Assembly: GCA_051362555.1 (NCBI GenBank)
Contig: CM120649.1
Coordinates: forward strand, 4,588,001 to 4,652,000
Origin: Lingula anatina
Taxonomy: Eukaryota; Animalia; Brachiopoda
DNA length: 64,000 bases
Direction of reading: 5' to 3'
Below are positions 1-64,000 of the stretch, one piece after another (position 1 is the first letter of the stretch; each line of letters begins with the position of its first letter). The notes beneath the pieces are model-generated. The model ran no database searches and had not been told where the DNA came from. It worked only from the letters and a program-made list of their open reading frames with translations. Position numbers and translations under genes: made by a program.

Positions 1-3000
1 CTTCCGAAATAACCCTCGAGACAAATGCACGACAATTGCAAATCCGTAGTATTAACTACACAGGTTCCACCATTCCTGCATATATAAAGCCAGCACTTAC
101 CTGAAATGAGATATTGCAAGACTTATAAAATGGTACGCATGCTCTTTCAGTTGAAATGATTCAATTCTCATAATTTGAGCATTAATTAAGACAGGATAAG
201 GTAAATCCCACTGAAATCTGTGAAATTCATTCTGCACATAATTTGCACCACACACTTAATTGCGTACGTATGCTCAGCCTTTTCATCTCTTCAGAATTAA
301 AAGCATTGAAACTGGACGCTGTCAATTCTGCGTTAATAATGGACCACCCTGCGCGATCGACGAATCAAACAATGATGACATACTGTTCAATTCACAAAAA
401 ATCTAAAAATAATAAATTAATTAATAAATAAATAAAGCAAAAAATCTTGGGAAGACACATTGTTAATGGATAAATTGTATTAAATGAAGCATATGCTATG
501 ATATCAATTGTTGCAATAGTAAAATGCTTCCTAACATTTTGTTGAACTATTTCCTGTTATTCACAAAGGATGGTTGTAAGTGTTACAAGGGCAGCGCTTA
601 CTCAATTCGCATCTTTCTCCGAAAAAGTCACTGGGACAACTGCACTGGAAGCCAGACGGATCATCAACTTTTTCTTCGCATGTCCCATTATTATAGCAAC
701 TGTCAGGCTCGCATTCGTCTGAAGATAGATGTTGCAAGGCAATTTAAATGTTAGGTATGCTCTATCATCCTTCACTTACATGATGGGAACTTTTGCAATT
801 CAAACAATTGAACAGGTAGATCATGCAAATCGTATCGTTTTTTACACTGCTAAGGCTTGTACGCCAAGTCTGAATGTTTTAAAAGTCCATCTACAGAGAG
901 GTCTCCGTTGTGGTGCAGGAAGTCATGAGTTTGCTCCTCATGCACTGGTCATGCTAAAGAGCATTATAATAGTACCTGCTGCCTCCTTGTTTATTACTCA
1001 GCATATTGAGATTGAAGTAAGGAAAAGACCTGGTCATATGGTAGTGTTGGTTATTGTAAATGCTAACTAAGAAAGGCACATACAGGGGTTGGATTGCTTT
1101 CTCCGTGGGGAGATGGGAATGACTTAGAATTAAAAAGATATATAAAAACCAGGCATATAATTATTGCAAACAAGCAATGCAATTAAAAAGCAAGCAAAAT
1201 GCTGAGACGAAAAATGATACCGTATCTCAGACTTTCAAACATGCTATTGTACATGAACTTGGATGCATCAAAATATTTATTTGTTTGTAAACCTTTATTT
1301 GTAAACCTTGGATATGTTATGTACATATCTTAAAGTAATGTATATTGTCTTTTACCCATTTTTTTTTATTAGATTCTTTTGATATAGGCATTATCTGACG
1401 TCAAATTGCTCAATTTATAATTTATATTTATATTTTTTTTCAACCATCGATTCACGTGACCCTTGGTACGGTCTTTAGCGTTGATTTCCGGTTGCTGCCT
1501 AACTATCAATGAGTGAGGTAAGGATGGAGATTCGTTTCAAAAACAAAAAAGAACATGATCATTACCAAACGTATAATTAATTATTTTCCTTTACAGAATA
1601 ATACCGTTGGTCAGTTTCAGTAAGTAGCCAATCCTTTGGTCTGCCTTGCAATAGGGAGTTAAAACGAAACAAATTAATTTAAAAAAAAACGTTCAAAAAT
1701 ATTCAATAATCCAATTGTTCTATAAGACTTACTCTTGCAGTGAAATCCGTCCCCACGGTAACCAGCGTTGCAAATACAAGATTGGTTAGATGCTGTATCG
1801 CAGTTCTCATTGTTGTCAGGCAATTTCGTAAAAGTGTTTATGTCATAGCATGTGGCATTTTCCCCACATTTTGCTGAAAAAAAAAAAAAAAACGCATGCA
1901 TGCAGCCACTGGCTCGCAACAGAATATTTGGACATTTTGAACCAACTTAACAAGCGATATCATATGACTTTTTCACATAAGTTCCACCTAAACAGTGGAA
2001 TAAGTTATTTGTGTTATAGTGTATAAATAGAGAGCTTGAGCCATAGGATCTGTTTTTTATGAGTTCCACCTAATCACTTGAATATGCTAGTTATATTATA
2101 GTTAATCAGCAGAAATGTATAGTCATATGCCTTGATACCAGTCTATAGAAGTTACTCTTACATATATCCTCTGGTATCAATATTTGTATTGGTCAATTTG
2201 CTTTGAATTTTGTATTTGTATTTGTATTTTTGTTGCACGCTTTACATCTTACAGCTGTCAGCTGTTATCAGTCAATTCTGAGATACAGAATGTATGCATA
2301 TTAGAAGGGTACTACTTACCTTTTTTACACCATGTTCCGTGATAACCCTTGGGACAAATGCACGACGAAACCGAATTTGTAGTATTCAATACACACGTTG
2401 CACCATTCCAGCAGTTATTTAACTGACACTCACCTGAAATGAGAGATTGCAAGGCTAATAAAATAGTACGCATGCTCTTTCACTTGAAATGATTCAATTT
2501 TCATAATCTGAGCATTAACTAAGACAGGGTAAGGTAAATCCCACTGAAATCTGTGAAATTAATTTTGTACATAATTTGCACCAGACACTTTATTGCGTAC
2601 TTATGCTCAGATTTTTTTCTCTTCAGAATTAAAAGCATTGAAACTGGACGCTGTCAATTCTGCGTTAATAATGGACCACCGCGCACGATCGACGAATCAA
2701 ACAATGATGACATACTGTTCAATTCACAAAAAAATCTAAAAATAATAAATTAATTAATAAATAAATTAAGCAAAAACTCCTGGCAAGACAACACTGTTAA
2801 TGGATAAATTGTATTAAATGAAGCATATGTGCTGATATCAATTGTTGCAATAGTAAAATGCTTCCTAACATTCTGTTGAGCATAACTATTTCCTGTTATT
2901 CACAAAGGATGGTTGTAAGTGTTACAAGGGCAGTGCTTACTCAATTCGCATCTTTCTCCGAAAAAGTCACTGGGACAACTGCACTGGAAGCCAGACGGAT

Positions 3001-3598
3001 CATCAGCTTTTTCTTCGCAAGTCCCATTATTATAGCAACTGTCAGGCTCGCATTCGCCTGAAGATAGATGTTGCAAGGCAATTTAAATGTTAGGTATGCT
3101 CTATCATCCTTCACTTACATGATGGGAACTTTTGCAATTCAAACAATTGAACAGGTAAATCATGCAAATCGTATCGTTTTTCACACTGCTAAGGCTTTTA
3201 CGCCAAGTCTGAATGTTTTAAAAGTCCATCTACAGAGGGGTCTCCGTTGTGGTGCAGGAAGTCATGAGTTTGATCCTCATGGCCTGGTCATGCTAAAGAG
3301 CATTATAATAGTACCTGCTGCCTCCTTGTTTATTACTCAGCATATTGAGATTGAAGTAAGGAAAAGACCTGGTCATATGGTAGTGTTGGTTATTGTAAAT
3401 CCTAACTACGAGAGGCACATATACCGCAGCGCGGATTGCTTTCTCCGTGGGGAGATGGGAATGACTTAGAATTAAAAAGATATATAAAAACCAGGCATAT
3501 AATTATTGCAAACAAGCAAAAAGCAAGCAAACTGCTGAGACGAAAATTGATACGGTATCTCAGACTTTCAAACATGCTATTGTACATGAACTTGGATG
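1..3598. repeat. Intragenic direct duplication (~1-1266 vs ~2335-3598)
   Basis: Introns and exons are near-identical at a period of ~2.33 kb, e.g. the duplicated + strand ORFs 729/3068 and 524/2858. Confidence 0.95.
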
Positions 3599-3704
3599 TC
3601 GAATTGGTCTCTATACACTTACAAGTTTGACTCAGCTGCTTTTGAATGAGAAAGACGCACGTCATCATGGTGAGAGCAAGGCTCGGGCAGAACAACAATC
3701 CCAT
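1..3704 (-). CDS. Secreted multi-EGF-repeat protein (5' part; continues beyond left edge)
   Basis: Hydrophobic leader exon 3704-3623 (MGLLFCPSLALTMMTCVFLIQKQLSQT|gtaagt). Phase-1 EGF exons at approximately 3057-2941 (ECEPDSCYNNGTCEEKADDPSGFQCSCPSDFFGERCEL), 2433-2320 (ECQLNNCWNGATC...CICPKGYHGTWCK), 1874-1733 (KCGENATC...CICNAGYRGDGFHCK), 718-602 and 100-1. A short linker exon may lie at ~1122-1084. Confidence 0.85.
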
Positions 3705-4069
3705 CGTTGCTTGCTTGATGTTAGATACAGTATTTTTATAGCACTTCTATGCTGGAATAAAAAAAGACATTCAGAAGATAGTGGGATAGTGGGAAATTTT
3801 CAACATCATCGTACATGAATGACAATTATTTAAACTAAAGTGGGCTTGTTTTTCCGAAAACAACTTTCTCGAAGGCGTCACAATCATACTATTCTATGTA
3901 TAAAGTGTTCTTCACGTGAACATTTCCAGCAAACAAAAGGTTCTGATCGAGAAGCCCTACGATCCCATGACAGAGTTCATCTTCTAAGATATTACAATAC
4001 CCGATTATTGGCAAATACCAACTCTGCAAGTCGTTTCAGATTATCTAAATAACAGCTGTTTTTCGTTTA

Positions 4070-4761
4070 GCCCCTATTTCACACAGACCACGAATCCCAC
4101 GAATCGCCAGGAATTGACAAATTTCAGGATTCATGAGGATTCGTGAGATTTTGCCAATTTTCTGGTCTAATTCGACACGCTCACGATTCAGTTACGATAC
4201 AGGTGCGATAGTGTTACGAATATTCGTGGGATTCGGCTGGAGTCGTGATATTTTGCCAATTTTCTGGTCTACCTCGACACGCACTAAGATTCAGTTACGA
4301 TACAGGTGCGATAGTGGTACGAATATTCGTGGGATTCGGCTGGAATCGCACGAATATTGTCCAGAAATTAACTACGATTTTTTGGAATCCGGAGTTCGTG
4401 AACGGCTCAAAATGTTTGCCACGAATGCCCGATTGATCAAGAATTGCAAGAATTTACTACGATTATATTCGAATCTGTTAAGAACTGATTACGATTCAAC
4501 CACGAATCCAGACATTTTCAATTCCTGGCGATTCGTGGGATTCGTGGTCTGTGTGAAATAGGGGCATCAAAGTTTTGGCCACCAATTCCTGTTGGTCAAG
4601 AAGTGCAACAACTGACTACGAATATATATACGAATCTGTTTTAACAGAACATCACTTCAACTTAAAAGAACTTCACGATCTGATTACGATTCAACCACGA
4701 ATCGTAAAATTTGTCAATTCATGGCCATTCGTGGGATTCGTGGTCTGTGTGAAATAGGGGC
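4070..4761. mobile_element. MITE (PIF/Harbinger-like) with one left and two right TIRs
   Basis: Left TIR GCCCCTATTTCACACAGACCACGAATCCCACGAAT at 4070. Its reverse complement ends at both 4565 and 4761. There is an internal ~100 bp duplication. Superfamily is inferred. Confidence 0.75.
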
Positions 4762-6379
4762 ATTGGCAGAAATGCTTATTATCCATTCTCAAAGAACATA
4801 CCTGCAGGATCGACGAGCGTCCATTAGCACGCTCGCAGAATGGCAACGACTTTCATATCAATTTGTTTGATAGTCTATAGCGATAAATGCATGATGCAAT
4901 CACTTGAAATAAAATTTGTTCTAAATTTGATTGACTCTATGAAATAATTTCATAAAACGGTGAATGTCTTTTCTCACACATTCACTTTTACTCTCTTAAA
5001 ATTAAAAAAAAGGCGGTTGTTAGAAGTGTGATCTCAGGCAATCGTCTCATTTATTAATCAGTCTTTGGCCTATAAAGGTTAATTGGATTCCTAACTAAGC
5101 TTAAACTAAATACATTAGAGAGAAAGCACTACACTGTACCAGAACCTGTGTTAGGTGCGGATCCAGATATAATTTCTAACAGTCTTCCAAATTATCTTTG
5201 TTGATCCATCCTAGGTTTTTGGACTTATTGCAACAGAAAATATTAAATGCCCGTCAATGTAAATATAAAAAATTCTGACTGTTTTCCGGAAGACCCAGGA
5301 GAAAACTTTGGTCTGCTCCTGGCTGAGACACATTTCACTAGTTATTTAACAAATATGGCCTCTTAAAAGAATATTTTAACTTTGCTGACAAAACGATAAA
5401 TGTTTTTTTTTCTTCTTGCTATGAATAACCAAATGTTATTATGTACCTCGTATGAAGAAATTTGAAGCTTTACAAAGCACCCCTTCTGGGACTATACTCT
5501 CTCATAATTTTGTCAGAATGTCAATTTTAAGAACATTTCGCAAACAGGCAGCAAAGTGACATCGAGTATCTAATTGCAAGATTTTCAACTCTCCCGATTG
5601 AAAAAAATGGCCAAAAGTAATTGTCTGCCTGTGACCACAACAACAAGCGTTGTTTATAGTAAATAAAGCTTGTTTTGGTGCTTTTGGACCAAGGTCTGTT
5701 AAGGAACAAAAAGTAAGGAAATCTATTTCTTCATCTTGGTCACATGTATATGTTTCATACAGACATCTGTCATTTTAAGACCATTAGAATGCACAGTGGC
5801 ACAGTATATCTTGTGATAATCGTGGCGCATATGAGAACCCATAAATTCACGACCATATATTGTTAAAACCAATTTTGCAAGGCATTTGCGTGTTCTGTAA
5901 ATACCCGCTGTTTTCGTTTCGCAGTAATGCATATAATCCATTTCTCACAGAGAACATACCTGCAGGATCGACAAGCGTCCATTAGCACGCCTATACAATG
6001 TCAATATATTTCATATCAATTTGTTTGATAGTCTGTTGCGATAAATGTAAGAGGAAATCGCTTGAAATTAAATTGAATTTGATTGTCTACGAAATAGTTT
6101 CAATAAATGGAAAATGCCATTTTTCCCTTTAAATTTCAAAAGGCGGTAGATGAAAATTTGAACCAAGGTAATCATCTCCTGTATTAATTACTCTGGTCAT
6201 ATTTAGACTCATTGGGTTCCTGGCCCAACATGAACAACACATAATATTGTTTGAGAGGAACGTTCCAAAAATTTGGAAATCTTCATAGTTAACGTCAAGT
6301 GAATCAGCCAAGGCTAATAGAATTAAATCTTAAACCTATATCACTTACACCAGTTCTAAATAAAAATTTGGAGGCTTTT

Positions 6380-7250
6380 GTTACAAAGTGAATCCCAGAA
6401 AAATGCAGTAGATTTAAATCTGATTGTGTTCAGCTAGTGGGAGGAGTCCCTCAGGGCACTAAAGTAGGTCCCATTCTTTTCCTTGCAATGATCAATGACC
6501 TGAAAACTTGTTTTTCATTAAGTTAATGATACCTTCATTTACGAAATCTGCAAATTCGGCGAATGAACGCACCTACCACAAGCAATAGGTCAATTGGCTG
6601 ACAGGGTCAACAAGACAAGATTAAGCTTAATGTAAGGAAGACCAAGCCGATGGCCATAAATTTTACCAAGAGCTGTTATCTTACAATACTAAAATTGGAA
6701 ATAGATGGCGAATGTGTAGAAAAGTTTTAAGTTTAAGATGCTTGGTGTTATTTTATCCCCAGACCTTAAGTGGGCTGAAAACATCCAAACCAAACCATGC
6801 TAAGACATGTTTAAAGCTCTTTATCTCTGACAGCTAAAGAGGAAAACACTGGACATACAAGATTTATTAATTATGATTGATGAGCAATCTGAATGTCTGG
6901 AGTCATTTCAAAAGATAACCTTGAGGATTATTTGCCCTGGTATCAGTTATGATAAATGCCTTAAAAGTTTGTAACATCGACACGCTAGACAAAAGCAGAC
7001 ATTTGGTGTATCAGAGGTTTTATACAAAATTACAAAAGTGTGAAAAGTTGGGTCATTTATTGCTTGAAAGAAATACCTGTCCTTTACGAAACAGCACCAA
7101 TTTTACAACCAAGAGTGAAGACCTTCTGACGTTTTAAAATTCCTTTATTATTCATTGCCTTTTTTAATTTGTAGTATTTTATGAAAAATTAATTGTTTTA
7201 CAATTTAAAGTTTATTGTCAACCTTAAGGTTGCAATTTTACCTAATAAAC

Positions 7251-7300
<50 letters not shown>
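6380..7300 (+). mobile_element. Degenerate LINE (CR1/L2-like) RT fragment with (TAT)n tail
   Basis: GVPQGTKVGPILFLAMINDL RT motif at ~6443, frameshifts and stops downstream, and AATAAA followed by (TAT)n at 7244-7300. Confidence 0.8.
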
Positions 7301-7301
<1 letters not shown>

Positions 7302-8496
7302 AAAGAAAGCACTACCCTCCACCAGAAACACCGAGAAATATTTTACTGTTAAGTCACCTACAATCGGTGTGTGCAGGGAATCACCATCAAGTTGCAGAAT
7401 TTCACCGATCAAAATATTTCTCAGTTAAAATAAAACTTACCTCGTTTTCCCCGTTGAAGTCAGGTGAGGGAATGACACGTCTCCTGGCCTACTGGTTATT
7501 AACATACTGCAAGCACCGGTACATCAGTGTCTCTCGTGAAAAACGGGGCACACGACAAACCATCCAATCACGATGGTGCTTATTTGAATATCGATGCCCC
7601 GTTTACTGTCACTCGCCGTTTTCGGGTCTCATCGGCTTCTTTCGTTCAGCATGAAACGTGTGCTTTTATATTTGACCTAGAAAACTTACATATCGGGACT
7701 TCCATTAAAACACCCGTAGCTTGACAAATATTAGTATTGAGGTAAAGTGGTAAAGGAAACTCAGGCCAACTTTATGAATGTCAATATTGATTGCAATGTT
7801 AGCCGGCGAATTGACCTAATTATAACGAAAAAGGAATCTGATGAAATTCAGTCTCTCTCTCTCTCTCTCTCTCACTCTCTCTCTCTCTCTCTCTCTCATG
7901 TGTTTGTGGTGTGTGTGCGCTACTTAAACTGCTGGATGGGGGCGAGATAGTGACAGACAGCCAAAAACATTCAACCAGAGTTCATGAAGGTCTATAACAA
8001 CATTGCGATATTATATTTGTATTGCTCAGTTAAATCAAATCTATGATATTATTCTTTCCGTGGCAGCGATCTAGCTATCAGTTTTTTTTCCTTCCCTTTC
8101 TCCCTCTCTCTCTCTCTTTCTCTCTTGGTCGTGTGTGTGTGTGTGTGTGTGTTTGTGTGCGACACAGTGATGGGATAACAGCCAAAACAACCAAAAACAT
8201 TCAACCAAAGAAGGCCTCTCGCACCAGTGAGCTATTATATTTGCATCACCCAGTTAATTTCAGTGCTACCTTGATACAGGACGTCGAATTAAAAACAATA
8301 ATGGAAACCTGTCTGACGCTTTGGATGATATGAAATTACTTCCAGCATATGACTATATGAAAAGCTATGCTTTTTAATTAAGTTGCATTGTTTATTCCGG
8401 AAGCAAATTCGGACTTTGTCAACAGATATGATTTAGGCCTAGTAAATAAAACTTTCAGAATTATATCTGTGGCATCGACCCAGCTTTTTCCCTCCA

Positions 8497-8499
<3 letters not shown>

Positions 8500-8560
<61 letters not shown>
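8500..8560. repeat. Compound (CT)n(GT)n microsatellite (related tracts at ~7852 and ~8105)
   Basis: Read directly from sequence. Confidence 0.95.
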
Positions 8561-8562
<2 letters not shown>

Positions 8563-9219
8563 CAACATGCTTAAACAGCTAGGTGAGGGCGAGGAATTGT
8601 TGGAATAATAGCCAAAAAAATTAAACAAAAGTATGCTTCTCACACCAGTGAGATATTTTATTTGAATCATCGCTTGGTAATTTTCATTTATGATCCAACT
8701 ACCAAACTAATTAACATTTTTGCTCATTTATGGTAATGATATTTTATCATGATATACATATTTTTTATTTAATCTACCATGAACTCAACATAATAAAATG
8801 CAGTTTTAAAAATGATTCAAAACCCATCGTATATCTGTGCTCATTTGTAAAAAGAGTATGAGATGTCGAATCAGATGGATCCACATATGATACAAAAAAG
8901 AGACACCTCGGACCATTCATTGTGAGACTATTGTCCAAACAATTATGTATACAAAACAATTACCTGCACTTACTCGATACACAGGGTGCATTTATGTTGA
9001 TGATTTATTTGCCTGTATAGACAAATCGCTTAATCTTATTTTCGGTGATATTTAAAACGTGAGTTGTTGTTCTTGCACAACACGTGATTCCATAGCCCAC
9101 TATTACTTCTAAAATGTCATGGTAGCAACAAAATACAGGACAATTATTAATTAAACCTTTAAGACACGAATATTTTGCTGAGTAAACATCACTCTTATTC
9201 AGGCCTACTCAACTACCAG

Positions 9220-9488
9220 ACATCGAATGATCCTGAACTCACCGGTAGATCGGACCAAAATATTCGTTTTCAAGGTGTGTATCAGTGCGCGCTTCGAAGT
9301 CTCAGACGCGACACCGCTCTTGCCTGGTACGCGATGTAATAGTGATGATTCTAAGCGGGGTTGGACAGTAGTGCATCTCATCTCAGATTTTGTTCCGTGG
9401 TATGATATTTTGAAATGCGTACTGGCGCACACCTTGAAAACGGGTAGTGTGGTCCAATCTACCGGTGAATTCGGGGTCATTCGATGCC
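9220..9488. mobile_element. Foldback/MITE-like element with ~90 bp imperfect inverted arms
   Basis: CATCGAATGATCCTGAACTCACCGGTAGATCGGACC... is the approximate reverse complement of ...GGTCCAATCTACCGGTGAATTCGGGGTCATTCGATG. Confidence 0.7.
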
Positions 9489-11426
9489 GTGTCTATTAAT
9501 TGGGAAGACCTGTTATTGACACCCATGCACCATAGATTGGTTGAAAATATGTGGTTTTGAATTGTAATCGAATACATTCTTCAAGTTGAAATGAATTATT
9601 CAATCACATTTTTTACAATAAGATAATAAGATTGCATAATCGGGATGATTACCATCGAGTGAAACGAACGCTTGGTGCGCTAGTGATTCCATTAGAGTAC
9701 ATTTTAAGACGTAAGTAGCACTTATATGGGCAACAGTGCTCTTTGCACAAGGGATATTGAAGGAATTGCTTGCGAATATCAATCGACGTTTTTTTTCATG
9801 AAATTATTATCGGTAACAGATATGAACTTGGTTTTTCTTCCTTTCCTTCATCTTTTGAAAATATCATTTTTATTACTCAAAGTTCTTAATACCGTGAAGT
9901 TTGAAGTGGGAAAACTTAACACCTGGTTTTCAGCTATCTCATATTAGCTCTATTTTTTTTTTTTTTTTTTTTTTTTTTTGCACACGAAGCACTCAGGTAA
10001 ACAAACTTTGACGTAACAGTGTCCTGAATTAAACACGAGCATGTATCAAAAATAGCAGTGTTAAAAGAATATATACATATGATTGCATATCATGTATATC
10101 CAATTACGCGTGATGTCGTATTCTTAAACAGCAAACATCCTGTCATTTACGTTAGAATCCCTGGATGTGAATACGTGTATAAGAACATGTAACGCTGTGA
10201 ATTTCGAATACCATGCATTAAAGAACCAACATTCTGTCTCACAAAACTAAGATTAAAGGTGTTTGGGGATCTTAAAGTGTATTAGTGAAGGACAAACTAA
10301 CGCGTTTCTGGGAAGTTTACTTTTAATGCAACTGAGAATAGGTATGACCTGTGCAGCATAGGACCTGTGCATGGGGACAGCATAGGAATGAATAAGACAA
10401 GATCGTTGTCATATCTTCAATTTCAACCTTTTTATTTTTATCAAGGCAAGAGCATGAGTTTGGTGGTATTTGGATATCTCTGCTGTGCAAATCATTACTT
10501 TCCATTCTAACGGCCGAAATGTGAGACGACGAACGTTGACGTCACAGTAACGTTCGTGTTCATATGGCAGCCAAATGGGGTCACGTTAATATCTAGACTC
10601 ACCATCGCATAGGCTAAGAAGGGTGTATGTTGTTAAGTTAATGGCCTACGTGCGCCTCCGTTATTTGCAAGTGGTATATAAAGTAAAACCAAGTTAGTAA
10701 TAACGAAACAACTTATTGAATGCAAGATAACTTCCTCAAGAGTAAACGAGTTGAAAATTGTCCTAACACTAGACAAGGATGGAATATAACATTTAAAATT
10801 TGATTTGATTTTTTATTTCACAGTCAATATGTATTTTTTCCATCACGTTTAAAACAAATGCAAACTGGATTTTGAGCATAACGCTTTGGAGTTGATATTC
10901 TATTCTACCTCAAAAGGAGATACTGAACAGTGAAAAGACAAGATAGAATGGGATATTTTTGTGATCACGCATGTCGAGACGGTGATTAAAGGATAAACAG
11001 TTGCAAACCCATCCTCGTAGCCATATAACAAAACAATTGTATATAAATTGTATATTTAAATTGTAAAATGTGTACATTACATTACAATGTGTACCGGGGT
11101 ACATCAAATTACATTAAATATATATTAAAAAAAACATAAGTTTGCAAATATATAGATATGCCACTAAAGGTCTTAAAACCAACTCCTTAAAGAAACGACC
11201 TATCGAAATGTCCTACGCAAAAAAAGGATTATAAATGAATCATCACCATTGGAATATCTAGATTTGTCTGTGAATTCAAGTGTTCAACGGTAAAGTAAGT
11301 CGAAATATATCCACAGCATGCGATACGTCAGTTGCCATAGAGAGTGATCAGAAATAAGCTACCAAATTTGCAACTTTACTCCTGTCTACAGATTTAGGTA
11401 ACAGACTGGGCGATGGGAAGTCCCGG

Positions 11427-13050
11427 CTATGGTACCCGTATCAACAAAGGATACGAGGCAAGTAAGTAGGCCGTACAGGTTTGGTACCTCATAACGCATT
11501 GCACAGTGCGACCGATGTTCGGAATGTACACCCACGAGGCCATGGCGTTGATTACACTCCAGTCAACATTGTCACCAATAGCAACGATACATATGATAAT
11601 TCCTGAAGTTGGGAAAAACAAGTGTTTATAGTATATACATACGGGAAAACGTGCAGAATAAAATCAAGTAAAGTACATAAATTACTGGCCACCCGGCTTC
11701 CTCGAATTTTTTAATGGCTTAATGTTAACCGACAGCATTCGTTTTAGCCAATAGACACTCTGCCTTTGGAGTAGCGGTAGTACGCACCTTTCTTTTTCAA
11801 AAGCGTGGCCAAGGGTCTTGGGTCATCCCCATAAGTATAGTACCCATCAGTCATTATCCAGACTAGGCGATTGCCAGAGATGTCACCAAGTTGAATATAA
11901 CAATGTACCAAGGCATGGTATATATTCGTCAGACCACCTGTTAATGAAGTGAAACTGTTTCAATCTTTCTGCCTCGATTTTTAGGAACAATTAATATTGA
12001 ATTTTGTCGCTCACACTTAATTCCCTCCCCAAATATGAAAAAGGTCGAACTAGAAACGATGATCAATTTTTTTCTATCTAAAGAAAAAAATTGCAGAAAC
12101 CACGACTGCCATCTTGGATTCTGTGCGTGTCTATGGTTACATACATCCAAGTAAACATTTGCCATTTCCACATCATGGCAATTTTGTCCAGCAGTCTTTG
12201 GTCTTACAAATAATGTACAAGTTAGGTCTGTGTGAAAAAGGGCCACTAAATCCCTTAAATAAAGCCCCTTTTCCAGATATGCCGCTCACCCATGAACGCG
12301 CATCTGTGTGTAACTGCATGTGCACTTGCGTCCATATGAGTGCGTGCATATTATGACCTACAACGATATTTGCACAATAGTGGGGCCTACCTTCTTTCGG
12401 CACAGCAGCAATAGCTGCATCATTGGCAGGGTAGTTATCATAGTAACCCAGGGGGAAGATGAGCCTTGCCCTGGTAGAGAAGCGTACCAGAGCAATCCTA
12501 TGTTTTCCAGGGGCTATGCTATTCGGAGCAGGGGTGTTGTTGATGATTGCAAGGATATTCTGAAGCAAGACTTATTTAAAGATAAATCAAATGTTTTGCT
12601 TTGCGTTGCACAAATGTGTAAAAAAAAAAAGAAAAAAAAACACGTATAGGTATCGTTGTTTTTGTACGGTCTATATATCTAGCAATCAATATATCTATAT
12701 ATCTATCTATCTAACATGGTTATTCAAAACAGATTTGTTTTCTTATTTAATGTTAGTAATTATAATTATAAAGATACAGAAATATGTGCTCTCAAATTCC
12801 CCAGCAAGCTACAAGCTAAATTGTTTATTATAGTGGAGCCAGTTTATCCTACCCTGGTCGATGACTTGGAGCAAGACCATTCAGAGCTGCTTATGCTGTC
12901 GCTGCTGTCCAAAGCAAACACCACATTCCAGTAAGGAGGAGCACCGCCCATCAGAGCTTGAATAACTTGGTGAGGTGTGAGAGCCTCAGAGCCCAGCTCA
13001 TTGAAGGCGATTCCAACAGCAACCAGCAGAACCAGCGCGGCTAACTTCAT
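11427..13050 (-). CDS. Secreted single-domain von Willebrand factor A protein, copy 1 (230 aa)
   Basis: Exons 13050-12853, 12559-12391, 11937-11788, 11602-11427 join in frame. Signal peptide MKLAALVLLVAVGIA. MIDAS DSSDS, GGLTN (Thr), WIMTDG (Asp). Also IALVRFS and IICIVAIG strands. Confidence 0.92.
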
Positions 13051-14565
13051 CTTTGACGACGGCAGGAACTTGGTGGACGTGATGACGATAGAGGAGAAGC
13101 TACCTCGAATTTTTGGCAGAGAGACAGACGTACAAACAAATACTTATAAGAAAAAAAAGCAACCTGCACTCACTCACACAGGTTGCATTCATTATAATTT
13201 ATTTCCGTCTATGGGTCAACCAATCGGCTTACCCCACTCTGAATGTTATTTTCACACATTCCTTTTTTTAGTGCAAATACGTGATTCCATGGCTTACTAA
13301 AACCTTGATAACGACATTGAAGCGGGGAATACAAGATAATTATTACGTATTCCTTTATAACTTAGGCATGTTGCTGAAGTAAACATCTCTTCTATTGACA
13401 CCTGCTCCATAGATACATGGAAAGTAAAGAAAGTATGCTATTTGAATTGCAGTTGAATTCTTTACTTTTAAAGGTATTACAGAGACAGATTACTTACGAT
13501 AACTTACTCAAATTACCTACACAGACTATTCAGAATTGCGTGATACGATACATGCACGATTCCTTTTGCAATGTAAACTGATTCAATTGAAATACATTTG
13601 AGACGTTCGTGGAAGAAAAATACGGGTAATGACGCTCTTTACAGGAAGGTAATGGACGGGACAACTTGTAAACGTTAACACAAAATTTAAAAACCGTTTT
13701 AATCACACACATTCGACACATTCTAAATAAAAGGACGCTTAAATCTTAAATCTTTCATTAAAATATCACTGGTAATTAAAGGCAAATAAATAAACTCTAA
13801 TATTGGACAATCACGTAGATCCGGTGGACGTTTTTGCAGATACTCCGACGTTTCGACCTTTATCAAAAGGACACCATCATGGAACTGTCACTGCAGGGGA
13901 CACGTCTGGTGGTATGGCAGCCGCCACGTGACAGTCGGCACGGAATCGCCTTGTGTGGAACCGGGCCCTGGCGGCGATTCGTTGCCGACTGTCACGTGAC
14001 GACTGCAATAAAGCACTGACAGATATGCTCACAAATAAAATAAAACACAAAGTTTTGATCATGCTTGTGAATTAATTTTATGAAAGGAACTCGCTTTTTA
14101 TATCGTGAAGTTAAAATTCATAAATTACAATACAGGTTTTCCATAGCATACAATTAAACGAATAACGACATTACCACTGAAGGTAAACCCCAACTTAAAA
14201 TTTCGGATAATAAAAGAAATTCACTGGTAGTTTGAGTACAGTTATAATATATTTAAAACCGAAAACCAGGTTTAAGCTATCGCATTGTTTTATTCAAATC
14301 GCTCGATGTGTGCTGATGTATAGTAAATTACATTAGGGATAGAAAGAAGTTATACATGTGCAAATTTCTTGATTTATTGCTTATGGTCTCAAATTGAAAA
14401 GTAACAGAAATTGAACTTTTTTTTCTATGTTTAACTCTGAAAACATAAATTTGTCAGTAAAGTCATAATTAATAAATTCACAGCTTGTGATACTCATTTC
14501 CAAATATCGTAGGAATTAACGGAAACAAACTTAGCGCATTTGCAGCTGGACTCCTGTCTGCATAT

Positions 14566-17470
14566 TTAAGGAACAGCCCTTGTAACGGGAAATGCTGTTT
14601 GATTCACCCGTGGCAGTGTAGGATAATATATCAATGACGCACGATAATAGGCCGCACAGGTGTGGTACCTCATAACGCATTTCACCCAACGACGGGTGCC
14701 CGGGATATACACCCAAGAGGCAATGTCGTTGATCACAGTCCAGTTGACATTGTCACCAATAGCCACGACGCAAATGATTATTCCTGAAATAATGACGAAG
14801 ACGTGTATTCATGCAGCAGAAAAAATAATAAAGAACAAAATGCATTCAGAATAATGATAAAAATAAAGGCCCTTGTCCCAGTTTTCCCGATCTTAAATGT
14901 TTATAATGACAGCATTTGTTTAAGGTAGACAGCCTATATCCTTGATTTCTAGTTTTAAAATTACCTTTCCTTTTCATAACATTTGCCCTGGGCCTCGGGT
15001 CACCCCCATAATTATAGCGTCCGTCAGTCATTATCCAGACTAGGCGTTTTCCAGAGGTACCGAGCTGAATACTACACAACGCCAAAGCATGATTTATATT
15101 CGTCAGACCACCTGTAAATAATGTGAACTTGTTTTTACTGTGTCTAAAAGACAGCCAAGTATAAAGATTGGATATAATCTCCTCAATGATTCTGCACAAT
15201 TATTTGATAAATTGATAAAGAAGTCGAATTTTACATAACACTGTTTGTGTTTCAGTCTGTGTGCGTGTGCCTGATATACCTGTACACATTTATGTGTGAG
15301 ATAATACACTGTCACCCTCTCGCGATATATGCCATGACACCTCTCGCGTATCGCGTCAGCAAGAGGTGTTCATGGTATATATCGCGAGAGGGTGACAGTG
15401 TTTTATTTGACATGCATACCGAGAAAAAAAAACAGTCATTTCATCTTAAAACACCCCTAAAGTGACCCTTTATCACGCTCTAGAGATGTTATACGAAAAA
15501 AATTCGTCCACGTGCGCTAGTCATCTCCCGCCAAATTCTTACGTAATGTCTGACCAATTTGGTCAATTTTTGCTAAATACTTGTCGTGGACGTTCAACTG
15601 GCCTGAAAGGTACTTAATCAACTGTCGACACTGACCATGCGAGTCTCAGCTGAGCCACACCTAGCTGGAACTGCTGCGGAAAAAGGTCCCGAGGCAAAAC
15701 CTCTACTTTTTAGTGACATTTGTGATAAAAAAGCAGCGTCGGACCGGAATATAGTCAAACTAATTCTTCACAAGTGCAAAAGAGAAAGAAATTTATTTTT
15801 TGGTGATATTTCTGACAACGAGGCAATTCAGAATATAGTCAAAATCGATGGATGTTTATTACAAGTTCACGGGAGTAATAATTCTTGTTTTTTATTGTTA
15901 TTTCTGACGACGAGGCGGTTACGGAATATAGTCAAAATCAAACGGATGTTTATTTCAAGTCCACAGGAGTAATAATTCTACGTTTCGGTGACATTTTTTA
16001 CTACGAGGCGGTTTCGGAATATACATGTGCTGGTTTTCAGAGTATTCTTGTGCTACATGTAATTGCAAGTTCAAAAACATTTGATTTTTACCGATATATC
16101 TGATACAGAGGAAGAATGCACAGTTTGAAAACAAAAGGTAATTAACACAACCCTCGTTAAAAAGTTTAAGATTTACAAATACTTTGAATACACGTGTGGC
16201 TTAAATTTAAACTAATTCCCGTTTTCAAACCATACCCATATGATATGTAATAAAATGATAAATAATAATTGTTAAACGTGAAAAGTTTATGCTAATTTTT
16301 TTTAAGAGTGTGAGAGATTTTTAATTTGTCTACTGGTAGGAATATAACGTAAGCAACGTCACTATTCTCTTGATGCCAAGAAGGTCACATGATCACTCTG
16401 TCTTTGGCTTTCAGCATTTAAGAGACCTCGACTGATTTAACCAAGATGTAGTCGTGAAATTCTAGACTAAATCGAGGTTAAATCCGAGTTTTCCGAGAGA
16501 CGCTAAGCAGAAATGTCGAGACATTTTTGGTAGCGGCTCGAGGTTGCCCTTGATCTTCACTGAAGCTTGGCTAATTGGCCAGGCTTCAGTGAGCATCATA
16601 TCGCCACGGTCATATAACATCCCTATTATGTGGGTGCCAGTCTTATCTAACATAGGCGTGCCTGAGCGAATGTGTGTGTGTGTGTGTGTGTGCGTGTGTG
16701 TGTGTTTGTGACAAGTTCACAGTATATTAAATATTATGAGGTAAATTTTGTTTTGAATGCTTTGACCTTACCCGACCCTTTCGGCACGGCGGCAATAGCC
16801 GCAGCATTCTGTGGGTAGAACGGGTGAGTCCCCAGGGCGAAGATGAACTGTGCCCAGGTAGAGAAGCGTACCAGACCGATCCTATGTTTCCAAGGTGCTA
16901 TACTATTCGGGCCAGGAGTGTTGTCGATGATGGTAAGGATGTTCTGAAACACATTTTATATGAAGGTAAATCAAATCGTTTGCTATGTGTACGTACAAGT
17001 TGCACGAATGTCTAAAAAGAAACATTAGTAAATCTGGGCTATAATAAGCAAACGCTTTTAGCAGCTTTTCCAAGCGGATGCTTGCCAGGAAAACCCATTT
17101 CAGTGAACATGCTCACATATCTCATTATTGTGCATGCATAGTTATACATTTCACATTGCTACAAAAACTAGATTTGTTTCATTATATATTTGGTGTTAGT
17201 GATAGCAGTTGAAAGGAAGAAAAGGCAAAAATAAACTAATTTCTTAATAAAATCGCAGCCAGTGTATCTTACAATGGTCGAAGATTTGGAGCACGTCCAC
17301 TCAGAGTTACTTATGCTGCCGCTGCTGTCTAAAGCAAACATCACTTTCCAGTAGGGAGGAGCACCGCCCATAAGAGCTTGTATGACTTGGTGAGGTGTGA
17401 GAGCCTCTGAGCCCAGATCATTGAAGGCGATTCCAACAACAACCAGAAATACCAGCGCAGCTAACTTCAT
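14566..17470 (-). CDS. Secreted single-domain vWA protein, copy 2 (244 aa)
   Basis: Exons 17470-17273, 16943-16772, 15111-14965, 14783-14566 join in frame. MIDAS DSSGS/T/D is intact. Confidence 0.92.
15296..16630. mobile_element. ~1.3 kb insertion in intron 2 of vWA copy 2 (non-autonomous transposon)
   Basis: Absent from the homologous intron of copy 3. Hairpin CACTGTCACCCTCTCGCGATATA...TATATCGCGAGAGGGTGACAGTG at 15308-15400. Imperfect internal tandem repeats at ~15705-16025. Boundaries are approximate. Confidence 0.7.
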
Positions 17471-17554
17471 CTTCAGTGACGGCAGGAACTTGGTGGACGT
17501 GCAGATGGTAGAACAGAGCTCACTCGGTTCTTTAACAGAAAGACGGAAATCCAA

Positions 17555-17645
17555 ACAGATATTTATACAGAACACTAACTTGCACTTACTGGGACAAATT
17601 GCAGTCACAATGATTTATTTCCATGTATGGGCCAATCACTCTGAG
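17555..17645 (-). promoter_or_regulatory. vWA core promoter: TATA plus CCAAT box
   Basis: TATAAAT (minus) lies ~95 bp upstream of the ATG and GCCAATCAC at ~17631. The same arrangement occurs at ~21900-21980 and ~26938-27016, and a variant at ~13140-13228. Confidence 0.6.
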
Positions 17646-18219
17646 TGTTATTTTCAAACGCAACTTATTTCCGCAAAAGTACGTGTTTTTATGACCCACT
17701 TTAACTTTGAAGACCACGTGATAGCAGTTTGTACACGGCAATGATCAGGTACTCCTAAGACATTGATCATTTGTCGAGGTAAACATTGTCTTTTTAACAT
17801 TTTTTATTACACAGATTCGTGGAAAGAATGCGAATATGAATTGCATTTGGGTACTTTGCTTTAAAAGGTATTGCATAATCAGAAGATTATTAACTATTGC
17901 GTGAAACGAGAACCTGGTGGAGTGTTTGCTCTCGAATTAAAAAGCATTTAGACGTTAATACTTGGAAGCAAACATAAATAAGTGAGCAATGATATTCCCT
18001 GAATAAAGAAAGCATGGAGGAAGGAAGGGGCGCCTTGTGCACAAAAAAAAAAAAAATAAATAAATAAATAAATGTCTCCAACACGCAAATTAAAAAAAGT
18101 AGACGTTTTTTAAAACTTTCATGAAAATATTACTGGCAACAGTGACGTACTCGGTTTTTGATATTTATTATTATTATTATTATTATTATCATTATTATTT
18201 TTATTAATGATATTATTAC

Positions 18220-18267
<48 letters not shown>

Positions 18268-20260
18268 ACAAAGACTGTGAAGTTGGAAAAATGAAGCCTT
18301 CTTCGGCCATCTTTTTGCTCTCTCCATCATTTTTAGTTTGCACACGAAGCACGAAGGTAAGCACACGTGCTGTGACAGTGTTTTGAATAAAACATAAACA
18401 TGTATCACAAAAAAGCTGGTAGAAAGAATATATACATATAATTGCATACATATACAATAAATTATTATGTCGTTTTCCCAAGCAGTAAACAACCACCGAC
18501 ATCCCTTTATATCTTTCACAAGCCCTGGATGTGCATATGAAAACATGTGAACTTCTAATACTAAATCATTGCCTGAGTTTTCCGTCCACAAGTAATGCAA
18601 TAGAGTAATGATCATTTTTTGTAAAAATATTATGCAAATAGTAAATAATTGTGCTAGGTGAAGGGTTACGCGTTATGTTAAATTCCATTGAGAAATGCTA
18701 TGCTCCAAAAGGGTTTGAACATGTATAAGAATGAAAGCCACAAGGTCGTTCTCATATCATAAATGTTGGCCTATGACCTTTATCAAGTCAAGAAGAGGAA
18801 TTTGATGGTATGATGGTACTTGTATATATTTACATCGCAAAACATTCAAACAAATAAGTACTGGAAAACTCTTTAATTGGTAAACTGAACTTCTTACAAG
18901 TTTAAGGTATAATCCAGTGATCTATGACAAGGACTAAAATGGTGTATGAAAAAAAGAATGAATTATTATTATTATTATTATTATTATTAGTGATGTGGCG
19001 TTTTAATTCTCCTGAGAAATCCCTACATATCCATGGTCGCGGTTTTTAATTTTGCAGACATATCTTTATCTCATTCATATCTTTCATTCAACATTTTAAG
19101 ATCTCTGCACTCATTTTGCACACGCTGTACTCAGGTAAACACAAGTTGAAGAAAGGGTATCCTGAATTAAACAAGATTTGACACTGCCATTTTCCTAAAG
19201 AGTGCATGGACTGTCACGTAGATCTGCTGGGTGAAATGCAGGAACTCCGACGTTTCTTCCTTTATTACGAGGACATTCTCAGGAAACTGTCACTATTTGT
19301 ACGTAGTATACAGTCGACATTGCCGTCGTTACTTGGCATTGAACACGAAATCTCAATGTGTGGGACCGGTGTAAAGTGACAGAGAATCCCCCATGATATA
19401 GAGTACGTTTCCCATTCATTTGTATAAGTAATCCTCGCCCTAGATATTGACCTACTTAGGTCAGACAAACCCTAAACAATATAACTATATGGAGGGCGGA
19501 CTTTCTACTACACGGAAACTTAGCTTCGTTACACCGGGCCCTGGAGGTGATTCCGTAACGATTGTCACGTGACGACTGTAATAAAGCGACAATATAAACG
19601 TTCCGAATAAAACAAAACGCATATCTTTGATCATGGTCATAATTTGATTTAGTAGAGAAACCTGCCTTTGGTATCGTGAAATGAACATTAATAAATTAAG
19701 ATCGGCATTTTTCAAAGCATATAGAAAGCTGTTGAATGGTTTTAATTATAAAACATGCTTCAATGAAACAAATCGTGATATTTACCACTGGAGGAAAACC
19801 CACACTTTAAATGTCGGATAATAGGTGAAGTTTACAGGTAGCTTAAGTACAGAAATAGCATATTTAAGACCGAACCCCAAATGTAAGCTATTAGAATGTT
19901 TTATTCAAATTGCTGGATGTGTGCTGGTGCACACTAAATTACTGGAACATTGGAACATAAGTAAATCGCACAGGTGCAACTGTCTAGATGTATTGCTTAT
20001 TGTTTCACATTGAAAATCAAAAGGAATTGAACAGTTGAAATGTGTACACTTAACACTGAATACACAAATTCACCAGTAAATTAATAATTTATACATTCAC
20101 AGCTTTTGATACTCAGTTCCAAATATAGTACGAATTAACGGAAATACAATTAGCACATCTCCTGTCTGCATATTTAGGGAACAGCCTGTGCGACGGGAAG
20201 TACTGGCTGTTGCACCGGTGACAGTATAGGTTATATCAGTGAGGCAAGATAATAAACCGT

Positions 20261-21009
20261 TCAGGTGCGGTAGCTCATAACACATTTCACAGTACGACGG
20301 AGCCTCGGGATATACACCCAAGAGGCAATGCTGCTGATCACAGTCCAGTTGACATTGTCGCCAACAGCAACGACGCAAATGATTATTCCTGAAATAATAA
20401 CAAAGACGCGTATTTATACAGTAGAAAAAAGAATAAAGAACAAAATGTCTTCAGAATAATGATAAAAATAAAGACCCTTGTCCCAACTTCCCCGATCTTA
20501 AATGATTATAATGACAGCTTTTGTTTAAGGTAGACAGCATATATCCTTGATGTCTAGTCTTAGTACATACCATTCTTTTTCATAGTATCTGCCCTGGGCT
20601 TCGGGTCACCCCCATAATTAAAGCGTCCATCAGTCATTATCCAGACTAGGCGTTTTCCAGAGGTACCAAGCTGAATACTACACAACGCCAAAGCATGATT
20701 TATATTCGTCAGACCACCTGTAAATAATGTGAACCCGTTTTCACCTTTCAATTAAATATGTTTAAAACACATGCGGTTTAGTGCCACGCAGCACGTACAG
20801 CAAAGTAAAAGGGTTGGATATAAATGAAAGTAAACAATCTCCTCAGTGATTCTACACGATATTTTGATAAATTGATAAAGAGGTCGAAATTTACATAACA
20901 CTGAGTTTTTCAGTCTGTGTGCGTTTGCCTGACATACCCGTTCATGTTTATATATCTGAAAGCACGCGCTTGGGTGCCAGACTTTTCTATCATAGGTGCA
21001 CCTGAGCAA

Positions 21010-21051
<42 letters not shown>

Positions 21052-21809
21052 CAAGTTCACAGTATAGTAAATATTACGAGCTAAATTTTGCTTTCAATGC
21101 ATTGACCTTACCCGGCCCTTTCGGCACGGCGGCAATAGCTGCATCATTCTGTGGGTAGAACGGGTGAGTCCCCAGGGCGAAGATGACATATGCCCAGGTA
21201 GAGAAGCGTACAAGACCAATCTTATGTTTCCAAGGTGCAATACTATTCAGGCCAGGAGTGTTGTTGATGATGGCAAGGATGTTCTGGAACACGATTTATA
21301 TGAAGGTAAATCAAATCGTTTGCTATGTGTTGCATGAGTGTCTAAAAAGAAACATTAGTGAATCAGGGCTATAATAAGCAAAAGCTTTTAGTAGCTTTCC
21401 CAAACGGATGCTTGCCAGGAAAACCCATTTCAGTGAGCTTATTCACATATCTTATCATTGAGCACGCATACTCAACATTGCTATAAAACCTAGGTTTGTT
21501 TAATAAAATATTTGGTGTCATTGATGGCAGTTGAAAGGGAGTAGTGGGGAAGAAAATATAAGCCAAAAATAAACTAAATTCTTAATAAAATACGGAGCCA
21601 GTGTATCTTACCCTGGTCGAAGATATGGAGCACGACCACTCAGAGTAACTTATGGCGCCGCTGCTGTCTAAAGCAAACATCATTTTCCAGTAGGGAGGAG
21701 CGCCGCCCATCAGAGCTTGGATGACTTGGTGAGGTGTGACAGCCTCGGAGCCTAAACCAGTGAAGGCGATTCCAACAGCAACCAGCAGCATCAGCGCAGC
21801 TAACTTCAT
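20261..21809 (-). pseudogene. vWA copy 3: C-terminally truncated with degenerate MIDAS (pseudogene or decoy, 214 aa)
   Basis: Exons 21809-21612, 21283-21112, 20717-20571, 20388-20261. TGT(Cys) has become TGA at 20263-20261 and a second stop follows 10 codons later. DxSxS has become DSSGA. Confidence 0.7.
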
Positions 21810-24450
21810 TTTCAGTGACGGCAGGGACTTGGTCCACGTGGAGGTGAAAGAAGAGAGTTAACTCGGTTCTTTAACAGAAAGAAGCAAATCCAAACAGACA
21901 TTTATACAGAACACTAACTTGCACTTACTGAGACAAATTGCAGTCACAATGATTTATTTCTGTGTATGGGCCAATCACTCTGAGTGTTATTTTCACACGT
22001 AAATTATTTCCGCAAAAATTCGTTGATTCCATGACCTACTTTAACTTTGAGAACCACATGACAGCAGTTTGTACACGACAATGACCAGGTACTCCTAGGA
22101 CATTGATAATTTTTCGAGGAAAACAATGCCCTTTTCTACACTTGTCCCATCGATTCGTGGAAAATATGTGAATTTGAATTGCAATTGGGTACTTTACTTT
22201 AAGAGGTATTGCATAATCAGAAGATTATTTAGTATTGCGTGAAACGAGAGCCTGGTGCAATGGTGTTTGCTCTCAAATAAAAAAAGACATTTAGACGTTA
22301 ATACTTGGAAGGATTCATAAATAAGTGAACAGTGATATTCTCTGAATAAAGGAAGAACAAAATAAAAACGTCTTCAACACGCAAATTAGAAGAAGTAAAC
22401 TTTCATGAAAATATTACTGGCAACAGTGACGTACTCGGTTTTTGATATTTATTATTATTATTATTATTATTATAATTATTATTATTATTATTAATTTTAT
22501 AATTGTACAAAGACACAAAGACACCCAATACAGTGAAGTTGGAAAAAGGAAGCCTTCTTCGGCCATCTTTAAGCTCTCTCCATCACATTTAGTTTGCACA
22601 CGAAGCACAAAGGTAAGCACACGTTGTTACAACAGTGTTTTGAATAAAACATAAACAAGTATGAGAAAATAGCTTGTGTTGAGGGAATTAATACATATAA
22701 TTGCATATATATGTACAATAAATTATTATGTCGTTTTCTCAAACAGTAAACAACCACCGACATCCCTTTATATATTTTATAAGCCCTGGATGTGCATATG
22801 AAAACACATATTTTGTGAATTTCTAATACCAAAGCATTGCCTCAGTATTCCGTCCAAAAGTAATGCAATAGAGGGATGTCCATATGTTTTGTAAAATCAA
22901 TATGGAAAGAGTAAATAATTGTGCTATAGGTGAAGGGTTACACGTTATTTTAAATTCCATTGAGAAACGCTATGCTCCAAAGTGGTTTGTACATGTATAA
23001 GAATGAATACCCCAGTATCGATCTCATATCATGAATTTTGGCCTCTGAACTTCATCGAGTCAAGAACAGAAAAATGAAAAAAAAGAAAGAAAAATAAAAA
23101 TCCAAAACTTCAAAAGAACCCTTATTATAAAATGATGTGATGCAGGGAACCTTACAATTCGCGGATTTGTTAGCTTCAATTCCAAAATATTAAATCATTT
23201 TTAATTTCTTTTTAATTTATATTATTTATTTATTCATTTATTTATTTATTTATTTTTTTTTTTTTTTGAGACACGATGAGCTATCTTTAATTCGCTAATT
23301 TTCGATATTTTAAATTATGCATTAGTCCTGAAATGAAGAAACATGTAAGGATTCAATTCAGCAGAAAAACGGAGAAATTGTTGAAACTTGCCTTATTTAA
23401 TTGTTATGATTTCCACATTATTCTATGGCCCTGCATTAAATAAATTTAAGATTATGTGGGCCAACCTCTTGATTGCTTCCATGCTGAATGTCGATGTCAA
23501 ATATGAGCAGTCGATTGATTAATGGCACCAGTATATGTCTTTAGTGGAACTCCATTATTATTTGGAAATACCGTTATCATATAGAAAAGATGAATATCTT
23601 ATAAATAAATTTCGATGTGTGTACTTTTTATAAAATATACCCTAAACAACATCTATCTTATCTACCCTATCCAATTATCCACGCGTAATATTTTTTTCTC
23701 TGTAATTACGTGATTCCGTGGGGAACTGTAACTTAGAAAACGGCATCATAACAGTTAATAGCAGATAGTTATCAGGTTTTCCTTGCAGACATAGGACGCA
23801 TACAGATTCACTGATGGGCAGTACTCCATATATATGGCGTCACCCACTTGAAAGAGTGCATAGATTTAATTGCTCTGTCCCTGCTGTGGCGGCGCACGGA
23901 AATCCACTGTCAAATGCGCGTCATATTTGATAACTTCTGAATGCGCCCATAGACATGTTGCCCAGGTCAACATCTCTGCTATTCACACCAGAATACCCAT
24001 ACCGGTAGGCTCTTGGAAAGTATATGGATTTGAATTGCAAGAAAAATCTTAACTTCAATATTTTTTTCTCACAGAGATTATTTACCACTGCTTGAAAGCG
24101 GGAGTCTGGTGCAATGTTTGCCGTTTCCATTTAAAAGATCGTTTAAGACGTTAGTTCCTGGAAAGTAGCACCAATTATTTAAATGATGTTTTTTGTACAA
24201 ACGCAATGGGAGGAACAACGTATGGACATTAAAACAGAGACAAAAAACCACAGACAACGAACTTGAGTCACATGGCTCTCATTGTCATATGATTACTCAT
24301 ACCAGTTACCTTTAATACAAGAGCGTTAAAACTGTTTAAAAATAAAACAACCAGTCGTTAGGTGTTTTAAGTGATGCACACTTTATACTATATGCATTAT
24401 TTGTCTCAATCTGCTAGCTAGGAAAAGGCAGGTAGCATAATAATTATAAC

Positions 24451-24505
<55 letters not shown>

Positions 24506-25118
24506 TATGCACGGGGTTACTATTAAATAAGTAAATGAATAAATAAAATTGATGTCTAATTTTAGAGTTTGTCGTTTTCATTTAAAAGGCATTTTAAGAC
24601 GTAAGAACCTTGAAGCTAACACCGATTATTGCAATGATGGTCTTTGTACCAGAGCAGTGGAAGGATCAACGTATTAACATTAAACCAGACGCAAATATTA
24701 TAGACGTCTCTATCACGCAATTTAAAGAAATCCACGTTTTATCAAATTTCAATCGTCGGATGATATGTGAAATTCACTGGTAGTTAAAGTACAGTAATAG
24801 CATATTTAAGACCGAAACACAGTTATAAGATATTTTAGTGTTTTATTCAATATGCTCAATGTGTACTGGTGTACACTAAATTACATAGGGATAGAAGAAG
24901 GTTATACATGTGCAAATTTCTTGATTTACTGTTTTAATGGTCTCAAATTGAAGTGACAGAAATTGAACGTTTCATTTCTATGTTTAACCCTGAATACATA
25001 AATTCCTCAGCAAAGTCATAATTAATACATTCACAGCAGGTGCTGTAAAGTTCCAAGTATAGTAAGAATTAACGAAAACAAACGTAACACATCTGCAGCT
25101 GGACTCCTGTCTGCATAT

Positions 25119-26300
25119 TTAGGGAGCAGCCTGTGCGACGGGAAGTACTGGTTGTTGCACCGGTGACAGTATTGGATAATATATCAATGAGGCACGATAA
25201 TAGGCCGCACAGGTGTGGTACCTCATAACGCATTTCACCCAACGACCGAGGCTCGGGATATACACCCAAGAGGCAATGTCGTTAATCACAGTCCAGTTGA
25301 CATTGTCGCCAACTGCCACGACGCAAATTATTATTCCTGAAATAATGACAAAGACGTGTATTCATGCACTAGAAAAAAAGAATAAAGAAAAAAAAAGTGT
25401 CTTCAGAATAATGATAAAAATAAAGGCCCTATTTATATATAATTGTTCCAACTTCCCCAATCTCATATGTTCATATGACCGCATTTGTTTAAACTCGACA
25501 GCCTACAGGGTGTATCAAAAAAGTGAACACTTATAAAAATACCCAGAATGTTAAAAATTAAAAATTTTATTTCATATAACAAATGTAATGTAAATATAGG
25601 TTCGAAGGATAAATTTTTTTAATGCTGGGTATTTTCTAAGTGTTCACTTTTTTCATACCCCCTGTATATCCTTGACGTCTTGTATTAGTACATACCTTTC
25701 TTTTTCATAGCATCTGCCCTGGGCCTTGGGTCACCCCCATAATTATACTGCCCATCAGTCATTATCCAGACGAGGCGCTTGCCATAGTAACCAAGCTGAC
25801 CATAACACTTCAATAAAGCATTGTTTATATTCGTCACACCACCTGTAAATTAAATGGAGCTGTAAGTGTTGGGACGAAAGCTTTCAGCTACGATTTCAGT
25901 TTATTGTGTAGAAAGTGAACCTGCAGTTTTAAATTTTATCATTATGAATTATCTGCAAATATATGAGAATAACTATTAAGACTGCAGACTTGACTTAGCT
26001 GCTGAGACGCTGTATTAAAGTGACTGTCCCTAAACTTAAATATGTATCGGTCTTACCATTTTTCGCCACGGCGCCAATAGCATTGCGATTGGCAGTGTAG
26101 AACGAATGGGTCTCCAGGGCAAAGATAAGCTGTGCCCAGGTAGAGAAGCGTACCAGAGCAATCTTATGTTTTCCAGGGGCTATACTATTCGTTCCAGGAG
26201 TGTTGTTGATGATGGCAAGGATGTTCTGAAACAATATTTATTCAAAGGTAACCCAGTATTTTTTTCAAGTTGCACAACTGCCCAACGCCCCCCCACCAAA

Positions 26301-26357
<57 letters not shown>

Positions 26358-26847
26358 CTCGACCTCTCTTGATGCCTGGCCCCATTTCTCAAAGCGATGC
26401 GTGCCATAAAATCGAGTTACAGTGAACTAATATACAAATCCTATTTCATGGTCGAATTGTCGACGGGCATGCGAAATTTATTTAAATCTCTTCTTTTCTA
26501 ACATGCTTATTCGATATTATTTCGTTTCCTCATCTTATGTTTCCGGTGGGTGTTAAAAGAAAATAATAGCGGGAAAATCCACACAAAATAAGGTTATCGA
26601 CCAAGAAGCAAACCAATTCGATAATAAAATCAGTGCACATGTATTTTACTTTGGTCGATCCTTTGGAGCACGACCACTCAGAATCGCTAATGCTGCCGCT
26701 GCTGTCCAATGCAAAACAAACTTCCCAGTAGGGAGGAGCACCGCCCATCAGAGCTTGGATCACTTGGTAAGGTGTGAGAGCCTCAGCGCCCAGACCATTG
26801 AAGGCCATTCCAACAGCAACCAACAGCACCAGCGCAGCTAACTTCAT
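25119..26847 (-). CDS. Secreted single-domain vWA protein, copy 4 (243 aa)
   Basis: Exons 26847-26650, 26225-26057, 25842-25696, 25336-25119 join in frame. DSSGS, GGVTN and WIMTDG are present. Confidence 0.92.
25506..25664. mobile_element. Tc1/mariner-type MITE
   Basis: TA|CAGGGTGTATCAAAAAAGTGAACACTT...AAGTGTTCACTTTTTTCATACCCCCTG|TA. The paralogous intron at ~14930 has the empty site cagcctatatcc, confirming a TA TSD. Confidence 0.9.
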
Positions 26848-27436
26848 CTTCAGTGACGGCAGGAACTTGGTCCACGTGGAGATGATAGAAGAGAGCTAGC
26901 TTGGTTCTGCCACAGAGAGATGGAAATCCAAACAGATATTTATACAGAACACTGACTTGCACTAACTGGGACAAATTGCAGTCAAAATGATTTATTTCCG
27001 CGTATTGGCCAATCACTCTTTTGGGAACCACATGATAACAGTTTGTACACGACAATGATCAGGTACTCATAAGACATTAATAATTTGTGGAGGGAAATAT
27101 AGCTTTTTTGATACTTGTCACACAGATTCCTGGAAAGAATGCGAATATGAATTGGAATTGGGTAATTTACTTTACAAAGGTGCTGCATAATCAGAAGATT
27201 ATTTACCATTGCGTGAAACGAGGACCTGGTGGAATGTTTGCTCCCCCATTAAAAAAACATTAATACGTTAATACCTGGAAGGATACATAAATAGGTGAAC
27301 AATGAAATTCTCAACATAAAGGCATGAGGAAAGAGCACCTTGTCACTATAAAAAAGTCTTCAACACGCAAATTCGAAAAAGTAGTCTTTTTTAAAAAAAC
27401 TTTCATGAAAATATCACTTGCAACGGTTTTTGATGT

Positions 27437-27474
<38 letters not shown>

Positions 27475-29829
27475 TTTACACAAAGGCACTCAATACTGTG
27501 AAGTTAAAAATAGGAAGCCTTCGGCCATCTTTTTACTTTCTCAATCTTATTAAGTGTGCACACGAAGCAATCAGTTAAGCACACGTTGTCCTTACAGTGT
27601 TTTGAATAAAACATAAACATGTGTCAGAAAATAGCTGCTATTGAAAGAATGTATACATATTATTGCATACATAAACAATAAATTATTATGTCGTTTTCTT
27701 AAACAATAAACAACAAACGACATCCCTTTATATCTTTCTCAGGCCCTGGATGTGCATATGAAAACACATATTTTTGTGAATTTCTAATACTAAAGCATTG
27801 CCTCAGTATTCCCGTCCACAGGGCACAGTAATTTTCACATGTTTTGTAAAATCATAATGGAAAGTGTAAATGATTGTGCTAGGTGAAGGCTTACACATTA
27901 TATTAAATTCCATTGAGAAACGCTATACCCCAAAGGGGTTAGAACATGTATAAGAATGAATGCTGCAATTCCTCGTGCCATAAGTGTTGGCCTCTAACGT
28001 TTATCAGTGAAAGAGAAGGAATTTGGTGGTAGATATATTTGCATCACAAATAAATCCACAAAAATGATAAAATAATTCCAACCATTTTAAACAACCTTTA
28101 CAATAAACTGATCTTTGTAATCAGTTCCCAATGTTGCTTCAATATAAACAGTAGATGACAGTAAATATAATAAAATGGTATCACCTTTACCTTTCCATTG
28201 AATGAAGTAAAATAAAGTTGGATTCTAGACGATTTCAAACCCCATTAGATCAGGTCTTTATGCATCAATCAGGCCTGGTTTTAATCAAGGCTGTGTATAG
28301 CGCTATCATAGGGATGACACTATACACATGGCACACATCTCTTATAATCTGGATAGTTATATCCTTGTATAAAATTCTGTTTTATTCACAGAGGCTGGAT
28401 AAGCACCATTATAGTGGACAAGTGGATAAGGAGTATATCCAATATCTTCAGAGGATAGCAGCCATTTTAACCACTGGATAGCGCTACCCGGTCCTGATGA
28501 AACTGGATCCTTGACTTCAGGGATTTCTAGTGAACCCTGCTTCAGCCTCATTTATCATATTTTATGATTGAACTAGTGAAATCGCAGCAAATAAGCTTTC
28601 ACTTTAAAGGTATATTTGCACTGATTTTAGAAATTAAACAAACTATGTTAGCCTAACTAGAAGTTTTTGAGTCCCTATGTAATTCAACCAACTATTATAT
28701 TAGTATTCGTCCTTCCTCCCATTTTGTCCAGTAAGATACTTTGCTTCAAAGCCTCCAAACCAGCTTCCTTTCCCCTCAGAAATGCTCGTTGCTATGGTTG
28801 CTGGCAAAACATCATTTTTGGCTAATTTTGTAAAATCATCAGAGCTGAGAACATTGCAATTGGCGGATTTCATGATTTCAATTCCAAAATATAATATCAC
28901 TTGCCAAAAAATAACTTGCGTTTTTTTATGAGACGCGATCAGCTGTCTTTAATTGGCTCATTTTCCGTATTCTGAACAAAACGGCCCTGAAATGAAGATA
29001 AATGTTTCACAGGTATTCAATTCAGCAGCAAAATGGAGAAATCCACTGTCAGATCCCCCCTCCCCATATTTGATAACTGGTTCTAAATGCGCCCATAGAC
29101 ATGTTGCCGAGGACAACAACCCTCCTATTCACATTTGAATAACCACAGGTTCTTGGAAAATATGCGAATTTGAATTGTAAGAGAATTCTTAACTTTTAAC
29201 ATGTGTTTCACACAGAGATTATTTACCACTGCGTGAAACGGGAGCTTGGTACAATATTTGCCGTTTCCATTTAAAAGACATTTTAAGACATTAGTTCTTG
29301 GAAAGAAACACCAATTATTGCAATGATGGTCTTTGTACCAGGGCTGTGGAAGGAACAACGTATTATAATTTAAACAGAGACAAAAATTATAGTAGTCTCT
29401 GTCACCAACAAGAAGGAAATCAACGTTTTATCAGCTTTCCGTCGTGATGATGACGTTTGGAAACATTTTGTTTTTGATTCCTAAGGATTTACTATGACGT
29501 TTGGAAGACTCTTTTATTGGTTAACTGAACTTCTTACACGTTTATCCTTAATTACTATTGCTCAAAACAGATATAATCCAGAGATCTATTACAAGGACGA
29601 AATTGTTGTATGTAAAAACGGATGTATTATTATTATTATCAATATTATTATCATCATTATACGCTGTCACCCAGTGCTGTGGTGTTTCTCCCGAGAAACC
29701 GTAACATCTCCATGGTCGGTTCTTAATTTTGCAGGCATATCTTCAATTCATCCTTAATTGCACTCATTTTGCACACGCTGCACTCAGGTAAGCACACGTT
29801 GATGAAACGGTGTCCTGAATATTGAACAA

Positions 29830-30725
29830 ACACATTTACCTGGCATATATATTCAAGCCAACAGTAAATTGTCTCTTTTCCGAATACTTAACCAAAAGTG
29901 TGAAAGGGCAACTTATGTTGATAAAATAACAAATTATGACACCTTGTCAACCCTTGCTAATCTACGTCTTAGTGACCATAAACTCCACATCGAAACTGGG
30001 CGGCACACCAGGCCAAAAACTGAAAGGTGCGACAGAATCTGTCGCCTGTGCACCCAAGGGGTAATTGAAGATGAATACCATTTTATATTCCAATGCCCAA
30101 TGTACAAAACAGACCGAGTCACCTTTTTAAGTAAAACCTCAATCCTAAAAGCTGATCCCAGGCCACCAGACAGTCATTTATGCCATGTATTTAACAGTGC
30201 CAAAAAAGATACTCTAGTGTCCCTCTCCAACTTTATAATCAAATCATTCAAGAAAAGAAGTGAAGTAGTTGCTCTGCTTGGTAACTCTTAGCATATATCC
30301 CTTAAAATGTCAGTGTATGGTCCCACTGTTGTGAGAAGTGACTCGGCAGTGGGACTGAACATGGCACAATATTTATATCTGTGTAACTTATTTACTTATC
30401 TGTCTTATGTAATTGTCATTAGTCGTAATTATCCATGTCATCAAACTGGCTTTAAACAGCTATGTAACCTTGGTTTTAAGTTTAAACATATTCTTTTTGT
30501 GTAACATGTTTATAGTATGTTTATGGTAAATTTAAAATCACACCAAGGTTTATCGCATTGCTTAGATAGAATATTTTATGAGTAATTTTACTGATACATA
30601 TGTCCATTATATAAAGATGGTAATGCACTAACTGTATTGTATCGTCATTAGTATATCATATTGTACAAGGTCATGACAATCTATGTACCAGTACAGAAAT
30701 AAATTGAATTGAATTGAAATTGAAT
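29830..30725 (+). mobile_element. 5'-truncated LINE 3' end (RTE-X-like)
   Basis: ORF 29869-30291 carries LRLSDHKLHIETGR...CRLC...EDEYHFIFQC (C-terminal CCHC). AATAAA is followed by a (TTGAA)n tail at ~30700. Confidence 0.85.
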
Positions 30726-30819
30726 ATATTATTGCATATACATTAACAATTGTTAATGTATATTATTAAGAGTTAACACTGCCATTTTCCTACACAGTAA
30801 ACATCATCTATATACTCAA

Positions 30820-31550
30820 TTTTATGATATTTGATGAAAAAGGAAAATTAGACTGCAACAACATTTACAATAAATAATGTAGTCATTGAATCAGTTAAAG
30901 AATACAATTGTCTGGGCTTAACCTTTAAAAATACAGGTTCAATAAAAAACAATAATTTATAGAAAAAGGCCCTAAAGACAACTTTTTCTCTTAAAGCAGC
31001 CCTTTCCTCAATCAAGATATCATCTCCCCCACTCAATTTGAAACTATATGACAAAATCATCAAGGCCATCGTACTGTATGGGTGTGAAGCATGGTTTGAA
31101 GAAATATTCAAGGAAAAACAATGTTAGTGACCACGACTTGGAAATTGAACGGGGTCGCTATACTTCTCCTAAAACCCATACTGAAAATGGTAAGTGCCCC
31201 CACTGTAATGAAATTGAAACCAAAAATTCATTTTTACGGAAATGTGAAGAACATAGTGACATAAATAGAAGGCTCATGATACCTTCTAATCAGAAAACAG
31301 ATCATGAAAAACTCGAGTGGCTGCTCAGTCTAAAAAGTGAAACATTTTTAAGAGCCTTACATATATGTTTAAATGAAATTTTGAAAAAAAATGATACACT
31401 CGTCACTGGCAATATAGTAGCTGTTTTATCCTGTGCTACTTCCCAGTAATCATTTCATATGTATTTTGTATTTATATAGATGTTATAAAACTAGAAGTAG
31501 ATTAGAGAGCCTGTAAAATATAACTTGCAAACATTTTATTGCTCAATAAA
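30820..31550 (+). mobile_element. Degenerate, internally deleted LINE fragment
   Basis: VKEYNCLGLTF, LYDKIIKAIVLYGCEAW and SDHDLEIERGRY...CPHC remnants, with frameshifts. Confidence 0.75.
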
Positions 31551-32059
31551 GCTTTCGGGTTGATATTTACTGCATATATAAAAAATCAGCTGAGAATGGC
31601 TACGAACCATAGGAGACAGCATATAGGAGTGACATCCACAAGATCGTTCTTCGTTCTCATATTTTGGCCTCTAACCGTGATCAATGTAACAACAATGATT
31701 TGGCGGTAATATATGTAAATAAGCAATGACAAACCGCCCCGTTCCGTTGCAATCAGCAATGCGCAACTCAGTGGCTGAAAGGGTGGACGATAGGAGTAAG
31801 AGTCACGTCACGTTCGCCCCCATGTTGCAGCCGCGTGGCGTCACGTGACTATCTGGAGTCACATGTGGCTCTCATTGTCACCTAATTTTCTGCATATCCT
31901 CATTTGACTACTTATGTCAGCTACCTGTAATAAAATGTTTTAACTGTTTGAAAACAAAATGTTGTTTGGTGTTTTAAATTATGCTCACTTCATACAGCTA
32001 CCTTGGGAGTACACTAGCTGTATGGTTTGTCTTACTATTACCGTAGGAGAAGACAGGTA

Positions 32060-32112
<53 letters not shown>

Positions 32113-32611
32113 CGTGCATGGGTTTACTATTAAATAAATAAATAAATAATATGTACATTTTAAAAAAATTGATGAATCAAATTCCTTATAGTGTGCATTG
32201 AATGCGCACTAAAATCGGGGCTTCAATGACTCGATCAGCCTTCAACTAGGTTATATTTTATGGGCACATTAGGAAAAGCCAAGACATCTAGTTAACCCGT
32301 AGAAACGTTATTTAGAGTGTATTTCTTATCCTATATATCGGTATTGATATTATGCCTAAAACCTGTACACCTGTACGTCCTCTTCATTTCAAAGTATCCA
32401 CTCCCAAACAAACACAGGTAAGGGCAAACGGTTGGTTTTCAGCAGGAATTCACAGATATGTAGGTGGCTTATTTTTGGACACATTTTTTCGTCGAGAATT
32501 TTTGCAAGGCATTAATGTGATCACCCAGCTAACCTCTTGGATAGGATAGGCCATCACCAGTCAATCACTTATTTAAATTAACAGTGATTGCAGGGTGGTG
32601 TGTTAATACAG

Positions 32612-32854
32612 CAGGGAAGGATCCAGGTTTATATGGTGGAGGGGGGGGGGGCGGCAGATGCAAAGCCGACCCCCCCCCCCCCCCCCCCCCCCCCCCCTTT
32701 GGCGTTAGAGGTGGAACAGTACGGTTTAGAAATATAATTTAGATGGTCAAAAATTTTAATTTCAAGACTCTCAATATATCATGGGTCCATCGGTGTGATT
32801 TTTTTCAGGGTGGGGGGTCAGGACCCCCCTGAACCCCCTCTAAATCCGCCACTG
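32612..32854. mobile_element. MITE with 6-bp TSD (hAT-like)
   Basis: ATACAG|CAGGGAAGGATCCAGG...TAAATCCGCCACTG|ATACAG, with internal poly-G and poly-C runs. Confidence 0.75.
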
Positions 32855-33126
32855 ATACAGTCCATAGTTGGCTTTGTCTATCAAATCTGTCATGAATTAA
32901 GAAAAAAAGTAAAATGATATAAAATGAAAAGTTGAACAGACGATCTAAGTATGCCAGCTGTTCTTGCTACAGGGAATGGACATCAGGCGGGTCTTGTCAG
33001 CCAACGTGCACGTGAAATCTCTGTCAAGGCATGTTTCGTGCCAAATTTTAGCCTATAAAATGACTCAAGTCTTGTGAAGTATACAGGCTGGCGCAATATA
33101 TTTTTATCTAAATGACCCGAGGCCAA

Positions 33127-33730
33127 CACCCTGAGCTTCAGAGATAACTTGACACTAACCTCTTCCCTATAGCCTATCTTCATCGTGTCAAGTTACCTCT
33201 GACCACATTCGATTGCCTCCGCCGCCCGCCAATCAAATTTAAAGCCCGCACTCAATGACTCATTGAACGATCTAGCCAATGAACGCGAACGAGTCAAAGC
33301 GCGCTTTGTTCAAATCCGGACCAATCAAAGATAAGGCTGAATATCAGGGACTTGCCGTAACCTGTGGGCAGCACGCAAAATACATCATCCCTCAGTAGAT
33401 AATTATGCAGGGCATCAAACTGCTCTGGTTTCAATTCCGATATACCCCACGCTTTCTTTGTGTACGGTTATGCACTCGGAACTACTCGGATGTCTCCGCA
33501 CTCGACAATAACTATGTTGTTAGTATGGAGCTTGCGGAATCAGCCGAGGATTGCCGATTGACGGTCAACCAATCAGCGTTTTCACCAAACTTTGGTGAAA
33601 AATTTTGAAACATGGATTCGATTGGCTTATATAAACTAGGTCAAACTATTTTCGTCAGAGGTAACTTGACACGATGAAGATAGGCTATAGGGAAGAGGTA
33701 AGTGTCAAGTTATCTCTGAAGCTCAGGGTG
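33127..33730. mobile_element. 604 bp non-autonomous DNA transposon, ~77 bp TIRs, 8-bp TSD
   Basis: TSD GAGGCCAA at 33119-33126 and 33731-33738. Near-perfect TIR CACCCTGAGCTTCAGAGATAACTTGACAC... Confidence 0.92.
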
Positions 33731-34460
33731 GAGGCCAAGGACCCCAGACTGTAGCGGAGTGCTGAAGCCACTCTTTACTGGAGTGCAGTTTGGGTGACAC
33801 GGTAAACAGGCGGCGGGCTCTCGTCGGTGAGACTTGCACACGAAGGGAAATTTCGCAAGCGAGATATAATAAGGTTTGTTAAAGAGCACTTTTAATATAT
33901 AGTTTCACAATGAACAAATTATAAATTTGAAAATATTGTTTTTTTAAGTGTTCGTATAATTATCGCACATTTAATTGTCGAGCCGCATTTATTCAGATCA
34001 TTAATTTAGACTTTAGTATCATATATACAGTTATGTAGGAGAAAGACTATAAGTTGTAATGCAGTAGAAATAAAATTATAATCTACTGATAAAAGAAAAC
34101 AATTCTTAGATCTATACACCCTTCATCTAAGTCAGCTGAATACTTCTGCCGTTGGGTAATCTCCTTTTTATACAAGTAGATTTTGAATAATTTTTTTCGC
34201 TCGGGCACAAGCTATAATTATCACCCTCACACCTCTAGATCGGGTTCCTTGCAATTGATATTTAATTTCATTTTGTAAGAAAAAAAAGGGATGGTCAGAT
34301 GGACCTAGACCAAGTTGTAACAGGTTGTGGAATAAAGTGTCATAGTATTGGTTTTATTTTATTTTATTTTTCAAAATCTAAATGTTGCACAACGCTAGTA
34401 GATGGTTGTCTGACCGGAAACACGGAGAAAAATTTGGTCCCAATCTATCATTCTGCTTAA

Positions 34461-34763
34461 ATGGATAAGTACTCTTCGTATGAGATCTATATTTCACAAT
34501 AAATACATTGTGAACAACTCACAGAAATATTATTTATTCTGTTGTACAAGAAAAACGGCAGTTATAGCTATTATTCTGATATCTGAGCTTGTCTTTAAAC
34601 CATGTGACCTCCAATGATGGCTAAACAAACTTTTGAGAAAAAAAACAGGGACTAACTTTGAATGTACAAATGTATTCATTAACCATTGGTAAGCACGGGG
34701 AAATGGTTGTTTACTCCAGGAATTTTTTTTTTTTTTTTGCCAAAACGAAGAGTTATTATCCCT
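34461..34763. mobile_element. Kolobok-like MITE (TTAA-flanked), copy 1
   Basis: TTAA|ATGGATAAGTACTCTTCG...CGAAGAGTTATTATCCCT|TTAA. Homologous to 41163-41499. Confidence 0.75.
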
Positions 34764-35089
34764 TTAAGGGCTATATACTTGTGACTGATTAACACGTGAA
34801 TATCAAATTCAAACCACATAATCAAAGTTACTATCTTCATAGTAAATACTACCAAATAGAATATAGTCAACGATTCTATGGTATTTCAAATTAAAAACGC
34901 AATCAAATTTAGTTTCCAGAACTCTACAGCCTGTTTTATCTTTAGGCAAAATGTTGGAATATTAAGACTAAGAAGAAGTATATGTCTCATACGATATAAA
35001 GGTCCACTGTTCTGCACTGCAGGCTAAAATATCGAGAATTTCTTGTCCACCTGGCAAATATAGAGCAGTCTTTCAATACTATCGGGTAG

Positions 35090-35095
35090 TATAAA
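35090..35095 (+). promoter_or_regulatory. Candidate TATA box of the CYP gene
   Basis: TATAAA ~90 bp upstream of ATG 35184. Confidence 0.45.
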
Positions 35096-35183
35096 GAGTA
35101 CGAGCGGAGATATACTGCTGTTTTACATAAGGGTCAAGCCTCTCAAATATTTGCCTCTGGTGATAATCAACAGAACATTCCAG

Positions 35184-38100
35184 ATGATGCATATCTTGAG
35201 TATTTTGAGTTTACTAACTGTGAAGACCGCCTTGGTCGGGATGGCGGTATTCCTGTTGGTGATGTCATATCTACAGAGGAAGAAGTACAAACTGCCGCCA
35301 GGACCTCCACAGCTGCCGATACTGGGGAACTACTTCAGTGAGACAATTTTAAAACTAACTCAAATATACAAATAGCAAATATTCACAAAATATCTTTATT
35401 TCATTAAAAAAATATCGCATGAATCAACAAACTTCTTTCTTTATAATTAATGATTTAAATCCTATTAGCATTTTGGACACTGGTTACATGTTTTGCAAAT
35501 CCAATCAATTTTGGTTTACTCAATTAAATGGTTTAAAAAATGAGCTTATCTATTTTTCCATTGGAAAGTTATGTGTATATAATTTCAGCATTCAGAAAGG
35601 ATGGCCGAATGTATGCTGTCTTTACCAAGCTCGGGAAGTCATTCGGTGATATTTTCACTGTTAATTTCGGTACCATTCTTTGTTTTTATATTCTTGTAAT
35701 TTTATTGTCATGTATAAGGATGCAAGTTTTAAATCTAAGCACGTATAGGTACTAGTGTTCAATTTTCCTGGTATATATTAAAGGCCACACTTATCGGTCT
35801 CTCTCTCTCTTCCTTTTTTTTTTTTTATTTTCGGGGGGTGGGGAAAGGGTTGTGTGTGTTTTGGCACAATTTGAATCTATATTTTTCTTCAGTACAGTTT
35901 ATTCGTAGGGCATATTGCGAGATGTCTATCATTCTGTACGATAAAGGACAAAAGGACATTAATGTATTGTTCTGCACATTTTGTGCTTACAGGCTTTGGT
36001 AACACGGTTGTAGTTTTAAACTCTGCGGAAATGGTTCACGAGGCGTTTGTTGAGAAGAAAGAAATATTTGCGGGGAGGGACGACATAAGTTGGAAATGTG
36101 AGTAACAGACAGTTTGTATTGACAGAGAGGCCTCCAAACATATTTTGTACGATGTTCTTCTTAAATACATTAATTCGGACGATATGGATAAGTGGACTTT
36201 TCCAGTCGCCATTGTAAAATACATGTACAAGATATTGTTCATGGCGCATGATTGTTGTTTTTTTTTCTTCTTTTCAGTAATCAATATTTGAATTTGTAAA
36301 CCAAGACAAAAGTAAGATGAGTGGGTGATTGTCTTCATTTCTTTTGCTTTTGCATCACATAATTAAAATGTAGTTACACATAACCGCACTATGAATATTT
36401 TTTGTCAGTTGAACTCTTCAGCGGAGGTTTCAAGGACATAGCTTTTGCCAATTATGGTCCCGTGTGGAAATTACAAAGGCAAATGACTTTAAAGGCATTC
36501 AGGTATAATGATCTAAATATTGGTTTACGTTTTGGTACACTTATAAAGAGGAATATCATCTTGTATAGGTATATCTGCACATTAAATACATGTTTAGATC
36601 CAGTACTACTGTACATGTGCCTGGCTACTTTTTTAACTTACTTAAACAACCCCCCTTCTGTCGTGAATGTATAGATAAACACACATGACTTGGTCAAAAG
36701 TCATAGAGGGCATTCCCAAAGATTTAAATCTACCCAACTAGATCGACCTAACTCCCTGGGGGTTCACGCTAAATTGCTGTCAGCCGACCGTACAATGAAG
36801 TTAATTACCCCCTCACAGCTTTTAGTAGGCGGGACAGACTGGCTAAGCTGACAGTAATCTAGTGAGACTCCCCACGGTGATAGATCGATCTAAAATCTTT
36901 GGAAATGGGGTCATAGATGTTCATGCACTGTTTTCACCGTTTAGGACATACTTAGCAGGTGATAAATTGGAATCATTCACGAGGTCCGCTTTTGATGAAG
37001 TCGCCACCTTGATTGAAAAGGAGACCGAGCCATTTGACATAGATGTTCACATCCGGTTACTTGTCTTCAACATTGTCTGCAAGATGGCGTTTGGGAAAAG
37101 GTATATCATTTAAGTACATCAGTTAAAGTGCTTTATTTATGTATGTAAACATTTATCCTCTGAAAGGCACGTTCAAATGCCCCTTCGCGTATCTTTACAA
37201 TACACACTCATCAAACTGCACTGTGTCTAGCCAAAGTGTACCGTCTGTGGCTGCATGTCCTTTGAATTGTAAATATTCCACTAATACCGGTAAGGGGAGC
37301 TGCATTGGTTTTGTAATTATGATGAATTTGGTGTTATAAAAAATGGACATAAAGAGACATCTAGTATAACACAATTTAATATGGCCTCTGCAAATATGCA
37401 CACCTTCCTATTATTATTGATGCTACTGGGACAATATTCTTCATCTCAGCGGCATATAAGTGAGAATGCAGTAATGCAGTAATGAAGATGACGGTGAATG
37501 TGTATATCCAGATAAAAGTATATAACATATACATATAAAATTTTGTGATCAAAGGAGATCCTTCGACCGAAAGTTAAAAAGCTATAAGCGTAAGCATCAA
37601 AAGGATAAACAGAATGAAATTAGCCGACTCTGCGCGGAAAGTAAACAGAATTATTGTGAATTCTGGAAACTAATAGGAAAGTTGGATATAAAGAGCCAAA
37701 GGTGCAACAATGTACCCTGGGAAATTGTTGATGACAAAGAAATAATAACTGACAAAAAGCAAGTACTTGCTAGATGGCAAAGAGACTACCAAAAACTTTT
37801 TAATAATGTTTCACCTGACAGCTTCGATGATGAATTCTTGAATTCTGTAATCGCCTCGGAAAACGATGAGGGTTTACACTTAACTAACACTTCATACGAA
37901 ATTCAGCTTAATGGCCCTATTACACGAGATGAAGTATATAACGTTGTGATGGGACTAAAGAATGGAAAGTCGGTTGGTTATGACGGTATTCCGGCTGAGG
38001 TACTTAAAAATAACCAGAGCTGCGAGTTGCTTTTCAAAATAATATCTACATGCTTTGAAAAGAGTGACATCCCAGATATTTGGAGAATAGGAATAATAAC

Positions 38101-41100
38101 ACCCATTCCCAAATCAGGAGAGAATGACTTGCGCGATCCAATGTCGTATAGGGGGCTCACTTTAATGTCAATCCCCAGCAAAGTTTATACAGCAATACTA
38201 AACGCCAGACTCTGCAAATGGCTCGAAAATAACAAGAAGCTAGCGGATGAACAGAACGGCTTTAGGCGCAACCGTAGCTGCCAAGACCACCTATACACTT
38301 TGTACAGTCTAGTTAAAAACCGCAAACTTGACAAACGTCCGACCTTTGCGTGTTTCGTCGATGCGCGCAAAGCATTTGATACAGTAAACCGTGATTTACT
38401 ATGGCACAAGCTAAGGAAAATGGGAGTGAAAGGGAAAATACTTGACGCAATTAAGTCATTATATCGCGGTAACAAATGCATGGTCAGAGTAAATGACATG
38501 TACACGGATGAGTTTCCGGTGCTCAACGGTGTAAAGCAGGGTTGCAACTTATCGCCCACTCTATTTTCCATGTATATTAATGACCTGGCAGATGATATCC
38601 GAGGTTCTGGAATAGGAGTTCAATATGAAAATCATACCATTGGAATATTAATGTACGCTGACGATATTGTGCTTTTAGCGGAAACGGAAAATGACATCCA
38701 AAGACAGCTGGATATTTTGCATCTATGGTGCAGAAAATGGCGAATATCGGTTAACCGAGACAAAACACAAGTTGTGCACTTTCGAACAAAAACCACTCAA
38801 TGTACTGGAGCAAATTTCAATTGTGGGAACATTGTCGTTGACGTTGCTGAAAGGTATAAATACCTAGGCTTGTGGTTTACTGAGCATTTAGATATGCATT
38901 TTACCGTATCAGAGCTAACGAAGTCAGCGAGCAGAGCGTTATTTGCTCTACAGTCTAAGTACTTTCTTGTTGGTGGTATGTGCTTTGAGGTGTACAATAA
39001 GTTATATAAGACATTAATTGAACCTGTTATGTATTATGGGAGCGCTGTCTGGGGTTTATCGTCCTTTCCCAAGCTAGACTCGTTACAAGCTAGAGCTGGA
39101 AAATTCTTTCTCGGAGTGCGTAAACACACTACAAACATTGCTGTAAGAGGGGAGATGGGTTGGCCCTCAAACTTAACTAATCAACGTACGGAAGTCTTAA
39201 GGTACTGGAATAAACTAAAGACATCAGATGAAACCAGGCTAATAACAAAAATCCACAAATGGTCGCTTTATAAACCGCGCACCTGGGAAAGTAGAGTGTT
39301 GTCGCTTCTGTCTCAGATGGAACTATATACGGAGGGAGACCTTGTCAACATTTCTTTGGCAAAAATAGTTTTAAAAACTGCGGATGAAAATTTATGGAAA
39401 ATTAAGATGTGGGACGACAAAAAGTGCACGAATGGCAATAAACTACGAACATATAGAACATTTAAAGGTGAACTTGTGACAGAATCTTATTTGCATAATA
39501 ACTATCTGACTAGAGCACAACGACGGACCTTTGCTTCACTACGCTGTGGAAGCGCACCCCTCAGAGTGGAAACCGGGCGTTATTCTAATACACCACTAAA
39601 TGAGCGCATATGCGTTTATTGTTCTTGTAATGAAATAGAGAGTGAGAAACATTTTTTAATTAACTGTGAGCTCTATAAAGACATCAGAGAAGAGCTTTTT
39701 AACCTTGCAAATCAAATAGACGGAAATTTTAATGTTTTTAATAACTATGAAAAGTTTATATTTCTTATGCAAAACGAACAAATACAATTTTATACAGCAA
39801 AAAAAGCACATGCAATGATGTGGAAAAGAAGCAAAGTTAACAACAAAGAGAGGGTTTAAAGTTTTATTTATAATATCCTTTTTTACGTATTTTATTGATA
39901 AGTAACAATTTTAATGAACTTCTTTGAATTTTAAATGCAGTAGCACGGGTTTTAGTCTCTCATAACCCTCAGCAGGGTGGGTTTTATTTATTTAAAACGT
40001 GAGACGTTAATAAAATTATTATTATTATATGTATATGTATATGTATATGTATATAACATATACATATACATATGCAATTGTGTTGTCAATACCATGTTAA
40101 TCAATCTACCCAGTAAAAGCCCAGTCGGGACCATGCGGTTGCCACGTTATTACCTGTACTTCCACATTGTATACGCAACGTGTTATAACCACGTAATACC
40201 AGCGCGTAAACCACGCGATCCCAACCTGATGGACACTCCAAAACATTTTTATGTCTTAAGTTATATAATGTGGAACTGGGCTGATCATGACGACAAAATA
40301 ATAGAAACAAATTGTATTTGATAAAAGCACTTATACTTTGATTATCACTTATATATGCATGGAAACAGTGGGTTTTATGTTTGCTTGTCGAGATAAATAT
40401 TTTCTAATTCTTTTCAGCTACAAAATTGACGAACCTGAGTTTGTATGGTTGAAGACAAATCTGGAAAAGACTATGCAAACCTTCTTTGGAGGTGTAGTTC
40501 CTACTGACGTCATTCCCGCCTTGAAGTATTTTCCTATCCCATCATCCCTCAAGATAAAACGACTCACGGATGACGTCATTGGTTTTCAAAAAGCCAAACT
40601 GGAAGACCACAAAATAAATTTAAAAACAGGTTTGCGATTTGTTTACATTTCACCCAAAATTAACGAAACTCTGCCTTTTCATGTGGATATTTTTTCGGAA
40701 GTGAGCGTACTGTTATCACTCATCGGGGTTAAACATTTGATGAATTAACTGTTACCTTAAATGCTACATGACTCCCACCTTGACAAAGTAAGTCTTAAAT
40801 CAAGGTGCATGTCCAGGGAGAAGTAGGGTAAACAGATTTTCTCGCTTATCCAGGCATCCCTTTGATTATCTGTCACTTTCAATTACTTGACTATTGCCAC
40901 CTACTCAGTTTCCACCATATTAAAATATTTATAAAATAGGTTGACCTATTCATCTCTTTACTCCACCTTTACCTGGAGGATAGGTGGTTATACAGGTACT
41001 TCGATTAGATATTTAATAATTCTTTCTGCACTTGTACTCAATGAAAGAGGAATTTGTTGTAAAATAATTTGGTAAATGATAAAGTTGTATTATCACACTA

Positions 41101-43211
41101 AAAATATTAATTAAATGAATGAAATATTTTAAACTTTACACTCTTTACTTTATATTATTTAAAGGGATAATAACTCTTCGTATGAGATCTATATTTCACA
41201 ATAAAAACATTGTGGATAACTCATAGAAATATAATATATTCTGTTTTACGACAAAAACAGCAGTTTTAGCTATTATTCTGATACACGTATCTGAGCTTGT
41301 CTTCAGATCACGTGACCTGCATTGATGGCTATACTCTGTTGTAATCTCTTAGATTTAAAAAAAAAAACTTTTTAGAAAAAAAAACAGGGACTAGCTTTGA
41401 AAGTAAAAATGGATTCATTAACCATTGGTAAGTATGGGAAAATTGTTGCTTACTCCAGGAACATTCATTTTTTGGTCAAAACAAAGAGTTATTATCCCTT
41501 TAATTATATTCCTCTCGGAGAGGGGGGGGGGTCGTCCGGGGGAAAATTGTCCTGGGGGGGGGGGTTGTCCTGGGGGAATGACTGAGAATCATTTAAAATA
41601 TGAATGTTTCTGTTAAGGTGAGGCCAGAGACATCATGGAGCAGATGTTGCTACTGAGAGAGGAGCTGACAGATGAAAGTGATGACAACATCAAGGAGTCG
41701 CTGACTGACACTCGCATCCTGCACACCTTATTGGATATATTTGTCGGTGGGTACAAAAAATTAACGCGACATGTATTTAGCTTCCGTACTCTATAACGGT
41801 AGATGCTTTGTCAATGAATACGTTGAAGTTTTATTTCATCATAGTACTCGATAACAAAACCATATGTGTCGTTTGTACAGCAAAGTCACAGTAGCTTTAA
41901 TGTTTCCTTCAAAAAGAAAAAAAACATTTAATTAGTTGCCAATTTACTTATAATTATAATAAATATATTTTATTCAGCTAATAGATATGTCAAATATTTA
42001 TCCAAAACTAGATTCCCTCCGAGCTCTTAAAAGTGATATTAAACTGAAATAATAATAGTTATAATAATAATAATGATAAATATCATCAATTTGGATCGGA
42101 AAAAAATATAACGATTAATTACACGGTGTATAATATGATAATTATAATTAATTTTTTGAGTTAAAACGAGAAATAGCTAAAGGGTAAAGTTATAGTCTTG
42201 TGACTTGGTAGAAATGGAAACAAACTAAAAGCGGGATGATGAAGGTCGCTCATCGCGCGTGCCCTGCTCCTCTCCAATATCTTTCAACAAAGATATTCCC
42301 AATATATGGTAATTCACGGCCAGTTATCTCATTGCGTGTGTTTACAATACTGTCCAGTTTCCCCCTGACTCCGTTGCACCACTACATCACGTTATTATAG
42401 CAAACATCCAAATATTCTCTATCGTGGCTGTAACACTGCATTTTAAACCCAAAATAAGTCTTAAATTCCTCAAAATAAATCATCCTTACAATCCGGATTA
42501 AAAGTAACATATACAGGTACATGTAAATATTCGTGACTGATTACTTGGCCTATGTTTGTTCAGTTTTGAGGTTTGTGTGCAAAATAATAACTACATATTC
42601 CTAAGATGTCATAGATTAGCCTTCTGTAGAATAAAACTTATATTTTGTAGCTGGAACAAATACCACATCAGATACGTTGAAATGGATGATTATGTATGTA
42701 GCAGATAATCCGAAGATTCAGGCAAAAGTACACAAGGAATTAGACGGCTTAGGTAAACATATTCCTCTCTCTTTTGTGATGATTTTGAAATATATCTTAC
42801 TTGATAAGCCACATAATTCAGTATTATAGAAATCGGCATATTAGTACACGTAGTTGAAATTTTAACAAATTCCAAGACGTTGGCCCCATTGTACAAGTAC
42901 TTTTGTTTTGGATACTTTGACCCTTTATGAAATATTAAACAAGATTTTAAGAATTTATTCCATTTTCTACACAGGTAAAGATTTCGACAATCTCCGTCAC
43001 TGCAAATCCAAGTTGCCTTACTTTGAGGCAGTTCAACGAGAGGTTATGCGCATGCGCCCTGCTGCCCCGGCAGGTCTTCGTCACCAGACCCTCTGTGACA
43101 CCAAACTAGGTCAGTTATCATGACTCTCATTTGTTTTTGGTTTGGTGCGCCTACAGGGGCATAATTTTTTACATGTGAACAGACGTTGTAACTTTGGGCA
43201 GCAGCAAATCT

Positions 43212-43259
<48 letters not shown>

Positions 43260-44319
43260 GCCCCAAATATGTATTCCATGCTTTTCGAATTGACAATTTT
43301 CACATTCCTAGTTTTGCTACTAACATCTCCAGTTAACACGACGATCAATTGCATAGCTAGCCGTTAGTAAAATTAAATATATGGGTACCCTTGTAGCAGT
43401 GGACATTTTGTACATAAATGCGGTAAGAGTGTTACTTTTGATCGGAGAGTATATGTATATGTAGAAAGAGATTTTAGTTGATCACGCGCGCACTATAAAA
43501 TAACCATTGATCAGCTCGTGTTATGCTGTCTAAAGTAAGTGAAAATTAGGTCAAATGTCAATAAGGTGGCCTGATAGTAGAATGTTGATGCCAAATCTTT
43601 ATACCCTTATGTTTTTCACGCAGGTGGCTACGATATCCCAAAGGGCACTCTTGTCTATGCAAATTTTTGGACAATCCACAATGACCCGAACATTTGGGAA
43701 TCGCCGGAGGTTTTCAAGCCAGAGAGGTTTTTAAACAAAGATGGCAGCTTGAAAGAGTTGGATAACAAGGTTTGGGTGCCGTTCAGCAGTGGCAAGAGGA
43801 AGTGCGTGGGAGAAGCACTTGCCAGGGCAAACATCATGATGATTTCGGTGAGTGCACGTGGGCACAATCTAAATCCATTCTGGGACATACACGGTACACA
43901 TTTTAGCACATTTGTTTGGTCTGCAGGACACAGAGTTTTTTTATTTATTTTTATTTATATATTTGTATTTACTTTTTTTATTAAACAGGACAAAGTAGGT
44001 ATAAATTAAACTAATGAGCACTTCATCAGCCTGATATATACTAAAATATTTAAATACAAAGCTTATTAAATTGGATTAACTGATTTTAACCCATGATTAC
44101 TTTAAACTTTCCACCTTTAAAAAGCTTGCAAAGCATATTCATATATAACTATACATCCCTAACAGAAAGCATTGATCTATTTATTTGCAGGCACTATTTT
44201 TCCGTCGGTTTAAGGTGAGCTTCCCATCAGGCCAAAAGCCAGACTTCGAGCCTTCAAAACTTTATGAAATAAGTTGCAGCCCCAACCCTCAGAAGATTAT
44301 TGTCCAGAAAAGAAACTGA
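35184..44319 (+). CDS. Cytochrome P450, clan 2 (CYP17A1-like), 506 aa
   Basis: 11 exons: 35184-35337, 35589-35669, 35993-36097, 36409-36502, 36945-37100, 40418-40629, 41618-41746, 42651-42752, 42975-43109, 43624-43847, 44191-44319, all in frame. TM anchor, PPGP, FAGR, DIAFANYGPVWKLQR (WxxxR), I-helix AGTNTT, EVMR, PERF and heme motif FSSGKRKCVG. Confidence 0.95.
36707..36912. mobile_element. Harbinger-like MITE (same family as 48512-48736, opposite orientation)
   Basis: GGGCATTCCCA...GGAAATGGGGTC. Body sequence is shared with the 48512 copy. Confidence 0.75.
37538..40048 (+). mobile_element. Young 5'-truncated LINE (RTE-X-like) in CYP intron 5, with uninterrupted RT ORF
   Basis: Frame is open from 37538 to 39859, with QNGFR, GVKQGCNLSP, LMYADD, YKYLG and a C-terminal CCHC. 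No endonuclease domain. (ATT)n/(ATGTAT)n tail. 20-bp TSD GTATATAACATATACATATA at 37518-37537 and 40049-40068. Confidence 0.95.
41163..41499. mobile_element. Kolobok-like MITE (TTAA TSD), copy 2
   Basis: TTAA|AGGGATAATAACTCTT...AAGAGTTATTATCCCT|TTAA. Confidence 0.85.
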
Positions 44320-45794
44320 TGTTTGATGCCACGACGGTTTACGCAGACAGTTTTCAATAAGTCTCTAACTGGGTTGTTATTTGGAACACATTGATTAGAT
44401 GGTTAACTGGCGTAGATAACAGTATTCTGAAAAGTTGCTGTAGTTTGGCTTAAAAATTGGCACTGGAACATATCCCCTATTATATCGCCTATATAATCAC
44501 AGCATTAAGTCCTACAATCAGTACAATCTTTTCGAAAGGCTCAGGCCTTCTATTTTATCGGTATGACAATTCCTTTGTTTGACGGAACATCGTAATTAGA
44601 GATCAAGGCTCACATATCTCCCAAACAGAATGATAATTACACTGACATTATGGCCAAGGCACGAGTATCAAATTATAAGAAAAAGATTTATCATTAAAAA
44701 ATGAGTGCTTTGTGTTGGAAATTAGCAAAACTAACTAGGAATGAAAAGTACTGGAAAAAGTGCCATTATATCAGGTTATTTCTTCTAGTCGTTTTGGAAT
44801 AAACGAGATTTCTTCCTCTAACACTATATCTCTGTATTCTTGTAAGCATCGAGGTTTTCAATACAAAAAGGGTCACACTTTTTTTTATCCAATCTTATGT
44901 ATAACACGGTCACCTGAGCCATTTTTGTTCCTTAGATAGGAGCTTCAAATATCTTTCTAATCGAGGCGAATCGATAAATAATTGTTGCTGTAAACCAAGA
45001 CTGATTGCGATAACTTAATACTGCGCATGCGACACAGGTAAGTTTACCTGCCCAGCGGCTCAGGTGTGCCGACAGGTGAGTCTTCATCAGCCTCGATGGC
45101 GCCTCTCCGGACGCATCGGTCTCCCTAATATCAGCCAATCGCGTCCCTCAAAACCTTCCAACATTCTTCCAAGATTTGCTCACTAGCCAATTACGAGGCG
45201 TGGAGCCTTCCAAGATTAATATCGTTGGAAAATTTCTCTCATTTGTTTGCATACCAACAAGAAGTACTTCCAATATTTCTTTTTTTTTTTCATTTAATTT
45301 TTTCTCGGGAAAATTTGTACATTTTCAAGTTTATTGTGATTAATAATGCAAAGTTTTATCGTTTTAAAACTTTTTTGTATAAGAAAAAGGTTATCATTAT
45401 TATCATTTTAGACTTCAAATTTGTGGAAAATTTAAAAAATATCATTAGACAATTTCTCTCATTTGTTTGCATACCAGCAAGAGGTACTTCCAATATTTCT
45501 TATTTTTTTCATTTAATTTTTTCATTCTGAAACAACTTCATTGGCAGCCCATAAATACACGGAATCTTTTTAAACGTTTGATATACGCACACGCTGCTTT
45601 TTACAACTTGGCCCAATAAGACCTTATATCAATTTACGACCCCCCCCCCCCTTCAGTTACGCTCTTCAGACCATTGACTTTTCATGATGATAATTCTTTT
45701 ACTGTCGCTGCACCCAAGGAATGGAATTAAGTGCCACTTTCACTGCGTATGAAAGACTCTCCAGCTACATGTACTTTACAAATGGCATTCAAGA

Positions 45795-45796
<2 letters not shown>

Positions 45797-45862
<66 letters not shown>
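45797..45862. repeat. (AT)n microsatellite
   Basis: Read directly from sequence. Confidence 0.95.
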
Positions 45863-45864
<2 letters not shown>

Positions 45865-47382
45865 CTTTTGAATTCATGTGATTAAGTAATATTTCAATTT
45901 CTACATTGCTTTAATTAAATATCCTGCTTTAGTTAATTTTTTAATAGCTTTTATATTACTTCTCCCACGTAATTTTCATTTTTATCTTAAAGGCTATTAA
46001 ACAAATGTGGGTTTTAGACTTAAAATAAGTATTATTATTATTATCTGTGCAGCAATTAACTCCTTAGGCTGAAAAATGTGGCAACGCCTCTTTACGCCCC
46101 CCCCTTTCCAAGCATGACCGTGTAAAACTCGATCATCACCTGTGACAAGTCACCTAATTGACTCGCTCTAGACGTGTGGTTTCATTTTCGGAAGTCGGAC
46201 AAGTGGATGGGCACAAACTGCGGTTGCCAATAGCTTTTATCTTGAGTAAATATCACATCTAATTTATCTATGTATGTCAAATGTTGTAACGATCGATAAG
46301 AACTGCGCAGCAAGCAGTAATATGGTGGAATGGAATCAACAGGCGTAACATTTTATCACGTTAGGAGATCACAGGTAAAGGTATTCCTTTGATATAAACA
46401 AATATTTTATTAATTTAACAAACAATGATATTTTTCCTACTATCGGTAGATTTCCGACTTTAAGGGAGCCAAATATATTTATTTTGAGTTCTATGCACAG
46501 CCCCAGCCCCGACCCTACGCTATATGTTCAGATTTTGTCACAAATGGCAGTCTCTGGTCTGCATCCCCGTTTACCACCAGACAGAAATCGCACTTTTGGG
46601 ACAATGCTGTTTACTAAGCTAAATCAATGAGCTCCCAACACTACTTCTATGTGATGTACTAGTAACTGTGCATTGCCAGCTGATTTTGATACATTTTATT
46701 GTGAATGCTCCTCATTAAATTGGAATTCACATGGCGAACTTGTACCTGTAACCCCCACTATATTTATGAGCATTTAAATGTGTCTGTCCTCCTTTAATTA
46801 TCCTATTATTCCTTCGAGGTCTGTCACACACCCCCCCCCCCCCCCCTCTTTCTCTCTCGTCACTTGATTTATTAAAGTTTATTTTCGGAATTTAAAAAAA
46901 ATGGCAATACAGTTTACTTTAATTTCGAGATTGAATCTTTGATTTTCGGCTTATCAGAGGTTTAGGTGTCTAATTCTCTCCTGTAACAGGCGTTACATAC
47001 TATTATTTTCTGAAGAATTTTTGAAGACTCCATGGACATTAATTGTGATACTTTTGGCACCAAAATTCTATGTTTGGTACCTCAAGAAATATTGCAGTGC
47101 TCTGTTTATTAAATAAATTAGTATCTGACATACTTTAACTGTTAACTTCTTACCTTTTGATTTTTCAGATAACAAGATAATTCAAAGACAAAACATCCGT
47201 CATTTGATGACAAAGTCACTTCCCTTATCATAGCACATAATCAGGGAAACGAAATTAAACATTGGCAAACAAATTCCATACGTTTTAAACACATGAATGT
47301 TATGGAGGAACTCTGATAAAAATCACACGTTTTGTCAGAGATATTGGTTCCGCTTGCGAACACATTGCTTAACAACAGTGAC

Positions 47383-50192
47383 ATGGCTTACAGACAAGCA
47401 GTAGCAGGTGAGGACATTCTTGATCTCTTATGTAGGATACAGTTGTCGCCGAAGTCAACGCTACCACACAATGTATTGGGGCTGACTGAGCTTGGCATGA
47501 GCTGCGCTGATATAGCCAGTCTACCAGAGTCCATAAGCATATGCAGAAATGTTAAGAGGATTTTTGCCAGAGGTAACAAGTTAACTTCTTTACCGCAGTC
47601 CATAGGCAACCTGCCACACCTCACACTGTTACACCTAGAGGAAAATAAGTTCACTGCATTCCCTACAGCACTCTATAGCCTTGATAACCTCGATACGCTT
47701 TACCTGTCTAACAACCAAATATCTGCCATATCGGTCGAGATCAAAGGGATGCATAAGCTTAGGGTATTCTGGCTCAGTCACAATGCTTTCACCACCTTCC
47801 CTGCAGCGGTGTGTGGCCTGACTAACCTAAAGGAGCTGCACCTAGAAGGCAACCAAGTAGCTGATGTACCAGGTGAGATACGTGAGATGAGGGGGCTAAC
47901 AAGGTTCTTCCTCAGTCACAATGCCTTCACAACGTTCCCAAAAAATCTATGTGGCTTGACGAACTTAAAGGAGCTCTACCTGGATGGCAACAGAATTTCT
48001 GAAATCCCAGCAGATATCAATAGGATGGCATTGCTTAAAATACTTAACCTTGCGTCCAACAACATCACCCACTTGCCACCTCAAATGAAAACTATGAAAA
48101 ATCTAACAGAACTTGGTGTGAGCCATAACCCACTGGTACAACCACCAGGGCACATTACAGCGGGAGGAGTTGATGCAATCAAAAGCTATTTGGAAGCATT
48201 GACTGACCGAGACATAACCGGATGCTTTAATACCAAAGGAGGTGATGTTTACCAAAGCGATCACTCCACCTACCTACCCGAACTTGGATTGGTTTTCATC
48301 ACTATAGTGGAGGGCAGAGGCAAGAAGGCTGACACTGATGTGAACAGGTCCATTCCTGAAAGTTTGACTAATGATCTTTTACAGTAAGTTATTTTTCTTT
48401 ATCCAGTTTTATCATTTCGCTGTATAATTGGTGTCACTGAAATGCACCAGCCACATTTCTCTGGTTATAGGGGTAGGCAAGCGAGATATGTTGTTTCCAA
48501 ATGTTTACTAAGACCCCATTCAAATAGGTTATAGATCGATCTATCCCTGTGGGGAGTCTCACTAGATTACTGTCAGCTTAGCCGGCTTAAGCGTCTGTCC
48601 CGCCTACTAAAAGCTGTAAGGGGGTAATTAACTATTGTGCGCGCTCGGCTGACTGCAATTTAGCGTGAACCCCTAGGGAGTTAGGTCGATCTAAATCTAA
48701 ATCTCTGGATCGATCTAAATCTCTGGGAATGCACCCTAAGACATCATTCACATGAAAAATCCAAATTCCAAAATTCTTAAAATCCATTGGCGGTATCTAA
48801 TGATCACGGCCTGTGCCCTGAATACCCCGCGGCGTTATTATCTAGCAGAGCGAGCGAGTTACCTCCAAAGCTGTAATTAAATCTCGGTTGCGCTCGAAGG
48901 AGATTCTGACACCTGGATGCATGCGCAGTAATACGTTAGAGGGAAAGAAAATGGCGTTTACAGATACTACTGCGCATGCTTCTAGGTGTCAGAATCTCCT
49001 CCGAGCGCAGCCGAGTGTTAATTACAGTTTTAAAAACGACTCGCTCGCGCTGCTAGTTAATTACTAAAGTTTCACATCTGTATCTGGTTCGTTGGGGACC
49101 CAGTAAATCACAGAACGATTCATCCCATAGCAAAGTCGAGGTTAACAATAAAAGTTTCCTCAACCAACAGAAAAAATGCAAGTTTCTTACACCGTTTTTG
49201 ACTGTTTCATCAGGGAATAAAAATTCAGGTATTATATGAGAAGTAGCCTTTCCTGAGATTTATTTACTTATTTCAGATTCGAATTTGTCGACATGTTTGG
49301 GTTTGGAAAGGACAGCTTTCAAATATATGTCTGCAGAAAGCACTTTAGAAATTACACCGATCTTGACGTGATAAACAAATTGAAGACCTTAGTGGAGGAA
49401 CATGGGGTGGATTGCAAAGTAGTAGCACACATATCTTCTGCTCCTCGACGGTTATCATATTTCTGTGGCAGGGAACCACCCGGGCCAGCGGTAACAATTG
49501 TAAAGGACACAGAAAATAATAGATATGGATCCCTTGGCAGTTACTGTCGCACAGATGAAGCGGATTCTAAAGTCTATGTCCTCACCAATGCCCATGTCGC
49601 CAGCGAAGGAGATATAAGGTTGATCCAGTCTGGTGGATCTCAAGTTCAGAGTGTTAAAGTATGCATGCATCAGCGGAAAGGTAAATGTAATTGGAGCATT
49701 TCTACAGGCACAACACCATCTTCTTTTGTTGACATCGCAGCCATAGAGGTTCCAAGCCTTGGTCTGTGCCCCGGGTTGGAGAGGGATCCTGTGGTTGGCA
49801 TCTTTAGTGGCGAGCTTGGAAGCGTTGTCGGGCAATCCGTTTATAAGCATGGCGCCAAAACAGGGCTTACGCATGGTGAACTTGTAGGGTTCGATTTTGT
49901 ATCGCGTGATGAAAATTCACGTGCCTTTAAAGGACTTCTCTACGTGAAAACCACGAAGGGTGATTTCTCCAGTCCTGGTGATAGTGGCTCACTCGTTCGC
50001 TTGACAAGGGACAAAAAACCTCTAGCTATGGTGTTTGGCGGTAACGTGGAAATGAGAGGCGATGGAAATGGAGATCGAAAATCTTTTACCGCGTGCTTTT
50101 TACTAAGCGATGGATTAAAGGAGTTGGAAAAAGTGTCAGGTAAAACATGGATAATGGAGGATGAAACGCGACTTCAGTGCTTGATGGAATAA
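47383..50192 (+). CDS. LRR / NAL1-like trypsin-fold serine protease fusion, copy A (638 aa)
   Basis: Exons 47383-48383 (CA|gtaagt) and 49277-50192 (tttcag|A) join in frame. About 10 23-aa LRRs ending NPLVQPP...GVDAIKSYL. Protease motifs GSLG, LTNAHV, FVDIAAI, KHGAKTGLTHG, PGDSGSLV, LAMVFGG. No signal peptide. A probable non-coding first exon ends at ~46374. Confidence 0.9.
48512..48736. mobile_element. Harbinger-like MITE, TAA TSD
   Basis: TAA|GACCCCATTC...GGGAATGCACCC|TAA. Absent from the paralogous intron of copy B. Confidence 0.85.
48842..49057. mobile_element. Foldback MITE with ~90 bp inverted arms
   Basis: CTAGCAGAGCGAGCGAGT...GCATGCGCAGTA pairs with TACTGCGCATGC...ACTCGCTCGCGCTGCTAG. 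Absent from copy B. Confidence 0.8.
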
Positions 50193-51346
50193 TTCCAAAT
50201 AGTGCTGATTGTCCCGTACAAAATGCGTATAGACAAACGGAATCCTAATTGTAAGGTAATTGTACTGCCTCGTTTATGTGGCAGTGTATGCAGACAAATG
50301 TTGTATACTGGTATTTGGGATTGAAATGAAAGTTTAATTTGCACAATTGTACCACTACTATAAGCGTGAATCCTTCTGACTGCCTGATTACCGCATTCCC
50401 ATCCTCATGTTGTTTTGATCCCCCTTTTGTATAAATTGCGTTTGTTATTAGCAAAACTGTAAGTATCATTATCAAGAACAAAGTCATATTGTGCTGCTGG
50501 TTGATAAGGATACAGCAGTGGGATTTTCTACTACTATGTGCAGCAGCAAAGCAGAGTGTATTTTATATATTTTAACACCTCTTTTAGAATGCTAGGCCTC
50601 TGGTTGGTCAGTTGCAATGCCCTTATCTGTATAGTATGCATATGTTTACGTATCACTCATTATTACCATCATACAATGGATGAACTTGTTTGTAGGCCTC
50701 TGATTGGACAGCTACCGTTCTTTGTTGAGTGACCTTTTTTCTGGGGTTTTGATTGTTCAATTTCAGATATTGTTTTTCAGATATAATATGTCACTTGCTA
50801 CTAATATGTCAACTGCCTTAAAATTCAACGCAATGCCGTCTGATATTAGAATACGTCTTCTTCCCACATTTCTATGAGCTTGCTACTTCACGCAAGACGT
50901 TACATGTCAAGCAGACAATTTGTTGGGTCCAGCCAGGCGCCTTGCTCCGTACATTCGTGCGCTGAAACTCAACATTTATATAGTGCAGCCCTTTACAGTG
51001 CCATTATAGTCACTGTATATGTGTCTCTATAAAAGTGATTTGGGAAACAGGCACACGCCACCCATTGGCGTTGAGTATAATACAGAAAAGGTGGTGATTA
51101 TACAAGTATACGTTGGGAAAAAGAGAAGGCATTTTAATATGTTAGTATGACCGCAATCAGCGAGCGTCTACGTAGACCAAAAGTCTCAACGGTAATGGAC
51201 CACAGGCTGTGATTGCTTGATGATGCATAATTTTAATTCACGTATTCGTTGTCATTTGAATGAAAAATGAGGATCCAAAACCTGGTCAAATTCTACATTG
51301 ATCTCGACAAGTGTGGCCCAACCCAACCCGTTCTGAACATAACACT

Positions 51347-51420
51347 ATCAAAACACATGTTTGAGGGTATATCTGCCAAAATTCTGTCTCCTCTGGCGTG
51401 TTGGTTCGCCCCAAAGATGC
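51347..51420 (-). pseudogene. Orphan, frameshifted remnant of the DUF924 last exon
   Basis: LGRTNTPEETEF followed by small deletions. Matches 57996-58070 and its 3' flank. Confidence 0.8.
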
Positions 51421-54118
51421 TATATATACAGGGTTGTCGTTTTAAAGATACATCATAATCACCATGTTTATGTTGTAATAGTAATACATAAATGTATGGA
51501 CCCTCCAGCACTTATATCCCAAAAGCATATATTGTAGCAGTGTCACAGCTTTGTGAATTTGGTTTTAAATTGCTTAAAATCTTGAATTATTTTCTTTCAG
51601 GATAATTTGTCACATGTCTACCGTTTTTAAAACACAAAAAAAGATTAATAATAATCACCGTGTTGATGTTGTATAATAAGTAAATAAGAAAAAACGAACC
51701 TAGACGGTATTAAGATCAACTATTTTGGTATAGAGTTTGTGTGCCTTTTTCAGTGACTAAAAATAAATAAGAAAAATAATACGTGACGTAGGCCTACATG
51801 TATGCGTAAGGCACGTATGTTAACAGTGCGTACTTAAGATTAACGACATCAACATTGTGTAACAATGATAGAGAATAATATTCGTTGGGAAAGCCCATTG
51901 AGCCCATTTTTAAAGTGTTTAGTATTTTTATGAACGTCTGTCCTTTTCTTGCCTTGCGTATCCACGAGCTAGCAGAGTGCATACATGTAGTGTAGGTGAC
52001 AGCTGTGTGTGCGTGTGCGTGTGCGTTTGTCTATGTGAGATGTATAAAAGCTAAATCTATTTATATAAGTTCCGGCAAAGTGGAATATAAAGGCTCTTAT
52101 TATAACTAAAGAATCTAGCTTTTGGTTTTTCTTTTCTCATTTTGTATTAAATTTACTTTTCATGTGTTGCATTTATTTATTTCTTTTTAATTTTAAAATT
52201 ATTATTTTAATGTTATTATTTATATATTATTTATATATTAACGAGTAAGGGAGAAAATTTATGCAAAAATGAGGGCTTAAACGATTATTGGTAAAACCGT
52301 TTTGAATGCGACCGCAGACGTACGTGAGCGAATTTTTTCAAATTACTTTTTTTTTCTGCGGCGCCCTACTTGCTTATTTATATAATAATGATAAACCCAT
52401 CCATATATTGTGACCACCTTTTACCTACTCAATAATTCAGGAAGAAATTATAACTCCTTAGTCACATAGAATACAGCTGAAGCAGCACCTTCGCCATGAT
52501 TTTGATTGACAGCCCCGACCCAAACAGTCTGTTAAGACACGCCCATCATATCACGCCCTAGATATCACATAAACTTTACTCTCAAATCTAGCTATAGGGG
52601 CTTTAGATGTCCTCTGTCGCACCTTGTAGAATTTATAATTCTCATTTTAACAACTTTTGAATTGTGTCATGCACCAGCTTGACGAAATTTCAGACTTTTT
52701 ATTCAAGGTGTACGGCAACTGCTTTCATTATTGCACGCCACCTGGTGTCGAGAGTTTGTAACAGCGGGGCGGGGCGGGGGGGGGGGGGGGGGAGGGGTCG
52801 ACACCGTGACTGCTTAGTATTTGATTTCTAAGGCTGAAAACTAGGGCAAAGTCTTTTTACATTCCTCCCTTTAAGCACAACCGTGTAAAACTCGATCAAA
52901 TATGATGCCAACATTGCACAAGTTGGCACACGTGCATTTCACCTAGGTAAATGCGTACAATAGCTATAATATATTGAGTAAACATCACGTCAGCTGTTTG
53001 CATGTCAAATAATGTAACGTTCGATAACAACTGCGTAGCAGGTAAAAACATGGTGGAGTAGAATCAACAGGCGTAACATTTCATAACGTAAGTAGGTCAC
53101 AGGCAAAGTATTCCGTCGATATTGTTTTAAAAGGCAGATATTGTTCATTTAACAATCAATGAGATATTTCCGACCATAGGTGGATTTGTGAGTTTCTGGG
53201 GAGCCCAAAAAATATCATTTTTGAGATTGATGCAGAGCCCCTCCCCCTTCGGTCCCTACGCTGAATTTTCAGACTGTTTTTTTTTTTTAACAAAATGGCG
53301 GTCTCAGCCCTGTTTAACACCGGACAGAAATCGAATTTTTAGGACAATGCTAAATCAATGATCTTTCGATCCTACGTCTCTGTAATGTAGTAGTAACTGT
53401 GCAGTGCAAGCTGATTTCGATACATTTTATTGTGGAAAAGACATGGCTAACACGTACCTGTAACACCCACCATATTTATGTCTATTGAAATGTGCCTGTT
53501 CTCCTTTTATTCTCCTGTTATTTTACGAGGGTCGTCACCCCCCTCTCTCTGTCTCTCTCCCGATCCTTGATTTGTTGAATAGACTGAATGTGCTTTTCTG
53601 AATTTTCTAAAAATAGTATAACAGTTTATTTTAATTTCGAGATCTAATATTCGACTTTTGGCGTATCACTGGTTCTAGTGTTTAATTCTCTCTTGTAACA
53701 GTCGTTACATACTATGAATATCCGTAGAATGTTTGAAGATTCCATGAACATGAATTGTGATACTTTTTCCACCAAAAGCCTATGTTTGATACCTCAAGAA
53801 ATATTGCAGTTTTCTCTTTATTAAATAAAATAGTATCTAACATACTTTTCTCTATCAACGTATTGCATTTTTATTTCAGATAATGAGATAATTCCAAGAA
53901 AAACATCCGTCATTTGATGACAAAGAGACTTCCCTTATGATAGCACATAATCAGGGAAACGTAATTAAATATTGGCCAAAAACAAATTCCGTACATTTTA
54001 AACACATGAATGTTATGGGGGAACTCTGATAAAAAAATCACACATTTTGTCAAAGACACTGATTCCACTTACGAACTCATTGCTTTAGAACAGTGACGGT
54101 TCTCCCTATAGCTGAGAC

Positions 54119-56698
54119 ATGGCTAAAAGACAAGCAGCAGGAGGTAAGGACATTCTTGATCTCTTACATAAGATACAGTTGTTTCCACAGTCCACGTTAC
54201 CGGACAATTTGCTGGAATTGACTGAGCTTGGCATAAACTACGCTAATGAAGAGAATCTAAAGAATCTTCCAGAGTCAATTAGCATATGCAGAAATATTAA
54301 GAAGATATTTGCCAGAGGTAACCATTTCACTTCTTTACCGCAGTCCATAGGCAACCTGCCACACCTCACATTCTTACACCTGGACGATAATAATTTCACT
54401 GTATTCCCCACAGCACTCTATAGTATTGATAACCTCGAAACGCTTTACCTGTCTAACAACCAAATATCTGACATATCGGTCGAGATCAATAGGATGCATA
54501 AGCTTAGGGTATTCTGGCTCAGTCGCAATGCCTTCACCACCTTTCCTGCAGCGGTGTGTGGCCTGACTAAACTAACGGAGCTGCATCTAGAAGGCAACAA
54601 GATATTTGATGTACCAGGCGAGATATGTAAGATGAAGGAACTGTCAAGATTATTCCTTAGTCACAATACCTTCACCGCCTTCCCTGCAGAGGTGTGTGAC
54701 CTGAATAAACTAACGGAGCTGCACCTAGAAGGCAACCAGCTAACTGATGTACCTAGTGAGGTTAGTCAGATAAAGGGACTTACAAGATTCATCCTCAGTA
54801 AGAATGCCTTCACAACGTTCCCCAAAATCTTATGTGGCATGTCGAACCTAATGGAGCTCCACATGAAAGAAAACAGAATTTCTGAAATCCCAGCGGAGAT
54901 CAATAGAATGTCATCGCTTCAGACGCTTAACCTTGTGTCCAATTACATCACTCACCTGCCGCCTCAGATGAAAACTATGAAAAACTTAACAAAACTTGAC
55001 GTGGCCAAAAATCCACTGGTACAACCACCAGAGGGCATTGCAAGGAGAGGAGTTGATGCGATCAGGAAGTATTTTGAAACATTTACTGACCTACCGGGAC
55101 GTGGATTGGATTTCATCATTATAGCGGAGGGCAGAGGCAAGGAGACTAGCACTGATGTGAAGAGGACCATTCCTGAAAAGTTGAAAAATGATCTTTTACA
55201 GTGAGTCATTTTTCCTTAATTTTATTTTATTTATTTTTATCATTTCGCTGTATAATTAGTGTCATTGAAATGCACATCTCTCTGATTGTTGGGGTAGGAA
55301 AGCGATATCGGTTGTTTCCCAATGTTAAATAGGTTTCCCTTCTGTATCTGGTTCACCTGGAACTCAGTAAGACCCATTCATCCCATAGCAACGTCTTGGT
55401 TAACACTAAAAGGTTCCTCAACCAACAGATAAATGTGTTTTACAAGGTTTTGACTCCTTTATCAGAGCATTCGAGTAACGGTATTACTCGTATATGAGTA
55501 GTAGCCTGTGCCTGACTGAGGAGAGAATTCAGCACAATGTTTCTGTCATAGGAGTTTCTGTTTGAGGAGTTTCTTCCCTGAGGTTTTTTTTATTTATTTC
55601 AGATTTGAATTTGTCGACATGTTTGGTTTTGGACCTGACAGCTTTCAAATATATGTCTGCAGAATGCACTTTGGAAGTAACACCGATCTTGACGTGATAA
55701 ACAAATTGAAGACCTTAGTGGAGGAACATGGGATGGATGGCAAAGTAGTAGCACACATATCTTCTACTCCTCGACGGTTATCATATTTCTGTGGTAAGAA
55801 ACCACCCGAGCCAGCGGTAAAAATTGTAACGGACACAGTAAATAATAGATATGGATCCCTTGGCAGTTACTGTCGCACAGATGAAGATAATTCTAAAGTC
55901 TATGTCCTCACCAATGCCCATGTCGCCAGGGAAGGAGATATAAAGTTGATTCAACCTGGAGGATCTCAAGTTCAGAGTGATAATGTATGCATGCATCAGC
56001 GTAAGGGTAAATGTAATTTGAGCATTTCTCCAGGCACAACACCATCTTCTTTTGTTGACATCGCAACCCTTGAAGTTCCAAGCCTTGGTCTTCGTCCTGG
56101 CGTTGGGAGACGCTCCACAGTTAACGTCTTTAGTGGGGATATTGGAAGCGTTGTCGGGCAATCCGTCTATAAACATGGTGCCCAATCGGATCGTACTGAA
56201 GGAACACTTGTAGGGTTCGGTTTTGTATCGCGTGATGAAAATTCACGAGTGTGTGAAGGGCTTCTTCGAGTGCAAGGTCAGATTCGTGATTTCGCTATGC
56301 CTGGTGACAGTGGTTCGCTCGTTCGCTTGGCAAAGGACAATAAACCTCTAGCTATGATTCTTGGAGGCGAAATAGAAATGAGACCTGAAGGAAATGGAAA
56401 TAATCAGGTGTATGAAGGAAATGGAAATGATCAGGGGGGTGAAGGAAATGGAAATCATCAGGGGGGTGAAGGAAATGGAAATCATCAGGGGGGTGAAGAA
56501 AATGGAAATCATCAGGGACGTGAAGGAAATGGAAATGATCAGGGGGATACCACATGCTTTTTATTAAGCGAAGGATTAATGGAGTTAAAAAGAAAATCGG
56601 GTAAAACGTGGAAAATTGTGGATGAAACGCAACTTCAGTGCTTGATTGAAAATAATGTTAGTCTTCTAAAAAACGCTTTTACTCAAACGCAATCGTAA
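54119..56698 (+). CDS. LRR / NAL1-like trypsin-fold serine protease fusion, copy B (725 aa)
   Basis: Exons 54119-55200 (CA|gtgagt) and 55603-56698 join in frame. About 12 LRRs. LTNAHV, FVDIATL and PGDSGSLV triad motifs are intact. Confidence 0.9.
56387..56548 (+). repeat. Coding 27-nt minisatellite x6 (EGNGNxQGG)
   Basis: GAAGGAAATGGAAATnATCAGGGGGGT-like units, in frame within protease B. Confidence 0.95.
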
Positions 56699-57995
56699 TT
56701 GTCAGATTATTTTACTGCGGAGTTTGTCTGGCAGTGTATGCAGAAATATGTTGTATTCCGGTATATGGCATTTGAATAAAATTAAAACTTGCATAATTGT
56801 GCCTGTACTATATCATATTTATGAATCCTTTTGAAGTTTGATTCCAGCATTCCAATTCCCGGGTTGTTTTTATCATCCTTTTGTATAAATTGCGTTTGAT
56901 ATTGGCAAAACTATAACTTTTATAAGCAAGAGCAGAGTCACATTGTGCTGTTCGTTGATAAGGATACAGGATGGGGATTTGCCACTCTATACAGCAGTAG
57001 AGCAGTGCACAGTGAATTTGATATATTTAAATACCTCTTGTAGAATTCTATGCCTCTGGTTGGTCAGTCGCAATACCCTACTCTGTATAGTATGCAAGTG
57101 TTTAAGTGGCACTCATCATTACCATTATACAATGGATGAACTTGTTTGTATAGGCCTCTGATTGGACGGCTACCGTTCTTTGCTGAGTGACCCCTTTTCT
57201 GGGCTTTTGATTGGTCAATTGCAAAACCCTTTTCAAGTATTACTTTCCTGATATAATATGTCACTTGCTACTGTGCAAGTGCCTGTATATATGAAGTTGA
57301 ATTGCTATGAGTTTAATTTCCTAATAATTGATAAGAAAGTAAGATATTATTTTAATTGTTTTTGTTTTTACCTAAGCTCTTATTATCTATATAATAAGTT
57401 GTAATCCTGATAATTTTATCTGTAAACAGCACTGAGACGCGGTAGTGTAGTGCGGTTTTAATAAATAAATATTATTATTATTATCTAAAACTAATTTGGT
57501 TATTAATATCGTTAACTGTTTATTTTCACCTTTAAATATCATAAGTGTAAAATTTGCACTACCAATTACATTTACTATCAATAAAATGCAGATTAATCAA
57601 CAAAACTCAATTTTTACTTTCCGTTTTACTTTGATAGAGCGGTATAAAAATAGAGCACTCTCTCTAGCGTACTACATAGAATGCGACGCAATGAAAGAAT
57701 TAGGGTCCGAGGCTTTATAGATATAAGTTGGATTTTTTTCTTCATAGGTCACATAGATATACTTTATTAACATATCTCTAGATGCAAAGCCTCCATGACT
57801 GGGAACCTGTTTTCTTTCCATTCAATTTGAAATATCGGGAAACATTAGTAGATTGGCAGTCGAAGTACAATGAATACAAAACAAAATATAATAAATAATC
57901 GAATGCAGAATACAGACCAAAAACCAGTTCAGATTCGGTATTAATGTCGACAAGTGTGACCTAACCTTAAATATCCCTTTCTGAACATTACACTA

Positions 57996-58912
57996 TTAAA
58001 AAACATATTTTGAAGGTATATCTGCCAGAAATTCTGTCTCCTTGGGCGTGTTGGTCCGTCCTAAAGCTTCATTTCTTTGTGGATACCGTCCAAATCTCTC
58101 CACGATTTCCTGAAATATTCAAATTGTTATCAAAAATAGATATTAGTCGAAGAACATTGTTGATTCTACGTAGCTGAACGACTAGGCGAATTTTTAAAAA
58201 TAAAGAATAAACCAAAAGTCTCTGATTAAAATGTAACCATGTAACGTTGACATGGATGTCACCATAGAATCAATATTGCTGTCAAAAGTAAATGTTTGGT
58301 TAAAAAGTGAACAAATTACACTTTATTATTTGTAATATTTGAGCCAAGCAGCTATCAAACTAAATAGGTGCACTTTTTAAAAGTCATTTAAAATTACTTT
58401 TCAGTCGTTCCAGCACAATGTCATCTCTCAATATTTGAAACTGAAACCACAATTGAATCATTGTGAATTTTTTTTATATATAAATGGGCGGCTTACCGCG
58501 TGAAGTTTTGCGAATAATTTAAAATTATCAGCCAGTGCCTCCAAGACAGTGCCCTTAAAATCTTCAGCAAGTTCCGAGGTCAAACGTAGGCACAATTCCT
58601 GAAACAATAAATGTTAGTTTGACCCATATATTGTAATCCTTCGATAGCAATTAATGGCGATGTTCAGTTTCCTACATACCGTTTATGTGATCCTTTATCT
58701 CAAAAGATCTCCAAAAGTAGCGTCAGTTACAATATATAAGTTTAGATGCCGTGATTTTGACAGTATTAAAGGCAATTCTACAACTCAGATAATGGCGTTT
58801 AATGTACTTTGTTAGATTAAATACCACATTTAAATGTTAGCAGAAAAGCAGTAAATGCAAAAAGCGGCGATTAGGTACGCAGCTGGTAAGTTAAGGCAAA
58901 AAAGAGAGAGAA

Positions 58913-58943
<31 letters not shown>

Positions 58944-61366
58944 GCACCTGAGATTCCATACTCTCGTGGTGTTCCAGGGTTATGTAAATAAACGCTCTTT
59001 CCGAAAAGCTCATGTCCCTGTGGTTCCATACAGCATTTGGACCTGTAAACTGAAATAAAAGAGGTAATAAATAAATTACCATTTATAGAGCATAACCACA
59101 AGTTCAGAAACGTGCATCCTTAAAACTTAGTTTTGAAAGGTACGCAGCTGAAGACGTATCGAAATAGCACCTACTGCATTTATCTACCGGGCATGCAAGG
59201 CTTTTCTACATATCATCTTACACCTGTTTGAATTTTAAGGAAATATACAACTTTTTTCTAAAATAAAATGTATGAATAAAGGTAAAAACGCTATTTTACT
59301 GTTACATTTGTGTGTGTGTGAACTCGCTTCTGAGTGTCCAATATATTGCGACTCTCCAATCAACGTATAAACCCGACCGCTCTTAAGCGCATCTTATTCA
59401 AGATTTTCCCACCCTGCGTCTCAATGGCCACAGGAAACCTTCATTAGCACACCGTCCCTTCTACAATACCTGGCACTGCAAACGACAGAGGGGTACTGGT
59501 AATGACGACAGGGTTCCTGTGACTTTTGTTGACCCAGGGTATCTTCCCCTTACCTTGTCCACAATTCTCAGGGCCCTGGCCTCTCCAGAGAACGCCTTGG
59601 CTGTCCCCTAGGCAAAAAGTAATATCATTCAAGCAATGGTGGTAATGATATTTTCTACGTATTTATCCACATATATTAGAAATGACAAAATATATATTTT
59701 GGGGACATACTGTAACTTTCTCTCCACTTTTTACAATCATGGACAAAATTATGTCCAAGTTTTAATGTACATTGTATTAACGCTATTCTTTCAAATTAAT
59801 GCATTGCGTATAACAGCCGACAATAAATAAATAAATAGATAAATAAATAAAAATTGTAAATTCCTTGAAAATTTCAACATAGGTCTCAATTTTGAATCAC
59901 TAGTAAAGGTGATGAGTGAATTGAACTTGTGACAGTAAAATGGAAATTTAAAGAAAAATTGAAAACAATTTATGGAATCTAATTATTTCCCCCACGTTTT
60001 GGACAGAATATATACCTATGTAAAGTTTTACCAACGAAACATCGATAATTACACAAAAAAGCGATAAATGAATTATATAAAAATATTACTTTCAAAGACT
60101 CACAATTCAGCCTTTTTATTCTGCAAGCTTGAACAATACATTTAAAGGTAAAGACCGCATGATCTGGTAAAGTGCATTTACCTTAAAAAGACTCCTTGGG
60201 AACTGGTCAAGTAAAATTATCAGGGCAAAGGCTCCCTTGAGATCTTCTTCCCAGTCCTCTAGCTCCCCATTCAGCGCTTTCTCGACCTGGGTGTAAGAAA
60301 GGCCGACCATTTATAGATGGGTATGCTAAAAGCAATAACTGAGCAAGCAAGGACATGCATGCACTGTGTTGCATTTATAACAACACCGATTAAAAAGTAT
60401 TAGACATAATTTTCATTTTTTCAACTAACCAGATCAGAAAACTTCATCCTGATTTCTTCATTGACACTAAACGGCGCTGCGAACCATTTGTTTTTTACGT
60501 TCTCATACGGGTCTCCCTCGCACCAAAATGAGTTGACCTCTGACCAGGTTGTACACGGCGTGACGTAACTTGTCGAAATATCACGCGAGCTGATGACATT
60601 GACCTTCTGCCACTGTGAAAGCAAAGTGCTGTGTGGACAATGGAAAGTCAAGGATGCTGATGGACACGTAAACGTCGGAAACCTGTTTATACAAAAATAT
60701 GAGTGCAATAAGCATATAAAAAACAATAAAATAACAGTACACATACGACAGGAAAAATTAGAATATACACAATTTCTTTGTTCAGAAGGTAAATGTACAA
60801 GAACCCTTGCGCTGCACTGGTACATACTACTTGTTGCGTTCAATTCTTGTTGTTATTTCTATATAATGATTTCAAAACAGGGTGTTATATGCGTTTTATA
60901 CATTGACGAAGTACATGTACTGAGTAGGCTTCACTGAAAGCCGTTAGCCCAGTTATCGGATTTATATACAGGTAGTAATCCCACAATTGTTCCGGAGTGT
61001 GCACAATATATATATATATACATGTAGGCACAAAATGTAATGCCGGTCTCTGTATAGGCTTACTGATTGTACCCGTACTATATTCATAGCAAATCTATTC
61101 TGTCTGTGCCCTAATATGAGATTAAGCCTCTAGCTGTCACTGACAGAGAACAGTATAAGCAATGCACACTGATATTTCACACACATATAGGCCTACATGT
61201 ATGTACACGTTATTAATTATTAATATTGAGGCTGTACTTACACTTCCTTATATGCTAAACAACATGCCTGCACGCTGCTAACTTTTGAACACGGTGAGTG
61301 TATTGTGCTCCTGCGAGCCAGCCATAATACGCCTCGGCAGCAAGGCGCCGCCATTCCTCCCGGCAT
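57996..61366 (-). CDS. DUF924-family protein with putative mitochondrial presequence (284 aa)
   Basis: 7 exons 61366-61242, 60682-60430, 60286-60182, 59607-59554, 59049-58948, 58598-58497, 58109-57996 join in frame. Motifs KWF, ALIILLDQFPRSLF, AFSGEARAL, ERAFIYITLEHHE, RFGRYPQRNEALGRTNTPKE. Confidence 0.88.
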
Positions 61367-63204
61367 CTTGACTACCACCGCCAGTGGGCAGCCACTGGGT
61401 TTGAGAACAGTCACTGACCACGTCGCTGCCGGCCACAGCGCTAAGGCGACCGGTCGATGATGACCTGGGGTTTATATATATTGCACAGTTTTTATATTAA
61501 AGGACGGCGTGATTTAAGCCATGGCTTTGTAAAATCTATTTAACTGCGTAGGCCTAAACTGCGTAGGCCTTAACTGTAGTTGGACGATTTTAGAATGAAG
61601 GCATGTCCAGTGACTGGTATATCTGGCCTCAGTTATATCCTCTGATCGCGTGTAGTGATTGCAGGTTTGTTTATCTAGGCTCGACGTTGTTTACATTTAA
61701 AGCTTTTAGTGAGTTTTCAATCGAGGCTATATGTAGGTCTGACCTTCTACCTGTAGTGCACCTAACCTTCTTTAAATAGGATTCCTTTGCAGTATTGCTC
61801 TCGGACATTTCTTCAGCGTCGTTGCAGCAGAGGAGCTGTATACCCTTTCTTACGTTTCGATGTCAAGGTAAATTTAGGAATGAAAAAAAAAAATAGAACT
61901 CAGAAGCTCGTGATGGTTGAAAACAATGTAGCGTTAAGGGTAAAACTTTCACATTACTGTTATTTTTTGTACATGTAGGTGAACTCGAAAATAACCAATG
62001 TAAAATGGTTCGAAACTACAATAACAGAATAAAAATAAATAATAGCTCCGGGCTTCACAGCATTGTGTGCTAGTTTTCAAGAAATGTATTTTTTTTTTTT
62101 TTTGACGCGTTAATAAGGATTATTTTCGCCTGTGTTGGTTTTTATAAGCAATCATTAAACCAGCGTTTGACATTCTTGTGCATAACAGTGACGTGTCACT
62201 GTATTTCAGTCAATAAAGCATCCACGTGCAGTTAACAAATACTGAGCACTCACGTTTTTTACTATCTTCACAACGCAAACATATATTCAAAATAAATATG
62301 CTGCAAACGATGCCTTGATGTTTATATTTGATCTTGCGTTGTGAATGACAAAGGGAAGCACACTTCCCTCTCACATTGCATATGTTCAAAGGCGTGGATA
62401 ACATGAGACTTTATACTGGCATATGGGTGAATGCCAAGTTGCTTACACCGAACCCTATATCATCAAAAGTACCTACATTATTTTTGATATACCGGGTGTA
62501 CCAACGGGCCGAAGGCAGGGAAAAATGATTAGGGTGGGAATGGAAAGGTGTGTAGAGGGGGAAAACGTTGAAGGTCTAGACTGAACATGTGAGCAGGTTA
62601 TTTTCACCGTCTCTGACCATCATGGTCACAACTTCTGATGGTCTGAAAGGAAGGAAAAGGCTAATACTTTTTGAAGACCCCCTCCTCCTCTCCAACAAAG
62701 AATTACTGCCCTGTGCCAGTTATATGACGTTAATTAATGTTACAGAATGAAACTTCACCCTGAAAAACAAAGTTGATCGTTCATTTCTCCCTGTTATTTG
62801 AAGTTAGTCCATGCCGCTTTTACACACCTTATTTTGTTTTATTTTCACATATATTTTTCAACATTTATTTACATATATAATCACATGGACACTAAACGGA
62901 CTCTACAGAATGCCCGGACTCTGAGTTATCAAATACTGACCTGTACTCCTTATACACGGAATGCATTACCCTATACATATACAGCTGTTCTTCTTGCCAA
63001 TGGCATTGAGTCTTTATTCTAGACCCATCTGATTTCTTTTGCCTTGAGCACTATGGTCACGCTCAAAATTCATTATGCAATGACAAATAATGCTGCATTT
63101 TGTATTTTACTAAATAGACAAGAAGTGATCTAGTCGTATACAGTGATGCTATCTTGAAAGTCGTTTTAAAAATGGTAAAATTGTACAATGTCTGTATCCG
63201 TACG

Positions 63205-63845
63205 TTAAAAGCGGTATTTGGCCGGTATGTTGGCTAGAAACTCTTCTTCCTCTGGCGTGTTCGCCCTGCCCAGTGCAGCGTTCCTATGCGGATAGCGTCC
63301 AAACTGGTCTATTAACTCCTGCAATGAGAACCGCGCAGTGCCAACAAATTATATGAGGTCATCTTTGATTAATGTACTCTTTGTATATAAAACATCGCGT
63401 ACCATTTTGATATCTACATATTGAATGATAATAACACATTCGTCAATCAAGATCAATGGCGGATATGGGGGGATGAGGTTAACAGCAGGGACATGGCCCC
63501 TTTGATACAGAGAAACCACTTCTACATCGTCGGAATGAAAAAAAAAGAAACAAAAAAGGAAAAAAAAAAGAAGCAAAGATATATCAATTGGTAATCTAAT
63601 TCTGGAGATCGACTCACTATGTAAATGAACATGCTTTTTAAACGCGTTTAACTCATCCTGACTGTCAAATGTCACTGAACATTCTATTTGCCGTCAGTGG
63701 ATATTCACAACAACTTCTAAACCTCAGGGTGCATTTCACTTACCTTGTGGACGATTGCATATTTCAAACAAGCGGCCGCAATCCATTCATTTTCTGTGCC
63801 TTTGTAGTCTTCGACGAACTCCTCGTAGAGTTTTACAGATAATTC
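63205..63845 (-). CDS. Second DUF924-family gene, last two exons (gene begins beyond right edge)
   Basis: Exons 63845-63744 ([10 protein letters not shown]...YAIVHK) and 63318-63205 ([28 protein letters not shown]...). Intron positions match the neighbouring gene. Confidence 0.88.
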
Positions 63846-64000
63846 CTAAATGTAATGTACAGGTGGTCATTTAACATTCACTTATATAAAAGAAAATGTA
63901 AAGTAAAAACCATGATCAAGCAGATATATGTTGAAGGAACGTGTATTGTAAGTGTATATCAATCTCACAAACCATACTGTCCACAACAACACGGTGATGA

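What the first reader, a model, noticed from the sequence alone, without database searches (positions are those of the whole stretch)
47383..56698. Cytosolic LRR-sensor / NAL1-like serine protease fusion genes: candidate one-component immune receptor-protease
Seen: two intact tandem genes. In each, a phase-2 intron joins an LRR exon to an exon with a trypsin-fold protease (TNAHV / VDIA / GDSGS), with no signal peptide or TM segment. Known: the LRR cap NPLxxPP..I...G..AI..Y is the one that precedes the ROC GTPase in Roco/MFHAS1-type proteins. The motifs KxGxxTGxTxG, F..GDSGSL and hhGG, and a preceding FGFG...IYVCRK segment, resemble plant NAL1, fungal Ssy5 and bacterial S1 proteases rather than disulfide-rich animal trypsins. 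Bacterial gasdermin systems use repeat-domain-fused proteases, including trypsin-like ones. Inference: a ligand-gated zymogen in which LRR binding releases pro-domain inhibition and triggers cleavage of an effector, i.e. a caspase-independent inflammasome-like device. I know no characterised animal family with this architecture, but could not run a search.
Basis: partly seen in the sequence, partly recalled or inferred. Interest (0 to 1): 0.9.

Follow-up and report, generated by a model that had tools for sequence, protein, structure and literature searches.

The report
LRR sensor fused to NAL1-type protease
Two neighbouring genes, likely from a lingulid brachiopod, each have a leucine-rich-repeat exon predicted to splice in frame to a serine-protease exon most like the rice enzyme NAL1, giving a likely cytosolic receptor-plus-protease protein that may be part of an unstudied protein-cutting arm of invertebrate immunity.

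Summary
Two tandem, uninterrupted two-exon genes (638 and 725 aa) join 9 or 11 cytosolic-type LRRs, a small alpha/beta domain and a chymotrypsin-fold protease with a complete His-Asp-Ser triad. The phase-2 GT-AG intron cuts through the small domain. A profile of 11 relatives gains 11-12 bits from the join (0 of 300 shuffles match), and an NCBI Lingula anatina model has the same junction. RNA reads cover both exons thinly, but no junction read was listed. Rice NAL1 is the best sequence and fold match (Z about 18). The protease belongs to a brachiopod and bivalve group with the triad kept in 14 of 14 aligned sequences and varied N-terminal modules, including CARD-NACHT-like-TPR in one Lingula model. 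The LRR fusion was seen in only 1 of 103 database hits. I found no paper on the group. Not shown: activity, ligand, substrate, immune role, or that the small domain is an inhibitory pro-domain; in NAL1 the domain at that position drives oligomerisation. It is not a Roco protein, an NLR or Ssy5. Verdict: a real, new variant of a known kind; sensor-gated defence protease is the best reading (about 0.5).

The parts
47383..48383 (+). Gene 1 exon 1: short N-terminal segment, 9 regular 23-residue LRRs (aa 57-250), LRR cap, linker, first helix of the small alpha/beta domain (from 48352)
48384..49276 (+). Gene 1 intron, 893 bases, GT..AG, phase 2; holds a dispersed repeat and a long inverted repeat
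49277..50192 (+). Gene 1 exon 2: rest of the small alpha/beta domain and NAL1-like chymotrypsin-fold protease, with stop codon
49593..49595 (+). Gene 1 catalytic His440 codon
49731..49733 (+). Gene 1 catalytic Asp486 codon
49983..49985 (+). Gene 1 catalytic Ser570 codon
54119..55200 (+). Gene 2 exon 1: 11 regular LRRs, cap, linker, first helix of the small domain (from 55169)
54518..54822 (+). 138-base (two-LRR) internal tandem duplication, accounting for the 2 extra repeats of gene 2
55201..55602 (+). Gene 2 intron, 402 bases, GT..AG, phase 2
55603..56698 (+). Gene 2 exon 2: small domain and protease; triad codons 55919-55921, 56057-56059, 56309-56311
56386..56546 (+). In-frame 27-base (9-residue, Gly/Asn-rich) repeat, 6 copies, in the loop after the hhGG strand of the gene 2 protease
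46228..51416 (+). Extent of copy 1 of the tandem duplication (72-85% alike to copy 2 in pieces, flanks included)
   Evidence: self-BLAST
52958..58066 (+). Extent of copy 2 of the tandem duplication
   Evidence: self-BLAST

Best explanation
Each gene has an LRR exon and an intact-triad protease exon that are predicted to splice into one likely cytosolic protein, which likely works as a one-piece defence receptor: a ligand would bind the LRRs and would switch on the NAL1-type protease, which would then cut a host signalling or death protein. Shown: the exon-intron anatomy, open frames, triad residues, and low-level RNA over both exons. Predicted: the splice (about 0.93), the two-barrel fold, and a small alpha/beta domain between the LRR and the protease. 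Inferred: that the LRR gates activity, and that the role is immune. How the switch works is open. It may be self-cleavage with a retained inhibitory piece, as in Ssy5; a conserved large hydrophobic residue followed by a small one sits at the domain boundary in 13 of 14 aligned sequences. Or it may be ligand-driven clustering, as NAL1 needs its hexamer. I put these about even.
For: Join: and the same junction in NCBI model P0001. Fold: AlphaFold model of P0001's last 353 residues, pLDDT 79.9, with the exon-1 helix folding into the small domain. NAL1 tops Foldseek (E 9e-14) and VIA-align over 48,161 chains (Z 18.1, rmsd 3.6, 210 aligned; next non-NAL1 chain Z 16.4). Triad H-D-S kept in 14 of 14 aligned animal-group sequences at about 24% identity, which fits selection for activity. 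Same protease behind CARD (E 1e-11), a below-cut-off NACHT (E 9e-4) and TPRs in Lingula model P0004. Tandem duplication with change in LRR number. LRR consensus positions conserved (pN 0.04-0.05 against pS 0.26) while concave-face positions are not (pN 0.22, pS 0.22-0.25). Precedents: Runella gasdermin-linked protease with LRRs (PMC13475620, passages); a trypsin-like protease needed for gasdermin defence in Lysobacter (PMC9079055, passages); trypsin-like effectors on bacterial STAND and death-like domains (PMC8195603, passages).
Against: No junction-spanning joint was listed in 4 runs (exon depth 0-11, 8 joints hidden, gene 1 stretch only). Coding-exon bins were at or near zero in 2 of 4 runs. 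Concave positions are not clearly more variable than convex ones: p 0.03 or 0.12 by repeat register, and 0.36 or 0.46 with P0001 added; pN does not exceed pS. The small domain's homology to NAL1_N is not significant by profile comparison (probability under 1%). No effector gene was seen in the window's long ORFs. NAL1 and Ssy5, the studied relatives, are developmental or nutrient-signalling enzymes, not immune ones. P0004 is an automatic gene model. PADLOC had no hit for P0001 or exon 2.
Confidence: 0.5

Rival explanations
1. The protein is a non-immune regulatory protease. The LRR is a substrate or localisation adaptor (SHOC2- or LRRD1-like) that brings an always-competent or oligomer-controlled NAL1-type enzyme to a host protein, much as NAL1 trims transcription factors.
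For: The closest solved LRRs are LRRD1, a Leptospira LRR protein and SHOC2. NAL1 cuts the transcription factor FZP (PMC12012508) and Ssy5 cuts Stp1/2 (PMC6761765). RNA was seen in runs of 1 of 3 studies, which could be tissue- or stage-bound. No clear positive selection.
Against: Narrow distribution (1 of 103 hits has this fusion), recent tandem copies with repeat-number change, and a relative with CARD-NACHT-like-TPR fit conflict genes better than a conserved regulator.
Confidence: 0.25
2. The LRR binds a pathogen protein and the protease cuts that same protein, a direct restriction factor in the manner proposed for FAM111A, with no downstream host effector.
For: Sensor and enzyme lie in one chain, and no effector gene is adjacent. 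The second barrel and the loop after the hhGG strand differ most between the copies (62% identity against 83-84% for the small domain and first barrel; repeat insert). FAM111A is an intracellular trypsin-like protease with an antiviral role (PMC10920703, PMC11847056, search listing only).
Against: dS also varies by region (0.05-0.47), so the uneven divergence may reflect gene conversion. FAM111A is a distant fold match only (Z 12.9, rank 29).
Confidence: 0.15
3. The fusion is not made or not active: the exons are expressed apart, or the copies are young, decaying products of exon shuffling.
For: No junction read listed and very low depth. A Met codon lies a few codons into exon 2. Overall dN/dS between the copies is 0.60.
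Against: The intron splits a conserved domain. Both copies and P0001 keep open frames, splice sites and triad. LRR consensus sites and barrel 1 (dN/dS 0.40) are under constraint.
Confidence: 0.1

Closest known systems
Rice NARROW LEAF 1 (NAL1; PDB 7Y77, 8PMG, 8HAU; Pfam Nal1_C PF25819; PMC12012508)
   Same: Best PDB sequence hit (E 1e-5) and best fold. Intracellular two-barrel serine protease preceded by a small alpha/beta domain. Profile match to a plant homologue at probability 97.8 over 193 columns.
   Different: NAL1 has no LRR. The loop with its ATP-binding R120/R122/K123 is missing here (by-eye comparison with plant homologues printed). NAL1_N (PF25608) is not hit. The N-terminal strand NAL1 uses for hexamer formation is replaced by the LRR region.
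Yeast Ssy5 (peptidase family S64; PMC6761765)
   Same: Cytosolic, receptor-controlled serine protease of alpha-lytic type with an autolysed, retained inhibitory prodomain: the closest working model for a gated zymogen.
   Different: Pfam S64 scores 13.7 bits against a cut-off of 23.6 for gene 1 and is not listed for gene 2. Ssy5's receptor is a separate membrane protein.
Alpha-lytic protease and Streptomyces S1E proteases
   Same: Next fold matches (Z 16.4-17.2). Atlas models with the Pro_Al_protease domain align over query residues 312-612 (TM 0.63).
   Different: Secreted bacterial digestive enzymes (recalled), with no sensor domain; 17-20% identity.
Bacterial gasdermin-associated multidomain proteases
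   Same: Repeat-domain sensor fused to a protease: the Runella enzyme has LRRs (PMC13475620), and the Lysobacter system needs a trypsin-like protease (PMC9079055).
   Different: The Runella enzyme is caspase-like and has an NTPase. The gasdermin is encoded beside it; none was seen here.
Roco proteins (MFHAS1, bacterial Roco) and LRRD1/LRRIQ4/SHOC2-class LRRs
   Same: 23-residue LRRs ending in an NPL..PP cap; top Atlas structure rows and PDB hits.
   Different: No ROC or COR domain. Only about 50 (gene 1) or 30 (gene 2) residues separate the cap from the small domain.
FAM111A
   Same: Intracellular animal chymotrypsin-fold protease, dimer-dependent and antiviral (search listing).
   Different: Distant fold match (Z 12.9, 10% identity); no LRR is known for it (recalled).

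Membership tests
Chymotrypsin-fold (clan PA) serine proteases | Two-beta-barrel fold | tested here: met
   Model pLDDT 79.9; all 50 listed rows of the wide search are trypsin-fold proteins
Chymotrypsin-fold (clan PA) serine proteases | His-Asp-Ser triad in order, in the expected motifs | tested here: met
   His and Ser motifs align with NAL1's. Side-chain geometry was not measured.
Chymotrypsin-fold (clan PA) serine proteases | Proteolytic activity | not testable with these tools
   Needs a bench assay
NAL1 family | Nal1_C domain above the curated cut-off | tested here: met
   45.2 and 38.3 bits against 26.1
NAL1 family | NAL1_N / ABD domain before the protease | tested here: inconclusive
   A small helix-strand-strand-helix-strand domain is modelled there, and the Atlas aligns 267 residues over 312-617 to a plant NAL1 cluster (TM 0.70). 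But there is no PF25608 hit, hhalign probability is under 1%, and the domain was not folded alone.
NAL1 family | ATP-binding residues R120, R122, K123, K139 | tested here: not met
   By-eye motif comparison with plant homologues (residue list): the basic loop is absent; a K139-like Lys is present in gene 1 and P0001 but is Met in gene 2
NAL1 family | Hexameric cage needed for activity | not testable with these tools
   Six copies exceed the size limit of the complex tool
Ssy5 / peptidase S64 | Pfam S64 match above cut-off | tested here: not met
   13.7 bits against 23.6 (gene 1), not listed for gene 2
Ssy5 / alpha-lytic-type zymogens | Autolytic cut leaving an inhibitory prodomain | not testable with these tools
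   Only a hint: F/Y/L/M followed by a small residue at the boundary in 13 of 14 rows, read by eye
Roco proteins | ROC-COR tandem after the LRR cap | tested here: not met
   No Roc or COR family at E up to 1, and no room for it in the sequence
NLR / STAND receptors | NACHT or NB-ARC NTPase domain | tested here: not met
   Absent from both genes; a weak NACHT match lies in the relative P0004
Secreted animal trypsins (S1A) | Signal peptide and Pfam Trypsin match | tested here: not met
   No PF00089 hit; no hydrophobic leader by hydropathy

The most novel reading that the evidence does not exclude
Brachiopods and bivalves use an NAL1-type serine protease as a swappable immune effector module in place of caspases. 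It is bolted onto LRR, CARD-NACHT-TPR and other sensors, and these two genes are its simplest form: a one-protein inflammasome-like switch in which ligand binding to the LRRs triggers cleavage of a death or signalling protein.
Probability: 0.35. Interest if true: 0.85.

Novelty: new variant of a known kind. Interest (0 to 1): 0.6.

Why it matters
Animal cytosolic immune receptors are known to signal mainly through caspases and kinases (established knowledge). A receptor carrying its own serine protease would parallel the bacterial and fungal sensor-protease systems and add a proteolytic arm to brachiopod and bivalve immunity, including farmed oysters, mussels and clams. These two genes are small (638 and 725 aa), intact and two-exon, so they are an easy entry point. 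One construct set (wild type, Ser-to-Ala, LRR-deleted) tests activity, gating and self-cleavage at once. It would also show whether the small domain shared in position with NAL1 acts as an inhibitor or as an oligomerisation module.

Tried and rejected
No whole genome is held for this window, so paralog number and genomic context outside it are unknown. No RNA holder was listed by the index; the 9 runs were additions by species label. Reads were laid on the gene 1 stretch only, so gene 2's junction was not examined directly. A single-sequence fold of P0001 failed (pLDDT 39.4), so LRR-protease packing was not modelled. A three-copy complex job gave no verdict (0.31 against a mark of 0.32); it is no evidence either way. 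Word-index homologue searches found only P0001. The alignment search found none, not even two 728- and 927-aa relatives that were in the query alignment, so these blanks say little. The search for related loci could not use the alignment, and found no relative in metagenome contigs (0 of 66 pattern matches). The viral fold library gave only generic trypsin-fold matches. NCBIfam gave only below-cut-off LRR matches for P0001. The wide fold search barely tested the small domain (rows span 107-337). A first test of LRR diversification (concave against all other positions, p 0.0003) was set aside, because the comparison class held the structural consensus residues; the fairer test is. A vestigial ROC P-loop in the linker was considered by eye; no PDB or Pfam alignment reached that segment, so it is not claimed. 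Literature search was uninformative (307,472 papers matched one term).
Full report
Observation. The window is AT-rich eukaryotic DNA (GC 0.33-0.44). Between 47383 and 56698 lie two copies of a tandem duplication whose starts are about 6.7 kb apart. Joined, they give 638 and 725 aa without internal stops. Pfam finds LRR families in exon 1, and Nal1_C above its cut-off in exon 2, with Trypsin_2 and Peptidase_S64 below cut-off. Gene 1 has 9 regular 23-residue LRRs and gene 2 has 11, through a 138-base duplication. Hydropathy shows no TM segment or leader.

Is the join real? Three lines support it. First, the nearest database protein, Lingula anatina LOC106181623 (P0001, 626 aa, 72% identical over exon 2), is an NCBI model with the same junction; it is an automatic model and I did not see its evidence. 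Second, a profile of 11 relatives, made without these genes or P0001, aligns without a gap across the junction, because the last helix of exon 1 is the first helix of a domain the relatives carry in one piece. The real tail adds 10.8 and 12.0 bits, which 0 of 300 shuffles per gene and 0 of 127 and 141 other exon-1 stretches reach. Third, the structure model folds that helix into the domain at pLDDT 87-94. RNA does not settle it. I laid 4 of the 9 listed runs on the gene 1 stretch, reading 6-30% of each. Two runs had essentially no coding-exon reads. Two runs of one study had summed depth of about 0.2-11 on both exons. No joint at 48383/49277 was among the 15 shown (8 hidden; 3 reads needed). 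Of 13 listed exon-2 variants, 11 match gene 2's letters, and the 1 listed LRR variant looks like a gene 1 allele (165 variant rows were hidden). So both copies, or close paralogs, appear to be transcribed at low level; the libraries gave no strand.

What the protease is. NAL1 is the only PDB sequence family hit at E under 0.001 (9 of 11 listed sequences). A model of P0001's last 353 residues from a 77-row alignment has pLDDT 79.9. NAL1 leads Foldseek, the second-look alignment (Z 18.2; a Streptomyces protease is 1.0 lower at 17.2) and the wide search (Z 18.1, rmsd 3.6, 210 aligned; next 16.4). HtrA-type and animal trypsins score lower. The small domain before the protease sits where NAL1 has its ABD and alpha-lytic proteases have their pro region. 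The Atlas aligns residues 312-617 to a plant NAL1 cluster (TM 0.70) and 312-612 to pro-alpha-lytic-type clusters (TM 0.63), but profile comparison of that domain alone is not significant.

Family. A full HMMER search with exon 2 gave 103 hits at E up to 0.001, only 2 below 1e-10. I looked up 21 of them: 5 Lingula, 6 bivalve (Mytilus, Ostrea, Saccostrea, Mercenaria), 1 Lentzea and 9 unnamed. All 22 other hits longer than 440 aa were scanned. One Lingula model is CARD, weak NACHT, TPR, Nal1_C. None joins LRRs to the protease; P0003 has BspA-type LRRs but is a repeat-driven match with no protease family listed. The 77 members of alignment A3 showed no LRR family either. So the LRR fusion is 1 of 103 hits, and the organism is inferred to be a lingulid. 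The triad is intact in 14 of 14 aligned sequences. A quick tree (85 of 113 rows kept; 28 short or partial rows dropped; SH-aLRT only) puts all named animal rows in one 34-row group at support 90. Of these, 18 are window genes or named animals and 16 are unnamed or not looked up; plant NAL1 lies elsewhere. This is weak, biased by an animal query, and I ran no one-clade test, so I claim no origin.

Evolution of the two copies. They are 74% identical, with dN/dS 0.60 overall; dS ranges from 0.05 to 0.47 by region, which suggests gene conversion. LRR consensus sites are constrained. Concave-face sites change about as fast as silent sites, but are not robustly faster than convex ones. Gene 2 has a six-copy, 9-residue insert after the hhGG strand; from general knowledge of this fold, that loop borders the substrate pocket.

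Mechanism. The best reading is a sensor-gated cytosolic protease used in defence (0.5). The architecture, the CARD-NACHT-TPR relative, the tandem variation and the bacterial precedents (passages of PMC13475620, PMC9079055 and PMC8195603) point that way, but every functional step is inferred. Yet plant NAL1 homologues have a similar SY[FY]G motif there, and NAL1 uses that domain for trimer contacts and needs the hexamer for activity (PMC12012508, parts 1-2 of 7 and passages). The rivals are a non-immune adaptor-protease (0.25), a direct restriction factor (0.15), and a non-functional or unjoined pair (0.1).

What is known. It works most like Ssy5 or NAL1 (a gated intracellular PA-clan protease) with the layout of bacterial gasdermin-linked proteases. 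It is not a Roco, an NLR, an S64 member or a secreted trypsin, and it is NAL1-like rather than a full NAL1 member. Searches for NAL1 with Lingula, LRR and serine protease, NACHT/CARD/Lingula/protease, NAL1 with Ssy5 or bacteria, gasdermin with invertebrate proteases, NAL1 with bivalve, Lingula immune expansions, and the terms NAL1-like, Nal1_C, PF25819, PF25608 and Peptidase_S64 (2 papers, both for the last term, listing only) showed no description of this animal group. I judged most hits from listings, and the library lacks most subscription papers. Earlier notes of this scan report the same protease type in a clam, an annelid and fungi; they are unchecked leads, not support, and none has the LRR form.

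Verdict. Real genes, a well-supported but not RNA-proven fusion, and an apparently undescribed sensor-protease architecture within an unstudied brachiopod and bivalve family; function untested. New variant of a known kind, interest 0.6.

Noticed in passing
window 48510-48740: Dispersed repeat inside the gene 1 intron. RNA depth reaches hundreds to over a thousand, from reads that run on into unlike sequence, so it is carried by many other transcripts. An inverted copy lies at 36700-36916.
   Followed up: partly
window 48834-49064: About 230-base imperfect inverted repeat (MITE-like) in the same intron, absent from gene 2's intron.
   Followed up: no
window 40305-44320 (+): Multi-exon cytochrome P450 gene ending about 3 kb upstream of gene 1; one exon hits p450 at E 1.5e-26.
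   Followed up: partly
window 37526-39859 (+): 777-aa open frame of a non-LTR retroelement reverse transcriptase (RVT_1, E 1.8e-38); related fragments at 29806-30291 and 31042-31449.
   Followed up: partly
window about 11300-29800 (-): About four tandem copies (68-85% alike) of a multi-exon gene whose first exon has a signal-peptide-like start and a vWA-like DSSGSI motif. No convincing Pfam hit for the three exon frames scanned; the vWA label is recalled.
   Followed up: partly
window 2-1265 and 2335-3598: Recent direct duplication, 92% alike over 1.27 kb.
   Followed up: no
P0004 (Lingula anatina LOC106167851): 1,786-aa model with CARD, weak NACHT, many TPRs and a C-terminal Nal1_C protease with intact triad: an NLR-like receptor ending in a serine protease.
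   Followed up: partly
P0041, P0050, P0051, P0067, P0085: Relatives with 400-550 residues of unannotated, partly shared N-terminal sequence before the same protease module; it looks by eye like a degenerate GTPase plus helical region, untested.
   Followed up: partly
Atlas clusters: An 872-member cluster with LRR plus Trypsin_2 (taxa not recorded, score 0.87, a lead only) and a 50-member arthropod cluster with LRR plus Trypsin: LRR-protease fusions of other protease types exist.
   Followed up: no
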